Part shown: positions 1 to 64,000 of the stretch, one piece after another
Position numbering within the stretch: the first letter of the stretch is position 1
Layout of the letters: each line of letters starts with the position of its first letter
NCBI GenBank assembly: GCA_964566925.1
Contig: CAZMIZ010000001.1
Coordinates: 135,248-199,247 of the forward strand
Source: an uncultured Gammaproteobacteria bacterium
GTDB taxonomy: Bacteria; Patescibacteriota; Microgenomatia; PFEM01; DATLAM01
Length of the DNA stretch: 64,000 nucleotides
Direction: 5' to 3'
The notes under the pieces: model-generated
The model's database searches: none
The model's input: the letters and a program-made list of their open reading frames with translations, nothing else
Told to the model about the DNA's origin: nothing
Program-made: the position numbers and the translations under genes

Positions 1-2131
1 CAGCTAATCTCTTTTTTGGCTTCCCGATCACTTTTTCTCCTAAAACCTCAACCACAAACTGGGAAACTTTCTTTTCTCTTTTAGCCTCGCCATAATAATT
101 GGCAGCCGTTAAAAAAAGTTGGTCACAAGCTCGAGTCATCCCGACATAAAAAAGGCGTCTTTCTTCTTGCTCATGATGATCACCGACCGGCAGGATTTCT
201 TTAATTAATTCTTCAGGAAGAGGAATTTGCTCCCGCCTTTCCCGACTCGGAAACCGGGCTGAAACCAAATTAACCAAAAAGACCACGGGGAACTCCAAGC
301 CTTTGGCGGAATGAACAGTTAAAAGATTAACCCTGTTTTCCTCAACCCAATCAATATTACTGGCTAGCGGCGATTCGCCTAAATCCATGGAAAGATTAAT
401 CCAATCAACTACCGCTTGAACCGAAGCATCTTCATGATCAACTTCATAGGTTTTTAACCGATCAAAAAAGGCAGCAATATTCTGGGATCGTTTTTCTTCG
501 GTTGGGGTTTTATATTCGGCTAATTTCTTAAGCAGATCGGTGTCTTCCAGGAAATAATAAAGGATTTGGCCAGCCGTTTCTTTAGGAAGAAGCTTTAAAT
601 GGCGATTAATCATTTTCACCAACCATTTAATTTTTTCTTTAGTCTTTTGAGAAACAAAAATTTGGTCTACTTTTTCGCAGGCTTCAAAAAAAGATAAATT
701 CATTTTCCGAGCATAATTGTTGATCGCCGCCAAATCCCGGGCGGAAAGCGCAAAATGGTCCATCGATAAAACCCGGAAAAGGGCAACATTATCAGAGAAA
801 TCATAAAGAACTTTAAGATAGGCAATTAAATCCTTAACCTCGGCCTGGCGAAAAAGATGGCCTGGGCCTAGAAATTGATAGGGAATCCCGGCTCGAGCCA
901 GGGCCCGGACAAAAGGGTCAGCGTGGTTGTTAGCCCGAACCAAGATGGCGATATCTTTATACTGATAGTCATTACCGGTTAACTGTTTAATCTTCTTAGC
1001 CACGGCTTCGGCTTCATTTTCCACCCGGTCAAGGTGAATAAACTCAATTGGTTTCCCTTTCAACTCTCTAGTTGCCTTGAGTTTTTTTTCAATCTTCTCT
1101 TTAACTTCAAGCCTATCCGGGTTGTTGTTTTGAATCAGTTTATAGGCCTGGTCCAAAATCACCTGGGTAGAGCGATAATTCTTTACTAAAACCACAATCT
1201 TCGCTTGGGGATAATTTTTCCTAAACTGGATAATGTTGGAAATCGCTGCCCCGCGAAAGCGGTAAATTGATTGGTCGTCATCACCGGTAACCGTCAAATT
1301 CGCTTTTTTGCCTGCCTTGCCTGCCTTGTCGGCAGACAGGCCCACCGGCGGGGAAGCCAGGAGCATGGCCAGCTCGTTCTGGGCGTAATTGGTGTCCTGA
1401 AACTCATCTACCAGAACGTATTTAAATTGCTTCTGATATTGACGAAGGATGTTCTTTCGGGAACGAAAAAGCTTTAAAACATTAGAAATCAGATCCCCAA
1501 AATCCATGGCTCCCTCTTTAACCTTGAGCTCTTCGTAGGTTCGATAAGCGCTCGCTAGTTCTGAAGCTTTGCTCGCTTCATCTTTCTCTTCTTTAGTTTT
1601 TGCTTTTTTGACCAGCTTTTGGGCATATTTTAGATATTCTTTAGGGCTAACATCTTCATCCTTTAATCTAGAAAAGTGCTGAAGCATCCCTCTAATAAAC
1701 TTGGTGGGGTTACCCAAGGGGCGAAAATAGGTAAGTTTAAACTTAAAAAGATTTTTAATCAGGAATTGGGTTGTTTCTGCTTCATTCATCAATTTATAGC
1801 CTGGATCAAGGCCAATCTGAATGGCTTCTTGGCGCAGGACTCGGTCGCAAAAGGAATGGAAGGTAGAAATCCACATGTCGGTGTAGCCGTAAGGCATGGC
1901 GATATCAACTCGCTCTTCCATTTCCCGAGCCGCTTTATCAGTGAAGGTTAGGGCCAAAATTTCTGAAGGTTTAGCTTTTTTGGAAGCAACCAGCCATTTA
2001 ATTCGTTCAGTAATAACCGTGGTTTTACCGGTCCCTGCCCCAGCAATAATTAAAAGCGGCCCTTCCCCATGTTCCACCGCCTCTTTTTGCTCTCTGTTTA
2101 GCTTCTTTTCTCCCTGATCAGCCACAAATTT
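1..2131 (-). CDS. UvrD/PcrA-family ATP-dependent DNA helicase (3' end runs off window)
   Basis: Minus-strand translation gives Walker A GAGTGKT near 2030 and the UvrD motif DDQSIYRFRGA near 1290. The plus-strand ORFs at 1271-2117 are shadow ORFs of this gene. Start is probably the GTG near 2131. Confidence 0.8.
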
Positions 2132-2153
2132 ATTATAGTCTATCTTTAGGCAT

Positions 2154-2177
2154 AAAAAAAGCGCCAAACCAGGCGCT
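2154..2177 (-). terminator. Rho-independent terminator after the 2209..2676 gene
   Basis: On the minus strand this reads AGCGCC-tggttt-GGCGCT followed by a run of seven T. Confidence 0.45.
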
Positions 2178-2208
2178 GTTAAATTAAAAAGCTGGCAGAA
2201 GCCTAGAT

Positions 2209-2676
2209 TTATAAACCCTCTTTTTCTGCCCGTTCCTCGTAAGCCTCTGTATATGCTTGTAGTAACCTATCCATAGCCTCCCCTCTTTTAGAGGGCGATG
2301 TCGATATTCGATCAGCAGCTTCCTGTAATCCATGGAGGGCTCCTAATTGAGACCGGAATTCATCAACTGGCAATTCTTCAATCATTTCTATGAAACGGTC
2401 TTTAGCTGCCAAAATTTCTTTTTCAAGCTTCTCGGCTTCTAATCCGCTCCGTCGAATTGCTAGGTGAACAAAATGAATAAACCCTCCAGCCACTAAAACT
2501 GCCGTTGGCGAAACAATAGCTTTCTCTGGACCTAATACGGCTACGGCATGAATTCCCACTCCCCAAGCACCAAACAACACGACAGCGGCTGTAAGCTTTT
2601 GGCGCTTTTGAACCTCTGGTAGACTTAGGCTATCCAGAAAAACATCGCGAGCGAATCTTTCTTTTAATCTTCCCAT
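2209..2676 (-). CDS. hypothetical membrane protein
   Basis: 155-aa ORF with two central hydrophobic segments. No recognisable family. Confidence 0.45.
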   Translation of the reverse strand: MGRLKERFARDVFLDSLSLPEVQKRQKLTAAVVLFGAWGVGIHAVAVLGPEKAIVSPTAVLVAGGFIHFVHLAIRRSGLEAEKLEKEILAAKDRFIEMIEELPVDEFRSQLGALHGLQEAADRISTSPSKRGEAMDRLLQAYTEAYEERAEKEGL

Positions 2677-2729
2677 TATTTTAAAAACTGCCTCTTTTAA
2701 CCACGTTTGACGCGGAGGCAGTTAAGCTG

Positions 2730-2759
2730 ATTCTACCCTTCAATTAATTAGATTGTCAA
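2730..2759 (-). promoter_or_regulatory. sigma70-like promoter TTGACA-N18-TAGAAT for the 2209..2676 gene
   Basis: The minus strand reads TTGACA atctaattaattgaaggg TAGAAT. The -35 overlaps the stop codon of the upstream gene. Confidence 0.4.
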
Positions 2760-3736
2760 CTTTCCTTTATTTTTAGTTGTTTTCCCTCTTCTTTTGTCCC
2801 TTCACCCAGCGCCTGGGTAGAAGAAAGTTTTTGGCCGAGAAGGGTAAAGCCAGAAAGGACATTACTCATCTGGTTATAAGCGTTCTGGATGTGTTTACCA
2901 AGAACCGAAAGATTGTCCTCAACCTTGTTATAGTCTTTTTGAACCGCCCGAATCGCCGCCAAAATTTGCCGGGCTTTGGCCTCAATCTTTTGGCCTTCAA
3001 AACTCATCAAAATCGCCCGTAAATAGGCATAAAAAGTCATTGGCGAAACTGGGAGAACCCGTTTTTTGGCAGCGTAATCAAAAAGGGTGCTATTATTAAC
3101 GACCTCATAATAAACTGCCTCGCTGGGCAGATACATCAGGGCGTAATCAATCGTCCCCTCCTCGGTTAGAATATATTTAGCAGAAATAGCATCAATATGC
3201 CGCTTAACGTCTTTAACAAATTCTCTTTCGGCTGCCTTTTTCTCGGCGTCAGTTTTGGCTCCCATCATTTTCCGGAAGTTTTCCATCGGAAATTTAGCGT
3301 CAACTGGAATCATCCCGGCAGCGGTTTTAATGGCGGCGTCAACTTTAGCCCCAGATTTAAAGGAATACTGAAGATTAAAAGATTGTTTGGGAAGCATCTG
3401 GCCCAGCAATTCTTTTAGAACCTGCTCGCCAACATTGCCTCGCAGTTTTGGGCTCCTTAAAAACTCTTGAAGGTCCTTCATGCCCCGACCAATTTCGGAC
3501 ATCTCGCCAATGCTTTTCTGAACACCAGCAATTACTTGGGCCGCTCGATCAAGCCGCTCATTAATCGCTTTAGAGGTTGCCTGACTATCTTTTTGTTGAC
3601 TTTTAAGCCACTCCATTAGGGTAGCGTCTGGCTTAGTTTTTTCAGCAATCTCAGAAAGTTTTTTATTGATTAAAAAAACAGCTAGAGCCAAAGCTCCAAT
3701 AATTAAAGCAGTCAGAAGATAAAATTCGTTTGGCAT
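2756..3736 (-). CDS. rmuC: RmuC-like DNA recombination protein
   Basis: N-terminal TM helix, a coiled-coil region, and a C-terminal ALMYLPSEAVYYEV motif. This resembles the conserved RmuC VMFLPxE motif region. Confidence 0.5.
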   Translation of the reverse strand: MPNEFYLLTALIIGALALAVFLINKKLSEIAEKTKPDATLMEWLKSQQKDSQATSKAINERLDRAAQVIAGVQKSIGEMSEIGRGMKDLQEFLRSPKLRGNVGEQVLKELLGQMLPKQSFNLQYSFKSGAKVDAAIKTAAGMIPVDAKFPMENFRKMMGAKTDAEKKAAEREFVKDVKRHIDAISAKYILTEEGTIDYALMYLPSEAVYYEVVNNSTLFDYAAKKRVLPVSPMTFYAYLRAILMSFEGQKIEAKARQILAAIRAVQKDYNKVEDNLSVLGKHIQNAYNQMSNVLSGFTLLGQKLSSTQALGEGTKEEGKQLKIKES

Positions 3737-3738
3737 TG

Positions 3739-3767
3739 ATATTGGGTACTAGATATTGGATACTAGA
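3739..3767 (+). promoter_or_regulatory. 14-bp direct repeat (ATATTGGNTACTAG x2 plus a partial third copy) in a divergent promoter region
   Basis: GATATTGGGTACTAG ATATTGGATACTAG ATATC lies directly between the divergent rmuC-like start (3736) and the small membrane gene. A TTGGAT-17-TTATAA promoter-like pair overlaps it at 3757-3785. Confidence 0.4.
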
Positions 3768-3803
3768 TATCAAGCAGATTATAACACAGCCTGTTTCCGC
3801 ATG

Positions 3804-4127
3804 AAACAAAAATTACGGCTGAAAAAACGAAGAAATTTCTTTCCTACTTTGCTCTTAGCGTTTCTTTTCTGGCTACTGTGGGGAGGGCTGGTTTACTATT
3901 GGGCACCAATTAATGAGATTATTCTGATTACTTTCTTCTTCCTTTTATTTATGGCCTCCTTTTTCACTCTAGCCTTACTTTTGGCTAACAGTCGTCAAGG
4001 GCTAATCGCGGCCATCGGGACAACCTGTTTCTTCCTCCTCCGCTACCATCAGCTGGGTAATCCTCTTAATATTATTCTCCTGGTGGGCATCTTGATTTCC
4101 TTAAATCTTTATCTAACCAAGCGTTAG
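3804..4127 (+). CDS. small integral membrane protein (hypothetical)
   Basis: The track ORF begins at 3756, but a start at MKQKL (3804) better fits the divergent intergenic region. Three hydrophobic helices. Confidence 0.45.
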   Translation, partial: KQKLRLKKRRNFFPTLLLAFLFWLLWGGLVYYWAPINEIILITFFFLLFMASFFTLALLLANSRQGLIAAIGTTCFFLLRYHQLGNPLNIILLVGILISLNLYLTKR

Positions 4128-4156
4128 TTGACAAGCAGAAAGGTTTATGTTATTAC
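4128..4156 (+). promoter_or_regulatory. promoter-like TTGACA-N17-TATTAC upstream of the yerC-like gene
   Basis: Perfect -35 TTGACA at 4128-4133, a 17-nt spacer, then TATTAC. Confidence 0.35.
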
Positions 4157-4214
4157 TTTAATTAATCAAAGCGCTGCCCACTTTGCTGCCTAGCGAAGCG
4201 GGCTTTTTAAATTC

Positions 4215-4571
4215 ATGCAGGTTTCTAAAAAGAAAATCAATCCCAAAATCGAAAAACAAATTTTTGGCCTCTTTTTCCAGGCAATTAATGATCTCAAGAA
4301 CCCTCAAGAGGTTAAGGAGTTCCTAGAAGCCATTTTGACCAAAACTGAGCTTGAAGCGATTGTCAAGCGGTTAGCCGTAGCCCATTATCTGGAAAAAGGG
4401 AGAACTTACGAGAATATTAAAAAGTCTTTGGCTGTTTCCAGCGCCACCATTGCCGCTGTTCAAGAGCAACTAGGTAAGGGCAAAGGCTTCGATCTTGCTT
4501 TGGAAAAAATCCGCGCCGAAGAATGGGCTGACAAATGGGCAAAAAAAATTAGCCAGTTGGTAAAAAGATAA
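4215..4571 (+). CDS. TrpR-related YerC/YecD-family DNA-binding protein
   Basis: TELEAIVKRLAVAHYLEKGRTYENIKKSLAVSSATIAAV matches the YerC/YecD helix-turn-helix core. Confidence 0.6.
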   Translation: MQVSKKKINPKIEKQIFGLFFQAINDLKNPQEVKEFLEAILTKTELEAIVKRLAVAHYLEKGRTYENIKKSLAVSSATIAAVQEQLGKGKGFDLALEKIRAEEWADKWAKKISQLVKR

Positions 4572-4685
4572 CTTCTTCTGTTTTTACTTTCAGTTTCAGG
4601 CTAAATCGGGTATAATAAGAACCATCCGCCTTTGGCGGAGAACCTTGTTTCTCCTCGCCAGTGGGCGAGTCGAAACAACTGAAGT

Positions 4686-6122
4686 ATGGCCAAAAAATAC
4701 TTTATTACCACCACCACCCCATACGTTAATGCTGATCCCCATATCGGCTTTGCATTGGAGATCATTCAAGCCGATGTTTTGGCAAGGCATCACCGCCTCC
4801 TAGGTGAAGATGTTTTTTTTAATACCGGCACTGACGAACACGGTCTAAAAATCTATCGAAGGGCGGTTGAGGAAGGAAAAGAGCCGCAAAAATATGTTGA
4901 TGAATATGCCAAAAAATTTGATGATCTTAAAAAGGCTCTAAACCTAAGCTATAACAACTTTATTAGAACCACTGACCGGCACCATGTGGAGGCAGCCAAA
5001 GAATTCTGGCAAAGGTGCTTTAAGAATGGTGATATCTACAAAGACAAGCAAAAGATTAAATACTGCGTTGGCTGTGAATTGGAAAAAACAGAATCCGAAC
5101 TGGTAAACAACGTCTGTCCAATCCATCCCAATAAAAAATTAGAAATCATTGAGGAAGAAAACTATTTTTTTCGCTTCTCAAAATACCAAAAACCCCTTCT
5201 AGATCTTTACCAGAAAAATCCTGAGTTTGTGGTTCCTTCGACCAAGCTAAAAGAGATAAAAAGCTTCGTTTCCCGAGGCCTAAAAGATTTTAGCATTTCC
5301 AGGTTAAAGACCAAGCTACCATGGGGCGTTCCGGTTCCCGACGATCCGAACCACGTAATGTATGTTTGGTTTGATGCTTTAATTAATTATATTTCTGCTA
5401 TTGGCTGGCCCAAAAACGAAAAAGAATTTCGAAAATGGTGGCCTGGAGTTCAGGTCGCTGGAAAAGACAACCTACGGCAACAGTCAGCCATGTGGCAAGC
5501 AATGCTCATGTCCGCAGGATTACCTAATTCAAAACAAATATTTATCCATGGTTTTATCACCTCTAATGGACAGAAAATGAGTAAAAGCCTGGGTAACGTG
5601 ATTGATCCTTTTGAGGTGGTTAAAAAATACGGCACCGATCCTGTCCGCTATTATCTTTTACGCGAAATTCCTGCTTACCGAGGCGGTGATTTTTCAGTTC
5701 AGCGATTTAAAGAAATCTACAATGCAGATCTTGCCAACGGTTTAGGCAATTTAGTCGCTCGAGTGGCCAAACTGTGCGAAAAATCAGGCTTTGATTTCGA
5801 GGCGATAACGCCTAAAATTCTAAAAACCAATCGGGTTTCTAAGTACCTCGATGAGTTTAAATTTGATAGAGCACTAAGGTGGCTCTGGAGCGATGTAAAA
5901 TGGGGGTTAAGGTGGTTAGACCGAAGAATAAATGATGAGAAGCCATGGGAAATCAAGGATGAAAAACTCCTGGAACTCCGGTTAAATCTATATGTCTTAA
6001 ATATCCGAAAAATTGCCGAACTACTTAAACCTTTCCTTCCAGAAACATCGGAAAAAATCGAAAAACAATTTGTTGGGCCAAAAATCAAGGCCGAGAAGCC
6101 CTTGTTCCCCAGACTGAAATAA
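4686..6122 (+). CDS. metG: methionyl-tRNA synthetase (short form)
   Basis: HIGH-region PYVNADPHIGF, zinc knuckle CVGCELEK...CPIH, and KMSKS (NGQKMSKSLGN). Confidence 0.9.
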   Translation: MAKKYFITTTTPYVNADPHIGFALEIIQADVLARHHRLLGEDVFFNTGTDEHGLKIYRRAVEEGKEPQKYVDEYAKKFDDLKKALNLSYNNFIRTTDRHHVEAAKEFWQRCFKNGDIYKDKQKIKYCVGCELEKTESELVNNVCPIHPNKKLEIIEEENYFFRFSKYQKPLLDLYQKNPEFVVPSTKLKEIKSFVSRGLKDFSISRLKTKLPWGVPVPDDPNHVMYVWFDALINYISAIGWPKNEKEFRKWWPGVQVAGKDNLRQQSAMWQAMLMSAGLPNSKQIFIHGFITSNGQKMSKSLGNVIDPFEVVKKYGTDPVRYYLLREIPAYRGGDFSVQRFKEIYNADLANGLGNLVARVAKLCEKSGFDFEAITPKILKTNRVSKYLDEFKFDRALRWLWSDVKWGLRWLDRRINDEKPWEIKDEKLLELRLNLYVLNIRKIAELLKPFLPETSEKIEKQFVGPKIKAEKPLFPRLK

Positions 6123-6123
6123 G

Positions 6124-7608
6124 ATGCGCAATTTTATTCTTAAACACGAAAAAAAGATTCATCGTTTCCTGGAAATTCTGCCAGGGACCGTTTCCTGGAG
6201 CCTGATTTTGTTCTTTTTAGTTGGGGGTTTTATTATCCCGGTCACCATTGCCTACATTGTCCTGATCTTCGATGTCTTCTGGGTCTATAAATCCATTACC
6301 ATTGCCTTTATGGCGGTGGTTTCTTATCTGCGAATCAAAGCCTCGGAGAAAATGGATTGGCTGGGAGAGGTAAAATTCTTCCCAGAATGGAAAAAGATTC
6401 ATCACGTCGTTATTGTTCTCACTTACAAAGAGCCGCTTCATACTCTAGAGCGAACCCTAACTGCCATCGCCAATCAAGATTTCCCTTTAAAGCAGATCAG
6501 TGTCGTTTTGGCCACTGAAGATCGAGACAAAGAGGCTCCAGCCAAAGCCAGGGCTTTAAGAGAAAAGTTTGGTAAACAATTCGGCCATTTTTTCGTTACC
6601 CGCCATGTTTTAAAAAAAGGCGAAGTCGCCGGTAAATCTTCTAACGAACGCCATGCCGGCATTTGGGTTGAGAAAAAACTAGTCAATGAAAAAGGCTACA
6701 ACCTTAATTTTATGACCGTTACTAGCTGTGACGCCGACCATGTTTATCACCCGAAGCACTTTTCCTATCTCACTTATAAGTTTTTAGATAGCCCTCACCG
6801 CTATGAACGTTTTTGGCAACCAGCAGTGATGTTTTACAACAATTTTTGGAACCTACCGGCGCTAACCCGGGTCGCCAACACCTTTGCCACCATTTGGAAT
6901 ACGGCTCTTTTAGTGCGCACCGACCGCTTAATTAGCTGTCAAAATTATTCTGCCTCTTTTAAGATGATTCACGAGGCTGGCTATTGGGATCCAGATGTCA
7001 TCCCCGAAGACTACCGGATCTTTTTTAAGTGTTTTTATAAAACCGGCGGTAAGGTCGAAGTAGAACCGATTTATCTCCCCCTTCATGCTGACGCCGCCGA
7101 ATCAACCGGCACCTGGAAAACCCTGGTTAACCAATATGAACAATTCAAGCGTTGGGCCTGGGGGATTTCTGATGACCCCTATATCATTAAGCATTATTTT
7201 CTTTCACCTTATATTTCCTTTTGGAATAAAACCATCCGCATCTTAAGGATCGTTGAAGATCATTTTCTTTGGCCAGTCAACTGGTTTTTCATTACTTTGG
7301 GAGTGACCATTCCTTCAATTCTAAACCCTAATTTCTCTAGAACGGTAATTGGCTATACTTTGCCCCGAATGTCCTCTTTGATTTTAACTTTCTGTTTACT
7401 CTTTTTGGCGGTGATTCTGATTGTTGATGCCAAACAGCGGCCACCAAGACCCAAGCATGTTCCCAGATGGCGGGCCGCTTTAATTCCTTTAGAATTTATC
7501 CTGATGCCTGTGGCGGGCTTTTTATTCACCGCTCTGCCGGGCCTTGATGCCCATACCAGGTTGATGTTGGGCAAATACCTGGAATATCGAGTCACCGAAA
7601 AAGTTTAG
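6124..7608 (+). CDS. GT2-family membrane glycosyltransferase
   Basis: N-terminal TM helices, a GT-A core (VVIVLTYKEP ... SCDADH) and C-terminal TM helices. Resembles processive or polyprenyl-phosphate-sugar synthase GT2 enzymes. Confidence 0.7.
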   Translation: MRNFILKHEKKIHRFLEILPGTVSWSLILFFLVGGFIIPVTIAYIVLIFDVFWVYKSITIAFMAVVSYLRIKASEKMDWLGEVKFFPEWKKIHHVVIVLTYKEPLHTLERTLTAIANQDFPLKQISVVLATEDRDKEAPAKARALREKFGKQFGHFFVTRHVLKKGEVAGKSSNERHAGIWVEKKLVNEKGYNLNFMTVTSCDADHVYHPKHFSYLTYKFLDSPHRYERFWQPAVMFYNNFWNLPALTRVANTFATIWNTALLVRTDRLISCQNYSASFKMIHEAGYWDPDVIPEDYRIFFKCFYKTGGKVEVEPIYLPLHADAAESTGTWKTLVNQYEQFKRWAWGISDDPYIIKHYFLSPYISFWNKTIRILRIVEDHFLWPVNWFFITLGVTIPSILNPNFSRTVIGYTLPRMSSLILTFCLLFLAVILIVDAKQRPPRPKHVPRWRAALIPLEFILMPVAGFLFTALPGLDAHTRLMLGKYLEYRVTEKV

Positions 7609-7647
7609 GCTTGCTTAAAATAACCCCTCTTGATAAAGTAAAAATAG

Positions 7648-8940
7648 ATGAATCAATTTACGGTCAGCCTTTGGGGTGATGAGGCCTGGGCAGCCACTTT
7701 AGCGGTTAAGCCAATTGTCGATATCGTTCGGATTGTGGCTCGAGACACTTCGCCACCCCTATACTACCTTTGCCTTCACGCCTGGATGAAGTTTTTCGGT
7801 ACTTCGGAGGTGGCTATCCGCAGTCTCTCTTTCCTTTTCTTTTTAGGCACGGCAATTACCGCCTTCTTGATCGCCAAACATCTTTGGGACAAAAAAACAG
7901 CCCTTTTGGCTGCCTTTTTAACTTTTACTAATCCCTTTCTTTTTATCTATGCTTTTGAAGGCCGGATGTATGCCATCCTAGCCTTGACTTCCACCCTCTC
8001 TCTTTATTTTTTTCTTAAAAAGAATCGGCCTGGTTTTATCCTGGCCACTACAGCCGCTCTTTACAGCCATCATTTCTCAATTTTTGTGGTTATCTGGGAA
8101 GTAATCTGGATCCTGATGGAAAACTGGGGCCAGCCGGTTAAAAAAATTATTAAAAGCCTTGCTGATTTTTTCATTATTGGCCTTCTCTATCTTCCCTGGC
8201 TTTATCCTCTTTATTACCAAACTTCGCTTGTTGGCAGTGGTTTTTGGCTAGGGAAACCAACCATCTCAGTTCTCATAGGCACTATCCGAAAATTCTTGGT
8301 TGGACCAGAAGAAGAAATTAATCGCTATTTAGCTTATTTTTCGATTATTGCCGTTTTGATCTTAAGACAATGGTTAAAAGACAAAAAGAATTCTACCTTT
8401 CTTATTGGTTGGTTTTTAACTCCCCTCGCTTTAACCTTCTTAATTTCTCAGTTTTTCCAGCCCATCTTTTATGACCGCTACATGCTGATGGCCATTCCCG
8501 CCAGCTCGCTCCTAATTGCCTCTTTGAGAAGAAAACCCTCTGTCATCTTTATTATTTTGATCATCTTTCTATTAGGCTTCGTTGATTTCCAATACTTCAA
8601 TCATCCTACCAAAAGGCCTTTCCGGGAGTTGGCTAGTTTTATCAAGGCCGAAGCCCCAGATTTAACTTTGATCAACTACAATGCTGCCGCCCATCATCTT
8701 TGGGAAAGTAAATATTATGGTCTTGAGGCGCCAATTTACGCACCCGAACCCCTCCCCTTTTACACAGGGATTGCCTTAATGGAAGAGGGCGACGTGATTG
8801 AAAAGCTTCCTGATGAAGAAAAAATTGGCGCCATTAGTAGCGCTCCACCTAACGAAGTTCAAATCACCGGATTGGAGATTGAAAAGAGTAAACAATTCGA
8901 AAGTCTTTGGTTTTTATGGCTAAAAAGGAAAACAATCTAA
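7648..8940 (+). CDS. GT-C fold glycosyltransferase (ArnT/PMT-like, GT39/GT83)
   Basis: N-terminal WGDEAW (DE motif), PPLYYL, and FEGRMYA in loop 1. About ten TM helices. Confidence 0.7.
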   Translation: MNQFTVSLWGDEAWAATLAVKPIVDIVRIVARDTSPPLYYLCLHAWMKFFGTSEVAIRSLSFLFFLGTAITAFLIAKHLWDKKTALLAAFLTFTNPFLFIYAFEGRMYAILALTSTLSLYFFLKKNRPGFILATTAALYSHHFSIFVVIWEVIWILMENWGQPVKKIIKSLADFFIIGLLYLPWLYPLYYQTSLVGSGFWLGKPTISVLIGTIRKFLVGPEEEINRYLAYFSIIAVLILRQWLKDKKNSTFLIGWFLTPLALTFLISQFFQPIFYDRYMLMAIPASSLLIASLRRKPSVIFIILIIFLLGFVDFQYFNHPTKRPFRELASFIKAEAPDLTLINYNAAAHHLWESKYYGLEAPIYAPEPLPFYTGIALMEEGDVIEKLPDEEKIGAISSAPPNEVQITGLEIEKSKQFESLWFLWLKRKTI

Positions 8941-10382
8941 AAAAGTTTCTAAAATCTTATTGGCTTGTTTTTGTCTTTATCCTGGTTATTTTTCTCCGCC
9001 TGCCTTCATTGTTCGAACCTTTTACCTATGGTGATGAAGGAATTTATCTGACTTTAGGTCAGTCTTGGCGAAAAGGAGCCGTTTTCTATCGAGACATTCA
9101 CGATAACAAGCCACCCCTTTTATACCTCTTGGCTGGAGTTGCCTACAGCTTTGCTAATTATCGATTAATCCTTTTTTTCTGGAGCCTAATCACCGCCTAT
9201 TTCTTCTCCAAACTCGGCCGTTTCCTTTTTAAGAAAAACGGTTGGGCTGTTTTTTCTTCCACCCTTATTTTTGCTATTCTTAGCAGCATCCGCCTTTTTG
9301 AAGGTACTATTGCTAACGCCGAAAATTTTTTAATCGGAACCTCGATTCTTGGTTTCTATTTCCTCTTGACCGCTAAAAAGAATTATCAATTTTTTTTCGC
9401 CGGTCTTCTTTTTTCTCTTTCGACTCTTTTCAAAATCCCGGCGGCTTTTGATTTCGCTGCCGCCGTTACCTTTGGATTTTTGCTATTTATGCAAAACCGA
9501 AGAAATTATTCGCTATTCATTATTCGCTATTCATTATTCGCCCTGGGCTTTTTCCTCCCTATTCTCCTCTCGCTTCTCTACTATGCCTCTCAAAACGCTC
9601 TTAGCCAGTATTTAACCGCTGCTTTTTTTCAAAATATTCCTTACCTTGCCTCCTGGGCACCAGACAAGCCGCAGGCTGGAGGACTACCCATCCCTCTTCT
9701 TGGCCGAGCTCTTGGCATCTTGATTGTCTTTAGCCTTCTTTTTTCTTTAAGGAAAAGGCTTTCCTCTGCCGCCAAACTAACCACTCTCTGGTTTTCTTTT
9801 TCCCTTTTTGCCGCCCTTCTTTCCAGTCGCCCTTACCCTCATTATCTTCTCCAAACAATCCCGCCTTTAACTCTTTCTCTTGGTTTAATTTTGGCCAAAG
9901 AGAAGGAAAAAATTATTTCCCTCACAATGGTCGTCGTTCTCGTCTTCAGCATGGTCATTTTCAATTATTGGCATTACCCAACCGTTTCTTATCTTCAGAA
10001 CTTCTATTCGTTTGCTCTCAACTTAAAAACAAGAGATGACTATTTTGCTTATTTTGGTGGCCATACCCAAGATCTTTATCAGGTCGCCGCCTATCTTAAA
10101 ACCCACACCGAGGCCGAGGAGGAAATCTTTATTTGGAGTAACCATCCTTCGATTTACCCCCTCGCGGAGCGCTCTCCGGTTGGTCGCTATGCCACTGCCT
10201 ATCACATTATTGACTTTAACGGCTACGAGGAGACGATTAAAGCCCTCCAATCCTCTCTTCCTCGATATATTGTCCGCTCTCTGGAAGAAAAAAGAGCCTT
10301 TCCCTCTCTTGAGGCTCTGTTGGCCAACCAATACCTAAAAATAGAGACTGTCGGCCAGTTTGAGATTTACCGTCATCTTTGA
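8907..10382 (+). CDS. GT-C fold glycosyltransferase (ArnT/PMT-like), second paralogue
   Basis: TYGDEGIY ... NKPPLLYLL. Polytopic. Overlaps the previous gene by 34 nt. Confidence 0.7.
   Translation: MVFMAKKENNLKKFLKSYWLVFVFILVIFLRLPSLFEPFTYGDEGIYLTLGQSWRKGAVFYRDIHDNKPPLLYLLAGVAYSFANYRLILFFWSLITAYFFSKLGRFLFKKNGWAVFSSTLIFAILSSIRLFEGTIANAENFLIGTSILGFYFLLTAKKNYQFFFAGLLFSLSTLFKIPAAFDFAAAVTFGFLLFMQNRRNYSLFIIRYSLFALGFFLPILLSLLYYASQNALSQYLTAAFFQNIPYLASWAPDKPQAGGLPIPLLGRALGILIVFSLLFSLRKRLSSAAKLTTLWFSFSLFAALLSSRPYPHYLLQTIPPLTLSLGLILAKEKEKIISLTMVVVLVFSMVIFNYWHYPTVSYLQNFYSFALNLKTRDDYFAYFGGHTQDLYQVAAYLKTHTEAEEEIFIWSNHPSIYPLAERSPVGRYATAYHIIDFNGYEETIKALQSSLPRYIVRSLEEKRAFPSLEALLANQYLKIETVGQFEIYRHL
9507..9541 (+). 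repeat. 7-bp periodic tandem repeat (TATTCGC/TATTCAT x5) inside the GT-C gene
   Basis: Read directly from the sequence. Encodes the YSLFIIRYSLFAL peptide repeat. Confidence 0.8.
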
Positions 10383-10792
10383 ACCTAGGCTGTGGTATAA
10401 TTCGACTGATGGGAACCTTCCTTGACCAATTGACTGAAGAAAAAGGCAAGTTTAAGCTCTTAAGAGAGGACCGCCACCTCAATTTAAGCATCAGATTAAA
10501 TTTAATCTTTTTGGCTATCAGTTTTTTCTTTTTGATGCTTTTTTGGCAAAGACTGCCTCCCCGGGTGCCTCTTTTTTTCAGCCATCCCTGGGGAGAAAGC
10601 CAGCTGATTCCGCCCATCGGACTTTTTCTCCTACCTCTCCTCTGTCTTTTGGTTTGGGTCATCAACTTCTGTCTTCTCCTGAAAACTTTAAAAGAGGAAA
10701 AAATTCTTGCTTGGATTTTAGCGGGGACCAGCTTAACTTTTACTTTCCTTTGCCTTGTCGCTTTGTATCAGATTATTAGGCTTATTCTCTAA
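10379..10792 (+). CDS. small hydrophobic membrane protein (hypothetical)
   Basis: 137-aa ORF with three or four TM helices between the GT-C and WecA-like genes. Coding status uncertain. Confidence 0.35.
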   Translation: MNLGCGIIRLMGTFLDQLTEEKGKFKLLREDRHLNLSIRLNLIFLAISFFFLMLFWQRLPPRVPLFFSHPWGESQLIPPIGLFLLPLLCLLVWVINFCLLLKTLKEEKILAWILAGTSLTFTFLCLVALYQIIRLIL

Positions 10793-10799
10793 AACTAAA

Positions 10800-11906
10800 G
10801 TGATTTCTCTCGTCTTAATCAAAAAACTTATTGGTGAGCCTTTTCTGGCCGCCTTTATTATTTCCCTCCTGTCGACGCCTTTAACGATTAAGCTTGCCCG
10901 CCGTTTTCGCTTGGTTGACGACCCCGCCAACCGGCGTCATCCCGCCCATACCCATCAGGGAATTATTCCCCGAGCCGGAGGTCTCCCCATCTTTTTAAGC
11001 CTCACCTTTACCAGTCTTCTTTTCCTTCCTTTAGATAAACACTTAAAAGGGGTTCTCTTCGGAGCGGCTCTCCTGATCATTATCGGCCTTCTTGATGATC
11101 GCTTTGATTTAAACCCTTATCTTAGGCTTTTCACCTGTCTTCTCGCTGCCGGCATGGTGGTCGTCGCCGGCATTGGCATTGCTTTTATTAATAATCCCTT
11201 TAACGGCATCATTCATCTTGATCAACCTCAAATTTATTTTGAATTTTTAGGAAAAACTAGAAGCATTTGGGTGCTGGCTAGCTTTTTCGCCTTATTTTGG
11301 ATTGTCTGGATGGCTAATATCGTCAACTGGGCTAAGGGTTTCGACGGTCAGTTGCCGGGAATTGTCACCATCGCCGCCTTAACCATTGCCCTTTTGTCTT
11401 TCCGCTTTTCCGCTGACGTCACCCAATGGCCAGTGACCATTTTGGCCGCGATTACGGCTGGGGCTTATTTTGGTTTTTTACCTTTCAATTTTTATCCTCA
11501 AAAGATTATGCCTGGCTACGGCGGGGGAACCTTGGCCGGCTTCATGCTGGCTGTTCTTGCCATTCTTTCGACCACCAAAATTGGCACCGCCATCGTGGTT
11601 TTAGGGGTGCCGGTGATCGACGCGATTTATTCAATCGCCCGTCGACTGGCCGCCGGCCGCTCACCAGTTTGGGGCGACCGAGGCCATCTCCATCACAAAC
11701 TTTTAGACGAATGGCACTGGGGTAAACGTCGAACGGCCATTTTTTACTGGCTAGTGACCGCCCTTCTGGGAGCAGTGGCTTTAAGTTTGAATAGTCGCCA
11801 AAAATTTTATACAATCATTATGATCGCGGTAGCGATCGGAGGAGTTCTTTTGTGGTTAAACTTCTTTACAACCTGGCGCTCGCAGCCCGACCAAGACAGA
11901 CAATAA
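10800..11906 (+). CDS. polyprenyl-phosphate HexNAc-1-phosphate transferase (WecA/MraY family, GT4)
   Basis: RLVDDPANRRHPAHTHQGIIPRAGGLPIF and NIVNWAKGFDGQLPG are WecA/MraY-family motifs. The track ORF starts at 10755. An in-frame GTG at 10800 just after the upstream stop is the more likely start. Confidence 0.7.
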   Translation: MISLVLIKKLIGEPFLAAFIISLLSTPLTIKLARRFRLVDDPANRRHPAHTHQGIIPRAGGLPIFLSLTFTSLLFLPLDKHLKGVLFGAALLIIIGLLDDRFDLNPYLRLFTCLLAAGMVVVAGIGIAFINNPFNGIIHLDQPQIYFEFLGKTRSIWVLASFFALFWIVWMANIVNWAKGFDGQLPGIVTIAALTIALLSFRFSADVTQWPVTILAAITAGAYFGFLPFNFYPQKIMPGYGGGTLAGFMLAVLAILSTTKIGTAIVVLGVPVIDAIYSIARRLAAGRSPVWGDRGHLHHKLLDEWHWGKRRTAIFYWLVTALLGAVALSLNSRQKFYTIIMIAVAIGGVLLWLNFFTTWRSQPDQDRQ

Positions 11907-12784
11907 AAAATCTGGTTCTTTTTGCTGCTTTGATTTTCTCGGGCAACCTGCTGGTCACCGAAAAATTTTTAACCGTCGGTAAAGGTTTCCTTATTTTTTC
12001 TTTGCTCGCCTCCTCTAAATATATTTTTAATGATATTATTGATCTCCCTCTAGATCGACACCATCCCATCAAAAAGCACCGGCCAATTGCCACCGGTTCT
12101 CTGCCTATCCCCATTGCTCTTTTTGCTGTGATTGTTGGCGTTTTCACCAGCCTTTACTTGGCTGCCCAACTTTCTTTTTTCTTTTTTTTGACTTGCCTTG
12201 CCTATTTTCTGCTTCAACTAATTTACACTTTCTTTTTAAAGAACTTAGTTATTTTAGACGTTTTAGCCATTGCCGGCGGTTTTATCTTGCGGGTTTACGC
12301 CGGCGCTTTTGCGATCGATGTTCACCTTTCGGTTTGGTTCCTTCTTTGCCTTATTTCCCTTTCTCTTTTCCTGGCCGTAGGCAAGCGGCGAGCGGAATTA
12401 ACCATTCTTGCCTCCAGAAAAGCTCTTCACCCCAGAAAAACCCTGGCCTTTTATAAACCGGCTTTACTTGATTCTTATCTAGCCATGTTCGGCAATGCCG
12501 CCTGGCTTTCTTATGCTCTTTTTACCTTCTTCACCCCTAGCCCCCCAGTTGCCCAAAGATTTCCTTTCTGGGATCGGCTGCCCCTAACTCTGGCCGGGGT
12601 TAATAAATGGCTGATGTTAACCATTCCCATGGTTATTTTTGCCATTATGCGCTATATGCAAATCATCTATACTGGCTCAAAAGCCGAAGCTCCAGAAAAA
12701 GTCCTTTTGTCAGACAAATCACTCTTGACGGTAATCACTGTCTGGGGCATCATGGTAATTTTAATTATCTATGGCGTTAGATAA
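11852..12784 (+). CDS. UbiA-family prenyltransferase (decaprenyl-phosphate phosphoribosyltransferase-like)
   Basis: NDIIDLPLDRHHPIKKHRPIATG is the UbiA NDxxDxxxD signature. Eight or nine TM helices. N-terminal ARPRQTIKN. Confidence 0.7.
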   Translation: MVKLLYNLALAARPRQTIKNLVLFAALIFSGNLLVTEKFLTVGKGFLIFSLLASSKYIFNDIIDLPLDRHHPIKKHRPIATGSLPIPIALFAVIVGVFTSLYLAAQLSFFFFLTCLAYFLLQLIYTFFLKNLVILDVLAIAGGFILRVYAGAFAIDVHLSVWFLLCLISLSLFLAVGKRRAELTILASRKALHPRKTLAFYKPALLDSYLAMFGNAAWLSYALFTFFTPSPPVAQRFPFWDRLPLTLAGVNKWLMLTIPMVIFAIMRYMQIIYTGSKAEAPEKVLLSDKSLLTVITVWGIMVILIIYGVR

Positions 12785-13595
12785 AAACAAAAAGACTAGT
12801 CTGGCTGATATCAAAGCTCTCTATCAACCACCAGCCAATTCTCATAAAGGTCAAAACGGAAAACTAATCATCATCGGTGGCTCCCACCTTTTCCATGGGG
12901 CTTCGCTTTGGGCCTTGAAGGTGGCCAGTCGGATCGTGGACATGGTCTATTATTCTTCGATTCCCGAGAATCTTAAATTAACCCAAAAACTGAAAGCTAA
13001 TCTTTATGATTTTATTGGTGTGCCTAGAGAAGAGATTGAAGCCTATATCCAGGAGGCAGAAGCAATTCTTATTGGTCCGGGTTTAACCCGGGAAAAAGGA
13101 ACCAAGAGTTTAACAGAAAAGTTGATCAAAAAATTTCCTAAAAAGCAATGGGTGATTGATGCCGGCAGCCTCCAAATGATGTCTCAAAAATTGATTCCTA
13201 AAAACTCAATCCTTTTACCCCACAGAAAGGAATTCAAGCGGCTTTTTGGGGTTAAAGCTAATCCAGAAAACGCCGCCAAAATGGCTCAGAGATATGGTTG
13301 CGTCATTCTCCTGAAAGGCCCAACCGATTACATCTGTTCTTCTTCTAAATGTAAAATCAATCTCACTGGCAATGAAGGGATGACCAAAGGGGGAACCGGT
13401 GATGTTTTGGCGGGACTGGTGGCTGCTTTTGCTTGTAAAAACGATCCTTTTTTAGCCGCTTGCGCGGGGGCCTATATTAATGGCCTGGCTGGTGACCGAC
13501 TAAAAAAACGGGTGGGCATTTACTACAACGCCTCTGATTTAGCCGAAGAAATTCCAGCAACTTTAAAATGGTGCTTAGGTAATAAGAAGAACTAA
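12771..13595 (+). CDS. nnrD: ADP-dependent NAD(P)H-hydrate dehydratase (YjeF C-terminal domain)
   Basis: GKLIIIGGS ... ILIGPGL ... ILLKGPTDYI ... GNEGMTKGGTGDVLAGLVAAF. Confidence 0.75.
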   Translation: MALDKNKKTSLADIKALYQPPANSHKGQNGKLIIIGGSHLFHGASLWALKVASRIVDMVYYSSIPENLKLTQKLKANLYDFIGVPREEIEAYIQEAEAILIGPGLTREKGTKSLTEKLIKKFPKKQWVIDAGSLQMMSQKLIPKNSILLPHRKEFKRLFGVKANPENAAKMAQRYGCVILLKGPTDYICSSSKCKINLTGNEGMTKGGTGDVLAGLVAAFACKNDPFLAACAGAYINGLAGDRLKKRVGIYYNASDLAEEIPATLKWCLGNKKN

Positions 13596-13599
13596 GGAG

Positions 13600-14521
13600 C
13601 TACTCTACTAATTCTGAATAAACCCCGGAAACCCAACCTTCTTCTCCCTCTTCATATTCAATTTTATGCCAGCCACTTTCAGTTTTACCAAGATAAGGAT
13701 AGGTTTCGCCGGGATTAACCTTCGCTAGTTCAGTGGATTCATCATCAGTTGACGGTTCTTCTCTAACTCGCAACCAACCAGTAGGCGTCTCTTTGATGCG
13801 CACATAGGGCTTGTCAACCGAGGCAGTCGGGGTTGCCTCAGCCTTAGTTGTTGGTGTCGGGGTGGTTTCTTCCTCTTCAGCCTCTTCTTCCTCTTCTTTC
13901 TTTTCTGCGCTGGGTGTTGCCTCTTCCTCTTCCGTTCCTTCTTCCTCTTTAGCCAATTGAACTGCGACCGTCAATTTATAACCAGTAACCGTGTGCGCCG
14001 AAATAGATTTTTCTTGATAACCAGGAGCAGAAACAACCACCTGATAATCGCCAGCTGACAGATCTTCAATTAGAACCGGGGCAAACCCTTTTGGTTCTCC
14101 ATCAACTTTCACTACCGCCTGATCAGGAATAGAGATGACCTCTAAAGAAGCACTGTCTTTTTTGGCAATTTTTTCTAGAGATAATGTTTCGCCCGAAGAA
14201 GAGTCTTCGCTTGACCCAAGTGTTCGATTAATCACCGTTAATATATTAGCCACTAAAGTGACTTTACTTTCCCAGGAAACCAGCTGATCAGTGGTAGCTT
14301 CAGGGACGAGCTTAACCGTGTGTTCTCCAGGAGTGAGTTGATCATCAAAATAAGGTGTAATCCCCACACTGTTGCCATCCAGAAAAACCGTAGCCGTTGG
14401 GGTTGAGGAAATCTGAAGGGCGGCCGGGCCGCCTTGGTTAAGAAACTTTCCCCGAAAAATAAAAACGCCCAGAGCCAGGGCGAGAACAGCAACAATGGCA
14501 ATCAGCCAAGATTTCTTCATC
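13600..14521 (-). CDS. membrane-anchored PEGA-domain protein with acidic linker and C-terminal SH3b domain
   Basis: MKKSW start (the track ORF extends to 14601), one TM helix, PEGA-like ATVFLDGNSVGITPY, a Glu/Thr-rich low-complexity stretch, and a C-terminal GWLRVREEPS ... GWHKIEY SH3b-like domain. Confidence 0.55.
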
Positions 14522-14617
14522 AGGGATGAATGATACCATAAATTGTCAAAAAGGACAAGCATCTTATAGGGTAAAGGTTTTGCTTTTTTGAGGCCAGGCA
14601 TGATAAAATCAGAGTAA

Positions 14618-14689
14618 GGCCTGGTACTCGAGTAGCCCAGAGAGCTGTCTGCAAAACAGCTAACGCGGGTGCAAATCCCGCCCAGGCCT
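14618..14689 (+). tRNA. tRNA-Cys (anticodon GCA), candidate
   Basis: Hand-folded cloverleaf. 7-bp acceptor stem GGCCTGG/CCAGGCC. Anticodon stem GCTGT/ACAGC with loop CTGCAAA (U33, GCA at 34-36, A37). T arm GCGGG-TGCAAAT-CCCGC, 72 nt with discriminator T. Unusual G at position 55. No encoded CCA. Confidence 0.6.
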
Positions 14690-14706
14690 CAAAAAACTGA
14701 ACGTGC

Positions 14707-14735
14707 TTGACTTTTTGAGCCTAATTTGGTATACT
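14707..14735 (+). promoter_or_regulatory. sigma70-like promoter TTGACT-N17-TATACT upstream of the M23 peptidase gene
   Basis: Near-consensus hexamers with ideal spacing, 60 nt upstream of the ATG. Confidence 0.5.
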
Positions 14736-14743
14736 CTAGTCAA

Positions 14744-14763
14744 CCTATTGCAATTGCAATAGG
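14744..14763 (+). promoter_or_regulatory. perfect 20-bp palindrome CCTATTGCAATTGCAATAGG just downstream of the -10
   Basis: Exact self-complementarity read from the sequence. The position suggests an operator. Confidence 0.5.
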
Positions 14764-14797
14764 ATTTTTTATTTAGCGGGCTAAATTAACCCGCCAA

Positions 14798-15493
14798 ATG
14801 ACTACTTTAACCCTTTCGCTAGGAAGAAACCAAGTGTTGGTTTCTTTCGGCCGCAAATCGGGGCGACCCAAACGCACTCTTGCGGTTAAATTAGGCGAAA
14901 TCATTTCCTTTACTAAGAAGCTGGCCACCTCACGACGCTATGCTGGTCATCCGGTCAGTCGGGTTTTGCGTCGGGTTTTTGAGTTCCAAAAAATCAGGGG
15001 AATTCTAGGCTTAAACTTGGCTTTTATTGCTTTATTCTCTGGGGTTTTAATTCCCCCTATTTCGGCTCTGGATACTCAACCCGAAGAAGAAATCGTGGCT
15101 CTTTCTCCTGGTGAAACCCAGGTAATTACCCTGGAAGGGATTCAATCGCCTTTAAAGACTTTTAATGTCAGCCAGGGTTATAGTTTTTTTCACCCAGCCA
15201 TTGACCTTGATGAAGAGTTAGGCGCCGAAATTTACCCGATTATGAAGGGTCAAGTTGAAGATGTCTCCGAAGGCCGGTTTGGCTATGGAAAATCCATTCT
15301 AATTAACCATGGCAATAATCTGAAATCCTTTTATGCCCACCTCAACCAAATCAATGTTTACGAAGGTGAAGAAGTGAATATGGAGACTGTGATTGGGACT
15401 GTGGGTCGGACTGGTTGGGCAACTGGTACCCACCTTCACTTAGAGATCCGAGATAACGGCAAAAACATTAACCCTTTAACCTTGTTGCGCTGA
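14798..15493 (+). CDS. M23-family (LytM-like) peptidoglycan endopeptidase, membrane anchored
   Basis: HPAIDLD ... GWATGTHLHLEI, the classic HxxxD/HxH M23 motifs. N-terminal TM helix. Confidence 0.8.
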   Translation: MTTLTLSLGRNQVLVSFGRKSGRPKRTLAVKLGEIISFTKKLATSRRYAGHPVSRVLRRVFEFQKIRGILGLNLAFIALFSGVLIPPISALDTQPEEEIVALSPGETQVITLEGIQSPLKTFNVSQGYSFFHPAIDLDEELGAEIYPIMKGQVEDVSEGRFGYGKSILINHGNNLKSFYAHLNQINVYEGEEVNMETVIGTVGRTGWATGTHLHLEIRDNGKNINPLTLLR

Positions 15494-15535
15494 AGGGAAA
15501 AGCGCTAGTTTCAACACTAAGGTTTAAAGAGAATT

Positions 15536-15558
15536 AAAAAACCCGCTTCCGCGGGTTT
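15536..15558. terminator. bidirectional Rho-independent terminator between convergent genes
   Basis: AAAAAA-CCCGC-TTCC-GCGGG-TTT, a hairpin flanked by A and T tracts. Confidence 0.6.
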
Positions 15559-15587
15559 AATTTTGCGTTTTAAGTTTTAAGCCTCGC

Positions 15588-17231
15588 CTACATTCCCATT
15601 CCTCCACCGGGCATGCCGCCACCAGGCATACCTGGTCCGCCAGCTGGCGGATTTTCTTTTTCAGGAATATCGGTCACTAAACCTTCGGTTGTCAAAATCA
15701 TCATCGCCACCGAAACCGCGTTTTGAAGAGCGGTGCGGGTCACTTTGACTGGGTCAATAATCCCCGCCTTAATCATGTCCACATATTCACCAGTTAAGAC
15801 GTTAAAGCCAACGCCTTTTTCCTTTTTCTTGACATTGGAAACAACCACATTGCCATCTTCACCTGCGTTTTCAGCTAAAAGTCTCATTGGTGCTAGTAAG
15901 GCTTTTTGAATAATCTTTGCTCCAGTTAATTCGTCACCTTTCAAACCTTTAGTCTCAATTGTTTCCGAAGCAGCCAATAAAATTACCCCACCGCCAGGCA
16001 CAATCCCTTCTTCAATGGCTGCCTTAGTCGCTGCCACTGCGTCTTTAACTCTTTCTTGACGTTCTTTAAGCTCAACTTCAGTCGCCGCGCCAACTTCAAT
16101 TACCGCTACCCCGCCGGAAAGTTTGGCTAATCTTTCCTCAAGTTTTTCTCGATCAAATTCGCTGGTAGTCCGATTGATCTCAGCTTTAATTTGTTTAATT
16201 CTGCCCTGAATAGCTGATTTTTGGCCTTTACCGCCAACAATAATGGTTTTGTCTTTGTCGGTCGTCACCCGATCGGCTCGACCCAAATCTTCAACGGTTA
16301 CCTCCTCAAGTTTCCGACCCACGTCTTCGGAAATCACGACTCCCCCAGTAAGGATAGCGATGTCTTCAAGCATCTCTTTTCGCCGATCACCAAAACCCGG
16401 AGCCTCAACCGCTAAAACGTTAAAAGTGCCTTTAAGTTTATTGACTACTAGAGTCGCTAAAGCCTCGCCTTCAACCTCGTCAGCAATAATCACCAAATTT
16501 TTGGAAACTTTGACCAAGTTTTCTAAGAAAGGCAGCATTTCTTGAAGGGAAGAGATTTTTTTATCGGTCAGCAAGATATAGGGATTTTCAATCGTGGCTT
16601 CCATCGTGTCCGCATCAGTCACGAAATAGGGGGAAACGTAACCTTTATCAAATTCCATCCCTTCCTTATAATCAATTACCAATTCTAAACCTTTGCCTTC
16701 CTCAACCGTGACCACACCGTCGGCCCCGACTTTTTTCAGGGCTTCGGCAATCCTGGAGCCAATTTCTGCGTCTTGAGCCGAAATCGTGGCCACCTGAACA
16801 ATCTGGTCGGAATCATCCCGAACCGATTTGGCCTGTTTTTTGATAGCCGTCACCGCTTGCTCAGCGGCCTTTTCAATCCCCTTATTAAGAATCATCGGGT
16901 TGGCACCGGCGGTAATGTTTTTAATTCCCTCTTCAACAATTGCTTGGGCGAGAATTGTGGCTGTCGTTGTCCCGTCACCGGTGACATCATTGGTTTTGTC
17001 AGCCGCTTCTTTAACTAGCTGGGCCCCCATGTTTTCAAAAGGATCTTTAAGCTCAATTTCTTTGGCTACGGAAACGCCGTCGTGAACCACTGAAGGAGCA
17101 CCCCATTTTTTATCCAAAGCGATATTTCTCCCTTTGGGGCCCAAGGTAGTGCCCACCGCTTTAGCCACGGCATCAACGCCTTTTTTTAGTTTTTCCCTGG
17201 CCTCTTCGGCATATTTTAATTGTTTAGCCAT
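15588..17231 (-). CDS. groEL: chaperonin GroEL
   Basis: [15 protein letters not shown] ... GPKGRN. C-terminal GGM-type repeat [10 protein letters not shown]. Confidence 0.95.
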
Positions 17232-17256
17232 CCTTCGACTCCGCTCAGGATAAATT

Positions 17257-17574
17257 TTATTTAAGAACTGCTAGAACGTCCTCAAATTTAACAAAAACTA
17301 ATTCTTTCCCGGAAACATCAAATTTAACTTCATCCCCACCCCATTTTTTGAAAATTACCAGGTCGCCCACTTTAAATTCAGGCATCACTTTTCGGCCTGA
17401 ATCAGTAGTTTGGGGACCACCCAGGGCAATTACTTTTCCTTTTTGAGATTTTTCGTCATGAGTATCAGGAAGAACAATCCCGGCCGCGGTTTTTTTCTCT
17501 AAAGCCACCGGCTCCACCAAAGCATAACCGGCCGTTGGTTTCAATCTGGGTTTTATAGTTTTTGTTCGAGCCAT
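17257..17574 (-). CDS. groES: co-chaperonin GroES
   Basis: [12 protein letters not shown] ... GKVIALG is a typical GroES mobile loop and core. Confidence 0.9.
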
Positions 17575-17638
17575 CTTTTATTACAAAAAAAAGTTATACT
17601 TCGCAGTAACGCTCGTATAATTTTCGCTTTACTCAAAC

Positions 17639-17653
17639 TATCACTCAGTGATA
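17639..17653. promoter_or_regulatory. inverted repeat TATCACTcAGTGATA at the groES transcription start region
   Basis: Perfect 7-1-7 palindrome about 10 nt downstream of the -10. A second IR, ATTGCT-N11-AGCAAT, brackets the -10. Neither matches CIRCE. Confidence 0.4.
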
Positions 17654-17662
17654 ACGATTGCT

Positions 17663-17691
17663 ATTCTATCGCAAGCAATACCTTTTGTCAA
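17663..17691 (-). promoter_or_regulatory. consensus sigma70 promoter TTGACA-N17-TAGAAT for groES-groEL
   Basis: The minus strand reads TTGACA aaaggtattgcttgcga TAGAAT. Confidence 0.55.
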
Positions 17692-17698
17692 GGCTGAA

Positions 17699-18346
17699 TT
17701 AAATAACCTTAACCAAACAAACCGTCACATTGTCCTGACCACTGGCTTGACTGGCGGCCTTGACCAACTCTTTAGCTTTGATTTTCAGTGATTTTTTGGT
17801 TTTACCAACTTTCTTAAGTAGGGCCAAAATTTTCTCATCACTTAGGGATTGATAGAGCCCATCAGTACAAAGAAGCAGAAGGTTTCCTTTTTTGAGCTCG
17901 CCTTTAAAGATATCAATTTTAACCTCCGGTTTAATGCCTAAAACCCGAGTGACAATTCCCCCACCCAAGCCGTGATCAATCGAAACCTGGTTAAAAGCAC
18001 CGGCTTGAACCAAGTAGGCCCGGCTGTCCCCTACATTGGCAAAAGTCGCTTTCCGACCTTCAATCACCACCCCGACCAAGGTGGTGGCCATCCCAAAATA
18101 ATCAGCTTTTTCTCGAGACTGGCGATAAACTTCGTGGTTGGCCAGCTCAAAAGCTCTTTTTAAATTCCTAGTTTCTTGATAGGTTTCAATGGCGGTCTCA
18201 ATGGCTGTTTGAGCCGCCACCTCACCAGCCGGCAAACCGCCTAAACCATCGGCCACCAAAAAAAACTCCTCATCCACATAGCCAAAATCATCCTCGTTCT
18301 TCTCGCGGCCTTGACCAATATCGGTTGCAAATGCAGAAATCACCAT
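17699..18346 (-). CDS. PP2C-family Ser/Thr protein phosphatase
   Basis: FLVADGLGGLPAGEVAAQ, NVGDSRAYL, LLLCTDGL. Confidence 0.8.
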   Translation of the reverse strand: MVISAFATDIGQGREKNEDDFGYVDEEFFLVADGLGGLPAGEVAAQTAIETAIETYQETRNLKRAFELANHEVYRQSREKADYFGMATTLVGVVIEGRKATFANVGDSRAYLVQAGAFNQVSIDHGLGGGIVTRVLGIKPEVKIDIFKGELKKGNLLLLCTDGLYQSLSDEKILALLKKVGKTKKSLKIKAKELVKAASQASGQDNVTVCLVKVI

Positions 18347-18349
18347 AAT

Positions 18350-18682
18350 CTATTCCCCTTCCACTGACTCTAAAAACAATCTTCTCTTAAAACCGCCGCG
18401 CTTTTGGCGTTTTTTAGTTTGAAATTTAGCTAGCTTAGTTTTGCTGAAGCCTTTTAGTTTTAGAAGGGTATCAATAATCTCTTGAACATCCGCGATCTCG
18501 TTTAAAAGCTCGATTTCTTTTGCCTTAATCAACTCTTTGGCCTCCTCAACTAGTTTCTTCCTTAATTCTCTTTCGTATTCTTCTTTGCTTAAAACTCGCG
18601 TTTTAGATTTCAAGCCTTCCTTCTCAATGATTTCCGAAATTCTATCCCGAATAAGCTTTCGGTAAACTTTTTTCTTAGCCAT
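18350..18682 (-). CDS. all-alpha NTP pyrophosphohydrolase (MazG/HisE-like house-cleaning enzyme), predicted
   Basis: KLIRDRISEII ... ADVQEIIDTLL ... KRQKRGGFKRRLFLE matches the small KLVRDKIPEII-type NTP-PPase family. Confidence 0.5.
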   Translation of the reverse strand: MAKKKVYRKLIRDRISEIIEKEGLKSKTRVLSKEEYERELRKKLVEEAKELIKAKEIELLNEIADVQEIIDTLLKLKGFSKTKLAKFQTKKRQKRGGFKRRLFLESVEGE

Positions 18683-18712
18683 GATTTGAGCTTCCTATTC
18701 TGCTTTCAATTC

Positions 18713-19468
18713 CTAGCCATCAATGGTCAAAATTTGATCGCGAACTGCCCTTAAATCGGCTATTTCTTTTTTTGTGGGCGAAGGGTTTCTGCTGTGCTCG
18801 ACCGCTAAACGCCAATATTCCGCCCATAGCGCCTGACTGCCTTGCCTGTTTTGGCCCGCTTCTAATTTTAACTTGGCCTCCTCATAAAGCGGAAGGGCTA
18901 ACTCTCTTGCTTCTTTGATCTGAATTCTTTGATACATTAGATCAATTTTATCTTGAACTTCTTGAGAAGTCCTTTGATCAGAAATCATCTCAATAAAAAA
19001 ACCTACCCTTGTTTCAAGAAAAGACAGACTATCCGCTGCTTGAACCAGGCTCTGGCGATAATTACCGCCAGTTTCATGAGCTTGAATAAGGTATAAAATA
19101 TCAACAAGTTGTTCTTCAGGTAGTTTCAATTCTCTTCTTAGAAATCGACAGGCAATCCTGGCCGAACGCCGACTATGACCAGTGGAATATTCTTCGTATT
19201 CCTCCGGACTATAACCAGAAGGAGGATGGGAAGGATAATAAGGGTCAAGAAAGGCTCGGTCAATATCATGAAGTTGGGCGGCTAAAACTACATTTAAATC
19301 AGCCGCTGGATCAATTCCTCTTACCCAGTCAGCGGCTCGGTCAAGATGGGTTTGAAGATTTTCTCCGCCAGATGAGAACCGTTCACATCTCTCTTTTACC
19401 CATGCCCTTACTTGAGCAAAAATTTGCTCTTCACTTAATTCAGAATTAGGTGATCCTTCTGTGAGCAT
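18713..19468 (-). CDS. HD-domain phosphohydrolase-like protein (hypothetical)
   Basis: THLDR ... AAQLHDIDRAF gives an H...HD...D arrangement. Confidence 0.4.
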   Translation of the reverse strand: MLTEGSPNSELSEEQIFAQVRAWVKERCERFSSGGENLQTHLDRAADWVRGIDPAADLNVVLAAQLHDIDRAFLDPYYPSHPPSGYSPEEYEEYSTGHSRRSARIACRFLRRELKLPEEQLVDILYLIQAHETGGNYRQSLVQAADSLSFLETRVGFFIEMISDQRTSQEVQDKIDLMYQRIQIKEARELALPLYEEAKLKLEAGQNRQGSQALWAEYWRLAVEHSRNPSPTKKEIADLRAVRDQILTIDG

Positions 19469-19499
19469 CTTGAAAGGCAGTGCCTTGATTCTACCAAAT

Positions 19500-19775
19500 T
19501 TAGCCTTGGAAAACTAGAGGACTACGGGGGGTCGAGTCTGAGTTCACAGAATCAGGACTAACAAAAATATCAGTAACCATTGGTCCTTTATCCTGATGAA
19601 CGGAACCAATCGTAGCCTGTTGATTTTGAGAAAAAACTTCTATCAAAATTTCCCCATGGGCTGGGGTTTCGGTCTTAATGATCTTTGTTCCATCAGAGAA
19701 GGTTAGGCGGATTATTCCCTCGGCCGCAGAAAACATCCCGCCGCCAACAACCATTATTTCAGGGGTTTTACTCAT
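19500..19775 (-). CDS. hypothetical small protein
   Basis: 91-aa ORF only. Confidence 0.3.
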   Translation of the reverse strand: MSKTPEIMVVGGGMFSAAEGIIRLTFSDGTKIIKTETPAHGEILIEVFSQNQQATIGSVHQDKGPMVTDIFVSPDSVNSDSTPRSPLVFQG

Positions 19776-19866
19776 TATTTCTCCTTGAGAGAGAAATTCT
19801 AGCAGATTTAGGCTCGCGAAGCAACCATCTTAGACCGGAAAAAATTCTTAATCAACTTCTGAAGGC

Positions 19867-20604
19867 TCATCTCTGGACAATAATATACTTCTTCTCGGCT
19901 AAAACATCTAGAGCCATACGGATGGCTTTTTTAGTACCTGGCTCCATCTCATTAAGGGGCAAATTGCCTAAACTAAACCATTTAAACTCCGTGTTCTCGC
20001 CTGAATCTGGTTCTGCCTTGATTGTTTTTTTCCCTTCTAAAAGTTGCCACTCCTCAGATCTTCTCCCTTTTTGGCTAACTGCCTGAATGACTTCCACGAC
20101 GACATGAATTGTCCAACCCGTTTTTGAGTCTTTAAAGGGTTTTGCTCGTATTACCGAGACTTGGGTAGGCGTCCTTTTTGATTCCTCAAACCTCCCCCGA
20201 TAAGCGATTTCTTCGATAAAATCGCCATACGTAAACTCCCTCTTGTCTTTGGCTCTAGCTTTAGCTTTCTGATCTCCAGAATCAATATCTCTTTCTTCGA
20301 TCGTTTCCATCATTGGCGCCCAAGTTGTTTCCCCCCAAGGTTTTTCTTTTCTCCGAGCTCTTTTTCCTAACAAAATTTCCATTTCCACAAGGCTTGAAGG
20401 TTCTAAGATCGGCAAGCCTAATTGATTAAAGGAAACCAGCGCCACCGCCTCTTTTCCTTCTTTTAACCCCCTTCTAAGATTTTTCTTGATTAGCTGAAAT
20501 GGCGCCTGATAATCAAGCTGGAGATTTCTAAATCTCCCATTTACCTCAAGCTGAGAAAAAATTTCCTCTAAGCTGGTTACTGGTTTCCCTGCTTCTTCTA
20601 CCAT
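19867..20604 (-). CDS. hypothetical protein
   Basis: 245-aa ORF. No confident family assignment. A Nudix box was looked for and not found. Confidence 0.4.
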   Translation of the reverse strand: MVEEAGKPVTSLEEIFSQLEVNGRFRNLQLDYQAPFQLIKKNLRRGLKEGKEAVALVSFNQLGLPILEPSSLVEMEILLGKRARRKEKPWGETTWAPMMETIEERDIDSGDQKAKARAKDKREFTYGDFIEEIAYRGRFEESKRTPTQVSVIRAKPFKDSKTGWTIHVVVEVIQAVSQKGRRSEEWQLLEGKKTIKAEPDSGENTEFKWFSLGNLPLNEMEPGTKKAIRMALDVLAEKKYIIVQR

Positions 20605-20624
20605 AAAATCTCCCCTGGAATATT

Positions 20625-20855
20625 TTATCGCCCAATCCCTAATCTCTTCAATCTTTTTTGATACTCTGGTAAAACCCAGGTTCTGGCGTCTTGGGGATGG
20701 AAACGGAGCCGGCCTTTCTCAACCACTTCAGTGGTTCTTTTTTTGGCCATATATTTAAGCTGCACCCAACAAGCTAGGGCTTCCAGTTTGGCAAGTATTG
20801 CTTGACCCATTGATTCGCCTTTAAAAACTTTGGGTAGGTTCCGTCTTTTTCCCAT
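20625..20855 (-). CDS. hypothetical ORF overlapping the 3' end of the NTase gene (possible frameshifted continuation)
   Basis: 76-aa ORF in a different frame that overlaps 20774-20855. Confidence 0.25.
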   Translation of the reverse strand: MGKRRNLPKVFKGESMGQAILAKLEALACWVQLKYMAKKRTTEVVEKGRLRFHPQDARTWVLPEYQKRLKRLGIGR

Positions 20856-21424
20856 AAAACTTTCATTTGACCAACTTCGTGGGCAGAAAAAAGATCCCGT
20901 TCTTTCTTAGGAATGGCCAAATGAACCTCGTCTAAGAACATATTCAAACAAATTTTATCTCTTGCTTTTTGGTCGCCTGGTCGGCGGCGGGAGGCAACCA
21001 CTTCAATTAATAAAACCGCTAGCAATCTCGTTAACCAAAGCCGATTTTTAGTAGTCACGATCATTAAATCAATGTCATCTTCCTTATCTGTGTTGGCCAT
21101 GGCCAGAGCGCCTGTGACGGCCACCATTTTGATGGTCGGAATAAACTTCAGCCAATTGGCAACCCGCTGGCCAATCTTTAATTTTTCCCGGCTCCAGCGG
21201 GCCCGCTTTTGACGAAGAGAAACCAACCTCCTTCTTCCTCTTAGATAATAATAGCCTTCCTTTTTAGCAGTTCGGGGAAGTTTCTCTAATGCTTTTTCGA
21301 TATCCGATATCCGATATCCGATATCCGAAAGAAGAAATTGCCAGATTTCTTCTTTTTTCAACGGATAATCAAAAACATCAGCATAGGCAAGAGTGCGAAA
21401 AATTGCCTTTGATAAGGGCTTCAT
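20774..21424 (-). CDS. Pol-beta-superfamily nucleotidyltransferase-domain protein
   Basis: GALAMANTDKEDDIDLMIV fits the hG[GS]x9-13DhD NTase motif. Confidence 0.5.
   Translation of the reverse strand: MKPLSKAIFRTLAYADVFDYPLKKEEIWQFLLSDIGYRISDIEKALEKLPRTAKKEGYYYLRGRRRLVSLRQKRARWSREKLKIGQRVANWLKFIPTIKMVAVTGALAMANTDKEDDIDLMIVTTKNRLWLTRLLAVLLIEVVASRRRPGDQKARDKICLNMFLDEVHLAIPKKERDLFSAHEVGQMKVLWEKDGTYPKFLKANQWVKQYLPNWKP
21301..21328. repeat. heptanucleotide tandem repeat (TATCCGA)x4 inside the NTase-like CDS
   Basis: cgaTATCCGATATCCGATATCCGATATCCGAaag read directly. Confidence 0.85.
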
Positions 21425-21447
21425 GCGCCTATGATATCACAAGGAGC

Positions 21448-23172
21448 CTAGCGAGCGGTGTAACTCCCCAAGCCATATTGGGAAAGAAGCTGGGAAACCC
21501 CTTCCGAAGCAGTGAGCAAAGCTTCTGCCGAGGTGTCACCATCATTAACGGCATTAACCGCATCTTCAAAATATTTAATCATCCGGTCATTAATTCCGTT
21601 GTCAAAGGTTCGGGAAGCTAAATACCAAGATTGGGCCAAGGACGCTTGCTCAATGAACGGGGCGGCCATGGGGTCGCTTTTGATTAAATCGGCCATGTCT
21701 ATTCGAGAGAAGGGTTCGCCGAAAAGTCTAGTTTGGCTTTCGGCTTGATAAAGCTTTTGCATTACCTCTCGACTGGAAAGATATTTTAGAAATTCCCAGG
21801 CCTGTTCCTGGTTTTTACTTTTTTTCGAAACCCCCTCAACCCAATAAGAAGCCCAGTTTACTTCGGTGTCTGAAAGTTGGGGGGCGGCGACCACTTTGAA
21901 CTCAAGATCGGGATTAATGTTCTTAATCTCAAAAACGTCCCAGGAAAAGCCAAAATACATCGCCAGTTTTCCAGTAGCAAAAGCTAGCATTGAAGAGGGT
22001 AAAGTTTCATTCCAAACCCGATCGACTCGGCTAAAAAGAGTGAAGTAGGTTAAGGCGTCTTCAGCTAATTTTCCGGTGGGCGCCGCCAGATTAGCTCCGT
22101 TCTGGAGCATCATTAAACCCAAAATATCGCTCCAATGCTCTACGTTTCCGGTTAAACCTAGGGCCGCTCCGGCAGTCTTGATCTCCCCCTGTTCGTCTCG
22201 AACAGTTAAGGCTGAAGCTAAGGTTCGTAATTCATCCCAAGTAGTTGGTGGCGTTTTCCCAGCTGCCCTAAAAACCTCCTCATTATAAAAGAGAGTTAAG
22301 GTATCAATCTCGAGAGGAATGCCTAAATAGTCAGTTCCTGATCGAAGATCGGTTCTCGCTACCGGATAGTAGGTCGCCTCAAAAGAAGAAGCATCCATCA
22401 CTGAAGCGGGTACAGAATCAAGTTCATTCTTAAGCATCGGGATCCAGGTGTTGTGAAAGCGGAAAATATCTGGCCCTTCTCCTCGAGCTAAAGCGGATTG
22501 AAGCCGTTCCCGGTATTCATTTTTAGAGTTACGAACATAATTCACTTTAATCCCCGGATGATCATTCTCCCAGTCGGTGATGACTTGTTTCATCACCGTA
22601 TCTGGCTCCCAAAGCCCCCAATAGACCAAGGTCACTTCAGATGGTTTTTGGAGCCGAGGTAACCCAAAGCGAATCGCGGCAATAATTCCCCCAATAATCA
22701 GTAAAAGAACCAAAAAAGGCAAAATAATCTTTTTTAGCGAGCCAAACCTTGATTCATCTTCGAGCTGAAGAATTTCAGACTTCCCGGGTGGTGGTTCTGT
22801 TGGCGGCGGTTCTGGTGCTGGTGGTGAGGGCGGCGTTGATTCCGGTTGAGGGGAAACCATTGATGGCACCTCAGGCATTACTTCTACTTCAGGAAAAGGC
22901 GCTGGTGGTGGTTCGACTGGCGGTGAAGAAGGAGGCATTTCGGGGGTCGGACTCTCTGGAAGAGGCTCGGCTCCGCCTTCAGCAGAAGTTGGCGGCTCAA
23001 AAGGAGAAACTGGTTCTTGAACAGATGTTTTTTGATCCTCTGATAATGGATTATCGTTAGGCGGGACCGGCATAGATTTTACGCTTTTACTAATGTTATC
23101 ATACACAAGATGAATAAAACTTTGCAAGAACTCCAGAAACAGCTCAGAAAATTCACCAAAAAACTCCCTCAA
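21448..23172 (-). CDS. extracellular solute-binding protein (ABC sugar SBP family 1-like), membrane anchored with Pro-rich linker
   Basis: TLVYWGLWEPD ... DHPGIKVNYV SBP_bac_1-like core after a TM helix and PPxP-rich spacer. The real start may be at the internal Met near 23070. No cognate permease or ATPase genes are nearby. Confidence 0.6.
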   Translation of the reverse strand: MREFFGEFSELFLEFLQSFIHLVYDNISKSVKSMPVPPNDNPLSEDQKTSVQEPVSPFEPPTSAEGGAEPLPESPTPEMPPSSPPVEPPPAPFPEVEVMPEVPSMVSPQPESTPPSPPAPEPPPTEPPPGKSEILQLEDESRFGSLKKIILPFLVLLLIIGGIIAAIRFGLPRLQKPSEVTLVYWGLWEPDTVMKQVITDWENDHPGIKVNYVRNSKNEYRERLQSALARGEGPDIFRFHNTWIPMLKNELDSVPASVMDASSFEATYYPVARTDLRSGTDYLGIPLEIDTLTLFYNEEVFRAAGKTPPTTWDELRTLASALTVRDEQGEIKTAGAALGLTGNVEHWSDILGLMMLQNGANLAAPTGKLAEDALTYFTLFSRVDRVWNETLPSSMLAFATGKLAMYFGFSWDVFEIKNINPDLEFKVVAAPQLSDTEVNWASYWVEGVSKKSKNQEQAWEFLKYLSSREVMQKLYQAESQTRLFGEPFSRIDMADLIKSDPMAAPFIEQASLAQSWYLASRTFDNGINDRMIKYFEDAVNAVNDGDTSAEALLTASEGVSQLLSQYGLGSYTAR

Positions 23173-24933
23173 ATTTCGGCTGAAAGAATTGCCTTTTTAG
23201 TCCTCATTTTAGTTCTTGCTTTTTTATTTTTAGTCTTTCTCTCCTATCACCTTGCTTATTGGCAAAAAATTTATCCGGGAATAACCGTGCTGAAGGAACC
23301 AATAGGCAACCAAACTCTGGGAAAGGCAACAGAAAAAATTGAAGGGCAAATTGCCAAGATTGAATTAAAAACTCTTCCCCTGATTTACCAAGAACAGGCA
23401 TGGTCAGTGGATCTCCATCAACTTGATTTTAGCTATAACGCCACGGCCACGGCTCAGAAAGCTTACCAGGTCGGCCGAGCCGGCTCCTTAACTCAGAATC
23501 TCAAAGCCAAAACCGAGGCTTGGTTTAAGGGTATTAATCTCAATTTAAATTATCAACTCAGTCAAAATCTCCTAGAAAACCGAGTGGCCACTATCGCCGG
23601 AGAACTTTTTATCCCGGCGATCGAGCCAACAATTCAAGTCTTTGAGGCGACCCCAGCTGGCGCCTTAAGCCGAATCGCGATTGAAGCCGGCAAAGAGGGC
23701 CGAGAGCTAGATCAACAGAGACTTCTGTTAATTATTGATCAACGACTCTCGACCGCCGATTTTGATCCTCTTGAGCTACCAGTCATTATTCTCTCACCGA
23801 GTTTGACTGATGATCAAATCGCCAGAACGAAAACCAGGGCCGAAAAATTTTTAGACAAGAAATTAGTTTTTTCTCAAGATGAAGATCAATGGGAATTAGA
23901 TGAACAGGAATTGATCGGTTTCCTTTCTTTCACTGATCAATATGAAGAGGCAAAAATCGCCAGTTACACGGCTACTCTCGCCCAAAATATTGATCGTCCT
24001 CCTCAAAACGCTGCTTTCCAATTTGAAGGCGGTCGGGTCACTCAATTCCAGCCCGCCAAAGAGGGATTAACTTTAAAACAAGAAGAGACCATTAAGTCAA
24101 TTATCACCGCGCTTGAGAAAATTGAGGCCGGGGAAGGAAATCAGCCGATGATTAATCTTTCGGTTATTACCGCCTCTCCGGAGGTGACCGTCGAAGAAAT
24201 TAATGACCTAGGCATCAAGGAACTTTTAGGCCGGGGTGTTTCTTATTTTCGAGGTTCAATCACTTCCAGAATTCATAATATTCAGCTCGCTTCTTCCCGG
24301 TTCAATGGTCTTTTAATCCCCCCAGGAGAAACCTTTTCTTTTAACCAAGCCCTGGGTGAGGTCTCGCCGGCCACTGGCTTTCAACAGGCCTATATCATTA
24401 AAGAGGGCCGGACAATTCTTGGGGATGGCGGTGGGGTTTGTCAGGTCTCCACTACCTTTTTCCGAGCCGCTTTAGACGCTGGTTTACCGATTATCGAACG
24501 CCAGGCTCATGCCTATCGGGTGGCTTACTACGAACAAGGCTTTTCGCCTGGGCTGGATGCCACCGTTTGGGAACCAAGCCCAGATCTAAAAATTAAAAAT
24601 GATACTCCCGCCCACATTTTAGTCCAAGCTTATGCAAATGTTGGTGCCCGGAGTTTGACTTTTGAGTTTTATGGGACTTCAGATGGCCGCCAAGCCACGA
24701 TTGGTAAGTCCCGGATTTGGGATCAGGTTCCTCCCCCACCTGATCTCTATCAGGATGATCCTACCTTGCCAGCTGGCCAAATTAAGCAGATTGATTGGAA
24801 AGCTTGGGGTGCCAAAGTGGCTTTTGATTGGAAAGTGGTTCGCGGCGATGAAGTCCTTCAAGATCGAACTTTCTATTCAAACTACCGCCCCTGGCAAGCC
24901 GTCTTTTTACGAGGCACTGGTCCAGCTCAATAA
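23110..24933 (+). CDS. VanW-family protein
   Basis: LGDGGGVCQVSTTFFRAAL is the VanW signature. N-terminal TM helix. Confidence 0.75.
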   Translation: MNKTLQELQKQLRKFTKKLPQISAERIAFLVLILVLAFLFLVFLSYHLAYWQKIYPGITVLKEPIGNQTLGKATEKIEGQIAKIELKTLPLIYQEQAWSVDLHQLDFSYNATATAQKAYQVGRAGSLTQNLKAKTEAWFKGINLNLNYQLSQNLLENRVATIAGELFIPAIEPTIQVFEATPAGALSRIAIEAGKEGRELDQQRLLLIIDQRLSTADFDPLELPVIILSPSLTDDQIARTKTRAEKFLDKKLVFSQDEDQWELDEQELIGFLSFTDQYEEAKIASYTATLAQNIDRPPQNAAFQFEGGRVTQFQPAKEGLTLKQEETIKSIITALEKIEAGEGNQPMINLSVITASPEVTVEEINDLGIKELLGRGVSYFRGSITSRIHNIQLASSRFNGLLIPPGETFSFNQALGEVSPATGFQQAYIIKEGRTILGDGGGVCQVSTTFFRAALDAGLPIIERQAHAYRVAYYEQGFSPGLDATVWEPSPDLKIKNDTPAHILVQAYANVGARSLTFEFYGTSDGRQATIGKSRIWDQVPPPPDLYQDDPTLPAGQIKQIDWKAWGAKVAFDWKVVRGDEVLQDRTFYSNYRPWQAVFLRGTGPAQ

Positions 24934-24940
24934 AGGGAAA

Positions 24941-26353
24941 ATGAAAAACCAAAACCTGAACCGCCTCATTCTTGGTTTTCTGTTGGTGGGACTTTTTTTG
25001 CTCTTCTTCCTTCCCCCCACTGATCCGGATTTAGGCTGGCATTTGCGTTGTGGTCAGCAATTTTGGGAACAAGGAAAACTTTGTGCCCAAAATACTTTCA
25101 GCGTTCTCATGGCCGACTATTACTGGCCTGACGCCCGAACTTTTTATCAAGGTTCAATCTTTCCTTTTTATAAAATCTTTAATCTTTTCGGTTTAAGCAT
25201 GGTCAATAGTTTTTTGCTCTTGGCGACTTTCGTTCTCTGGCTTTCTTTATCAGGGAAAAGGGAAATTAAGGCGACACTTATGCCTTTAATTATTTTTCTT
25301 TCTTGGTCAGTTTTAGGCTTTGGTATTCGCAACCAGCTCATCAGCCTCTTTTTCCTCTTCGCCTTAATAAAAACCATTGAATTAACGGAAAAAAACCAAA
25401 AATGGGCTTTTCTCTTCCCTCTGATAATGTTTTTTTGGGCTAACAGTCACGGCGGGTTTGTGTTGGGAGTTTTTTTACTCTCAATCTTTCTCTTTGAAAA
25501 AACCCTCCGGCTCTTAACCAGGCCTCACCAGGACAAAAACTATCTCTTTTTTCTCATACCTGTTCTTCTTAGTCTTGGGGCGACTCTCTTAAACCCTTTT
25601 GGGATTAAAATTTATTTTGAAGGTTGGCGACACCTCATGATTGTCCCTCTTTCTCAGTTGATTGCTGAGTGGGTGCCCCCCCAACCTTGGCTCCAAATCA
25701 CGATTTTAATCTTCCTGGGATTGACTCTTGGGGTTCTTTACCAAAACCGAAAACAGCCTCTAACTCTCCTTAAAACCATCACCTTGATTTTCTTGGCTCT
25801 TTTAGCTTTAAGAGCCAGGCGAGATCTAGCCTTTTTCTTCTTTTTGGCGGGTTATCTTTTCTCCTCATTAAAAATTAAAACAAAAATATTTCCATCTTTG
25901 GCTCTACTTGCTGCCGCCTTTATTTTCGTTTTAGGTTTTTTCTTCCAGCTTCCAAGAACAATGATGATCGATGGGAGCTGGGATCAATTTTGTCAAATCA
26001 GATATGCCTGTGAGGGCGTCTCCTTTTTAAAAGAGCGGCCGGAAAAGGGCAATATTTTTAACACCTATGAACAAGGAGGTTTTTTAATCTGGCAGCTACC
26101 AGAATATAAAGTTTTTATTGACGGCCGAATGCCCGCCTGGCCTCATCCTTCGGGCAAAAGTCCCTATACTATCTACTTAGAAACTTTACAGACTCAACCG
26201 GGCTGGCAAGAAACCCTTCAGGATTATGATATCAATTGGCTTTTCATTGGTCCGGGGACTTTCATGGATCTGAAAATCCGAGATGATCCTCAAAGCCTTG
26301 GCTGGCAAGAAGTTTTTCGGGGAAAACGAGCCGTAATTTATCAAAAAATATAA
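24941..26353 (+). CDS. polytopic membrane protein (hypothetical; possibly glycosyltransferase-like)
   Basis: The track ORF starts at 24662 in a different frame and overlaps VanW. MKNQNLNRL at 24941 is the plausible start. About 12 TM helices. Confidence 0.5.
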   Translation: MKNQNLNRLILGFLLVGLFLLFFLPPTDPDLGWHLRCGQQFWEQGKLCAQNTFSVLMADYYWPDARTFYQGSIFPFYKIFNLFGLSMVNSFLLLATFVLWLSLSGKREIKATLMPLIIFLSWSVLGFGIRNQLISLFFLFALIKTIELTEKNQKWAFLFPLIMFFWANSHGGFVLGVFLLSIFLFEKTLRLLTRPHQDKNYLFFLIPVLLSLGATLLNPFGIKIYFEGWRHLMIVPLSQLIAEWVPPQPWLQITILIFLGLTLGVLYQNRKQPLTLLKTITLIFLALLALRARRDLAFFFFLAGYLFSSLKIKTKIFPSLALLAAAFIFVLGFFFQLPRTMMIDGSWDQFCQIRYACEGVSFLKERPEKGNIFNTYEQGGFLIWQLPEYKVFIDGRMPAWPHPSGKSPYTIYLETLQTQPGWQETLQDYDINWLFIGPGTFMDLKIRDDPQSLGWQEVFRGKRAVIYQKI

Positions 26354-26358
26354 ACTAG

Positions 26359-26904
26359 ATGAGAGCCTTCATTGCCCTAGAATTACCAGAAGAAATAAAG
26401 GACGAGATTAAGGCACTCCAAGATGAGCTTAAAAAAGCTGGGGTTGAGGCGCGGTGGGTTAAACCGGAAATCAGCCACCTAACCTTGGCTTTCCTGGGCT
26501 CAATTAGGCCTAATAAGGTGGAACTAATTGGCCAAATTCTTGATGAAGCAGCGGCTCAAGTTAAACCAATTAAACTCTCTTTTTCCAAAATTAATTGCTT
26601 TCCTAATCTGAATAAGCCCAGAATTATTTTTATTGATTTGGCTGGTGAAACAGATCAACTCCAGGCTTTAGCCCTTGAAATTCGGAAGAGGTTGAAAAAA
26701 CAAAAAATCTGGTTTGATGAAAAACCGTTTTCTTCTCATCTTACCTTAGGAAGAATCAAAAAAAGAAAAAACCTTACTAAAATTTTAAAAAGAATCACGT
26801 TTAAAAGAATTGAGTTCCAGGCCAAAGAAGTCGCCTTAAATAAAAGTGATCTTGGTCTAGTTGGCCCAACCTATATAAAACTTAAAAAAGTTTTTTTGGT
26901 TTAA
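26359..26904 (+). CDS. thpR: RNA 2',3'-cyclic phosphodiesterase / 2'-5' RNA ligase (2H family)
   Basis: Two H-x-T-x motifs, HLTLAFLG and HLTLGRI. Confidence 0.75.
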   Translation: MRAFIALELPEEIKDEIKALQDELKKAGVEARWVKPEISHLTLAFLGSIRPNKVELIGQILDEAAAQVKPIKLSFSKINCFPNLNKPRIIFIDLAGETDQLQALALEIRKRLKKQKIWFDEKPFSSHLTLGRIKKRKNLTKILKRITFKRIEFQAKEVALNKSDLGLVGPTYIKLKKVFLV

Positions 26905-26942
26905 GATTTGCTTTTTTCATGAAAAGGAATTAAAATCGAATC

Positions 26943-27572
26943 ATGGCTGAGGATAAAGCCAAAGAGGAAGGGCTAAAAGTTTCAAGAAGAGATTTCTTAA
27001 AAATAAGTGCGGCAGGGGCTGGCTTTTTGACTCTTGGCGGAGTTTTATCGAGCTGTGGCTTCAAACCTTCTGAAACAACTCCTCCTTCTGAATCTCTCGA
27101 AAATCAATTAGGATATCGCCTTAAAGAGGCCTTAAACAAAACCAAAGAAGCTAGCGAGGGTTTAGTGGTTGACGGCATCGCTAAAAAAACCGGCGATCTT
27201 TCTAGTTACGCCGTTGAAACCCCGGTTCTTTGCCTGCCTATCGGCGGAGACCAGCGAAATCAATTTCAGTTAGGCTTTCTCAAGGCAGGGGCTGAGGTTT
27301 CTTCTTCCTATTTGGCTTATCTTGTCAATCGTCAAGAAGGCAAAGAGAAATACGAAGTTTGGGATGTACTTTTGGTTGATTTAAAAGCAGACTTCAAAAA
27401 CTCTTGGGAATTTGGCAAAGTTGGTGGCTGGGATGAAAACCGATTGACAGAAGCAGTTGCCCAAAACAAGGATCACTTAGTTGAATTCGAGGGTCGAATA
27501 GCCCTCTTTTGCTTTAATGGAGAAGAAACCCAAAAGAAAAATGAAACGATCCCTTCTGGCCCGACTCCGTAA
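26943..27572 (+). CDS. Tat-signal lipoprotein (hypothetical)
   Basis: SRRDFLKISAAGAGFLTLGGVLSSCG is a twin-arginine signal with a lipobox Cys. Confidence 0.45.
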   Translation: MAEDKAKEEGLKVSRRDFLKISAAGAGFLTLGGVLSSCGFKPSETTPPSESLENQLGYRLKEALNKTKEASEGLVVDGIAKKTGDLSSYAVETPVLCLPIGGDQRNQFQLGFLKAGAEVSSSYLAYLVNRQEGKEKYEVWDVLLVDLKADFKNSWEFGKVGGWDENRLTEAVAQNKDHLVEFEGRIALFCFNGEETQKKNETIPSGPTP

Positions 27573-27614
27573 AACCTCGGAAAATCTTTAGTTATTAAAA
27601 GGTATAATTAATTC

Positions 27615-28604
27615 ATGCGAATTTTGGGAATTGAAACCAGTTGCGACGAAACCGCCGCCGCAATAGTTGAAAGTCCTTCGACAAGCTCAGGATCAAAAAT
27701 TATTACTAATGTGGTTGCTTCTTCAATTGCCCTTCATCAAAAAACCGGCGGGATTATCCCTGAAGTAGCGGCCAGAGAGCAAATAAAGTCCATCATTCCA
27801 ATGGTTGAGGAAGCCATTAAAGAGGGACAAGAGATTGAAGCGATTGCTGTCACTGTTGGCCCAGGCTTGATTGGCTCACTTCTGGTGGGAGTCGAAACCG
27901 CCAAAACCCTAGCTTATGTTTGGCAAAAACCAATTATCCCGGTCAATCATCTCCAAGCTCATTTATACGCCAATTGGTTTAATAACCAGCCGCCACAATT
28001 CCCTGCCCTTGGCCTAGTCGTTTCCGGTGGACATACCGAGCTAGTTTTAATGAAAAGCCATAAAGAGATGAAATGGTTGGGTGGGACGCGTGATGATGCC
28101 GCCGGCGAATGCTTTGATAAAACTGCCCGGCATTTGGGTTTAGGCTATCCCGGCGGTCCAGAAATCGCCAAACTAGCTAAAAAAGGCAATCCCCAAGCCT
28201 ATGATTTACCTCGACCAATGATTAACCAAAAAAATTTAGATTTCTCCTTTGCTGGTCTGAAAACCGCAGTCATCAACCTCACCAAAAAAGAAAACAAGAT
28301 TAAAAGGATCGATTTAGCCGCTTCAATCCAGGCCGCGATTATTGACGTTTTAGTTAAGAAAGCTCTTCAAGCAGCCGAAAAACACCAGGTTAAAAGCGTT
28401 CTCCTTGCTGGTGGGGTGGCCGCCAACCAATATTTACGCAAAGAAATGAAAAAAAGCCTATCAACTCTCCACTCTAAACTCTATATTCCCGAACCAAACC
28501 TTTGTACTGACAACGCCACCTATATCGCTGGTTGCGCTTATTTCAATTACCAACCGCTTGCTTGGCCAAAAATTCAGGCTGATCCCGGAATGAAAATATG
28601 CTAG
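27615..28604 (+). CDS. tsaD: tRNA N6-adenosine threonylcarbamoyltransferase
   Basis: MRILGIETSCDETAAAIV and a Kae1/TsaD fold throughout. Confidence 0.9.
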   Translation: MRILGIETSCDETAAAIVESPSTSSGSKIITNVVASSIALHQKTGGIIPEVAAREQIKSIIPMVEEAIKEGQEIEAIAVTVGPGLIGSLLVGVETAKTLAYVWQKPIIPVNHLQAHLYANWFNNQPPQFPALGLVVSGGHTELVLMKSHKEMKWLGGTRDDAAGECFDKTARHLGLGYPGGPEIAKLAKKGNPQAYDLPRPMINQKNLDFSFAGLKTAVINLTKKENKIKRIDLAASIQAAIIDVLVKKALQAAEKHQVKSVLLAGGVAANQYLRKEMKKSLSTLHSKLYIPEPNLCTDNATYIAGCAYFNYQPLAWPKIQADPGMKIC

Positions 28605-29254
28605 CTAAAGACATTACCTTGATCAACAAACCCAAAGGTATCTCTTCGGCTCAGGCAGTGACCATAATCAAAAAGAGGCTAGGGATCAAGAAAGCCGGCC
28701 ATGCCGGCACTTTGGATAAGGAAGCCTCAGGTTTATTAATTATTGGCCTAGGCAAAGGCACCAAAAAACTCTCCGATTATCAAAAACTACCTAAAGAATA
28801 TTGGGTTAAGATTAAATTGGGGGTTCAAACAGACACTGATGATCTTTCCGGAAGAGTAATTCAAAAAAAGTCAGTTAAAAACATTAGTTTGAAAAAAATT
28901 GAAAAAACTCTGAGAACTTTTTTAGGCAAACGAGAACAACTGCCTCCTGTTTATTCAGCCGTTAAAATCAAAGGCAAACCAGCTTACAAATTAGCCAGAA
29001 AAGGAAAAACGGTTAACCTTAAACCAAGAACAGTGGAGTTGATCGAGGCTGAAATAAAAAAATTTGAGCCTCCCTATCTGGTTTTAATAATCAAAACCAG
29101 TAAAGGCTTTTATGTTCGCAGTTTAGTTCGCGATCTCGGCGAAAAGCTTAGTTGCGGCGCGACCGTAGCCGCCCTTACTCGGACCGCTATTGGGCCATAT
29201 TTACTTTCTCGGGCTCAAGCAATCCTGGAAAAACCTGGCCAGTTTGAGAATTAA
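28598..29254 (+). CDS. truB: tRNA pseudouridine-55 synthase
   Basis: GHAGTLD catalytic motif and a PUA-less short TruB. Confidence 0.9.
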   Translation: MLAKDITLINKPKGISSAQAVTIIKKRLGIKKAGHAGTLDKEASGLLIIGLGKGTKKLSDYQKLPKEYWVKIKLGVQTDTDDLSGRVIQKKSVKNISLKKIEKTLRTFLGKREQLPPVYSAVKIKGKPAYKLARKGKTVNLKPRTVELIEAEIKKFEPPYLVLIIKTSKGFYVRSLVRDLGEKLSCGATVAALTRTAIGPYLLSRAQAILEKPGQFEN

Positions 29255-29272
29255 GCCCAGTTTAGGTATAAT
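29244..29272 (+). promoter_or_regulatory. promoter TTGAGA-N17-TATAAT inside the 3' end of truB, preceding a roughly 200-nt leader for valS
   Basis: Hexamers and spacing read directly. Confidence 0.45.
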
Positions 29273-29475
29273 CAGGCTATGTCTCACTTAGAAAGAAATC
29301 CGGGAATAACCTATTGCTTTAGTCATCCCCGTGAGGCACTGGTGGCAACCATGCTGAAGATTGGCGGTTCCTTACCTGAAGGACCAGGGGTTTCATTGGG
29401 CCGCAAAGAGGACAAAGAGTCTGCTTGCCAGCTTAGTATTCCAGAATTGACCCAAGGGCTAGTTCATAGAAAAAA

Positions 29476-31710
29476 ATGAAAAAAGCCTATCAGCCCCAAA
29501 AAACTGAACCAGAAATCTATCGCCTTTGGGAAAAAAGCGGTTATTTTACGCCCAAAAAAGATCCCAAAAAAAAGCCCTTTTCCATTCTTCTTCCTCTCCC
29601 TAATGCTAACGATCCCCTCCATGTAGGTCACGCTCTTTTTACGATCCAAGATATCCTGATCCGCTACCACCGGATGCTGGGTGATCCGTCCCTCTGGCTT
29701 CCTGGCGGTGATCATGCAGGCATTGAAACCCAGTTTGTTTTTGAAAAGGAGTTAACCAAAAAAGGCAAAAGTCGTTTTGATTTTGATCGGAAAACCCTTT
29801 ATCAAATGATCGTCAAGTTTACCGAGAAAAACAAAGACATTAACAAAGAACAATTAAAAAGAATGGGGTTTTCTTTAGATTGGACCAGATATCACTATAG
29901 TCTTGAGCCAGAAATTTTAAAAACTGTTTTGAATACTTTTAGACAGTTACATCAAGATGGACTGGTTTATCGCGGCGAGCGAATTGTTAATTTCTGCCCT
30001 CATTGCGGCACCGCTTTTTCCAATCTTGAGGTTAAATATAAAGAGGAAAAAGGGCGGCTTTATTTTCTTGATTATGGCCTCCTCCAGGTGGCCACCACCA
30101 GACCAGAAACAATTTTTGCTGACGTGGCGGTTGCCGTTAATCCCAAAGACAAGAGGTTTAAGGAGTTAGTTGGCCAAAAAGCAACTATCCCTTTAATTAA
30201 TAAAAAAGTGCCGATTATTGAAGACCACTTAGTGGACATTAAGTTCGGCACCGGTGCCCTAAAAATCACCCCTGGTCACGATCCAACCGACTTTGAAATC
30301 GGCCAAAAACACCAGCTCCCCATCATCAAAGTGATTGACACCAATGGTAAAATGATTAATCTGCCGAAAAAATATCTAGGCCTGGGCATCAACCAGGCGA
30401 GGAAAACCACTCTGGGTGGCTTGGAAAAAGAAGGCAAGCTAGTTAAAACCGAATCCTTCGAACATTCAGTTGGTTATTGTTATCGCTGTGGAACGACCAT
30501 CGAGCCCCTCACCATGCCTCAATGGTTTATTAAGATGAAACCCTTAGCTAAGCCGGCGATTGAGGTTGTTAAAAAAGGTAAAACTAAAATTGTCCCCAAG
30601 AAGCGGTTTGAAAAAATGTACTTTGACTGGCTGGAAAACATTCAGGACTGGAACATCAGCCGCCAAATTGTTTGGGGGCCCAGGATTCCAGCTTGGTATT
30701 GCCTGGAGTGTAATCCAGAAATCACCGTTAATTTTATTGATAAAAAGGGCAAAAAGGTCTCAGGAAAATATCGGGACTTGAAGAGCCAGTATGCTCTGGC
30801 TGAAATTGAAAAGGGATTGCAAAGTTTAACGGCTCCGATCAAAGCAGACTATTCTTTGGAAGAAAAGCGATGCCTAAAATGTGGCAACCAGCACCTTCTT
30901 CAAGAAACCGACACTTTTGATACTTGGTTCCTTTCCTGCCAATGGCCACTGACCACTTTAGGCTATCCTGATAAAAGCGACTTTAAATATTTCTATCCCA
31001 CCTCTGTTCTGGATACACTATGGGATATTCTTTTCTTCTGGGTGGCCCGGATGATGATTTTTGGCCTTTATTTAGCCAAAAACGTCCCTTTCAAAGTCAT
31101 CCACCTTCACGCTCGGGTGGTAGATCAACATGGCCAGAAGATGAGCAAAAGCAAAGGTAATGTTCTTAATCCGATGACCATGATCGAAAAATATGGCGCT
31201 GATGCCCTGAGGATGGCTTTAGTCATTGGTGTTTCGCCGGGCAGCGATATCGCCCTCTCTGATGATAAAGTTCGAGCGATGCGCAACTTTGGAAATAAAA
31301 TCTGGAATATCGGCCGGTTTATTCTCTTAAACCTTAAATCATCTAAACAGAAAGTGCCCTTTTATTCCCCTGAAATGAAGTCGCGGTTAACCAAGGAAGA
31401 CCAGAAAATTATCATGGAGTCAAACCAATTGATTAAGAAAACCAGTCTGTTCCTTAGTCGCTATCGGTTTGATCTAGCTGCCGATCAGATTTATCATTTT
31501 CTTTGGCATCGATTTGCCGATGAGTATCTTGAATCTTCTAAGAAGCGAATTAAGGAGGGCGACCTGGTGGTTCTTTCGGTTTTGCGCCATGTCTACCTTA
31601 ATAGTTTAAAGCTTCTTCATCCTTTTATGCCTTTTATCACTGAGGCAATTTGGCAGAAATTTCCCCGTAAATTTGATCAACCGCTAATCATCTCTAAATG
31701 GCCAAGGTAA
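29476..31710 (+). CDS. valS: valyl-tRNA synthetase (short, lacks C-terminal coiled coil)
   Basis: PLHVGHAL (HIGH), KMSKSKGNV, and YPTSVLDTLWDILFFWVARMM match the ValRS-specific region. Confidence 0.85.
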   Translation: MKKAYQPQKTEPEIYRLWEKSGYFTPKKDPKKKPFSILLPLPNANDPLHVGHALFTIQDILIRYHRMLGDPSLWLPGGDHAGIETQFVFEKELTKKGKSRFDFDRKTLYQMIVKFTEKNKDINKEQLKRMGFSLDWTRYHYSLEPEILKTVLNTFRQLHQDGLVYRGERIVNFCPHCGTAFSNLEVKYKEEKGRLYFLDYGLLQVATTRPETIFADVAVAVNPKDKRFKELVGQKATIPLINKKVPIIEDHLVDIKFGTGALKITPGHDPTDFEIGQKHQLPIIKVIDTNGKMINLPKKYLGLGINQARKTTLGGLEKEGKLVKTESFEHSVGYCYRCGTTIEPLTMPQWFIKMKPLAKPAIEVVKKGKTKIVPKKRFEKMYFDWLENIQDWNISRQIVWGPRIPAWYCLECNPEITVNFIDKKGKKVSGKYRDLKSQYALAEIEKGLQSLTAPIKADYSLEEKRCLKCGNQHLLQETDTFDTWFLSCQWPLTTLGYPDKSDFKYFYPTSVLDTLWDILFFWVARMMIFGLYLAKNVPFKVIHLHARVVDQHGQKMSKSKGNVLNPMTMIEKYGADALRMALVIGVSPGSDIALSDDKVRAMRNFGNKIWNIGRFILLNLKSSKQKVPFYSPEMKSRLTKEDQKIIMESNQLIKKTSLFLSRYRFDLAADQIYHFLWHRFADEYLESSKKRIKEGDLVVLSVLRHVYLNSLKLLHPFMPFITEAIWQKFPRKFDQPLIISKWPR

Positions 31711-32294
31711 AAAAAGACACTAGGATATTAAGATATAAGGAGATTCCGAGTAGGATTAGGCCGTGGCTGGAAAACAGAACCGCCACCGCCAGAAAGGTGG
31801 TCGAACATCCGGCAGCCAGAGCCGGGGCTCGTTTCGGTGGTCCGGCTGGGGTCGCCTTCTTGGTTTTTTTAGCAATCTCTTTTCTTTTTCTTCCTAAAGA
31901 TAAGTTCCAATTAGCCAAAGAGCGACTCATTAAAAATCCAGATGATTTTGAAGCCCACCTGATTCTTGCCGAAGAATACCTTGAGAATAATCAGGTTGAG
32001 GAAGCAGAAAAAGAGCTTCTGTTGGCCCAAGGAAATACTGACGAATCAGGCTTAAAATGGAAAGCACTTTGGCAAAAAAAACAAACAGTCAAACCCGAAG
32101 ATCTTCAAGAACTAATTAAAAAATGGGGAGAAATCGTAGCTGAAAAGCCTGATTATCGCGACGGCTATCTTCAACTGGCTTTTCTCCACTATAAACTTTT
32201 TGAAAACGAAAAAGCAAAAGAATATTTGGCAAAGGCCTTAGCGATTGATCCCAACCTTGAAGTAGCTAGAGAATTAGAGAAGCTCCTCCAGTAA
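31698..32294 (+). CDS. membrane-anchored TPR-like repeat protein (hypothetical)
   Basis: One TM helix followed by TPR-like helical repeats (AHLILAEEYLENNQVEEAEK ... AKALAIDPN). Confidence 0.45.
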   Translation: MAKVKKDTRILRYKEIPSRIRPWLENRTATARKVVEHPAARAGARFGGPAGVAFLVFLAISFLFLPKDKFQLAKERLIKNPDDFEAHLILAEEYLENNQVEEAEKELLLAQGNTDESGLKWKALWQKKQTVKPEDLQELIKKWGEIVAEKPDYRDGYLQLAFLHYKLFENEKAKEYLAKALAIDPNLEVARELEKLLQ

Positions 32295-32296
32295 GG

Positions 32297-33547
32297 CTAT
32301 TTAATTTCCATCTCGACGGTACCTTTAAAATTAATCTTCCATTGGCTAATTTTCGGATTAGTCCAATCCCCTTTCTCCCCAGCCACCCTTTTTTCGAAAA
32401 AAATCTCTTCGTTCTCTGCTTTGATTAGAGGATAATCTGTTTCTTCATCGGCTTGCTTCAGGAGCCAATATTTCTCCGCACTAGCATCAAAAGCAGCTAA
32501 ACTAACCCCTTCACCTCCTTCATATGGTCTTTCCGGCCCCACCTTTTCTGGTGCATTAAGGACTAACCGATGGCCATCAAGCCAAATCACTTTGCCATAT
32601 TCAGAAAGGTTGGCAATTGTTCTCTCGTCTTCTAAGTTAACAATCTCTAATTCTCCCAACAAACCAATCCCCTGGCTAATTGCCAAATATTGATTATTAA
32701 AAGAAGAGTAAAGTCGGCGAGCCGGGCCGCCATCTGGCCACTGGTATTCCCTTAAAACTCGCTCCTGGCCTTCTTTATCAACCAGAATTACTTTGGTAAC
32801 ATCGCCTTCTTTGTCGATTCTAAAAGAGATTTGTTTTTCATCGGATGTTAAAAACTTAAAAGTGGAAAGCATGAGATCAAAAATTTCTGCATATCCTTCG
32901 TTGTTTAAGTCGTCCTTATATTCCAAAACAATATGGTTAACCTCGCCTTCTTCTGGGAACACAATTAGCTCATAAAGGTTCGTATAAACTTCCTTGGTCA
33001 CCGCTAATCCCCCAACCGTTATAGATTCCGTTCCGGAAGGTTCTACTTGGGGGACTTTCGGAATAGCATTCCCTGAATAGATGCTCAGACTATTAAGATC
33101 TTTTTCAAAATTAACAATTCCTTGAGGCGTCTGTTCGTCGAGGTGTAAAATCCAATCACTGGGATGTTTGATTAAATAGCCATATTCAGAATTAACGTAG
33201 GTCTGCCAACTGGCGGTCGGATTCGGGGTCACGGTGGCTAACAATCCTGGAGTTGGAGTCAGATGAGGCTGAACGGAGGACCGAAACCAAATGCGGCCCC
33301 ACCAATAAGCGCGGGTGGCCACATTAACTAGAGCCCAAACAACTAGCAGGCCAATTAAGCCGAAAAAAATCTTTTGATGATGAAATTTAATTTGGCGGAT
33401 AATTTTACCAACTAAGCCTCTTTCCTCGATTTCCACTTCCGGAGGGACAGTTTGTTCATTAAGATTAGAAGTTTCCTGATGGGACGGTGACTCAGGCTTT
33501 TCTTCGGCCATCAAGCCAATTTTACTTTTCTTTTCCTGCCTTTGCAA
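32297..33547 (-). CDS. hypothetical membrane-anchored extracytoplasmic protein
   Basis: 416-aa ORF with an N-terminal TM helix. No family recognised. Confidence 0.45.
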   Translation of the reverse strand: MQRQEKKSKIGLMAEEKPESPSHQETSNLNEQTVPPEVEIEERGLVGKIIRQIKFHHQKIFFGLIGLLVVWALVNVATRAYWWGRIWFRSSVQPHLTPTPGLLATVTPNPTASWQTYVNSEYGYLIKHPSDWILHLDEQTPQGIVNFEKDLNSLSIYSGNAIPKVPQVEPSGTESITVGGLAVTKEVYTNLYELIVFPEEGEVNHIVLEYKDDLNNEGYAEIFDLMLSTFKFLTSDEKQISFRIDKEGDVTKVILVDKEGQERVLREYQWPDGGPARRLYSSFNNQYLAISQGIGLLGELEIVNLEDERTIANLSEYGKVIWLDGHRLVLNAPEKVGPERPYEGGEGVSLAAFDASAEKYWLLKQADEETDYPLIKAENEEIFFEKRVAGEKGDWTNPKISQWKINFKGTVEMEIK

Positions 33548-34316
33548 CCTTCTTTTCGGGGGATGGTTTCTTCGGTCTCTTTTCCTCAGGCGAGGTTTCA
33601 GCTTCTTTTTTCTCAGCTGGTTTTTCTTCTTTTTCCTCTGGTTTTGTCTCTTCGGCAGCCTCTTCTGGAGGAGCCTCTTCTGAGGGGGCTACTTCTTCCT
33701 CTTCGGCCGGAGGTTCAACTTTAACTAAAATCTGTTTGGCAGCGGTTAAGATCTCCACTCCCTCTGGAACTTTAAGATCACCGACAGTAACGGCATCATC
33801 AATTTCCTTCAGTCCGGTAACGTTAACCTCAAATTTATCAGGGAGCTCGGTTGGCAGGGCTTCTACTTCAACCTCAACTAAAGGTTGAATCAAGATTCCG
33901 CCTTTTTCTTTAACCGCGGCTGATTCGCCAGTAATCTCCACTGGAACCTCAGTCGTTACTTTTTGTTTAAGGTCAACCTGATAAAAATCAGCGTGGAGGG
34001 GTTGATCCGTCACCGGATCAAGCTGAACATTATGAATCAGAACTGGCCGAGCCTTAGTTTCACCCTTAAGATCTAAATTGACAATCCCTGTCTCCCCTGC
34101 CTCTTGATAAACCGGCAAAAAAGTTTTTAGATCAAGCTGAACCGCACAGGATTTTACCTTCTTACCATAAATATTGGCTGGCAAAATCTCTTTTCGGCGG
34201 AGCTGATTCACCTTTCGGCCGGCCACCTTCCGTTTTTCTGCTTTTAGCTTGGGTGTTTCTTTTTTTACTTTAGCCACAATGTTTCGTATCTTATCAGCTT
34301 CACTTAGCAAAATCAA
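33522..34316 (-). CDS. rplY: ribosomal protein L25 / general stress protein Ctc with Lys/Glu-rich C-terminal tail
   Basis: RKVNQLRRKEILPANIYGKK ... HADFYQVD is L25/Ctc. The start may be the GTG at 34277. The C-terminal KPEEKEEK tail is low complexity. Confidence 0.75.
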   Translation of the reverse strand: MILLSEADKIRNIVAKVKKETPKLKAEKRKVAGRKVNQLRRKEILPANIYGKKVKSCAVQLDLKTFLPVYQEAGETGIVNLDLKGETKARPVLIHNVQLDPVTDQPLHADFYQVDLKQKVTTEVPVEITGESAAVKEKGGILIQPLVEVEVEALPTELPDKFEVNVTGLKEIDDAVTVGDLKVPEGVEILTAAKQILVKVEPPAEEEEVAPSEEAPPEEAAEETKPEEKEEKPAEKKEAETSPEEKRPKKPSPEKKVAKAGKEK

Positions 34317-37194
34317 CCCTGAAGACCAGATCTCGGTTTAAAATTGGGTTGAAAAACAAAGTCTGTTGAGCTAGATTAGCTGATGGATAAGCCTTAAGAG
34401 GAGTGACGCTCGAGGGATAATTCAGCCAAAAATTAAAAGAATCTTGACTGCTACCAGATTGTCTTTGGATTAAAAGAAGATAGGTTGTTTTTGTCCTTGT
34501 CCAATCCATTTTCTTCCCAAGCTGATAGGTCACTTGAACTTTTTTCTTTTCTTTGATCGGCACCTCCACTAAAAATCCAAAAATCGTCTTTCCACTACTT
34601 TCTTTGACGTCAATCTTTTTCTCCCCTAGCGGCCTACCGTCAAAAGCCACTTGTTTAAGAATGGTCTCTTTAGGTAAATAGAGGCGAAGATAGTTTTTAT
34701 ATTGACCGGCGGGGAAATTTTCTGAAGGACTTTCGTTTTGATAAATAATTTGTAATGTCGCCTCAACTGTTCCGTCATCGGCAAGATTGACTTTATGGGT
34801 TAATTCTCTTTTAACAAAATAATTAACCTTGTTGACCCCAAAATTTGTTTCAACGATCATCAAATAATCGGCGAAGCAGGTTGTCTCTGGAATCTGGCAT
34901 TTAACCTCTTTGATCCCGCCATCCCATCCTAATTGACCCATTGTTTCGGCGGCTTTCTGATCGTGGAGATAGACCAAAAGATCTTTCTCGGAAAGACTGT
35001 TATAAACAGCCTTCCCAAGAAGGTACCAGTCAGACCTATGGCTATTTCTTACTCGGTCAAATAGAATCCGGGTGAGACTACCTAGAAAATCCTCTTTTTG
35101 GGTTGACCCCGGGAAAAAACCGACTTCTGCTTGATATTGGGCTCGTTCAAAAAAATTAACAGCGTTAATTTTTTCTTGATAATCTGGCAACTCTACTTCA
35201 CCGGCCACCTCTAAGATTTTACGAGCAAAATCGAGGTTAACCGCCAGGACACCGTCAACCGAACGACCAATTTCTTTTTCTAAAAACCACTCTGCTTTAA
35301 TCGCGCTGGTAGGAAAATCTGGATCAAAATTACTGTCCCGCAAATACCAGCCGGCTTCGCCTAAATATTTTTTAATTTCCGGGGGCGGCTCAACGTGACC
35401 TTTTAGTTGACCGTCAGCCGTGTAGACGTTCTGAACTTCAAAATCAATAAAATGGCCGTTTTCAAAAGTGACGAGAGCAAAAGAGCCAATAAAACCTCCG
35501 GTAGGCCGAAGTTCCATGTTATTTTGAAAAAGAACTAAATAAGTCCGCTTCTCTCTGACAGCAATCAATTCCGGTAGAATCTCTATGCCCTCTCTGGCTT
35601 CCAAGATCAGCGACCTTAATTGAGAAATTCGGCCTGTCAAATCTGCCTCTATTTGATTTAAACCTAAAAGATCTCTAAATAAGGAGTCCACCGGCGCCTT
35701 TTCAAGCCCTGCTTGGATTTGAGAAAGATCGGCGTAAGCCAAGTCAAGTTCGGTTTTAATCTGGCCGGTTAACTTTTGGGTTTCGCCTTCTTGATTCTGA
35801 AAAATAATCGCTGCCACCTCTTCTCCTGCTTGAGCCGCTAGCCCACCATGGTGAATTGCTCCGGCTAAGTTTTGACCAATCCCTAAATCTCTTTCGGCAC
35901 TAATTTTGACTCCCTCAAGACCAATCAGGTCAAAAAACCATTCAAACTGGTCAATTCTTTTTCGGGCCCGAGTAAACGAATTTTGAGCAGAACTCGAATA
36001 ATCAAGGCCTCGCTCCGATTGGGCCGAAAGGAGAGCTTCCTCGGCTTGCTTCAACCGACGAACTCCCCAAAGACAATCAAAACCTAAACTTAAAAGCGGA
36101 CAGGAGAGGACGGTTAAAATTAGAAAAAAAGCGCCAAAGACCATTAGCCAGGATGGGTGAAATCTGGTCGATTTTATCTCCTTCTTCGGTTTAGGAAGTT
36201 TTTCAATCGCTGGCGTTTTCGTTTTCGCCTTCTTCAAAAAAGAAGCCAGAGTTTTCTCGATCCCCTCCTTCAATTCTACTTTCGGTTGCCAGCCAAGAAA
36301 TTTTTGAGAAGTCAAAAACTTTTCTTTTTCCAGAGGAAATTTTTCTTCGTTATCTCCAGGGACAAATTCAATCGAAAGTGAGCCTGATGATTGCTTCTGA
36401 AGTTCGTGAGCAAAAAAAAGGAGGGTTGTTTCCTTTATATCAGCTAAAGAAAAAATCCGGCCGCTAGACCCAGAAATAAACATTGCCCGCAGAAGACCTT
36501 CAACGATATCAGTTACAAAGGTGGGGTGGTATTGAATTTTTCCTTTCCCGGGAATTTTTAGAGGACCGCCAGCCAACACTTCTTTAATTAAGCTAACAAT
36601 TTTTGTTCCCGCCCCTAAGTTCATTCTTGGCCCATAAACTTGACCAAGACGAACAATCCGAGCATCAACTTGATATTTTTTGGAATATTCAAAGACCAGA
36701 TTTTCGGCAAACCGCTTGGCTTCATGATAACTAAACTGTCCTTGATAGTCCTTAAAACTTAAACCAGGAAGGGCGGCCGAATAAATATCAAAGGAGGAGA
36801 TCAGAAGAAACTTTGCTTTATCTTGACGGGCCAACTCCAGAAGGTTGGTTGTCCCGGCCGCATTTACTTTAAGAAGGTTGAGGGAGGTATCTTCTTGACC
36901 GAAGTAAGCCTCAATTCCGGCTAAATGAAACAGATAGTCAATTTTTGGCAACCTTTTTTCCAGGGGCTTAGTCAGGTCGTGCTTAATAAAAGTGAAGTTT
37001 TGGTGATGATAACACTTAGCCAAATTCTCTTTTTTCCCGGTGAGAAGATTATCAAGACAAATTACTTGACATCGCTGGGTTAACAGCGATTCACAAAGAT
37101 AAGAACCGATAAAGCCGGCGCCGCCGGCCACCAAACAAACTGGTTTTTGAGAAGAAGAATCCAGTTGATGAAAAGGTGAAACCTTCTTTTTCAT
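34300..37194 (-). CDS. NAD-dependent sugar epimerase/dehydratase (extended SDR) fused to TM segment and large extracytoplasmic domain
   Basis: N-terminal VAGGAGFIGSYL Rossmann motif, a UDP-sugar epimerase/decarboxylase-like domain of about 320 aa, one TM helix, then about 600 aa of unknown domain. Confidence 0.6.
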   Translation of the reverse strand: MKKKVSPFHQLDSSSQKPVCLVAGGAGFIGSYLCESLLTQRCQVICLDNLLTGKKENLAKCYHHQNFTFIKHDLTKPLEKRLPKIDYLFHLAGIEAYFGQEDTSLNLLKVNAAGTTNLLELARQDKAKFLLISSFDIYSAALPGLSFKDYQGQFSYHEAKRFAENLVFEYSKKYQVDARIVRLGQVYGPRMNLGAGTKIVSLIKEVLAGGPLKIPGKGKIQYHPTFVTDIVEGLLRAMFISGSSGRIFSLADIKETTLLFFAHELQKQSSGSLSIEFVPGDNEEKFPLEKEKFLTSQKFLGWQPKVELKEGIEKTLASFLKKAKTKTPAIEKLPKPKKEIKSTRFHPSWLMVFGAFFLILTVLSCPLLSLGFDCLWGVRRLKQAEEALLSAQSERGLDYSSSAQNSFTRARKRIDQFEWFFDLIGLEGVKISAERDLGIGQNLAGAIHHGGLAAQAGEEVAAIIFQNQEGETQKLTGQIKTELDLAYADLSQIQAGLEKAPVDSLFRDLLGLNQIEADLTGRISQLRSLILEAREGIEILPELIAVREKRTYLVLFQNNMELRPTGGFIGSFALVTFENGHFIDFEVQNVYTADGQLKGHVEPPPEIKKYLGEAGWYLRDSNFDPDFPTSAIKAEWFLEKEIGRSVDGVLAVNLDFARKILEVAGEVELPDYQEKINAVNFFERAQYQAEVGFFPGSTQKEDFLGSLTRILFDRVRNSHRSDWYLLGKAVYNSLSEKDLLVYLHDQKAAETMGQLGWDGGIKEVKCQIPETTCFADYLMIVETNFGVNKVNYFVKRELTHKVNLADDGTVEATLQIIYQNESPSENFPAGQYKNYLRLYLPKETILKQVAFDGRPLGEKKIDVKESSGKTIFGFLVEVPIKEKKKVQVTYQLGKKMDWTRTKTTYLLLIQRQSGSSQDSFNFWLNYPSSVTPLKAYPSANLAQQTLFFNPILNRDLVFRVDFAK

Positions 37195-37306
37195 TAGGGC
37201 AGTCTTCCAAGACTCATCTTACCCTAAACGACTGGTTGTTTCAACCAAAGACCGATAGTAATTAATTATAAACATGAAAAGGAAAACAGTGGAGAAAAGG
37301 TGGATA

Positions 37307-37732
37307 TTAAGACAAAAATCGTTGGTCTAAAATTTCGTTAACTAATCGGTCGGCCTCCAGATTTTTTTCCCTTTTAATAAACTGGTAAACAACATTGCCG
37401 CCAATCATTTGTTCCAGCTGCCGAACTTCGATCACTAAACCTCTTAGATTCTCGTTCTTAATCTTAAAAAGGCCGTTGAGTTGATTGACTACCAAGCGAG
37501 AGTCAAGAAAGAAAGTGACCGCTGACCATTGATGACGGAAGGCCGAGGGCTGACTGAGCCACTTTAAAGCTTCAATCACGGCTTGATATTCGGCCACGTT
37601 GTTGGTAGTTTGACCAATAAACTTTCCCTTCTCTTTCAGGATTTTCCCTGAGCTGTCTTTAATAACAAAACCGATGGCGGCTGGGCCCGGATTGCCTCTG
37701 GCGCCCCCGTCACAAAAAACATCAAGTTGCAT
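37307..37732 (-). CDS. rnhA: ribonuclease HI
   Basis: CDGGARGNPGPAAIG and TTNNVAEYQAVIEAL. Confidence 0.8.
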   Translation of the reverse strand: MQLDVFCDGGARGNPGPAAIGFVIKDSSGKILKEKGKFIGQTTNNVAEYQAVIEALKWLSQPSAFRHQWSAVTFFLDSRLVVNQLNGLFKIKNENLRGLVIEVRQLEQMIGGNVVYQFIKREKNLEADRLVNEILDQRFLS

Positions 37733-38987
37733 AGCACCTCCAAAATAAAAGAATCAGAACAGCGGTTTCCGTGATCCCGGTATTAACCGCCGCCGCTAAA
37801 ACCCCAAACTGGGGGATAAAAATCAGATTTAAGACCAGGTTAATTACCAAACCGGCTCCGTAAATAAAGACCAACGACCGTTGTTGGTTTCTTAAAATTA
37901 AGTCCCACATCAAAAGAGCAGAAAGAAAAAAGAGTGGTAAAGACAAAAACAAAATTCGCAAAACCGAAACCGAAAGCGGCAGGTCTTGACCAGCAATGAT
38001 TTTAATTATCAACGGGCTGGCTGGAATTCCAATGAACATTCCCAAGAAAGAGGCCACTAAAAGGACCAACAGGGCTTTTTTAAAAACGCGCTGATATCGG
38101 TTTCGGTTTTGATCAGCTCTCGCCATGACCGGGTAAACAGCGTTCATAAAAAAAACAGGAAAAACTAAAGAGAGGTCAAAAACTTTATAGGCAGTTTCGT
38201 AAAAACCCAACTCCTGAAGGGAGCGAAGAACAGGAATCAGAAATTTATCAATCTTGAAATAGGCAAGGTTGAAAATTAAAGTCAATCCCAAGGGGGCGGT
38301 TAAGAAAAGGAGATCTTTGAAGATCTTTAGTTTAAAGACAAACCTCAGCTGAGGTAATTGCCTTTTAGCTAAAATCAGAGCGGTTAAGGCCAGGACTAAA
38401 GACCCAAGAGTGATCGCGACCACCAGAGACAAAAGAGAATAACCAAACCAAAGAAAAAAGCCAGCCAAGAAAAGGGTCGTTAGGCTGCTAATACCTAGGG
38501 CCACCATTGACTGATCATAGCGAAGGTTAAATTGGAAAATGGCGTTGGTTGAAGTCACCATTGCTTGGGCGAAGATGGTCATGGCTGCCAAAAGAATTCC
38601 TATTCTAATAGTCGGCTGGCTGTAAGGAGAAGGAAGAATAAGGAGAAGAAAGAGAGAAAAAATAATTAAACCAAGAGAAATCAAAAAGCGAAGAGAAAAA
38701 AGAGAGGAAAAAAACAAAGAGCGCCGCTCTTTGTTTTTAGCGGCCTCCCTGATCACGATGGCGTTAAAGCCGAAGTCCGCCAACAAATAAAAATAGGCTA
38801 CATAAGTAAGAATGGCTGTTAATTTACCAAAGTCTTCCACCCCGAAATAGCGAATCGTCACCATGGTGATGATGAGCATTGTCCCAGCGGAAAAAATTTT
38901 CCCTAAAATTTGGGCGAAGGTGTTAAGAGCGACTTTCTGCGAGAGTTTCATTTTTTCATTGTAGCACTTTATTGACGATTCGCCCAT
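37722..38987 (-). CDS. polysaccharide/oligosaccharide flippase (Wzx/MOP superfamily)
   Basis: About 12 TM helices. The N-terminus LNTFAQILGKIFSAGTMLIITMVTIRYFG is typical of Wzx-like transporters. Confidence 0.6.
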   Translation of the reverse strand: MGESSIKCYNEKMKLSQKVALNTFAQILGKIFSAGTMLIITMVTIRYFGVEDFGKLTAILTYVAYFYLLADFGFNAIVIREAAKNKERRSLFFSSLFSLRFLISLGLIIFSLFLLLILPSPYSQPTIRIGILLAAMTIFAQAMVTSTNAIFQFNLRYDQSMVALGISSLTTLFLAGFFLWFGYSLLSLVVAITLGSLVLALTALILAKRQLPQLRFVFKLKIFKDLLFLTAPLGLTLIFNLAYFKIDKFLIPVLRSLQELGFYETAYKVFDLSLVFPVFFMNAVYPVMARADQNRNRYQRVFKKALLVLLVASFLGMFIGIPASPLIIKIIAGQDLPLSVSVLRILFLSLPLFFLSALLMWDLILRNQQRSLVFIYGAGLVINLVLNLIFIPQFGVLAAAVNTGITETAVLILLFWRCYAT

Positions 38988-40213
38988 GAGAGTCCCAAAA
39001 CTATCGTCAATAATAATTGGGTTTGTTGGAGAGTTAGCCAGTAATGATCCACCATGCCTGTTAAGAAAATCGCTAGAAGAGAAATTGCCAGTTGCCAGTT
39101 GCCAGTTGCCAATAGTTTTTTAAAAGTTAAAATTAGAAGCCAAACAAAAATAACTAAACCAACTAGGCCGGTTTCGGCAAGAATTAAAAGGAAAATGTTG
39201 TGAACCGGCTGGAGAAAACGAATCGTTTCTGGTGCTGGCCAATAATAGGATAGCTGAGAGATAAAATTATTCAAACCAACGCCGGTCAGCAGTTGTGGTT
39301 GGACCATCAAGCTGGCCACTTTGGTTGATTGAAACCTTAAATTAAAAGTCTCTTCAGTTGAGAGTTTTGGACCCCAATAGAAAACTCCGCCAAGCAGGGT
39401 CAATAAGAAAACCAAAAAGATCCCCTGGCGAAATCTCTTCTTCTTTTTCCAGAGGCGAAGAACAACCAACAGAAGAATGATTAATAAGCCAACCACCCAG
39501 GTCGAACGAGAAAAGGAAATGGCGATTGCCGCTCCCCCGAAACCAATAGTCAACCATTTTAAAATCTTCCTGCTTGTTAATTCCCTTTTTGGCATTCCCA
39601 TTAAGGCTAGGGAAACCAGGATAAATCCAGCTAAAGCATTCGGGTGAGGAAAAGTAGCATAGGGCCTCATTAAGAGTTGGCCATTAACGATTGCCTTGGC
39701 AATTCCGGGAGTAGCAACGTTAAAGGTCCGCTCCCCCAACCACCAAAAAGAGCCGTTCAAAGATGATTGGTTAATGAATTGAGCTATTGCCAGAAAGGAG
39801 GTGTAAATAATCGGGAAGGGCAATATCTGGCGTAGAGCGGATGGCGTATAGCTATTTTTAGCAACATAAAGGCCCAGAAAGAAGAGCTCGATTATTTTAA
39901 TGAATTTATAAAGGGCGGCACCGGAATTCTGAGCTAAAAGCGAAGTGGTCAGCAAATAAAAAAGGATCGCTCCTACCCACCAAAATTTCCGAATTGTTAA
40001 TTGTAAATTGTTAATTGTCAGCTCGTTTAGCTTCTCTAAAAACCAGGAAACTAAAATTAATCCCACTAAAATATCCGTTAAGTAAAGGGTGGGTGAAAGA
40101 TAATCGATTTTTAATCCTAAAACGTAAGACCATTCTGGCCAGAAGTGACGTCCTAATTGAACAGGAAGAAGAATGATTAAAGCGTAAAAAAACGCTTGAT
40201 GAAGCTTTTTCAT
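38969..40213 (-). CDS. O-antigen ligase/polymerase-family membrane protein (Wzy_C domain)
   Basis: Polytopic, with an FSRSTWVVGLLIILLL-type O-antigen ligase core and a large periplasmic loop. Confidence 0.6.
   Translation of the reverse strand: MKKLHQAFFYALIILLPVQLGRHFWPEWSYVLGLKIDYLSPTLYLTDILVGLILVSWFLEKLNELTINNLQLTIRKFWWVGAILFYLLTTSLLAQNSGAALYKFIKIIELFFLGLYVAKNSYTPSALRQILPFPIIYTSFLAIAQFINQSSLNGSFWWLGERTFNVATPGIAKAIVNGQLLMRPYATFPHPNALAGFILVSLALMGMPKRELTSRKILKWLTIGFGGAAIAISFSRSTWVVGLLIILLLVVLRLWKKKKRFRQGIFLVFLLTLLGGVFYWGPKLSTEETFNLRFQSTKVASLMVQPQLLTGVGLNNFISQLSYYWPAPETIRFLQPVHNIFLLILAETGLVGLVIFVWLLILTFKKLLATGNWQLAISLLAIFLTGMVDHYWLTLQQTQLLLTIVLGLSWANRQ
39085..39111. repeat. heptanucleotide tandem repeat (TTGCCAG)x3.9 inside the O-antigen ligase-like CDS
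   Basis: Read directly. A second 13-14-bp repeat, aattgttaattgt x2, lies near 39990-40020 in the same gene. Confidence 0.85.
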
Positions 40214-40235
40214 TAATTCAATCCTCTTAAAATCC

Positions 40236-40649
40236 CTATTCTCCCACCACGACGATTTCTACTCGTCTTTGGCGACCCTCAAATAATTCCAGGAGAAAAA
40301 TCGATTGCCAGGTCCCCAGCTTCATTTTTCCGTTTTCAATTGGGAGCCAATGAGTGTGGCTGAGAAGTGAAACTATCTGATGGGCCCGAGCATTATCGAC
40401 TCCTTCGTAGCGATGAGCCCAAGGAAAATCATCAGGAAGAAGTTTTTTTAAGACGCCTTCAGTGTCTCTAAGGACGGCTTGATCATTCTCGTTGCAAATA
40501 ATAGTAGCAGTATTATGAGGCGAGCGAAGGAGAAGAAAACCTTGTTTAATCTTACTCTCGGTTATTGTTTTATCAATCTGGTTATCGATGACCACAAAAT
40601 CAAATGGGGCTCGGGTAGCCGCGGAAATTGTTTTCGAAAAAAACTTCAT
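40236..40649 (-). CDS. yjbQ: YjbQ/UPF0047 family protein (secondary thiamine-phosphate synthase-like)
   Basis: HNTATIICNEN ... GVDNARAHQIVS ... GTWQSIFLLE. Confidence 0.7.
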   Translation of the reverse strand: MKFFSKTISAATRAPFDFVVIDNQIDKTITESKIKQGFLLLRSPHNTATIICNENDQAVLRDTEGVLKKLLPDDFPWAHRYEGVDNARAHQIVSLLSHTHWLPIENGKMKLGTWQSIFLLELFEGRQRRVEIVVVGE

Positions 40650-40651
40650 TG

Positions 40652-41110
40652 TTAGCTTGCTTTAGGCTTCACCACTACCCGTCGGTCTCGACCCTCTCCC
40701 TCTGATTCGGTGATCACCTCAGAATCATTAACCAAAGATAGATGAATAATCCGCCGTTCAGAAGGAGACAAAAAAGGCAAAGCATAAGCTTCGCCTGAGA
40801 ATTTAACTCTTTTAGCGGCATTTAAAGCCATTGTTTGGAGGCGCTCTTGGCGTTGCTGACGGTAGTCCCCAACATCAACCAAAATTTTAGTCCACTCACC
40901 TAATTGTCGATAAGCAATCATTGATAAAATCAACTGAAGAGAGGCTAGGGTTCTACCATGATAGCCAATTAAAATCCCCTGGTCGTTTGATTCAAGGTTA
41001 ACATTAATCGCTCCTTCGTCCCCCTCCTCCACCTTGATTTTAGCCTTAATTCCTAGATGGCCAAAAAGCTCTTTGGTTATTTTCTCAATTAATTTTACTT
41101 TCCCCTTCAT
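40652..41110 (-). CDS. jag: KH/R3H RNA-binding protein Jag/KhpB
   Basis: C-terminal R3H (LSPSERRIIHLSL) and a position downstream of yidC. Confidence 0.75.
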   Translation of the reverse strand: MKGKVKLIEKITKELFGHLGIKAKIKVEEGDEGAINVNLESNDQGILIGYHGRTLASLQLILSMIAYRQLGEWTKILVDVGDYRQQRQERLQTMALNAAKRVKFSGEAYALPFLSPSERRIIHLSLVNDSEVITESEGEGRDRRVVVKPKAS

Positions 41111-41892
41111 TTTTTATTAATCAATGATTGCTGAACAGCGGTCAGAGCCGAAAAAACCAGCCAATAAAGCACCAGGCCTGACGGGAAACTAAAGCCGAAG
41201 AAAATGGTCATTAAAGGAAAAAGATAAATCATTTGGGTCTGCATCGCCGCCGCCATATCGTCAGCGGCTTCCGGTGTTTTTTTCGCCTCCTCCTGAGCTT
41301 TTTTAACCTGGGGCATCATCAACTTAGAAGAAAAAAACTGAACAGCGGCCGCTGCCAAAAGAAAAAAGCCAGGCAATCCAGGTAAAACTCCGCCCAAAAA
41401 GTTATCAGGTAAGGGGAAAATATCCGGCTTGGTTAAATCGAGATAAAAAAACCGGGTGTTGATTGCTGATTCTTGGGCAAAGCGCAGCGGAGAGTAAAGA
41501 ATCTCATTCAAACGGCTAATCGTCTCGCCATTAACAAACAAAACTTGCCGAAATGCCTGGAACAAAGCAATTAAAATGACTAATTGAATTATTTGAGGAA
41601 GACAGCCCGCCGCTGGGTTGGCACCGTGTTGACGATAAAGATCCATCTGCGCCTTAGTAAAAGCTTGCTTGTCATCTCCATGCCTTTTTTTTAAACGCTC
41701 GATCTCTGGGGCCAATTCCCGCATCTTTTTAGTGGCTTTCATTGAGGGGAGAGTTAAAGGAATCAATAAGCCGCGGATGACGGCTGTCAAAGCAATAATC
41801 GCCAGTCCTAAATTAGAAAACAGAAGCCGATAGAAAAAAATCAGGGCATTAACTAAGGGTTGATATAAGAGGATATGCCAAAGTTGAGCCAT
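41107..41892 (-). CDS. yidC: membrane protein insertase YidC (short Gram-positive type)
   Basis: GCLPQIIQLVILIALF and five TM helices. Gene context rnpA-yidD-yidC-jag. Confidence 0.85.
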   Translation of the reverse strand: MAQLWHILLYQPLVNALIFFYRLLFSNLGLAIIALTAVIRGLLIPLTLPSMKATKKMRELAPEIERLKKRHGDDKQAFTKAQMDLYRQHGANPAAGCLPQIIQLVILIALFQAFRQVLFVNGETISRLNEILYSPLRFAQESAINTRFFYLDLTKPDIFPLPDNFLGGVLPGLPGFFLLAAAAVQFFSSKLMMPQVKKAQEEAKKTPEAADDMAAAMQTQMIYLFPLMTIFFGFSFPSGLVLYWLVFSALTAVQQSLINKK

Positions 41893-41893
41893 T

Positions 41894-42130
41894 TTATTTT
41901 AGAGGATCGTTCCCTCCTTCTGCCCAAGGATGACAACGGAGGATTCGACCCAAACCTTTCCAACCTCCCAAAATTATACCATAGCGCTCGATGGCTTGAT
42001 AAGTGTACTCTGAACAGGTTGGTCTGAATCGACAAGCGGCGTCCGTCAAAAACAAGAATTTAAGAATTTTGGAACGAAAAAGGAAAGACTGCTGATAAAG
42101 CCGAATCATCTTTAAAACAAGCCTTCTCAT
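41894..42130 (-). CDS. yidD: membrane protein insertion efficiency factor YidD
   Basis: [19 protein letters not shown]. Confidence 0.85.
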
Positions 42131-42468
42131 ATTAAACTCGCTTTTTTAAAGATTCGTTCGGTAGATTCCTTTATTTCACTTAATTCTTTGCCAATAATCC
42201 TTTTCTTAACCAAAAAAACACTGTCAAAACCAGGCTTTAATTTTGGTAAAAGGGAACGAATCGCCTCGGTCAAGAGCCGATGGGCACGATTCCTTTTAAC
42301 GGCTCTTTTATGAATTTTCGCTGAAATAATAAAGCCAAAGCGCGAAGGCTGATAATCGCCTCTCTTTCTAACCAACAAGGAAAAGAGTTTTCCTTGAAAA
42401 AGCCTACCTCTTTTTTTAACCTGGGTTAAATCAGTTCTCAGGGGGAGTCTGTGTCGTTTTGATAACAT
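42127..42468 (-). CDS. rnpA: ribonuclease P protein component
   Basis: [18 protein letters not shown] ... [24 protein letters not shown]. Confidence 0.85.
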
Positions 42469-42606
42469 CTAAATACCAAGACGAGAACGTCCTTTGGCGC
42501 GCCGCCTTTTAATCGTTTTCCTCCCAGAAGAGGTCTGCATCCGTTTACGAAACCCATGGGTGCGAACTCTTTTTTTCTTTTTAGGTTGGTAGGTTCTTTT
42601 AGGCAT
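42469..42606 (-). CDS. rpmH: 50S ribosomal protein L34
   Basis: Not in the ORF track. Manual translation gives [45 protein letters not shown] (45 aa), ending one base before the rnpA start. Confidence 0.9.
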
Positions 42607-42664
42607 AGTCTTAGGATACTAGGAATAAAAGGGAAAAACAAGCCCCTTTTAGTACTTGACTTAT

Positions 42665-42673
42665 TGTGGATAA
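42665..42673 (-). promoter_or_regulatory. perfect DnaA box (TTATCCACA) in the dnaA promoter region
   Basis: tgtggataa read directly. It sits within the spacer of a TTGACT-N17-TTAAAT promoter-like pair at 42651-42679. Confidence 0.6.
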
Positions 42674-42737
42674 CTTTGTTAAATTGTCATTGGAGTCTTC
42701 TGCCCTCAACCTGCGTTTAGTTTATTATTCAACAATC

Positions 42738-44111
42738 ATGGACAAAAAAGCTCTATGGCAAACCGTACTTGAGAGTTTGAAAATATCCCTTTCTTCGGCT
42801 AACTTCGCGACCTGGTTCCCCCAAACTTTTATTATCCAAATTAAAAAAGTTGACCGAAGCCGGCAAATTGTGGAGATTGGGTGCCCTTCCAGCTTTGTTC
42901 GCGACACAATTGAAAACCGCTATTATGGTCAAATTAAGGAAAGCCTGGATCAAACGACTAAGAAAAAATGCGATTTGGTTTTTACTGTCAAAGCCCAAAA
43001 AAACAAAAAGTCAAAAGAAAAGGGAGGTAAAAAAGAGCCGCTTTTTGAACAAAAGAGAGAGGTCTCTGATTCTGAAGAATCAATTAGAAAAGCTGGTTTA
43101 AAACCTGATTTCAGCTTTGACACTTTTGCTGTTTCTTCCACCAATCAAATGGCCCATGCCGCTGCTTTAGCGGTGGCTAAAACGCCTGGAAAGGCTTACA
43201 ACCCCCTTTTCCTTTACGGCGGGGTAGGTGTAGGCAAAACCCACCTCGCCCAAGCCATTGCCCGAACCATTCTTTCTCGTAATCCTAGGGCTCGGATAAT
43301 TTATTGTATGGGCGAAGAATTTACTAACGAAATTGTTGATGCTATCCGTCAAAAAACAACTAAGGAATTCAAAGACAGGTATCGCTCAGCCCGAGTTCTC
43401 TTAATTGATGACATCCAGTTTATTGCCGGCAAAAACACAGTCCAAGAAGAGTTCTTTCACACTTTTAATGCTGTTTGGCGGGCCGGCGGCCAGATCGTTC
43501 TCACCTCTGACCGGCGACCTGACGAGATCAATCAACTTGAAGATCGACTTCGCTCCCGATTTGAAGGCGGTTTGACAATTGATATCCAACAGCCAAATTT
43601 CGAACTCCGGACCGCGATTTTATTGATCAAAGCCCAACAGCATAAAAAAGAGCTTCCCATGGATGTTGCTCAGTTAGTCGCCGGCAATATCACTTCTACC
43701 CGAAGGTTAGAGGGTTTTTTGATTAGGCTTCTTACTGAAGCGGAAACAAAAAACGAGCCTCTAACGCCAGAGCTGGTCTCCGCTTTATTAGGTCAAACCA
43801 ACCAAAACTCTATTCCCAGGCGCTTAGTTAAACCAAGAGAAATGCTAAAAGCGGTCGCCTATCATTACAGTCTAAAACCGACTCAACTAACCGGACCCCA
43901 ACGATCGAAACCAATCGTTGTTCCTCGTCAAATCCTAATGTATCTCTTACGAACCGAGCTGAAATTACCTTTAATGGACATTGGCCATCTTTTAGGGGAT
44001 AGAGACCATACCACAATTATGCACGGGGTAGATAAAATTACCAATCTATTACCTAGTTCTGAAGATTTACGGGTGGATATTGCGGGGATAAAACAAAAAC
44101 TTTATGGATAG
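42738..44111 (+). CDS. dnaA: chromosomal replication initiator DnaA
   Basis: Start at MDKKALWQTVLESLK (the track ORF begins at 42666). Walker A GGVGVGKTHL. C-terminal DnaA-box-binding helix-turn-helix. Confidence 0.9.
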   Translation: MDKKALWQTVLESLKISLSSANFATWFPQTFIIQIKKVDRSRQIVEIGCPSSFVRDTIENRYYGQIKESLDQTTKKKCDLVFTVKAQKNKKSKEKGGKKEPLFEQKREVSDSEESIRKAGLKPDFSFDTFAVSSTNQMAHAAALAVAKTPGKAYNPLFLYGGVGVGKTHLAQAIARTILSRNPRARIIYCMGEEFTNEIVDAIRQKTTKEFKDRYRSARVLLIDDIQFIAGKNTVQEEFFHTFNAVWRAGGQIVLTSDRRPDEINQLEDRLRSRFEGGLTIDIQQPNFELRTAILLIKAQQHKKELPMDVAQLVAGNITSTRRLEGFLIRLLTEAETKNEPLTPELVSALLGQTNQNSIPRRLVKPREMLKAVAYHYSLKPTQLTGPQRSKPIVVPRQILMYLLRTELKLPLMDIGHLLGDRDHTTIMHGVDKITNLLPSSEDLRVDIAGIKQKLYG

Positions 44112-44314
44112 GTTAGAACAAAGTAAAGAGGGTTTTAAACTTATCCACAAAAAGATGAAAATTATCAACCGATTTTTAGACAAAAATAAAATACGAAAAT
44201 CAAACTTAGCCGATTTAATTATTGCACTTATCCACAAGACTACTACCACTACTATAAATAACTATTTTAACGATTGCGGGTTGAGGATAAATAGTTTAGA
44301 ATAAAGGAGAGTCA
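44112..44314. other. oriC candidate (dnaA-dnaN intergenic)
   Basis: Perfect DnaA boxes TTATCCACA at 44141-44149 and 44228-44236, near-boxes at 44162 and 44282, and an A/T-rich candidate unwinding region (aaaaataaaatacgaaaatcaaac). The 66-aa track ORF here is likely spurious. Confidence 0.6.
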
Positions 44315-45439
44315 ATGAAACTTTCAATCCTCCAAGAAAATCTTGCCCATGGTTTGTCAATTGTTAGCCGATCGGTGGCTACCAGGGCTCAATTGCCAGT
44401 TTTAAGTAATGTTTTACTAGCTACAGATAAAGGCAGGTTAAAACTTTCAGCAACCAACCTGGAAACCGGGGTTAATCTTTGGTTGGGGGCAAAGGTTGGC
44501 AAAGAAGGCGCCCTTTCAGTCCCTGCTAAAATTTTAACTGAATTTGTTACTTCGCTCCCAGCTGGGAAAATTGAAATAAAGGCTCAAGAGAATAATCTCC
44601 ACCTGGTTAGTGGAACTTACGAAGCCAGTTTTGTCGGCATGGCCGCCAGTGAATTTCCCACCATTCCCAGTCTAAAAAAGAAAGCTGATTTGCAGTTTTC
44701 TAGTTCTCTTTTAGCCTCGGCAATTAACGAAGTGGCTTTTGCCGCTGCTCAAGATGAGGGGAGGCCGGTTCTCGCCGGGGTTCTTTTAAAAAGCCAGGAT
44801 AAAAAGCTAGTTTTAGTAGCCACAGACGGCTACCGATTAAGCATAAAGAAAATTAAAGAGACAAAAGGAGTTGACCGAATTAAAGACCTAAAGAAAGGCC
44901 TAGTTTTACCCGCCCGAACCCTTTTGGAAGTAGCCAGGGTTGTGGCTGAAAAAGAAGAGGAAAGTCTAGGCGTAAGTGTGGCTCCCGAAGCGAGTCAATT
45001 AATTTTTACCACCAGTGAAATAGAAATTGTTTCTAGATTGATTGAAGGCAATTTCCCAGATTTTGAAAAAATTATCCCCGGTAAAGGGAAAACCAAGGTT
45101 GTCCTTGACCGAGAAGAACTGACTCGGGCGGTGCGGATGGCCGCGATTTTTGCCAGGGAGTCAGCGAATATCGTTAGATTTCAAATTTCTGGAAACAGTC
45201 TTCAGATCAGCGCCAATACGGCCCAAGTGGGTGATAACCAGAGCGTGCTTGAAGCCAAGGTTGAAGGGGAGAAGAGTGAAATCGCTTTTAATTCCCGCTA
45301 TCTTTTAGATTTTTTAAATATTGTCAATTCAGACCAAATTGTCTTTGAGACGAGTGGGGCGCTTAACCCTGGGGCCTTCCGGCCAGTAGGTGAATCTTCC
45401 TATCTTCATATTATTATGCCTGTTCGGGTTCAGAAATAG
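44315..45439 (+). CDS. dnaN: DNA polymerase III beta sliding clamp
   Basis: MKLSILQENLAHGLSIVSRSVATRAQLPVLSNVLL. Confidence 0.9.
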   Translation: MKLSILQENLAHGLSIVSRSVATRAQLPVLSNVLLATDKGRLKLSATNLETGVNLWLGAKVGKEGALSVPAKILTEFVTSLPAGKIEIKAQENNLHLVSGTYEASFVGMAASEFPTIPSLKKKADLQFSSSLLASAINEVAFAAAQDEGRPVLAGVLLKSQDKKLVLVATDGYRLSIKKIKETKGVDRIKDLKKGLVLPARTLLEVARVVAEKEEESLGVSVAPEASQLIFTTSEIEIVSRLIEGNFPDFEKIIPGKGKTKVVLDREELTRAVRMAAIFARESANIVRFQISGNSLQISANTAQVGDNQSVLEAKVEGEKSEIAFNSRYLLDFLNIVNSDQIVFETSGALNPGAFRPVGESSYLHIIMPVRVQK

Positions 45440-45440
45440 C

Positions 45441-46517
45441 TTATTCAATCTTAAATTTAGAAGCGGGTGTAGGGCTGATTTGAATAAGCCATTCAGAGGA
45501 GATCGCTGGTAAGTAAAGCGAAACCTCTAAAAGAGTGTCATCTTCAAGGGTGGCTGTTCCTGAGAAAAGATAGAGGGGTTGGAAGTAGGCCTGTTTTTCA
45601 ACACTTTCATAGTAAACGAGTTTGACTGAGGTTAAATTAACCGTTTTTATAGGGTTATTCGGGGCGACGTTTGTTTCCACGCCATCTTGAGTTTTGGCAT
45701 TTAAAATCTGACCTTGGCCATTTTGGACCTCACCCAAGACCACATTCGCCGTCTTTACCGGATAGGTACCTATCTTTTCTTGGTCAAGCTGGCGGAGGAA
45801 ATAATTCAGTTTTATTAACTGACCTTCTTTAGTTACCCAAACCAAGACAACATCTTGAGCCGGGCCAAAACCAATCAAAGGGTAGCCGTCAATCGCTAAA
45901 GAAAAAACAAATTCATAGAGGGTAGCCAAATTGGGGTTGGTTACTGGTTCAAGTTCCATTCCAGTCATGGCGAAATAATTAATTGAGGTAGTAACATCTT
46001 TCTGAGTCAATTCCCAGCTGGCGAGTTTTTCCTTAATTAAACTTTCTGCCTCCTGAGGAGTGATTTCACCAAGAGCCAAAGGGAAGCTACCTTTGAGAAT
46101 AAACTGGCCTGTTTGGGAATCGACCTTAAGGTAATTATCTCCCTCTTGCCAAATGTAATAAGTAAAATCGCCGCTGGCCTGGATCGTGGGTTCGCTAGAA
46201 AAGCCGATTTCGGTGGCGAGCTTAGCAAAGCGATTAACGATCTCTTGGTCTGAGAGCACCTTTACTTGATAAACGCTTAACTGTTGAGGAAATTCATTAA
46301 AAGCCCCCTGAGGAAGAGAAAATTGAAAACTGATTTCCTCTTTGGTTTTAAGCTTATATTCGGTTTCCGGAGCAGGCAAAGGGCCAAAAACCGGGTTGGT
46401 GGGCGGCTCTTTGGTGGTCTGCCGCCAGATTAAAAGAAAGCCCAGGATGGGAATTAAAGCCGCTAAGAGGATAAAGATTTTATATTGACTGATGATCGTT
46501 TTCAACTTTTTTATCAT
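45441..46517 (-). CDS. single-pass membrane protein with extracytoplasmic domain (hypothetical, last gene of the T4SS-like operon)
   Basis: 358-aa ORF with an N-terminal TM helix. Confidence 0.45.
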   Translation of the reverse strand: MIKKLKTIISQYKIFILLAALIPILGFLLIWRQTTKEPPTNPVFGPLPAPETEYKLKTKEEISFQFSLPQGAFNEFPQQLSVYQVKVLSDQEIVNRFAKLATEIGFSSEPTIQASGDFTYYIWQEGDNYLKVDSQTGQFILKGSFPLALGEITPQEAESLIKEKLASWELTQKDVTTSINYFAMTGMELEPVTNPNLATLYEFVFSLAIDGYPLIGFGPAQDVVLVWVTKEGQLIKLNYFLRQLDQEKIGTYPVKTANVVLGEVQNGQGQILNAKTQDGVETNVAPNNPIKTVNLTSVKLVYYESVEKQAYFQPLYLFSGTATLEDDTLLEVSLYLPAISSEWLIQISPTPASKFKIE

Positions 46518-46532
46518 TCCCTTTTCCTTTTG

Positions 46533-49500
46533 TTAAAGGATTGGTGAGCCACTACAATCGCCATACGATTTAAAGAGACATTTTTGAGGGCAACCAGGTA
46601 AATAATTACAAGGATCCTCGGGACTGCCAAGAAAACAAGAAATCGTCCCGCAACTACTGACGCCAAAATGGAGATGGGTACCAGTTGAACGGCCTGAATC
46701 ATCCATGATCCCAATTATATCACTCGAAGAAACCTCGTCACCCTCGTTTTTAGGGAAATTGCAGCGGAACTCGTCTTCTAGATGGCCATAAAGGGTATAA
46801 AGATTCTCACGATGCTGGATAATCACGTAACAGCCATAGCCAGAATGGTACCCTTGTTGGGCAATGACCCCTCGAGTAGCCGGGTGGATATCCGTGCAAC
46901 CATCTGGGGGGATGTCAATTCCTTCATGAAATTCACATTCGTGGGGCGGGAGAGGATCAGCCCGCCAGCCGTAATTACTGGAACAATCATGATAACAAGT
47001 GGGCCAGCCAAAGATCCAGGTTTCGCCAGCGGCATTAATACAAACTGGAGGAGAGGAGGAAGAAAGGTTTTTCCCTGATTGGGTTGTACCCATAACAGTT
47101 AAATTATCACAAAGCATCTCTTCCCCTTGGAGATAGTTACTTAGAGGCGGATCTCTGAGGGCCAAATGGATGGTAATGGTTTGACTGCCACCCGGGCTTA
47201 AGGGGCCAAGTTGAGAACACTCTTCTTGGGTCCAGGCGAAGGTATTGGAAACATGAGTACTAGATGGTTGTTGGGTAGGGTCACACGGAGAAAAAGTTGA
47301 GGTGTCTGGGTCGTAGAGCATGATGAGGGAAACGAACCCGGGTTCTTCAAAACGATCAAAGACCTGGATGTTCCCCAGTAAACCGGCTGCTTCATCCTCA
47401 GGATTATAAGAGTAGGTTAAAGTGTAATCAAGGGCGATGATTTCTCCGTTCTGATCAAAGACAGGCGTGACTGTTTTTTCGATCGGTAATTCCGGCGAAA
47501 TAACATGAGATCTAATTGCCTGCTCTACAAAAAAGGCGCTGGTTATGACATAAAGAGTGAATACGGAAAGGAGAGCTAAAAGCCCAATGCCTGCTAGAGT
47601 GAGAATTGAGGCAGAGGTAATTGTCGCGACAATCATAGGAATAGTTTCGTAGAGCCAGTAAGCGACTGCGTCGGGAATAATAAAATTAATGGCGCTAATT
47701 AAACCAGCTTTTAGGGTGGGCCACCACAGAGGTCTGGTGAGGAAGGCGACGTCAATTAAAGTAAATTGGCCTAAATAAAGCGGCCCGGAAAACCAATTCT
47801 GAAGGGCGATTAGGGGTGGCGTGCCAGAGAGAAGATCCATAATTAAAGGGCTGGTTGTGACTATAGGGAAAAGCCAGGGAATAAATCTGCCTAAAAGGGC
47901 AGGGATCCGTCCTAGTTTAGCCAGAAGATTAAGAAATCTAAGAAAGCCTGGGATTTTGCTTAAACCAGTCCTGGCAAAAGGCCACCACCATTCTCGAGTA
48001 GCCCAAGCCCATTGGGCTAGGGCCGGGATGGGAATAGCCCAAAGAGGAATTAAGCCAGCCGTATAGAGAACATAGCCAAGAGCAAGGCCTTTGATGGGGA
48101 AGCGCGCATAAGGATGCTCAGTTAACCAAATAGCTGGTTTACCCACGATGCGCCGAATCCATTTACTGGTAAAATGAGTTGAAGGTTCTCGGAGCCAGGC
48201 AAGCCATCGATCATTTTTGCCAATATCCAGCCAAAATTGATAGAAGTGGCCACTTCCCCCACCAAGAATGATTCCTAGCTGGGGAAACCCAATCATTTCG
48301 CCAACAGCATAACCCAAGACTGTACCAGAAAGAGTATTGAAACTGAAAAAACTCCGAGCGAATTGACCACTAAAGCTAACGGTCATCCGCAGGCCCCTAA
48401 TGGCTGGTGCACCCAAAAATCTTTTTCCAAAAGAGGTTTCGGTTAAGCTTGTCCAAACTTTAGCAAGTTGGCCAAAAGCAAGCCTTTGGGTTAACCGGGC
48501 CACCGTACCCACAGTTAAATCAAGGCCGAGTTTAAGAAGAAGGACTAGGGGACTCCGATCCCAATCTTGTTCCCGCCGCCGGAAAGCCCGACTTAAGCCA
48601 AACCAGAATCTTTTCATAAAAAGACTTTTTGATTTTTGGCTACGGCCGAAGAAATAGTTAGCCCCTCGGCGGAAGGGGGCGGAGCTCGATTGTCCCAACC
48701 AAGCTAAAGGGCTGAAAACTGGTTTCGATTTTCCTGGAGCGTAGAACGCCTCTTTATAGAGGCCCAAACGACCACCAAGACGTCTTTTAACGGCTGTCCA
48801 AAACCGATAGTTAAGTTCAGGAGTGATGTAAATTTTACGAAGAAGCTCACCTTTTTTGAAAGTGTAATCAATGTATTTCAGATGAGCCCATTTTGCTCCT
48901 GGGACTAAAGCTTCCAGTGCTCCTCTAATTGGGTCGATGACGGTCAGGGAGATGGTCCCTCCAATAGGGTTGGTGGCGAAGTATTCGATTTGATTCTTTA
49001 AATAGATTGCTTCTGCGCCAAAGGGGCCCTTTAACGCCTGAATCGTTTGATTAATTGCCCCTTCTTCAGTAGGAATAGCCCAATAAGTAGTTTCCCTTTC
49101 CGGGTGGCCTAAGGGACGGACCTGTATTCGGGGGAGATTATTTTCGTCGACATCAAGAAAAACCTCTTTTGGCAAATTGGGAACCAAAGATTGAAGAAGA
49201 CGACGGTTGATCGGAATGACGGGATTAAGGTAGCGCGAGCCATGACTGAGAAGACTTTTCTTGATCTGGCCGATAAGCTTTGCTCTCTCGTTAGGAGTAA
49301 GGTTAAGAGGTTTAAAAATTTTTTTAACCGCATCTTCAACTCCACTTGCTTCCTCAAAAAGACGAATGGTTAAATCTTCGGCTGTTTTTTGAGCTTCAGT
49401 CTGGGCGGCAGCCATGCTACCTGTTTTTCCTAAAGTTTCGGTGTGCGTTTTATAGAACTGATCATTAACTCTTTGAGCATAATTTCTCCCTAATTTGATG

Positions 49501-50216
49501 GCCAGACGGCGGTGTCTTTCTGGGTAAAAAAGAAGGTCGGGAGTTGCCTCAAGCGCCCAATAAGCCTGGGTTGAATATTTTGTGGCCAGCTCATTAAAAT
49601 GAAGCAAGGGTCCAAGTTCCTCTTGGAGGGCAATTTTTTTAGCTTGTGATAATCCCTTCCAGGCTGATAGCCGGGGCTGGCCAGCCTCATCTAGAAGGTT
49701 TTCTTTTCTAAGGAGATGATAGACACGTTCTTGAATAAGTTCATTTTCTGGGATTTCTGGCTCAACCGGATCAGTAAAATCGGACAGGGCGGCTGATCTA
49801 GTTTTTTCTCTTTGGAAAAAATCTGTTTCGCCAGTTTTTTCCACCCCTTCCCAGCGGTGTTGGTGAGCTTTCTCAACCTGCTCCTCAACGGTCGATTCGC
49901 CAGCCTTTTTTAATTCCCCCTCAATTTTTTTAGCTAGGTGTTTCTGGTGGGCTTCAATCAGATTGCTCAGCTCAGGAGGAAGAGGGGGAAGACTGGGCAA
50001 GAACCCCTTTTTAAAAGAGGCGTCAAGGGCTTTTTCTAATTCTGGAAGAAACTCTGGTTTAATGACCGTAATCGGAGCTTTAATCCCCAATTCACGGGCC
50101 CAGAGGGCGAGATTGGCTTTTGCCTTATTTTCAATTTCTTTAGGAACATCTTTTAGCTGAAGACCTCTGATTAATCGCCAAAGGCGATAGTATTTTCCTA
50201 AGATTGCTTCATCCAT
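46533..50216 (-). CDS. giant polytopic membrane protein with C-terminal Cys-rich region and M23 peptidase domain
   Basis: 1227 aa. A soluble N-terminal region of about 600 aa, about 10 TM helices, then HEGIDIP ... HSGYGCYVIIQH ... GRSTGTHLHFG, which are M23 HxxxD/HxH motifs. Confidence 0.7.
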   Translation of the reverse strand: MDEAILGKYYRLWRLIRGLQLKDVPKEIENKAKANLALWARELGIKAPITVIKPEFLPELEKALDASFKKGFLPSLPPLPPELSNLIEAHQKHLAKKIEGELKKAGESTVEEQVEKAHQHRWEGVEKTGETDFFQREKTRSAALSDFTDPVEPEIPENELIQERVYHLLRKENLLDEAGQPRLSAWKGLSQAKKIALQEELGPLLHFNELATKYSTQAYWALEATPDLLFYPERHRRLAIKLGRNYAQRVNDQFYKTHTETLGKTGSMAAAQTEAQKTAEDLTIRLFEEASGVEDAVKKIFKPLNLTPNERAKLIGQIKKSLLSHGSRYLNPVIPINRRLLQSLVPNLPKEVFLDVDENNLPRIQVRPLGHPERETTYWAIPTEEGAINQTIQALKGPFGAEAIYLKNQIEYFATNPIGGTISLTVIDPIRGALEALVPGAKWAHLKYIDYTFKKGELLRKIYITPELNYRFWTAVKRRLGGRLGLYKEAFYAPGKSKPVFSPLAWLGQSSSAPFRRGANYFFGRSQKSKSLFMKRFWFGLSRAFRRREQDWDRSPLVLLLKLGLDLTVGTVARLTQRLAFGQLAKVWTSLTETSFGKRFLGAPAIRGLRMTVSFSGQFARSFFSFNTLSGTVLGYAVGEMIGFPQLGIILGGGSGHFYQFWLDIGKNDRWLAWLREPSTHFTSKWIRRIVGKPAIWLTEHPYARFPIKGLALGYVLYTAGLIPLWAIPIPALAQWAWATREWWWPFARTGLSKIPGFLRFLNLLAKLGRIPALLGRFIPWLFPIVTTSPLIMDLLSGTPPLIALQNWFSGPLYLGQFTLIDVAFLTRPLWWPTLKAGLISAINFIIPDAVAYWLYETIPMIVATITSASILTLAGIGLLALLSVFTLYVITSAFFVEQAIRSHVISPELPIEKTVTPVFDQNGEIIALDYTLTYSYNPEDEAAGLLGNIQVFDRFEEPGFVSLIMLYDPDTSTFSPCDPTQQPSSTHVSNTFAWTQEECSQLGPLSPGGSQTITIHLALRDPPLSNYLQGEEMLCDNLTVMGTTQSGKNLSSSSPPVCINAAGETWIFGWPTCYHDCSSNYGWRADPLPPHECEFHEGIDIPPDGCTDIHPATRGVIAQQGYHSGYGCYVIIQHRENLYTLYGHLEDEFRCNFPKNEGDEVSSSDIIGIMDDSGRSTGTHLHFGVSSCGTISCFLGSPEDPCNYLPGCPQKCLFKSYGDCSGSPIL

Positions 50217-50251
50217 CGTTATGAATAACTATAGCAGAAATTAATAGAGGC

Positions 50252-52177
50252 TTAAACTCCCCTAGCTTCGGCTGTTTCTGGGAATTTTTCTGGCTCAGAA
50301 GGAGTTTTCGCTTCTGAAGTCTGGACTGCTCCTGGCGCTTCTTTTGCGGCCTCAATTGCTTTTCTTTTGATTTCTCTCATCGCCAACAGCTCTTCTGGCT
50401 TAGAAGTAATCAATTGGTGTTCGTTGGGGGAGGCCACGACTCGGATCGCCACGTGGTTGGGTCCAGCAAAAAAGAGACCTTCGCCGATGTCCGCTGCTAA
50501 CAGAAGGTGTTTTTCTCCTTCAGAGAGATAGAAAACCTCGGCTACTTGGTCAATGGCGGCGGCCGACATTTTCATCAAGGTTTGGATTGAGGAGTTTTGG
50601 ACAATCGCCTTGCCGTACTCAGAAGCAAGAAAATCCTCAGCGTCCTGAGTGATGGTAGTTAAACCAAGATAATATTTCCTTGCCCTTTTAGCAATTGAAT
50701 AAAGGAAGTTAGCCGAATCCGGATACTTCATTAGATACCAAGCCTCGTCAACCACCAAAATCCGTTTCTTCATTTCTTTTTTGATTTTCGTCCAGATATA
50801 GTCGAGGATAATAAACATGGCAATTGGCCGTAAAGTATCTTCCAAGTCTTTAAGAGAAAAGACAGTAAAGGGGCTTTTAATATCTAGATTGGAGTGTTGA
50901 TCAAAAATGCCGGCGAAACTGCCTTTAACGAACTTTTCAATCCGATCAGCCAGGGAGATCGCTTCTGGTTCTTCCATCCCGCGCAGAGCCTTGTAGAGAT
51001 CCTCCATTAATGGCGGCTCATTTTTCTGGGTAGCTGGGTCCGGGGTGATCCCTTTCATTTTGTAAGTTAAAACTAGAGCTCGATCTAGAGTAGCCTCTTC
51101 GCTAGGCGAAAGCTGCCCCATAATTACTTTAAAAAGTGAATGAAGAGAAAGAATTTTCAGACCGAGTTCGTTTTCGCCTTCTTCATAAACAGCGGAAAGA
51201 TCAAAAGGGTTGATTTTGGCTTGGCTGCCAAAACCAAAACTAATAAATTCCCCACCCACCGCTTCAGCTAAGGGCTGATATTCGGCTTCAGGATCAATAA
51301 TGAGAATTTCACTATCAAACATCAGGGAGCGGAGGGCTTCTAGTTTAACCAGGTAAGATTTACCGGAGCCAGATTTGCCAAAAACAACCGCGTTGGCGTT
51401 TTCCATGGTGAAGCGATCAAAGATAATCAGCGAATCATTGTGCTCGTTAATGCCGTACATGATTCCCTCATTGGCGGTAAGCTCGCTTGAGGTAAAAGGA
51501 AAAGTGGTGGCCAAAGAGGTTGTGTCCATGTTCCGGGTGATCATCAGCCGATCATAACAAGTAGGCAGGGTAGCTTTGAAGCCCTCTTCCATCTGAAGAG
51601 TGGCTTTTTTAGAAATAATTAAGAGCGAACCTAAGGTTGATTCGACTTGTTTAGAAACCTGGTCGAGTTCTTCTAAGGTTCCAGCCGGGATGGTGATGTA
51701 AAGGCCGAATTGGAAAAAACGCTCCGCCCCTTTAACTAGCTGTTCTTGCAGTTTCCGGGCGTCTTCTAGTTTTGCTTTAGTGGCAGGATCAACAATTCTT
51801 CCTCTTTGGGTATCTGATTGGATTTCGGCTTCCATTTCACCAATTTTACGCCGCAGCTCATCTAAAATTGATCTCCCTTCAACCGGATAGACATACATCG
51901 AAATATCCAATGAGTGATCAAAATTGATTAAAGGGGCGAGCCAATTGGCGGAAACAAAGCGGGGATAGCCAGCCACGAAAAGGGTCCGGAAAAAAGTATT
52001 GCCGATTTTAACGTGATTAAAGTCCACCTCTAAAGCTGGCGGAGCAATCAAGTCCTGAATTTGGACCATTCCTTTGCCCAGGCTTTCCGTGGGAGGCAGC
52101 TTTCTCTCTCCATTAGGAGGGGTTCCGGCTGACTGGCCTTTTGGAGCGGTTTTGGTTTTTAGGAAAGGTAAGCGCAT
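50252..52177 (-). CDS. VirB4/TrbE-family type IV secretion ATPase (ATPase core)
   Basis: Walker A VVFGKSGSGKSY, Walker B RILVVDEAWYL, a TTITQDAEDF motif, and the N-terminal CagE/TrbE/VirB domain start FFRTLFVAGYP. Confidence 0.8.
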   Translation of the reverse strand: MRLPFLKTKTAPKGQSAGTPPNGERKLPPTESLGKGMVQIQDLIAPPALEVDFNHVKIGNTFFRTLFVAGYPRFVSANWLAPLINFDHSLDISMYVYPVEGRSILDELRRKIGEMEAEIQSDTQRGRIVDPATKAKLEDARKLQEQLVKGAERFFQFGLYITIPAGTLEELDQVSKQVESTLGSLLIISKKATLQMEEGFKATLPTCYDRLMITRNMDTTSLATTFPFTSSELTANEGIMYGINEHNDSLIIFDRFTMENANAVVFGKSGSGKSYLVKLEALRSLMFDSEILIIDPEAEYQPLAEAVGGEFISFGFGSQAKINPFDLSAVYEEGENELGLKILSLHSLFKVIMGQLSPSEEATLDRALVLTYKMKGITPDPATQKNEPPLMEDLYKALRGMEEPEAISLADRIEKFVKGSFAGIFDQHSNLDIKSPFTVFSLKDLEDTLRPIAMFIILDYIWTKIKKEMKKRILVVDEAWYLMKYPDSANFLYSIAKRARKYYLGLTTITQDAEDFLASEYGKAIVQNSSIQTLMKMSAAAIDQVAEVFYLSEGEKHLLLAADIGEGLFFAGPNHVAIRVVASPNEHQLITSKPEELLAMREIKRKAIEAAKEAPGAVQTSEAKTPSEPEKFPETAEARGV

Positions 52178-52180
52178 TGT

Positions 52181-53062
52181 TTATCTTTTTTTAACTGTTT
52201 TAATTAAATTGTCAATCTGCCGCTGAAGGGCCTCGCCTTCCAGAGGGGGTTGACCACTGGCCGGCGGCTCCCTTTTTTCTGGTTCAGAAGAAGGGTTGGG
52301 TGAAGATGGGGTTGGTTGAGGCGAAGGAGCTGGGGGTGTTGGGCTTAATGGTTGAGGCGGAGGTGATGATTCAGGCGAGGGAGCTTCTAAAGCTGGCTCC
52401 ACTAAAGGGGTTTTGTATTCAGAGGCAGCGGTAATTTTTTGTCCTTGAGTTTCCGGGTTATAAATAGAGAAGAAGAGCTCAATTAATTCCTGGCTGCTTA
52501 GCTGATGAGTTCTTAGACCTAATCGGCTGAGGAGGCGGATCAGGTGATCTCTTTTGGGGTAAAGATTGGTTTTGGCTCGCTCAAGGATATAGTCTTTAGG
52601 AAAAGGAAGGCCCTTTTTCTTTTTAAAAATGGAAGTGGCTGCTTTAGTGGCGCCTAGCTCCAGAGCAGTCATCGGAATGACAATATAGAACTTTTTATCC
52701 AAAACTTCATTTTGCTTCACGGTTTCTGCAACGAAGGCTCGATATTTTTGGATCTGTTCAGCCAGGAGGGGTTCCTTTTTTTTCTTTTCTTGTTCCTCCA
52801 AGAGCTTCAGATAGTTGGAAATATCTTTTTTAATGGAACGAATCACAATTTGGATCGGAAAGGTAAGTGAATTAAGAAGGCCAGCGTAAGCATAGATGGT
52901 GGCGTCTTGCTCTTTTTCCGAAAGCAAACCAAAATTGATGGCAGTCGTCGCCAAGACCAGACAGACACCACCGTCTTTAAGGACCACCAGGTCATCTTGA
53001 ATATCCTCAATATCCAAATGCTCTTGACTAGTCGCTCGAATAGGAATTTTGGTAGGATCCAT
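52181..53062 (-). CDS. VirB4 N-terminal-domain-like protein with Pro-rich tail (in frame with the downstream ATPase ORF across one TAA)
   Basis: DLVVLKDGGVCLVLATTAINFGLLSEKEQDATIYAYAGLLNSL resembles the N-terminal region of Gram-positive VirB4 homologues. Its stop TAA (52181-52183) and the ATG of the next ORF (52175-52177) are separated by one codon in the same frame. Confidence 0.4.
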   Translation of the reverse strand: MDPTKIPIRATSQEHLDIEDIQDDLVVLKDGGVCLVLATTAINFGLLSEKEQDATIYAYAGLLNSLTFPIQIVIRSIKKDISNYLKLLEEQEKKKKEPLLAEQIQKYRAFVAETVKQNEVLDKKFYIVIPMTALELGATKAATSIFKKKKGLPFPKDYILERAKTNLYPKRDHLIRLLSRLGLRTHQLSSQELIELFFSIYNPETQGQKITAASEYKTPLVEPALEAPSPESSPPPQPLSPTPPAPSPQPTPSSPNPSSEPEKREPPASGQPPLEGEALQRQIDNLIKTVKKR

Positions 53063-53063
53063 A

Positions 53064-53112
53064 ATTCTAGAATTTCTAATATCTAATTTCTAATCAATTT
53101 CTAATGATCAAT
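53064..53112. repeat. array of TTCTAAT-type short repeats, inverted relative to the ATTAG repeats at 53521-53552, bracketing the four-helix-bundle gene
   Basis: gaatttctaat atctaatttctaat caatttctaat on the left, and aattaggttaattagagattaggtc on the right (reverse complement of ctaat x3). Confidence 0.6.
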
Positions 53113-53144
53113 TCCTAAATTAAGCTAATTAATGTAATGTTTTA

Positions 53145-53519
53145 TTACTTTTTCTTTAGTTTATTTATTATCGAATTAAAAATTAAGTTTAGCTCTTTAG
53201 CTTCTTGCCATAATGTTTTTGCCTCTTCCTTTAGTTCTGGGACAGCAATAGGAATCATTCTTAACCAATGTTTTGACTCTCTTGATTCCTTTTTACATAT
53301 ACCGATTTTATGGCCAAAGTCTCGTTTAGACTCAGCGTCGTCGGCCTCACAGTAGTTAGCTCCAACACTGGTTCCTGCTTTAACAAGTTGAGTTATTAAC
53401 GGGGTCGTTATCGGCATCTTGGGTATTCTATTGGCAAACTTAATAATATTTTCGCCAAACCTGGCGGTTCTCTCTTCTAAATCGAATTTTTTACTTTTAG
53501 TTATTTTGTTATTAGTCAT
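53145..53519 (-). CDS. four-helix-bundle protein (23S rRNA intervening-sequence protein / Avd-like family)
   Basis: ARFGENIIKF ... QLVKAGTSVGANYCEADDAESKRDFGHKIGICKKESRESKHWLRM matches the TIGR02436/PF05635 family. Confidence 0.75.
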   Translation of the reverse strand: MTNNKITKSKKFDLEERTARFGENIIKFANRIPKMPITTPLITQLVKAGTSVGANYCEADDAESKRDFGHKIGICKKESRESKHWLRMIPIAVPELKEEAKTLWQEAKELNLIFNSIINKLKKK

Positions 53520-53552
53520 TTTTTAGAGCAATTAGGTTAATTAGAGATTAGG

Positions 53553-54581
53553 TCAATTCTGCTTGGCTTGAATTTCTATTGGCTGAGTAATTTCCCCTTT
53601 AAGAATAATTTGGATTAGGTCAAAGTGGAGGCCTTCCTTTTCCACCTCGATTTCGTAAGTCCCGTTTTTTAAAGGACTGGCGATTCTGAATTGGCCGAGC
53701 TTGTTGGTTTTTAAGGCTCGGACAGGCGAACCTTTCTCGTCTCTGATTTCAATGATGGCATTTTCAACCAGCTTGCCCTCTTGATCAATGACCATGCCCA
53801 CTAAAATATTGGGACGGTCTGGTGGAGCGGGAATGGGGAGATCAGGGGAAAGTCTGGGTTTAACCGTAGGCGATTTTACCCGGGCTGGTTTTTTGATTGG
53901 GGCAGCTTTTTTAACTACTTTCGGCTCTGGGGCCGGTTGGGGCATGGTTTTTTCGGCTGCCTTGGTGGGCGCTTTTTGGGGTTCAGCTAAGGGAAGGTGA
54001 AGTTTCCGGATTTTAATTCCCGGTTTTACCTCTTCAGCCAGGGCTGGCTTGACATTCGGGGTTAAGGTGGATGGGAGAGAAACCAGCTGGAAGAGATTGC
54101 CGATTTGGTTAAGGGCGCCCTCTTCCTGTTGATCTAGCGGACTGGATGGGGTAGTGGTGGGCAGTGTTTTGAGGTATTCCTCGAGCCGGGCTTGATCAAC
54201 CGGTGTGGCGGGGGCTTGTTTCTTTACTTTCGGCCGAGGGACAACCTTAAAGAATTCCGGCTTGACCGGTGTTTTCTTCCAAATAAACTGGGTGGGTGAA
54301 TAGATGGCTTTTGAAAAGGCGATAAACCAGCGGTCAAGTGGCCGTTCCTCAATCGGCATAAAAGCAAAAGCAACTCCGCTGAGACCAGAAAAGATGACTA
54401 GCGGCCATTTAAAATAAGAAGCCAAGGGGGCAGCGTAAAAAAGAAGAGCGACGAGACAGCCACCTGCCAGAAACCCAAACTGTTTAAGGGTCATGTCGCC
54501 GACCAGCCGAAACTGGTAGGCGGTGATATGTTGCGGGACAGGATGTTGTTCCATAAGCGCTTCGCGCAGGACAGAGCGCAC
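53553..54581 (-). CDS. PrgI/VirB3-like membrane protein with Pro/Lys-rich linker and C-terminal CarbopepD_reg-like beta domain
   Basis: N-terminal ITAYQFRLVGDMTLKQFGFLAGG plus two TM helices resembles the PrgI family. The C-terminal ILVGMVIDQEGKLVENAIIEIRDEKGSPV ... NGTYEIEVEKEG is transthyretin/CarbopepD_reg-like. GTG start. Confidence 0.4.
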   Translation of the reverse strand: MRSVLREALMEQHPVPQHITAYQFRLVGDMTLKQFGFLAGGCLVALLFYAAPLASYFKWPLVIFSGLSGVAFAFMPIEERPLDRWFIAFSKAIYSPTQFIWKKTPVKPEFFKVVPRPKVKKQAPATPVDQARLEEYLKTLPTTTPSSPLDQQEEGALNQIGNLFQLVSLPSTLTPNVKPALAEEVKPGIKIRKLHLPLAEPQKAPTKAAEKTMPQPAPEPKVVKKAAPIKKPARVKSPTVKPRLSPDLPIPAPPDRPNILVGMVIDQEGKLVENAIIEIRDEKGSPVRALKTNKLGQFRIASPLKNGTYEIEVEKEGLHFDLIQIILKGEITQPIEIQAKQN

Positions 54582-54626
54582 AGAACATAGAAATAGGCTT
54601 TATATGCTATGCGCTTATGCCTTAGA

Positions 54627-54998
54627 CTAAGATTTTTCTAAGTTCTTCATTAATGTTGTTAAAATTTTCATTAATTCGGTATTCCTGGTAAGAAAACCCT
54701 TAATCATTTGATTATCAAACTTTTTCGTTTCAAACATAACATCCAGCCAATAATCTGCCTCAAAGCTGGATCCTCGGGAAATTCCAAGAAACTGACGATA
54801 GCTTTTAGAATAGTAGCGACCATAACCTTCGGCAATATTCGCACCAATAGAAGACAGCGCCCTTATGAGTTGACCAGTAAGAATTTCAGCAACTCTATCT
54901 TTTCGTTGGATAGAGAAATATTTAATGGCATCAACTGTTAACAGTTTTGCCTTTTGGTAAGCAATTAAGTTTTTATAGGAAGCGGGCAGTTTTCGCAT
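54627..54998 (-). CDS. four-helix-bundle protein (23S rRNA intervening-sequence protein / Avd-like family), second copy
   Basis: YQKAKLLTVDAIKYF ... GQLIRALSSIGANIAEGYGRYYSKSYRQFLGISRGSSFEADYWL matches the canonical family signature. Confidence 0.75.
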   Translation of the reverse strand: MRKLPASYKNLIAYQKAKLLTVDAIKYFSIQRKDRVAEILTGQLIRALSSIGANIAEGYGRYYSKSYRQFLGISRGSSFEADYWLDVMFETKKFDNQMIKGFLTRNTELMKILTTLMKNLEKS

Positions 54999-55146
54999 TT
55001 TTCTATCTACTTTGCGCTATAAACTAAGTTTTATGGACTATGCGCTATGGACTATGATACTATCTCCTTAGGATTGAATTCAACCGTCTCAAAAGCGATC
55101 ATTTTACAGCCAAACTAGAACAGATTTTAAGATTGTGTTATGATAA

Positions 55147-58100
55147 TTGTTAGGAGAAGAAATGCCTGAGGAAAGTCAAGAAAAAGGAATGATGCCAGGA
55201 GAAAAAAGTTTTGGCCGTCCTCATCACCCAGAGGCGAAGCCCACCATGGGTCTCCCAGGCCAGCCTGAAAAAGGGGAAAGATACTTTGCTACCTTGAACG
55301 AATTTAGAGAGGCTCTTGAAGGAATTCCCGATGGGTTTAAAAAGAAAGCGAATCGTTTAAGAAGGAATCTTCGCTCAGCCATAAAAAAGAGTGAAGAAGA
55401 AAAGGTCGGGGATATTTTAAAAGAAGTAGACGGATTAGTAGAGAAAGAGCCAAAGCTGGTCCAGTGGTCAGAATTGATGGAACAAGAGGCCACCGGGGAA
55501 GTCCAACCAGGGGAATCAAGCGAAAAGTCGGTCGGAGAGATAGTCGAAGAGCCGCCCCAAAAAGCGAAACCAGAAGACATTCGGATGGTTCCGGACGCAA
55601 TCTCTGACGAAAGAATGGAAGACGATGAAGAGGTCCTAGTTGATCCGCGAACAGAAAAAATGAAGTTCGTTGAGAGATATCCTCTGTGGGTGGAAGAAAC
55701 AACCAGAAGCGTTGCCGAAATTCGGGGTCAATATTTCAGATTTTTAGCCGGCATTGGTGCCCGCCAGCCAGTTCCAGGTCAAGGAATTAATGATTCTGAA
55801 TGGGAAGAGATTGCCAGATATACTGCTGAAATAGATTCAATTATTCGGAAAATTGGGAGAAAGGAGAGAGGAGAAAGAACGGCTGAAGAAAAAGGAGAGC
55901 TTAAGAGGGCACAAAAGCTTAAACGGATGGCTGGCGCTTATTACCATGAGCTTGAGTTTTATCACCGATTTTGGTACGGAGAGGAATCAGGAATCGGTAA
56001 GGAAGTGAAAAGATCTAAAGAGGGATCAAGACTTCTTTTGATTGACCAAATGGCGGTTCTTTTTACTATTCCTGAAGTGGCGAAAGCCTTTAAAGAAGAA
56101 AAGGGCTATAAAAGTGATGCTGAGTTAGTTGATGAGGTTAATGATCCCTATGGCTGGCGAAGACTGGGACATCACCTTCGCCGTTATTCGTGCACCCCGA
56201 TGTATCGGGACGCTTATGAGGCGGGGGCGAAGACAGCTAAACCTGGTGAACCGATTAAACCGGGGTTTGGTCTTAGCTACGAGTATAGTCTTTTTGGCAT
56301 TTACTTTACTGGGAGATGGGCGGAAAAAAACAATGCCAAATACGCCAAAGTTCTTCGAGTAGAAGATGCTGATGGCAATCTGATTATTGATCTGGGGAAA
56401 TTAGGAGCCACCTATGATATGTGGACTACCCCTGCCAGACTAGAGTTGTATGTTCTTTTTTGGGAGCATTTAGGAAAAAGAAACCAAATTAGACTCTCTG
56501 CTGGGAGGGGAAGAGAATGGCTAAACAAGCACGAGGAGCAGCTTTATTCCAAAAAAGCAAGCGAAGGGCTGCGAGATCTTCTTTGGAATTATCGAGATAA
56601 AGAAAAAGTCCTTAGAGACCGGATTGGCGAAATTGATAAGAAAAAGGAATCAGAGGGGTTATCCGCTGAAGACGAAGAAGAGCTTCAACAGCTCCAATCT
56701 AGCCTTCAAGACCTTCTAGCGGAGCAGGAAAGGCTAGTTGGATTCTCAAATGAGGAGATTAAAGAGTTTCGGGAATTACTAATGAAAAAAGCAATTAATA
56801 GAGAACAACTAAGAGAAGATGAAGAGGAGAGCCTGGCAGAGCTTAAAAAGACAATCGGAAACGTGATGCTTAGAAATATGATTAATCGAGACTTAGGTTT
56901 TGACCCCTCTGAAAGAGACTTTAATCTGATTGCTATTTTTAGCGATCCCTTGAGTCGGCACGAAGAACTTACGCCCAATGATATTTTAACCAACCTCTTA
57001 GTGGATGTCCGGAGGATGGAACAAACCCAGGACGCTTTAACAGCCGGAAAAGAATGCTTTATCGCTAAACCTTCATTTGAAATGATTCTTGACATGGAGT
57101 CGGAGGTATATGCTCATCTTGGTTATTTTCCTTGGTTAAGGGAGAGACAGATATTTGCCCTGAGAGAGCTTGTTTCTAGATTATATTTAGCCGGGGTTAT
57201 TAACACGATCAGGTTAAGCGGTACTCACCTTTTTGAAGAAGAGAGTAAAAAAATTTATGATAGTTTGAAGGCAAAGGCTAATGTAGGTCTTCACGCCGAA
57301 GGTTTGAAAGCCACTTATGGAATAGATTTTACTGATCCCGACCTCAAAGACGGCGCATCGCTTGCTGAAGTAATCAGATGTCTTAAGCTAGTTCATAGAG
57401 GGAGGTTAAATGCAATTTATGAACAAAGAAGAGAGCAATGGGTGATCAATGTTTTAGAGAAAGGGGTGGCAGCAGAAGCCCACGAGAAGGTGCGATTTCT
57501 TAGCCGATTCAGATTTTCTGATTATGTCTCTTTTGAAGCGCGGATTATTGAAGAACCAGTGCTTAACGCTATGGGGTGGACCAGGGAAGAAAGTCTAGAG
57601 AAAGAAAAAGAACGGTTTCGAACTCGCGACCTTTGGTTAGCCAAAAAAGGCCAACTTCCTGGCGATGACGGCGTCTTTATATTTAGCCGTAATCAGGCGT
57701 TAAAACCGGGTTGGGAGAGGTTCGCGAGAGAGAAAGGGGAAAGTGATCGAAGGAAAGAAGACGGCAGGTGGATTTATGGTTATCGCTACGAAACCGATAA
57801 ATTTGAAAAGGTAGGCTATGTAACCGACGAAAACCACGTTTATCGAACTATCGCCTGGGAGGATCCAATCCAGAAAAGCTTATTTGAAGTGGAACAGCTG
57901 ATTTATTCCAAAAATTACGAGATTTTGAGTAAATATATTGATGAACACTCCCCGGAGATAATTGATGATCCCAACGAATGGTTAACCCCTCCTCAAAGGC
58001 AGAATCTGATTAAAGATCACCTCCGCCGGATCAGTATTGATCCTGACCGAGCCGAAGTTTTAATGAAGAAATATTCTTGCACCAATGCCGATTGCTGGAT

Positions 58101-58455
58101 TTGGACGGCCAAAAGGTTGACCTTTGGACGTCTGGCCCCCGAACTTATAGCTAAAATCCCGATTGTTGGTCCTCTTGCCAGAAATGTTAATATTGCCGGC
58201 ATTGGACTTTCTGGCTGGATTGGTGCGGTAGCCCAATTTGGCCTTCCCAGGGTCGCCACCTATTTGACCGGTAATCCTATCGCGATCGGCACCGGGGTTT
58301 ATTTTCTCCAGTTAGGGCTTATCTCTTTTGTTACTAGTCCTCTGGTGCGAAGAATGGCGTGGCTTAGCACCATTCCAGGGACAAATTTTAGGTTAAAAGG
58401 CCTCCTCCCAATTTATTGGGAGCCTAAAGGAAAGGTAAAAGAATATGAGGGTTAA
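55147..58455 (+). CDS. large hypothetical protein with C-terminal TM hairpin (divergent from the T4SS-like genes)
   Basis: 1102 aa, Glu/Lys-rich, with no recognisable catalytic motifs. Two C-terminal hydrophobic helices. Confidence 0.5.
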   Translation: MLGEEMPEESQEKGMMPGEKSFGRPHHPEAKPTMGLPGQPEKGERYFATLNEFREALEGIPDGFKKKANRLRRNLRSAIKKSEEEKVGDILKEVDGLVEKEPKLVQWSELMEQEATGEVQPGESSEKSVGEIVEEPPQKAKPEDIRMVPDAISDERMEDDEEVLVDPRTEKMKFVERYPLWVEETTRSVAEIRGQYFRFLAGIGARQPVPGQGINDSEWEEIARYTAEIDSIIRKIGRKERGERTAEEKGELKRAQKLKRMAGAYYHELEFYHRFWYGEESGIGKEVKRSKEGSRLLLIDQMAVLFTIPEVAKAFKEEKGYKSDAELVDEVNDPYGWRRLGHHLRRYSCTPMYRDAYEAGAKTAKPGEPIKPGFGLSYEYSLFGIYFTGRWAEKNNAKYAKVLRVEDADGNLIIDLGKLGATYDMWTTPARLELYVLFWEHLGKRNQIRLSAGRGREWLNKHEEQLYSKKASEGLRDLLWNYRDKEKVLRDRIGEIDKKKESEGLSAEDEEELQQLQSSLQDLLAEQERLVGFSNEEIKEFRELLMKKAINREQLREDEEESLAELKKTIGNVMLRNMINRDLGFDPSERDFNLIAIFSDPLSRHEELTPNDILTNLLVDVRRMEQTQDALTAGKECFIAKPSFEMILDMESEVYAHLGYFPWLRERQIFALRELVSRLYLAGVINTIRLSGTHLFEEESKKIYDSLKAKANVGLHAEGLKATYGIDFTDPDLKDGASLAEVIRCLKLVHRGRLNAIYEQRREQWVINVLEKGVAAEAHEKVRFLSRFRFSDYVSFEARIIEEPVLNAMGWTREESLEKEKERFRTRDLWLAKKGQLPGDDGVFIFSRNQALKPGWERFAREKGESDRRKEDGRWIYGYRYETDKFEKVGYVTDENHVYRTIAWEDPIQKSLFEVEQLIYSKNYEILSKYIDEHSPEIIDDPNEWLTPPQRQNLIKDHLRRISIDPDRAEVLMKKYSCTNADCWIWTAKRLTFGRLAPELIAKIPIVGPLARNVNIAGIGLSGWIGAVAQFGLPRVATYLTGNPIAIGTGVYFLQLGLISFVTSPLVRRMAWLSTIPGTNFRLKGLLPIYWEPKGKVKEYEG

Positions 58456-58475
58456 AATAGAAAGAGGAGGTTTCA

Positions 58476-59561
58476 ATGGCTGAAGCAATTACCGAAACAA
58501 TGGGGCCAGGTCTGGCTTTTAGAAGAGAGACTCCGGAGAGTCAGGCCCTTAAAGGTTTAGAAGCGAAGATTGGGAGAATAAAAGAAAGAGTTTCTTTTTC
58601 AGACCTGCAACAAAGACTAAAAAGTTTTATTAAAAAAGATATCAGCAATGATCCGGAGATAGAAGGCATAAGTCAACAATTATGGGAAGTAGTTGATGCC
58701 AGGCTTAGGAAAGAGGAAGATCATTTAAAGACAAATGATCTTCCCAGGGTGTTTCGAGAAATGGTAGGAAGTCTTTTGCCCGGAGCCTCTCTCGAAGGTA
58801 AAGAGCAACTCCAAGAATTATTGGTTAAACTTTCTGAGTTTGAAGCAAGGGGAGTTATGGGAGAATTAAGCCCCGATCCTCAAAAAGCTTTTGAACAACT
58901 TTCAGGTTTAATTTTAGGAAAAGAAGATGGAGAGCAATTCGTTAACACCATGACAGAGGTGGCCGCTGCAACAGAAAAGCCCTATCCAAAACCGAAACCA
59001 CCCAGTCTTCCTACCGGAGAAAAAGGTTTTTTTGGGAAAGGTAAGGGCCCGGGTCTTAGATATTATAGATTGATGGTTATAGGGATTGCTCTGATGACCT
59101 GTTGCGCCGCTCAAGGAGCTTGTCCTGGTCTAAAGATGTATCTTGATGTTCGAGGAAGAACGGAGGCAGATTCGGGTACCGAGGCCCAAGAACAAGCCGG
59201 GATTAACCAGGCGGCCCTAGATGTAGTTGATGGAAGATATCCTTATGAATGGCTAGAAAGAAGTGAAACCTTAAGGGGAGAAGAAGGAGAAGAGTTTGCG
59301 AGAAGTGTTCTCGAAAGAACTCGAGACTTGGTCATGGCGGACCCAAATCGGTTAGACCAAATGGATGCCGCCTGGATTGGCCGCCTCATCCATGAGTACG
59401 GGGAAGAGGAAGGCTATAATCTAATTTTTAATCTTGATCAGGTTGATGATTTAGAAAAACGGGATCAAGTAAGCCAATATTTATCTAGTGGGCGGTACGA
59501 AAGTTCTTCTCCTCCAGGCGGTAGCAGAGAAGCAAGCCAGGGAAGCAATGGCAGCGGTTGA
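58476..59561 (+). CDS. hypothetical protein with central TM helix
   Basis: 361-aa ORF, 20 nt downstream of the previous gene. Contains CCAAQGAC next to its TM helix. Confidence 0.45.
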   Translation: MAEAITETMGPGLAFRRETPESQALKGLEAKIGRIKERVSFSDLQQRLKSFIKKDISNDPEIEGISQQLWEVVDARLRKEEDHLKTNDLPRVFREMVGSLLPGASLEGKEQLQELLVKLSEFEARGVMGELSPDPQKAFEQLSGLILGKEDGEQFVNTMTEVAAATEKPYPKPKPPSLPTGEKGFFGKGKGPGLRYYRLMVIGIALMTCCAAQGACPGLKMYLDVRGRTEADSGTEAQEQAGINQAALDVVDGRYPYEWLERSETLRGEEGEEFARSVLERTRDLVMADPNRLDQMDAAWIGRLIHEYGEEEGYNLIFNLDQVDDLEKRDQVSQYLSSGRYESSSPPGGSREASQGSNGSG

Positions 59562-59642
59562 AGGGCAACGCCAAGTTAGAACCAAGGTAATGGCCAAGAA
59601 AGCAGATTTGAGAAGGAAAACTTCTTTTGGACAGAAAAGGGT

Positions 59643-61034
59643 TTAAATTCCCGCCGCTAAACCGCCAATAAGTGGTAATCTCCCAATCACTCCGCGCAGA
59701 GTTTGACCAGCCGCGGCAAACATTGGTGGACCAGGCCTTTTTTCAAAAGCCTGATCAATCATGTCGGGGACAGAGGGAGAGATTAAAAGAATTCCTAACC
59801 CAATAATATTAGGAATAATGCTTGGGTCTGTAAAGATATCAGCAATCATTCTCGGAGCCTGGAGGTCGCTCATGGTAACCTGAACATTCCAAGAAGGCGC
59901 CTGACTTATAATTGCCCCTATGGCTAAGACTCCATAAACAGCTGGAAAGGCCAAAACCGATTTGATTAAAGTTTTAAGCCACATCCAGGTCACATTGCCT
60001 CTTCCCGGAATGGCTGAAAAAAGGAGCAAAATGGGCCCAAAAATCGTGGCTAAAAGAAAAGTCACGTAGCGGCTCAAAAGGGCGAAGAAAAGTTTAAACA
60101 TGGTAAAAACCACGACCAAGGCAATAATAAAAGTAAAAATAGAACCACCGCCACCCGGTATGATGGAAAGAATGCCCTCAACCAGCCTGACTAGCGCTAA
60201 AAGTCCTGTTGGCGGGATTGAGATTTGTTGGGGATTAAAACTTAAACCGCCAAAGGCATCATTAAGGAGCTCAAAAAGATTATAATTCCCTGGCGGGTAA
60301 GCAAGAGCCGCACTTTTAATTAAAGTGTTAATCAAGGCCAGCCCAAACTCCATCAGATCGAACATTAGTCCAGCCAAAGCGTAACTGAAGGTAATCAAAA
60401 GAAGAGCAATTACTAGTTGAGGTAGGGCACTTTGAATTGAAGCTACCGTTTGAGGATCAATTTTGGCCCGAAACATAATCATAAAACCGACGGCAACGAA
60501 GATGATAACCAAAAAGAGATAAGCTAGGCTTCGGAAAAGTTTCCAAAGATCAAGGATGGGTTCAAGAGCATGCCAGCCTGTCCCCTGAGCGTAGGCTGGC
60601 TTGACTAAACCTAGATTTTGACCCAGATCAGCTAAATAATCAACCGATGAAGCCGGAGGAGAAGAATAAAGTCCATTAACCAAGGCGATGGTTCCATCTA
60701 AAGCACTAGTGCCCGAAGCTTGTCCTTCAAGAAGCGGAACACCTGTCAGGGCATGAGTGCCGGCATTTCCCGCCTTGTCTACCAAAAAACGAGTAAATTG
60801 ACCGAGATTGATGTCTTCTGCTTCGTACTCTTCTTTTATTTCTTGGAGAAAAGTTGGTAATTGGCCTTCAGAGGGAACATCAACCGGACTTGGAAGATAG
60901 GCGGCCTGAGCGATTTTAACCAAAGGAATAATTAAAAGGAAAAGGAGAAGAGAAACAAAAACTATTTTTCGGTTGAAATTTTTGGGCAGCGACATAACTG
61001 CTTTTAAGTTAACATCATTGACTGTTTTTTGCAA
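59643..61034 (-). CDS. polytopic membrane protein, VirB6/TrbL-like candidate
   Basis: 463 aa with a signal-like N-terminus and about 8 TM helices. The size, topology and T4SS gene neighbourhood suggest a VirB6/TrbL analogue. The assignment rests on topology and context and carries no sequence-family evidence. Confidence 0.4.
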   Translation of the reverse strand: MQKTVNDVNLKAVMSLPKNFNRKIVFVSLLLFLLIIPLVKIAQAAYLPSPVDVPSEGQLPTFLQEIKEEYEAEDINLGQFTRFLVDKAGNAGTHALTGVPLLEGQASGTSALDGTIALVNGLYSSPPASSVDYLADLGQNLGLVKPAYAQGTGWHALEPILDLWKLFRSLAYLFLVIIFVAVGFMIMFRAKIDPQTVASIQSALPQLVIALLLITFSYALAGLMFDLMEFGLALINTLIKSAALAYPPGNYNLFELLNDAFGGLSFNPQQISIPPTGLLALVRLVEGILSIIPGGGGSIFTFIIALVVVFTMFKLFFALLSRYVTFLLATIFGPILLLFSAIPGRGNVTWMWLKTLIKSVLAFPAVYGVLAIGAIISQAPSWNVQVTMSDLQAPRMIADIFTDPSIIPNIIGLGILLISPSVPDMIDQAFEKRPGPPMFAAAGQTLRGVIGRLPLIGGLAAGI

Positions 61035-61043
61035 GTGGTTTAT

Positions 61044-63851
61044 TTATTCCTCCTCTGGATTTAAGGCTTCCAAAACCCATTCTTTTGCCTTTTGAATGCC
61101 GCCTAAATGAGGGAAATAGAATTTCCAGGGTTCGCCTGGGGTGATCGAACCCCCAGTGTAACTGTAGTTAATGTAGCTATGGGCATCAAGGTCTTCAAAA
61201 GTTGACTCGGTTTCCGGCCGGAAAATGTTAAAAAGCCCCTGGAAAGAATCGGTAGTCTGTTCCCAGATTTGGTCAAGATAAGGATGAAGAAGGTCGACCT
61301 TAACATCCCGGTGAACATGGCGGGTTTCGACATTGCGACATTCAGGGTTAAGGAGGTCTCTTTCGCCAGTGGCCGGATCAGTAAACCAAACACAAGGGCC
61401 GGTGTAGTTTGGGTTTTCGAACTGATCAACCGCCTTCAGGTCAATAAAAATCGGATCACAGCAGATGGTGTCATTCGGATTATTATCGCTGACACTTTCA
61501 TATTCACAGGCTGGATAAGGTATTGGTTCGGCCAGACCGCATTCACGTGGCTCAGGCATTGGCCCAAGACTGCCACAGCAGGCGGTTCCATTTTCATCTA
61601 AGGTCATAGAGCAACCACCCGAGACAACATAATGAAGATTAATATTCTCTGTAGTTACAGAGACATTGACGTTAGCACCTGGATCGGTGGGACAGCTAAA
61701 ATAATAGGTCATGCTTGGACCAAGAACATTCATAAACCCAACTTGCTGGCCGTTAATATAGGTGTGGAGGTGACCACAGCCGTGGGCGTCGATAACCACT
61801 GTTCCTGATCCTCCAGAACAACAGATAGCCCTAATGGCTAAGTTGCAACAACAGTCGCCATCGGGGTCGCAAGCATCCCATTCTCCCTGGGCCAAAAGGG
61901 TTTTTTCGCCTAGAACCTGAGGATTGCTCGAAGCTAGAAGAATTTTTTCTGATGCTTCCTCTTCCTCCTCCTCCACCCAAGGAAAGAGCAGTTTTTGAAG
62001 CTCTTGGGTGACTTCAAAAAGTCGGGCGAGATGGGGCACTTTTTCTTCCTGGACAGGCGGAATGACGTCAGCAATATCCTTTCTTTTGACATTAACCGAG
62101 GCAATGACTTGACCAGGGGAATCTTCCCGGGTAAACATCGGGACGGCCGCCCAAAGTTTTCCAGAAGGAGTTCTTTTCCAGCTCTCATAAGCTTTTTTCC
62201 AGTCTTCGTAGTCGTCTGGCTTGGCTTTAACCGGTAGTTCAGGCGGAGGCTGGATTTCACTTAATTGCATTGAATAACCACCATGTTCGATGAGGTAGTC
62301 ATGGATAATCTCGGTGCCTTCTTTAATGTTGCCAGAGAGACTCTTTTTAGCCCGGTCAATCATTTCGTTTTTAAGCTCATCTTGGAGTTCTTTAGGCGCG
62401 AGTTTTCTGAAAACGCCTCCTTCCATCACTGAGCGCTCAACTTCTTCTTGACAAGTTCCTTTTTCTTCACAACTCTCAAGATCGATATCTTGACCATAGT
62501 AGAAGGCAGTACCCTCAAAATAGTCAGCTAAATATTTTTGAACATCCTCTTCGCCCTTTTTACCCACAAAAGGAACGGTGACATCATTGGCATCAATGGT
62601 AATAATGCCGCCCCAGTCTTTTTCAACCCAATGTTCACCAGTTGGTTCACAAACAAAGTCCGAGTCCTCCCATTTCCAGCTGACGGTATCATGGACCGCA
62701 AAAGTGGTGGCGCAGGCATAGGTTAAAGGCGGCTCTAAAATACAAGCATCACAAGGGAGTGGACGGGAATCAGAGTCGCCTCCTTCAGAGGGGGTACAGG
62801 TCATCCCAAGAGCCCCTCCATCATACATGTAAATGGTTCCCCCGCCAAAAGTACTTAGTTCTAAGATGATGATTTTCCCGTCGGCGGTGATGATGACCAA
62901 AAGGGTAATGTCTGGGTGGCCATCACCATCCAAGTCAAGGAAAAAAGAAGTGGTGATAAATTGAACGTCAGGGAAAAGGTCGTGGTTAGCCATAAACTCC
63001 TGAATAATCCCTTCCATAATTTTGACCCATTGCTTTAGATCTTCTTTATCTTGGAGTAACCCACCATGATAAAGAGGGCCCAATTCGGTGATGATGAAAT
63101 TGTTGGGAACCCCTCTTTCTACTAAAAAATCAATCAATTTTTGGTATTGTTTAGAGACCGCTTGGGCATTTTCGCCATAGATGGTTAAGGCGGCTCCATC
63201 AACCAGATCAGCGATAGTCAGATTACCGGAAACCACGGTATTCAAGATGGTATCCAAAAAAGGAAAATCTACTTGGCCTGTGTGGGTAGCCATTGGCGGA
63301 ATTAAGATATTAAAATTTCGATCTGAAATACCCGCGCCCAAAATAAAAGAGGCTAAGCTGTTAGCGAAACTCTTAGCATCAGCCGAACCACCCCACTCAT
63401 AAGAAAGATCCGGCTCATTACCAAAATAAACATTGACTGGTTCGGAAAACTGGATTTGGCTGAGGGCCCAGGCTAGGGTTTCGCCTGCCACTTGAGCTTT
63501 TTGGGGGGAAATTCTCGTCCAACCTTGGCTGGGGCTAAAGTAATCAGAGGAAACCCTGATAATGGGGATGAGATTGTTTTCTTTCATTGCCTGGAGGTTT
63601 TTGAGAAGACTTTCTCTATTCTGAGGGCTAAGATCGGCCGTGCTATAGATAATGGTAACCGGGATTGAATAACCAGCACAACCGTATTGGTCATATTGGT
63701 TTCTAATTTGATCGTAATTTGAGGGATCAATATTGCCGGCAATCTTGGGGCCGACAACACCGCAAGTTTGGGCCAAAACTGGAGAGGGGATAAGCTGCCA
63801 ACCGAAGAAAAAAACGAAAACGAAAAAGATAGTTAGGCAGGGTTTTTTCAT
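61044..63851 (-). CDS. secreted large Cys-rich protein with N-terminal glycoside-hydrolase-like (NEPD motif) domain
   Basis: Signal peptide MKKPCLTIFFVFVFFFGW...A, VYFGNEPDL (a clan GH-A-like acid/base motif), and C-terminal Cys-rich modules (CDPDGDCCCNLAIRAICCSGG). Confidence 0.5.
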   Translation of the reverse strand: MKKPCLTIFFVFVFFFGWQLIPSPVLAQTCGVVGPKIAGNIDPSNYDQIRNQYDQYGCAGYSIPVTIIYSTADLSPQNRESLLKNLQAMKENNLIPIIRVSSDYFSPSQGWTRISPQKAQVAGETLAWALSQIQFSEPVNVYFGNEPDLSYEWGGSADAKSFANSLASFILGAGISDRNFNILIPPMATHTGQVDFPFLDTILNTVVSGNLTIADLVDGAALTIYGENAQAVSKQYQKLIDFLVERGVPNNFIITELGPLYHGGLLQDKEDLKQWVKIMEGIIQEFMANHDLFPDVQFITTSFFLDLDGDGHPDITLLVIITADGKIIILELSTFGGGTIYMYDGGALGMTCTPSEGGDSDSRPLPCDACILEPPLTYACATTFAVHDTVSWKWEDSDFVCEPTGEHWVEKDWGGIITIDANDVTVPFVGKKGEEDVQKYLADYFEGTAFYYGQDIDLESCEEKGTCQEEVERSVMEGGVFRKLAPKELQDELKNEMIDRAKKSLSGNIKEGTEIIHDYLIEHGGYSMQLSEIQPPPELPVKAKPDDYEDWKKAYESWKRTPSGKLWAAVPMFTREDSPGQVIASVNVKRKDIADVIPPVQEEKVPHLARLFEVTQELQKLLFPWVEEEEEEASEKILLASSNPQVLGEKTLLAQGEWDACDPDGDCCCNLAIRAICCSGGSGTVVIDAHGCGHLHTYINGQQVGFMNVLGPSMTYYFSCPTDPGANVNVSVTTENINLHYVVSGGCSMTLDENGTACCGSLGPMPEPRECGLAEPIPYPACEYESVSDNNPNDTICCDPIFIDLKAVDQFENPNYTGPCVWFTDPATGERDLLNPECRNVETRHVHRDVKVDLLHPYLDQIWEQTTDSFQGLFNIFRPETESTFEDLDAHSYINYSYTGGSITPGEPWKFYFPHLGGIQKAKEWVLEALNPEEE

Positions 63852-63854
63852 TTA

Positions 63855-64000
63855 TTTAGGAATTTCGAACTCCGTGACCTCAACTCCAGTAAACTCTTTA
63901 ATAAATTGAAGAATAAACCAGGCAATGATTACCAAAACTAATCCTAAAATTGCGTAGGTGATGGTGTTTTTGGCTGATTCGGTTCCTTTCGGGTCGCCGG
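63855..64000 (-). CDS. small membrane protein, C-terminal fragment (pilin/VirB2-like?) running off the window
   Basis: The minus-strand frame ends ...AKNTITYAILGLVLVIIAWFILQFIKEFTGVEVTEFEIPK*, a hydrophobic helix plus a short tail. Confidence 0.3.

Follow-up and report, generated by a model that had tools for sequence, protein, structure and literature searches.

A tandem gene pair in a Patescibacteria type IV secretion locus encodes candidate membrane-associated subunits of the secretion machine

Patescibacteria encode a chromosomal type IV secretion system (T4SS) of the MPF-FATA-like type (Quinonero-Coronel et al. 2025, PMC12102498; Wang et al. 2023, PMC10633639). The respective genes are located near dnaA, usually without a nearby T4CP or relaxase, and VirB8 is reported to be nearly undetectable (PMC12102498); a role of the system in protein export or host interaction has been proposed (PMC10633639). 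In S. epibionticum, two genes lie between PrgI and VirB6, namely SEML1_0011, encoding a 998-aa protein of unassigned function, and SEML1_0012, encoding a 278-aa Tat-signal NTF2-like (VirB8-like) protein that is listed as non-essential (PMC10633639 supplement). The 64,000-nucleotide stretch of DNA analyzed here (the window) contains a locus of the same type. On the minus strand, the gene for PrgI (VirB3-like, with a C-terminal CarboxypepD_reg domain; 53553-54581) is the first of an operon that also encodes a TrsD/TraD-like protein (52181-53062; NF041427, 2.8e-6), which resembles the N-terminal domain of VirB4 and whose orthologue in locus L001 matches PF26593 (TraC-like); a VirB4-type ATPase (50252-52177; P-loop_TraG, 5.6e-28, AAA_10, CagE_TrbE_VirB); and a 1227-aa protein with a C-terminal M23 peptidase domain (46533-50216), a large cell-wall hydrolase in the position of a VirB1 analogue. 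The locus adjoins dnaA and dnaN (42666-45439) and, as in the described systems, includes VirB2-like pilin arrays and has neither a relaxase nor a T4CP gene in the cluster. Also on the minus strand are the genes for a 463-aa polytopic protein (59643-61034), a divergent VirB6-like channel subunit with a weak TrbL/VirB6 match (E 0.008-0.16) and 142 relatives in Patescibacteria genomes, and for a 935-aa protein rich in Cys, with a signal or anchor at its N-terminus (61044-63851), whose gene is retained in related loci at the same place, between the VirB6-like gene and the pilin array. Gene density is high in this origin-proximal region, and the locus also contains insertions of other, unrelated small genes (23S_rRNA_IVP-type).

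Between the PrgI and VirB6-like genes lie, on the plus strand, a large and a small gene, in the same order as SEML1_0011 and SEML1_0012, to which they can be likened in position. The large gene (55162-58455) most likely starts at ATG 55162, with AGGAG upstream at 55152-55156, and encodes a 1097-aa protein that equals the NCBI product P0001; the mechanically delineated reading frame begins at TTG 55147 (55147-58455; 1102 aa). Its TAA stop codon (58453-58455) is followed by a 20-nt gap in which the ribosome-binding site AGAGGAGG (58463-58470) precedes the ATG of the small gene (58476-59561), which encodes a 361-aa bitopic membrane protein. Because the two genes are in tandem, with a gap of only 20 nt, they form one operon; the description as divergently transcribed in the first-pass annotation does not apply to the two genes relative to each other and is correct for the pair relative to the minus-strand PrgI-TrsD-VirB4-M23 operon. 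The pair is convergent with the VirB6-like gene. Both reading frames, of 1102 and 361 aa as originally delimited, are real genes because orthologues exist for the large protein (40-55% identity, E = 0) as well as for the small one (33% identity, E 2e-26 and 6e-34). Unlike in other Patescibacteria T4SS, the pair is inverted relative to its neighbors, and its detectable relatives are confined to a few Microgenomates/Daviesbacteria-type metagenome contigs.

The large protein is highly charged, with D, E, K and R accounting for 33% of the residues, is predicted to be nearly all alpha-helical, and lacks a signal peptide. The most conserved block (approximately aa 150-450; 55609-56511), in which close orthologues are 53-71% identical, carries YHELEYYHRFWYG, GIGK, GHHLRRY and SYEYS. 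A variable E/K-rich region of long helices follows (approximately aa 451-550; 56512-56811), with many indels between orthologues, a block identity of 0.27-0.32, and helices predicted with pLDDT of about 80. Close to the C-terminus are two Gly/Ala/Pro-rich hydrophobic segments (aa 1008-1031 and 1038-1062; 58183-58347) connected by the short loop PRVATYLTG, in agreement with the two-helix membrane hairpin noticed previously. The hydrophobicity of the hairpin is only moderate (Kyte-Doolittle values of approximately 1.46, hand-calculated, and 1.71 for the first and second segments, respectively), and a hydrophobic C-terminus is common to all members of the family. The hairpin is followed by a basic tail (58348-58452) with RR, LP-x-[YF]W and GK motifs, in which 7-8 K+R residues compare with 2-4 D+E residues in all six orthologues analyzed; R1063, R1064, L1082, P1083 and G1090 are invariant in the same six proteins. 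Across 11 family members, only three prolines are invariant, and no conserved Walker A or HExxH motif was found; nor was an ATPase motif detected in either protein of the pair. A HELE..H motif was considered as a catalytic signature and rejected because the distant members P0009-P0012 have lost it. Thus, the family has no conserved catalytic motif, and what holds is the pattern of hydropathy and charge. The first-pass view that the large protein has no recognizable motifs is borne out by the searches of Pfam, NCBIfam, PHROGs, PADLOC and PDB sequences, which yielded no match for either protein. A plasmid search with the pair gave no match, and defence models produced a single weak match, in the E/K-rich helical region of the large protein, which we take to be compositional. 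The structure prediction and Foldseek comparison proposed in the first-pass annotation were performed for the large protein: two AlphaFold2 models were unreliable (pLDDT 43 and 51, pTM 0.27 and 0.32) and found nothing in the PDB (best E 0.76, TM <= 0.1).

The small protein consists of an N-terminal domain (aa 1-197; 58476-59066), the single transmembrane (TM) helix that had been recognized from the outset (aa 198-219; 59067-59132), and a C-terminal domain (aa 220-361; 59133-59558). The N-terminal domain is closed by a conserved juxtamembrane motif, PYPKPKP / GEKG (PYPKPKP at 58980-59000), and the C-terminal domain carries the conserved motifs DGRYPY, IARLIHDY and EKR.QV, so that conserved motifs are present on either side of the TM helix. 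Because the N side of the helix is K/R-rich in sequence, the positive-inside rule suggests that the N-terminal domain is cytoplasmic, and the C-terminal domain would be extracytoplasmic. The cysteine cluster that was thought to flank the helix is instead located within its outer half (Cys209, Cys210 and Cys216) and is not conserved: L002 and L003 have the CC pair, whereas L001, L004 and L007 lack it.

The family of the large protein is tiny, with 8 matches among 1.84 billion representative proteins. The gene order large-small-VirB6-like is kept in all recovered loci, among both close homologues (L001-L004) and the distant homologues P0009, P0010 and P0012 (profile E-values 4e-38 to 4e-7); L005 is truncated within the small gene and does not reach a VirB6-like gene, and L010 consists of the gene alone. 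Wherever the contig is long enough, the trio is flanked by PrgI, VirB4 or pilins, with the PrgI/TrsD/VirB4 genes running divergently at one end and pilin arrays located past the other end. The pair adjoins PrgI/TrsD/VirB4 in L001 and L007, and PrgI and/or the VirB6-like gene, along with T4SS pilins, in L002, L003, L004, L006 and L009; in L009, NAD synthase and HEPN/NTase genes are found upstream of the pair and the VirB6-like gene is still adjacent. An exhaustive search detected no family members outside T4SS contexts. The co-location with secretion genes noticed at first is therefore a matter of conserved synteny, and the comparison of gene neighborhoods suggested at that stage found the pair alongside VirB4 in related genomes.

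The large, small and VirB6-like genes diverge together. In a comparison of L003 with L006, identity is 88% for PrgI, 47% for the VirB6-like protein and 24% for the large protein, and the similarity of the small proteins is undetectable; the flanking 935-aa protein is equally conserved in L006 and L002 (61% and 65% identity to the window, respectively). Among close relatives, the large protein (47-55% identity) and the VirB6-like protein (53-62%) evolve at roughly equal rates. A survey of 83 loci from Patescibacteria showed that, in nearly every case, the VirB6-like gene is followed by a large, charged protein lacking a signal peptide. An N-terminal hydrophobic segment is present in none of the 69 large proteins convergent to the VirB6-like gene compared with 90 of 169 control ORFs; a C-terminal segment is found in 34 of the 69 and is the sole hydrophobic segment in 25 (6 of 169 controls), and charged residues account for a fraction of 0.30 compared with 0.20. 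The 69 proteins fall into 34 BLAST-unlinked clusters, most show no detectable homology to the large protein of the window, and profile-profile comparison (hhalign) ties the family of the latter to L022 only (49% probability), so that a single ancient family is unproven. Searches of the 34 cluster representatives revealed neither toxin nor enzyme domains.

Given the fixed place of the pair in the T4SS locus and its co-variation with the VirB6-like protein, we consider these proteins most likely to be parts of the T4SS, and propose with moderate confidence that they are membrane-associated subunits, non-enzymatic and specific to the lineage, of the chromosomal, monoderm MPF-FATA-like system of a Microgenomatia-type Patescibacterium. 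No homology or fold link of either protein to a known T4SS subunit was found. Of the platform, coupling or substrate roles envisaged in the first-pass annotation, a membrane-associated role in the machine fits the topology and the co-divergence; the view that such roles have no counterpart in known T4SS is only partly correct, given that in the Saccharibacteria system the same two positions are taken by a protein of about 1000 aa and a VirB8-like protein. The large protein recalls the extended VirB6 proteins (F TraG, Rickettsia RvhB6, pCW3 TcpH), in which membrane segments are joined to a hydrophilic domain of very large size next to the channel; in contrast, the large protein has two hydrophobic segments rather than five or more, shows no TrbL/VirB6 match, begins with the hydrophilic part, and coexists with a separate VirB6-like gene.

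Alternatively, the small protein could be the VirB8 subunit that most annotations of Patescibacteria T4SS are "missing", in a divergent form with an NTF2-like periplasmic domain, and the large protein a separate accessory, a possibility that we regard as tentative. VirB8-like bitopic subunits of monoderm T4SS (pIP501 TraM/TraH, pCF10 PrgL, pCW3 TcpC) are similarly N-in, single-pass proteins with an extracytoplasmic C-domain, are encoded among channel genes, as the small gene directly adjoins the VirB6-like gene, and are notoriously undetectable by sequence; for Patescibacteria, VirB8 is reported to be nearly undetectable (PMC12102498). The subtype-2 counterparts in L006 and L009 consist of a short N-tail with a Tat-like RR, a TM helix and a 140-190-aa domain. 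This is the architecture of SEML1_0012, annotated with a Tat signal and an NTF2-like domain (ECOD e4ec6; 4EC6 is pIP501 TraM, a VirB8-like protein). However, the small protein does not match VirB8/PrgL models or PDB VirB8-like chains even at E <= 1-10, its long 197-aa N-terminal domain is lacking in SEML1_0012, the approximately 100 conserved residues after the TM helix are short for an NTF2 fold, and no homology is detectable between subtype-1 and subtype-2 small proteins.

It appears unlikely that the large protein is a T4SS substrate, that is, a translocated effector or host-membrane-inserting protein aimed at the bacterial host of the epibiont, with the hairpin entering the host membrane, the basic tail serving as the secretion signal, and the small protein acting as a membrane-bound chaperone, immunity or release factor. 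Basic C-terminal signals are found in many T4SS substrates, and the tail of the large protein is net-positive in all orthologues; the bilobed, moderately hydrophobic hairpin resembles those of secreted membrane effectors, among them the Inc proteins of chlamydiae and T3SS/T4SS effectors with TMDs, which share the lack of a signal peptide and rapid divergence. The very fast divergence across Patescibacteria and the cassette-like variation between otherwise close genomes are also expected of effectors or host-specificity factors, and protein export or host interaction is the function attributed to these systems (PMC10633639). Nevertheless, effectors are usually scattered and variably present, whereas the large gene holds a fixed syntenic position in the core locus across a class-level radiation; the hairpin lies at the very C-terminal end of a protein of 1000 aa; close relatives conserve this protein about as well as the VirB6-like subunit; the inclusion of this channel subunit in the co-diverging unit better fits interacting parts of a machine; and the cluster representatives are devoid of detected toxin or enzyme domains. 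Finally, a housekeeping, cytoskeletal/envelope or selfish module functionally unrelated to the T4SS, as could be imagined from the missing homology to T4SS proteins and the insertion of other genes in this gene-dense, origin-proximal region, is very improbable because the pair is always beside the VirB6-like gene, even with the changed upstream side in L009, the trio co-diverges, an exhaustive search places the family in T4SS contexts only, and neither plasmids nor, apart from the compositional match, defence models are hit.

For the proposed T4SS subunits, we infer the topology, a physical interaction and a scaffold or receptor role. The approximately 1000 charged, nearly all-helical residues of the large protein would stay in the cytoplasm, and the Gly/Ala-rich hairpin would fix the protein in the membrane post-translationally, with the basic tail also cytoplasmic. 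The large protein would be a scaffold or docking platform on the cytoplasmic face of the translocon, beside VirB4, TrsD and PrgI. Coupling proteins (VirD4/PcfC/TcpA) and the adaptors of the Dot/Icm coupling complex likewise place a large membrane-tethered cytoplasmic mass at the base of the T4SS; the large protein differs from these in having no P-loop or other conserved catalytic motif and a C-terminal rather than N-terminal anchor, and is not homologous to them. Because loci of this type lack a nearby T4CP, a receptor-like role is vacant, and the large protein may assume the substrate-recruiting functions that belong to the coupling protein elsewhere. The small protein, N-in and single-pass, would connect the cytoplasmic layer to the outside face and appears to hold the gene position of the VirB8-like protein of Saccharibacteria. 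The pair and the polytopic VirB6-like protein encoded convergently to it would constitute a co-evolving membrane module.

The two genes examined here lie in tandem on the plus strand, 20 nt apart, and not in the divergent arrangement described in the first-pass annotation; the neighbors on either side are encoded on the minus strand, the pair being divergent from those upstream and convergent with the one downstream. The mechanical ORF of the large gene spans 55147..58455 (+). Within it, an ATG in frame at 55162, with AGGAG ahead of it, would give a protein of 1097 aa, which agrees in length with the identical NCBI product (P0001). The small gene (58476..59561, +; 361 aa) starts 20 nt past the TAA of the large gene, behind AGAGGAGG. 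Given this short gap and the AGAGGAGG before the small ORF, the pair is almost certainly co-transcribed. Promoter and terminator scans around the pair gave nothing above chance, repeat searches detected no flanking repeats, and an Rfam scan of the window detected only a tRNA, elsewhere.

The genomic context of the pair is that of a type IV secretion system (T4SS). On the minus strand upstream are encoded a PrgI/VirB3-like protein with a CarboxypepD_reg domain (53553-54581; PF12666, 31.5 bits, above the 27-bit cut-off), a TrsD-like protein (NF041427, E 2.8e-6, below the curated cut-off; its orthologue in L001, a locus with a close homologue of the large gene, matches PF26593 TraC-like), the VirB4 ATPase (50252-52177; P-loop_TraG 5.6e-28, AAA_10 7.4e-13), a protein of 1227 aa that contains an M23 peptidase domain and a 358-aa protein with no assigned function; dnaA (42666-44111) and dnaN (44315-45439) are located just past these T4SS genes. 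Downstream, convergent with the pair, is the gene for a 463-aa polytopic protein (59643..61034, -) whose TrbL/VirB6 match is weak (E 0.16 in the window; at best 0.0082, in two of seven orthologues) and whose place beside pilin arrays fits a VirB6-like protein. It is followed by the gene for a Cys-rich protein of 935 aa that is anchored at its N-terminus (61044-63851, -), just beyond which a VirB2-like pilin array is found in the related loci L002, L006 and L007; the window itself ends there (64000). No relaxase or VirD4 was detected among the cluster ORFs scanned. The window locus is a chromosomal, dnaA-proximal, relaxase-less, monoderm-type Patescibacteria T4SS (PMC12102498). This locus type is already known; the families of both proteins of the pair are unannotated and extremely rare in databases.

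Several features of these neighbors deserve mention in their own right. The PrgI/VirB3-like protein (342 aa; 581 aa in the distant, Daviesbacteria-type locus L007) carries its CarboxypepD_reg (Ig-like) domain at the C-terminus, after a Pro/Lys-rich linker, which is unusual for VirB3-type proteins. Its gene is flanked, inside the T4SS operon, by two paralogous minus-strand genes for 23S_rRNA_IVP/bAvd-like four-helix-bundle proteins (54627-54998 and 53145-53519), which recur at the same two positions in L007 (4623-4976, 6816-7199) and are missing from L001; a gene of this type is also present in L008 (426-809). The VirB4 of L007 (1-3613) contains an intein (Intein_splicing and LAGLIDADG_3) inside the P-loop domain. 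The 935-aa protein has CCC, CC and CxxC clusters and no Pfam match; counterparts are encoded in L002 (6845-9811), L006 (6450-9401) and many other loci, and in many Microgenomates loci the VirB6-like gene is separated from the pilin array by a gene for a protein of ~650-1600 aa that begins with a signal or anchor. Proteins of this type are candidates for a pilus-associated adhesin or a wall-spanning part.

The large protein has only five other relatives, at 40-55% identity, among 5.8 billion clustered proteins, and an exhaustive profile search of 1.84 billion representatives brought its family to eight proteins in all, four of them distant (E 4e-38 to 4e-7); one distant homologue is annotated as a hypothetical protein of Candidatus Daviesbacteria bacterium. 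A tblastn search against plasmids produced no match, and no further members came from contig scans of genomes and metagenomes with the large-protein alignment, for which the patterns were taken from a motif kept by the close relatives only. Immediately downstream of every large-gene orthologue, an orthologue of the small protein is encoded (33% identity; E 2e-26 and 6e-34), and the order large gene, small gene, convergent VirB6-like gene is kept in every recovered locus, distant homologues included, within the extent of the contigs (L005 ends inside the small gene and L010 consists of the large gene only). In L001 and L007, PrgI, TrsD and VirB4 are encoded on the divergent side of the pair. 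The retention of this gene order, together with the presence of PrgI, TrsD and VirB4 in these two loci, bears out the association of the pair with VirB4 on which the first-pass annotation had made its proposal depend. A role of the pair that has nothing to do with the T4SS is improbable in our estimate.

Between the window and L001, VirB4 is 85% identical, TrsD 70% and PrgI 69%, compared to 53% for the VirB6-like protein, 47% for the large protein, 36% for the 935-aa protein and 33% for the small protein. L003 and L006 come from one metagenome (JGI 3300041075). Their PrgI proteins are 88% identical, the highest value among all pairs, yet identity falls to 24% for the large proteins and 47% for the VirB6-like proteins, and the small proteins cannot be aligned. 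For the 935-aa flank, identity to the window is as high in L006 (61%) as in L002 (65%). Because the large, small and VirB6-like genes of L003 and L006 differ so strongly next to a conserved PrgI and 935-aa flank, this trio acts as one unit of divergence or exchange. Of the indirect arguments for a joint function of the three proteins, the co-divergence of the trio, as read from sequence comparison, is the strongest. The trio occurs in two subtypes; in the second (L006, L009, L010), the small protein is short and Tat-like, and the large protein is extended at the C-terminus by a WDD[IL] tail.

As described in the first-pass annotation, the large protein is highly charged (D/E/K/R, 33%) and ends in two hydrophobic segments. 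It lacks an N-terminal hydrophobic segment; the C-terminal stretches, delineated by hydropathy (aa 1008-1031 and 1038-1062), are Gly/Ala/Pro-rich, and a basic tail, net positive in six of six orthologues, closes the protein. Scans of both proteins and the distant homologues against Pfam, NCBIfam, PHROGs and PADLOC gave no usable match; a PADLOC CARF_HEPN match (E 8.5e-4, 16 bits, aa 461-580) falls in an E/K-rich helical region and was treated as compositional. Comparison of the family profile with PDB sequences yielded only noise, and self-comparison detected no internal repeats or solenoid. Structure prediction followed by a Foldseek search, which had been suggested as a check, did not identify the fold either: AlphaFold2 models of the large protein reached a pLDDT of 43 with 6 sequences and 51 with 11, and the best PDB hit had an E of 0.76. 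Helices make up nearly the whole model, long confident ones spanning aa 40-110, 180-260 and 430-570, and a beta patch at ~aa 837-895 is predicted with low confidence. The first 43 residues (55162-55290) form a conserved, apparently disordered peptide, MP.E.KG..MPGEK....HPHHPE.P.PG..G..GER.FAT, which is common to the close orthologues and the distant member P0011 and may be a short linear binding motif.

Several identities of the large protein could be rejected. The only invariant residues across 11 family sequences are three prolines; no Walker A or HExxH motif is conserved in the family, the YHELEYYH motif is lost in the distant members, and [AG]xxxxGK[ST] occurs in only two of the 11, at different sites. 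The HELExxH and 'GIGK' motifs, which the distant members do not keep, were accordingly discarded as catalytic or Walker sites, and the protein is probably not an enzyme. With no conserved P-loop, no P-loop Pfam match and no N-terminal TM anchor (the hydrophobic segments are confined to aa 1008-1062 of 1097), it is certainly not a type IV coupling protein (T4CP). An extended VirB6, with five or more TM helices and TrbL/VirB6 homology, is incompatible with two hydrophobic segments and no TrbL match. Finally, the hairpin does not resemble a VirB2-like pilin: an HMM of 381 pilin ORFs matched no large protein at an E better than 1.4, and hhalign gave a probability of 0.1% for the large-protein C-terminal alignment against the pilin alignment.

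The small protein contains a single hydrophobic helix (aa 198-219), with K/R enriched on the N side, and conserved motifs on both sides of the membrane; on hydropathy only, it is predicted to be bitopic, N-in, with an extracytoplasmic C-domain. The one TM helix noted in the first-pass annotation thus stands, but the cysteines said to flank it (Cys209, Cys210, Cys216) are inside the helix and are not conserved in the orthologues. No indexed relative was found in the protein database search. By analogy with Saccharibacteria, in which the T4SS is reported to be essential (PMC10633639; PMC12857230), a VirB8-like identity can be tentatively entertained, at less than even odds: in S. epibionticum, the interval between PrgI and VirB6 encodes a 998-aa protein without assigned function (SEML1_0011) and a 278-aa Tat-signal NTF2-like (VirB8-like) protein (SEML1_0012) (PMC10633639). 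The latter, annotated as NTF2-like, is the positional counterpart of the small protein, and the subtype-2 small proteins of L006 and L009 have Tat-like RR motifs ahead of the helix. However, comparison with VirB8, PrgL or TraM-type models (no Pfam match at E <= 1) and with solved chains (only noise in profile and single-sequence searches of the PDB) gave no sequence match for the small protein. SEML1_0011 is labelled essential (ES) at every time point (PMC10633639 supplement); its transposon insertion counts and reads stay high (43, 44 and 46 sites, ~1100 to 800 reads), close to those of the non-essential SEML1_0012 (PMC10633639), and the label should be re-examined before anything is based on it.

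A search of species-representative genomes with the VirB6-like alignment recovered 80 loci, those titled by lineage mostly from Microgenomates (Shapiro-, Curtiss-, Gottesman-, Beckwith-, Davies- and Chisholmbacteria), with a few from Uhr-/Falkowbacteria or Parcubacteria. The record titles of many GTDB-representative MAGs with this Patescibacteria-type T4SS gene read 'uncultured Gammaproteobacteria/Pseudomonadales', 'Methylococcaceae' or 'Bathyarchaeia' (L012, L017, L019, L020, L030, L032, L044, L077 and others), which probably reflects contaminated bins or taxonomy labels that are wrong or set by default. Where the flank is long enough, a protein of 570-1877 aa is encoded convergent to the VirB6-like gene in nearly every locus, and in 15 distinct loci a gene for a small protein that contains a hydrophobic helix stands between the two, as in the window. 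Set against 169 control ORFs, likewise large and from these loci, the 69 large proteins at this position have no N-terminal hydrophobic segment (0/69 vs 90/169), more often a hydrophobic segment in the last 150 aa (34/69 vs 31/169), which more often is the sole one (25/69 vs 6/169), and a higher charged fraction (0.30 vs 0.20). These proteins fall into 34 BLAST-unlinked clusters, whose representatives contain no Pfam domains save one M23 match. Weak links to the window family were detected only for L012 (E 1.4e-6) and L022 (E 2.7e-5; hhalign 49%), the other Patescibacteria positional analogues giving nothing significant in iterative HMM and hhalign searches. The class is defined by position and architecture, and common descent is plausible.

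The VirB6-like proteins of these loci differ at the C-terminus: where a small bitopic gene follows, the protein ends at the end of the family profile (median extension 1 aa, 19 loci), and where there is none, it is extended by a median of 76 aa, up to ~200 aa (64 loci), which could be a domain trade-off or fusion. The 90 loci also contain 381 pilin-like ORFs of 100-180 aa, and several 260-475-aa 'extended pilins', in which the pilin domain seems to be C-terminal after a signal-anchored N-terminal extension (L041, L043, L049, L054, L056, L059-L061, L064, L068, L074, L078).

The most likely reading, at about even odds, is that the two genes code for lineage-specific subunits of the T4SS. In this view the large protein, a non-enzymatic scaffold in the cytoplasm, would sit at the translocon base, inserted post-translationally via its C-terminal hairpin, and might provide the docking that the absent coupling protein performs elsewhere; the small protein would act as a bitopic connector in the position of VirB8. 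The main rival, a putatively exported large protein that acts as an effector or as a substrate inserting into the host membrane, is one we consider unlikely. In its favor are fast sequence divergence, a hairpin of moderate hydrophobicity and the basic tail, a feature equally expected of a cytoplasmic tail under the positive-inside rule; strict synteny and a divergence rate near that of the VirB6-like protein among close relatives speak against it. More speculatively still, the trio could be an exchangeable 'specificity cassette' that sets cargo and host, in which a non-ATPase giant scaffold serves as the substrate gate in the coupling protein's stead, or is itself shot into the host membrane by its hairpin; allelic replacement between the near-identical backbones of L003 and L006 would then be the genomic trace of host switching.

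The Patescibacteria T4SS, which has no linked coupling protein or relaxase, is the first T4SS reported to be essential for the growth of its own carrier (PMC10633639, PMC12857230). In published surveys, the genes of the PrgI-VirB6 interval are left as 'no homology'. Phylum-wide, this slot is filled by a charged giant protein without a signal peptide, often anchored at the C-terminus; in the window lineage, the giant is paired with a bitopic partner and the slot co-diverges with VirB6. As far as we could find, neither the charged, tail-anchored giant beside VirB6 nor the cassette behavior of the trio has been described in the literature on this T4SS. The pair offers specific candidates for the cytoplasmic or receptor layer that is missing from the Patescibacteria T4SS, or for its first substrate.

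Follow-up and report, generated by a model that had tools for sequence, protein, structure and literature searches.

The 935-aa secreted protein encoded towards the end of the window (the whole 64,000-nt stretch of DNA analysed), here named BIG, is an undescribed component of a known system, and with somewhat better than even confidence we regard it as a stem displayed on the pilus or cell surface and carrying an exchangeable glycosidase head. Together with the pilin gene and the gene of a polytopic membrane protein (POLY463) that flank it, it would make up the part that faces outwards in a type IV secretion system (T4SS) of a Patescibacteria (CPR) bacterium, the system being chromosomal and of monoderm type (MPF-FATA-like). 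The features of the locus and of BIG are as follows:

46533..54581, minus strand: rest of the T4SS locus (Pfam and NCBIfam matches; same order in related loci), with the next four genes
46533-50216, minus strand: M23 peptidase, 1227 aa, directly after VirB4 (Pfam/NCBIfam)
50252-52177, minus strand: VirB4 ATPase (Pfam/NCBIfam)
52181-53062, minus strand: TrsD/TraC-like protein (Pfam/NCBIfam)
53553-54581, minus strand: PrgI/VirB3-like protein with a CarboxypepD_reg domain (Pfam/NCBIfam)
55147..59561, plus strand: two convergent genes (1102 aa and 361 aa) between POLY463 and prgI
59643..61034, minus strand: POLY463, 463-aa polytopic membrane protein (450 aa from ATG), always after BIG
61044..63851, minus strand: BIG, 935-aa secreted modular protein with signal peptide, GH-A-like head, two-part stem, linker and Cys-rich module
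61047..61526, minus strand: BIG stem part 2, residues 776-935, conserved C-terminal domain (AF2 pLDDT >90)
61527..61871, minus strand: BIG variable Cys-rich module, residues 661-775, predicted β-sandwich
61872..61958, minus strand: BIG linker, residues 632-660, predicted disordered, with the conserved motif (I/L)LASS..VLGEKTLLAQ
61956..62804, minus strand: BIG stem part 1, residues 350-632, where conservation across the family is highest (AF2 pLDDT mostly >90)
62817..63770, minus strand: BIG head, residues 28-345, predicted (β/α)8 barrel of clan GH-A type (AF2, Foldseek, motifs)
63771..63851, minus strand: BIG Sec-type signal peptide, residues 1-27, ending ...SPVLA before QT (read from the sequence by eye)
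63852..64000, minus strand: VirB2-like T4SS pilin, 3' end (48 codons), sixth and last of a tandem array running past the window end

The ORF listing of the window bears out the three-gene set of the preliminary description, with the pilin fragment, BIG and POLY463 at the coordinates above, all on the minus strand and convergent with two plus-strand genes (55147-58455 and 58476-59561), from which they are separated by an 81-nt gap. Because the 935-aa and 463-aa proteins have many homologues, the three genes are judged to be real and not chance ORFs. For BIG, one search returned 17 homologues, and 436 cluster representatives were found at E ≤ 1e-3 (252 at E ≤ 1e-10); for POLY463 there were more than 208, including hypothetical proteins under the names Ca. 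Shapirobacteria, Ca. Chisholmbacteria and Patescibacteria group. Those homologues that are named point towards Shapirobacteria and allied groups. The plus-strand products, of which the 1102-aa protein has C-terminal hydrophobic segments and the 361-aa protein a single one, had no match in Pfam or NCBIfam. Homologues of their genes occupy the same position in three related loci (L001, L005 and L006), and different opposite-strand genes are found in this slot in the other loci.

Membership of the three genes in a type IV secretion locus, suspected from the outset, is supported by the genes for PrgI, TrsD, VirB4 and the M23 hydrolase, which lie on the same strand 5-13 kb away. The locus is adjoined by dnaA and dnaN, an adjacency already published for T4SS loci of Patescibacteria (PMC12102498). 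Synteny was assessed in 22 related loci whose BIG homologues share only 23-43% identity with the query stem. A pilin gene was directly upstream of BIG in all 21 loci holding upstream sequence, POLY463 came next after BIG in all 19 holding downstream sequence, and PrgI, TrsD and VirB4 followed 2-4 kb past POLY463 in all loci reaching that far. The order pilin array, BIG, polytopic protein, PrgI, TrsD, VirB4 was thus found in every sufficiently long locus fetched. Two relatives (P0014 and P0017) with a query-type head and a divergent C-terminal part occupy the same slot.

The pilin fragment (63852-63998, minus strand) comprises 48 residues and a stop, its TAA abutting the ATG of BIG, and matched the NCBIfam pilin-like conjugal transfer protein NF045849 with an E-value of 4e-5. 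Sequence past position 64000 was obtained from a public Logan contig (L001), which encodes an identical 935-aa protein and extends beyond the window end. On this contig the complete gene (2317-2694) encodes 125 aa and matches PF18895 (T4SS_pilin) with 44 bits, the cut-off being 26.6, as well as PF04956 (TrbC) at E 5e-4, so the VirB2-like identity proposed for the fragment was retained on completion. It is one of six tandem VirB2-like paralogues (PF18895) in an array that ends at the BIG start codon. The six pilins, BIG and POLY463 appear to be co-transcribed, and each begins with a Sec-type signal or anchor.

The naming of POLY463 as VirB6-like fared less well, being left with topology and position as its basis. 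The protein has a signal/anchor segment and about six hydrophobic helices as read by eye. Its match to Pfam TrbL fell short of the cut-off (12.1 against 25.9 bits; E 0.16), and hhalign gave probabilities below 1% against TrwI and PrgH. Among 51 members of the family, TrbL was matched by three, none better than 1.1e-3, and TrbC/VirB2 by 11. POLY463 is therefore regarded as a candidate VirB6-type platform.

BIG as a whole had no match in Pfam or NCBIfam. By eye, its signal peptide reads MKKPCLTIFFVFVFFFGWQLIPSPVLA followed by QT, and a hydrophobic N-terminus is kept across the family alignment; no lipobox, LPXTG motif, C-terminal anchor or transmembrane segment was seen in its sequence. Of its 27 cysteines, 17 lie within residues 661-838. 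Alignments of stem part 1 revealed the motifs DSRPxPCDxC, SCATxFxV, PFVGKKGxE, KYLADYFEGT, GVxRKLxP, LWxxVPMFSREDTPG and VPHxARLYE, and those of part 2 the motifs CGLxxPxPxxxC, ITDxNPNDxLCC, HPYLxxIW, GxFNIFRP and FYFPxLGGxQxAKEW. A 586-residue AF2 model of the stem was obtained with a pLDDT of 86 and a pTM of 0.79, the latter suggesting that part 2 packs against part 1. Neither part matched Pfam, part 1 had no sequence match in the PDB, and Foldseek searches of the PDB and of viral structures gave nothing below E 0.03 for the stem. The linker has a pLDDT below 50 (model residues 283-311), and its LAQ is kept in 80% or more of 73 sequences. The Cys-rich module forms β-strands at model residues 321-395, and the sole partial Foldseek matches of the whole model, to Ig/FN3/CARDB/CBM-like domains over some 75-110 aligned columns, probably belong to this module.

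It is this C-terminal stem that defines the family, and the earlier emphasis on the enzyme as the essence of BIG has to give way, as the head is exchangeable. Three relatives (P0003, P0004 and P0005) have stems 70-81% identical to that of the query and heads that are undetectable by BLAST, and the middle module shares 50-53% identity with those of P0157 and P0158, as against only 41-42% for the stems. From such comparisons, head and middle modules are seen to be swapped between close relatives. A head is lacking altogether in 17 of 119 full-start relatives, and others have a CarboxypepD_reg-type β-sandwich in place of the barrel, so that glycan cleavage is not central to what the family does.

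Fusions of a pilin hairpin into BIG are seen in up to five relatives, in four cases at the linker. In P0205, P0219, P0227 and P0249 a two-helix pilin-like hairpin lies exactly in the linker (HMM positions ~594-607), and in P0193 it is found at the C-terminus; P0205 occupies the same locus slot as BIG. Matches of these hairpins to a local pilin HMM ranged from E 1e-10 to 4e-4, values that come from a small database of hydrophobic sequences. With PF18895, P0193 scored above the cut-off (29.1 bits) and P0205 and P0249 scored 21.6 and 21.9 bits, three of the five inserts being below the Pfam threshold or undetected by Pfam. Such inserts could serve as mere membrane anchors. A hairpin brings its two flanks back to one side of the membrane, in keeping with the packing of the two stem halves. 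The query BIG has no pilin insertion, transmembrane segment or anchor and could therefore simply be released.

For the head, the AF2 model (pLDDT 79, pTM 0.84) shows β/α alternation, and a Foldseek search of the PDB returned 144 matches at E ≤ 1e-3, among which clan GH-A enzymes ranked first. The top matches were PslG of GH39 (E 3e-7, TM 0.56), iduronidase of GH39, and members of GH53, GH26, GH5 and GH1, although the best structural matches reach a TM of only ~0.56-0.61 at 10-18% identity. The NEPD motif corresponds to BIG residues 145-148, and in the model N145-E146 follows β4, Y225 follows β6 and E256 follows β7. The N-E, Y and E positions are invariant in 13 of 13 query-type heads and kept in most GH5-type heads. 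Profile matches to GH5, GH2 and PslG were weak and in register, the three motifs aligning in both the hhalign and the PDB profile alignments. The reading of the NEPD motif as GH-A-like is supported by the predicted barrel fold and the conserved glutamate pair; no curated GH family was matched by the query head in Pfam or NCBIfam. Heads of other members do exceed Pfam thresholds (GH5 in P0209 at 42 bits and in P0016 at 32 bits; PF11790 in P0155 at 25.7 bits). The query head may represent an unclassified GH family.

We propose that BIG is exported by Sec, that the two parts of its stem (350-632 and 776-935) fold as one body, and that this body would associate with the pilin pool or the pilus at the polytopic platform, thereby presenting the N-terminal head on the pilus or cell surface; the AF2 models behind this proposal are of monomers. 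The head in this bacterium would be a retaining-type clan GH-A glycosidase with E146 as acid/base and E256 as nucleophile, cutting an envelope glycan of a partner or host, or of the cell itself, and clearing the way for contact or pilus passage, in which it would resemble the tail-spike depolymerases of phages or a VirB5-like protein of the pilus tip. Head and Cys-rich module would be exchangeable cassettes fitting the machine to different surfaces. The idea that the apparatus displays the enzyme, raised in the preliminary description, is strengthened by the invariant synteny and by the pilin hairpins fused in relatives.

The same hairpins and synteny bear on whether BIG might instead be a freely secreted enzyme, i.e. 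a nutrient-scavenging glycosidase or a toxin/effector, co-transcribed with the pilins and not physically part of the apparatus. The Sec signal peptide, the lack of any anchor, LPXTG or transmembrane segment and the resemblance of GH-A heads to secreted polysaccharidases would all agree with this. However, we consider it unlikely, given that the slot is invariant across the 22 loci despite such low identity, the conserved part is the non-enzymatic stem, headless members exist, pilin hairpins are fused inside BIG in several relatives, and start and stop codons abut the flanking genes.

An equally improbable reading has BIG opening the producer's own wall as a functional VirB1/PrgK analogue, the head cutting envelope glycan for the pilus or channel to cross and the stem tethering it near the assembly site. 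Monoderm T4SSs do require wall hydrolases, some relatives have a WIEESGA motif in an additional C-terminal domain, and the C-terminal region ...IEGAG...GPMQIT... of P0205 resembles a lytic transglycosylase by eye. The locus, however, already encodes a peptidoglycan hydrolase, the M23 protein; peptidoglycan glycosidases usually belong to GH23, GH25 or GH73, not to clan GH-A barrels; and rapid head swapping, along with headless and β-sandwich-headed members, are easier to reconcile with a variable target outside the cell than with the producer's own conserved wall. Less likely still is a non-catalytic adhesin, in which the barrel binds glycan in the manner of a lectin and the stem and Cys-rich module attach, as in PrgB-type adhesins of Gram-positive conjugation. 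In T4SS loci of Patescibacteria, adhesins have gone undetected, and the variable surface modules, many probable disulfides and β-sandwich heads of the family would suit one, but the strict conservation of N-E, Y and E is the pattern predicted by purifying selection on catalysis. A displayed stem with an exchangeable glycosidase head remains the reading that we prefer.

Among known systems, the locus most resembles the MPF-FATA-like T4SS of Patescibacteria, as represented by Southlakia epibionticum (SEML1_0006-0019), the only one tested genetically. Both have VirB4, TrsD and PrgI, a large peptidase after VirB4, six divergent PF18895 pilins in tandem and a chromosomal position adjoining dnaA/dnaN, with no relaxase or coupling protein among the scanned locus genes. 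The Southlakia pilin array is divergent from a 1088-aa VirB6-like gene and has Hsp20 after it, whereas in the query BIG and the 463-aa polytopic protein come after the pilins. As no BIG-like gene follows the Southlakia pilins, the BIG module is, on this comparison, lineage-restricted. The BIG family is not described in the survey of Patescibacteria T4SSs, in which VirB6 is reported to be scarce in Microgenomatia (PMC12102498).

The order pilin, secreted protein, polytopic membrane protein is also that of the Gram-negative VirB5 (TrwJ/TraC) tip and VirB6 platform, and BIG, like VirB5, is secreted, non-anchored, encoded directly before the polytopic gene and proposed to act at the pilus. There is no sequence similarity between the two (hhalign 0.3% for the stem against TrwJ), and no solved T4SS protein was among the stem fold matches listed. 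VirB5 is a helical protein of ~220 aa, unlike BIG with its 935 aa, mixed α/β structure and enzyme head. The head shares with clan GH-A (the 4/7 superfamily, e.g., PslG of GH39, GH53 galactanase and GH5 cellulases) the predicted (β/α)8 barrel, Asn-Glu after β4, Tyr after β6 and Glu after β7, its two glutamates being 110 residues apart, but differs in the low identity and TM values given above and in matching no Pfam/NCBIfam GH model. With regard to phage tail-spike and tail-fiber depolymerases, the stem resembles no viral protein in fold (best E 0.03) and the context is that of a cellular T4SS, not a phage; the orientation is also reversed, with the variable head N-terminal and the conserved part C-terminal. 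Even so, both pair a conserved part for attachment with an enzymatic or binding module that can be exchanged and is shuffled among close relatives, and for both the role, proposed in the case of BIG, is the clearing of surface glycans.

The genes at the end of the window belong to a larger chromosomal cluster in which Pfam and NCBIfam place VirB4, PrgI (VirB3-like), TrsD and a wall hydrolase within 46533–54581, the gene set by which a Patescibacteria MPF-FATA-like system is recognised. The locus is a chromosomal, origin-proximal, monoderm-type T4SS as published for Patescibacteria (PMC12102498).

Genes of the T4SS locus and its surroundings (window positions)
63852–64000, minus strand: 3' fragment of a VirB2-like pilin gene, its TAA stop abutting the ATG of BIG
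61044–63851, minus strand: BIG, secreted modular protein, ORF of 935 aa
59643–61034, minus strand: POLY463, polytopic membrane protein, ORF of 463 aa (450 aa from the first ATG)
58476–59561, plus strand: 361-aa gene with one hydrophobic segment, no family match
55147–58455, plus strand: 1102-aa gene, Glu/Lys-rich with C-terminal hydrophobic segments, no family match
53553–54581, minus strand: PrgI/VirB3-like protein with a CarboxypepD_reg domain (Pfam/NCBIfam)
52181–53062, minus strand: TrsD/TraC-like protein (Pfam/NCBIfam)
50252–52177, minus strand: VirB4 ATPase (Pfam/NCBIfam)
46533–50216, minus strand: M23 peptidase, 1227 aa (Pfam/NCBIfam)
44315–45439: dnaN, adjoining the T4SS locus
42666–44111: dnaA, adjoining the T4SS locus

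The pilin fragment, BIG and POLY463 are tightly packed on the minus strand of 59643–64000, and this trio faces the two plus-strand genes across a convergent gap of 81 nt. A scan for terminators and promoters in this gap and at the BIG/POLY463 junction returned nothing above the shuffle background. The position of dnaA and dnaN beside the locus agrees with the published origin-proximal site of Patescibacteria T4SSs. The prgI-like gene is flanked by two minus-strand genes (53145–53519 and 54627–54998) for four-helix-bundle proteins of the "23S rRNA-intervening sequence protein" family (PF05635; E 5e-11 and 7e-23), which were not present at the matching place in the three related loci with examined gene calls (L002, L003, L005).

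Gene order was compared using local HMMs in 22 related loci, comprising the contigs L001–L006 from exact-protein look-up and 16 GTDB species representatives; in the 16 representatives, stem identity to the BIG of the window was 23–43%. The order is constant: a pilin array of one to eight genes, BIG, POLY463, a variable stretch of 2–4 kb, PrgI, TrsD, VirB4 and, where seen, M23. A pilin gene lies directly upstream of BIG in all 21 loci with upstream sequence, and POLY463 directly follows BIG in all 19 with downstream sequence. Two homologues with a head of the query's own lineage and a divergent C-terminal part (P0014, P0017) occupy the same slot. Given this invariant order, the BIG slot forms a fixed part of T4SS loci of this type. 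On L025, a Ca. Shapirobacteria MAG, an AbiEi/AbiEii toxin-antitoxin pair (12368–13794) lies between P0017 and the polytopic gene, breaking an adjacency that is elsewhere invariant. Homologues of the 1102-aa and 361-aa convergent genes were found among the related loci only in L001, L005 and L006. Many related loci also carry a second, smaller pilin pair 2–5 kb upstream of the main array (L002 5212–5872, L003 161–1158 and others), which adjoins a SpoIID-domain gene; isoprenoid and prenyltransferase genes lie between this pair and the main array.

Among the homologues of the window's proteins are some that bear the names Ca. Shapirobacteria, Ca. Chisholmbacteria or "Patescibacteria group". Several contigs bearing this Patescibacteria-type locus (among L007–L011, L014, L018, L019 and L022), one of them a complete 615-kb chromosome (OZ246397.1), are TPA MAGs titled "uncultured Gammaproteobacteria/Pseudomonadales bacterium", titles which look like placeholders or wrong taxonomy.

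The small gene cut by the window end was completed on the Logan contig L001, which encodes an identical 935-aa BIG and runs beyond position 64000. The complete gene (L001 2317–2694) encodes a 125-aa protein matching PF18895 (T4SS_pilin) with 44.0 bits against a cut-off of 26.6 and TrbC/VirB2 of Pfam with E 5e-4, and the fragment in the window by itself matches NF045849 (E 4e-5). The preliminary description of this gene as VirB2-like was thus borne out. As read from the sequence, the pilin has a signal-like N-terminal segment and two hydrophobic helices, at ~55–75 and 90–112, connected by the short polar loop SAGDPKGTESAK. On L001 it closes a tandem row of six divergent pilin paralogues. Published Patescibacteria T4SSs have such arrays, of 2–11 genes, with particular frequency in Microgenomatia and Saccharimonadia (PMC12102498); pilus formation by these systems is still termed a possibility in a FEMS review (PMC12857230).

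BIG itself has no match in Pfam or NCBIfam. A word-index search gave 17 homologues, and when 1.84 billion representatives were searched with a profile, 436 passed E ≤ 1e-3, of which 252 also passed E ≤ 1e-10 and 147 passed E ≤ 1e-30. Alignments and per-region comparison divide the protein as follows.

Regions of BIG (residues)
1–27: Sec-type signal peptide, assigned by eye
28–345: head, varying among relatives
350–632: stem part 1, conserved
632–660 (window 61872–61958): linker with the conserved motif (I/L)LASS..VLGEKTLLAQ
661–775: Cys-rich module, variable
776–935: stem part 2, conserved

Seventeen of the 27 cysteines fall within residues 661–838, and no transmembrane segment, lipobox or LPXTG motif was seen in the sequence. 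An AF2 model of residues 350–935 built from 73 sequences reached a pLDDT of 86.4 and a pTM of 0.79, with only model residues 283–311, corresponding to the linker, below pLDDT 50. Foldseek searches with this model gave no match at E < 0.04 in the PDB or E < 0.03 in BFVD; partial matches were limited to short Ig/FN3/CARDB/CBM-like β-sandwiches over ~75–110 aligned columns, which we attribute to the Cys-rich module. Profile searches of PDB sequences with the whole family and with the stem gave nothing significant. Similarity of the stem to VirB5/TraC in sequence or fold was looked for and not found, hhalign giving 0.3% probability against TrwJ, a single-sequence template with which homology may be missed, and no solved T4SS protein occurring among the 50 PDB matches listed by Foldseek, none of which had E < 0.04.

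Several smaller features of the family deserve mention. The linker is predicted to be disordered despite its strongly conserved motif, which resembles the signal-peptide end SPVLA|Q in BIG and in pilin 5 (LLASPVLAQ) and may serve for processing or docking. A near-invariant YLAD(Y/L) motif occurs in extracellular regions of both neighbours, at BIG 439–447 (KYLADYFEG) and POLY463 ~131–137 (DYLADLG), where it is among the best-conserved positions of each family, yet too short for statistical meaning. Six of the 17 first-round homologues (P0004, P0006, P0007, P0008, P0010, P0016) carry an extra C-terminal domain of ~150 aa (GWNPAFVIALWIEESGASG...FEEFMC...NFPGNLKxWY) with no match in Pfam or, profile search included, in the PDB, and C-terminal extensions of more than 60 aa occur in 40 of 124 examined members. 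A different extension, in P0205 (residues ~1150–1362, ...IEGAG...GPMQIT...), looks by eye like a lytic transglycosylase.

Comparison of BIG with its relatives region by region gave a mosaic picture.

Identity to BIG of the window by region (undetectable, by BLAST)
P0003, P0004, P0005: stem part 1, 70–72%; stem part 2, 76–81%; head, undetectable; middle, 35% or undetectable
P0157, P0158: stem part 1, 41–42%; stem part 2, 41–46%; head, undetectable; middle, 50–53%

Of 119 members whose start is intact, 17 are headless, at least 34 have an NE[PWH] motif in the N-terminal region, and some possess CarboxypepD_reg-type β-sandwiches. In view of this mosaicism and the headless members, the enzyme is regarded as a cassette that can be exchanged while the scaffold is conserved.

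An AF2 model of the head (residues 28–346, 11 aligned heads) had a pLDDT of 79 and a pTM of 0.84 and consisted of eight alternating β/α units. Foldseek returned 144 PDB matches at E ≤ 1e-3, led by PslG (GH39; E 3e-7, TM 0.56), α-L-iduronidase (GH39) and GH53 galactanase and followed by GH26 and GH5 enzymes and GH1 β-glucosidases, all of which belong to clan GH-A. The model thus predicts the head to be a (β/α)8 TIM-barrel catalytic domain of the clan GH-A type. In the model, N145-E146 (NEPD) directly follows strand β4 (model residues 112–116), the position of the acid/base, and is invariant in two alignments of query-type heads (11/11 and 13/13). Residue E256 (ITELG) stands at the end of strand β7 (model residues 225–231), the position of the nucleophile, and Y225 (LTIY) ends strand β6; both are invariant in 13 of 13 heads. 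The two Glu residues are 110 residues apart, and the PslG pair E165/E276 is 111 apart. A head profile search of PDB sequences was weakly significant (E 0.04–2), with 10 of the 12 matches being GH5, GH2, PslG or β-1,3-glucanosyltransferase proteins, all of them GH-A barrels; alignments were shown to two chains of GH5 and to two β-glucuronidases of GH2, and in these the head's NEP and E-x-G motifs fall on NEP/ETG of GH5 and TEFG of GH2.

Assignment to a curated family gave a different outcome. The head of the window's BIG matched no GH family of Pfam or NCBIfam at E ≤ 0.01–0.1, nor did the closer query-type heads that were scanned, and it remains unclassified among those families. Matches above Pfam thresholds were confined to other head lineages, namely GH5 (cut-off 23.5 bits) in P0209 (42.4), P0016 (32.1) and P0175 (24.7), and PF11790 (Glyco_hydro_cc; cut-off 21) in P0155 (25.7). 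Comparison of query-type with GH5-type heads using hhalign (12% probability, E 0.0024) served for motif register and not as proof of homology. The preliminary description had proposed a GH-A-like enzyme from the NEPD motif and made this dependent on a family match or a conserved catalytic Glu pair; the barrel model and the invariant E146 and E256 speak for it, but no curated family does, and the proposal survives because the pair is conserved.

A link between the stem and the pilins is suggested by five BIG-family representatives which contain a two-helix pilin-like hairpin.

Pilin-like inserts in BIG relatives (local pilin HMM; PF18895, cut-off 26.6 bits)
P0193: at the C-terminal end; E 1.2e-10; 29.1 bits
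P0205: in the linker; E 5.1e-9; 21.6 bits
P0249: in the linker; E 4.7e-8; 21.9 bits
P0219: in the linker; E 6.8e-6; 15.2 bits
P0227: in the linker; E 3.7e-4; no match

The linker inserts lie at family-HMM positions ~594–607, equivalent to residues 632–660 of BIG, and three of these four inserts immediately precede the xLLAQ motif. A hairpin brings the chain back to the same side of the membrane, which agrees with the modelled packing of the two stem halves together. Gene-calling artefacts were rejected as an explanation, since P0205 is one continuous called gene in the canonical slot of an NCBI MAG contig and the insertion site is shared by four distinct representatives at the 50%-identity level. 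We read these fusions as Rosetta-stone evidence that the stem may work with the pilin pool or pilus, bearing in mind that three of the five inserts are below the PF18895 threshold or undetected by Pfam, that hydrophobic sequence inflates such similarity scores and that the insert could be a mere membrane anchor.

POLY463 belongs to a family of more than 208 homologues without annotation. By eye, it has a signal or anchor segment, then ~120 aa read as extracellular, and some six hydrophobic helices (roughly 166–187, 203–226, 296–320, 322–342, 352–377 and 404–420), and it is accordingly a polytopic protein of at least five helices encoded in a T4SS locus upstream of PrgI, TrsD and VirB4. Its earlier designation as VirB6-like could not be upheld at the level of a family or profile match to VirB6, TrbL or PrgH: Pfam TrbL scored 12.1 bits (cut-off 25.9, E 0.16) and reached E ~1e-3 in three of 51 relatives, none better than 1.1e-3; hhalign gave 0.5% against R388 TrwI and 0.7% against pCF10 PrgH, single-sequence templates that make a weak test; and a profile search of the PDB gave nothing significant. 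VirB6 is described as "scarce" in Microgenomatia, for which a survey suggested extreme divergence (PMC12102498). The POLY463 family is a candidate, by position and no more, for the missing VirB6-type subunit. Its first helix pair (~137–229, window 60348–60626) resembles a VirB2-type pilin hairpin (FMIMFRAKIDPQT... versus ...QFMTAMGDPKG...), with TrbC Pfam matches in 11 of 51 relatives, local pilin HMM domain E-values of 1e-5 to 1e-3 and an hhalign E of 0.05; this weak likeness may reflect hydrophobic composition.

The reading best supported by these data, and one which we hold to be somewhat better than an even bet, is that BIG would be exported via Sec and associate through its stem with pilins or a pilus at the polytopic platform, there displaying an exchangeable head which in this genome would be a GH-A glycosidase of the retaining type with a glycan on the surface of partner or producer as its target. 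If BIG instead opened the producer's own wall, as an analogue of VirB1, it would do so in a locus that already has an M23 hydrolase and with heads that vary too fast, and this role appears unlikely. The invariant slot, the conservation of the non-enzymatic stem and the pilin fusions in relatives likewise make it improbable that BIG is a free secreted enzyme or effector, while the strict conservation of the catalytic residues leaves a non-catalytic adhesin as a very unlikely alternative.

A wider form of the pilus-associated glycosidase reading can be offered tentatively, as possible rather than probable: that the BIG stem of monoderm CPR bacteria has a new fold and represents a so far unrecognised class of proteins associated with the T4SS pilus, corresponding in function to the VirB5 tip and entering the pilus via a pilin hairpin in the fused relatives or docking to it in this genome, and that its plug-in heads, including a new clan GH-A family, are host-range-determining depolymerases for epibiotic attachment.

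The sole Patescibacterium to have been tested genetically requires its T4SS to grow as an epibiont, and the function of that system has been called completely unknown (PMC11665869; PMC10633639). The BIG module offers testable handles on this system: synteny and gene fusion link a conserved secreted protein to the pilin array, and this protein has mutable catalytic residues, a head that can be assayed on candidate host-surface glycans and exchangeable modules that might be compared with host identity. The module further supplies candidates for two parts scarce or undetected in homology surveys, the VirB6-type platform and an adhesin or tip protein, neither of the latter having been detected in Patescibacteria T4SSs (PMC12102498).

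This type of T4SS and its arrays of pilin genes are known from publications; for the BIG family and its stem, as for the swap-in GH heads and the pilin-in-BIG fusions, Pfam, NCBIfam and the literature searched yielded no earlier account. The T4SS locus of Southlakia differs from that of the window in being without a BIG slot, its six pilins being divergent from a 1088-aa VirB6-like gene and having Hsp20 after them. The place of the window's two convergent genes is occupied there by SEML1_0011 (998 aa) and SEML1_0012 (NTF2/VirB8-like), of which the 1102-aa and 361-aa genes might be the counterparts. Compared with better-known proteins, BIG is proposed to be a functional cross of a VirB5 tip protein and a phage depolymerase.
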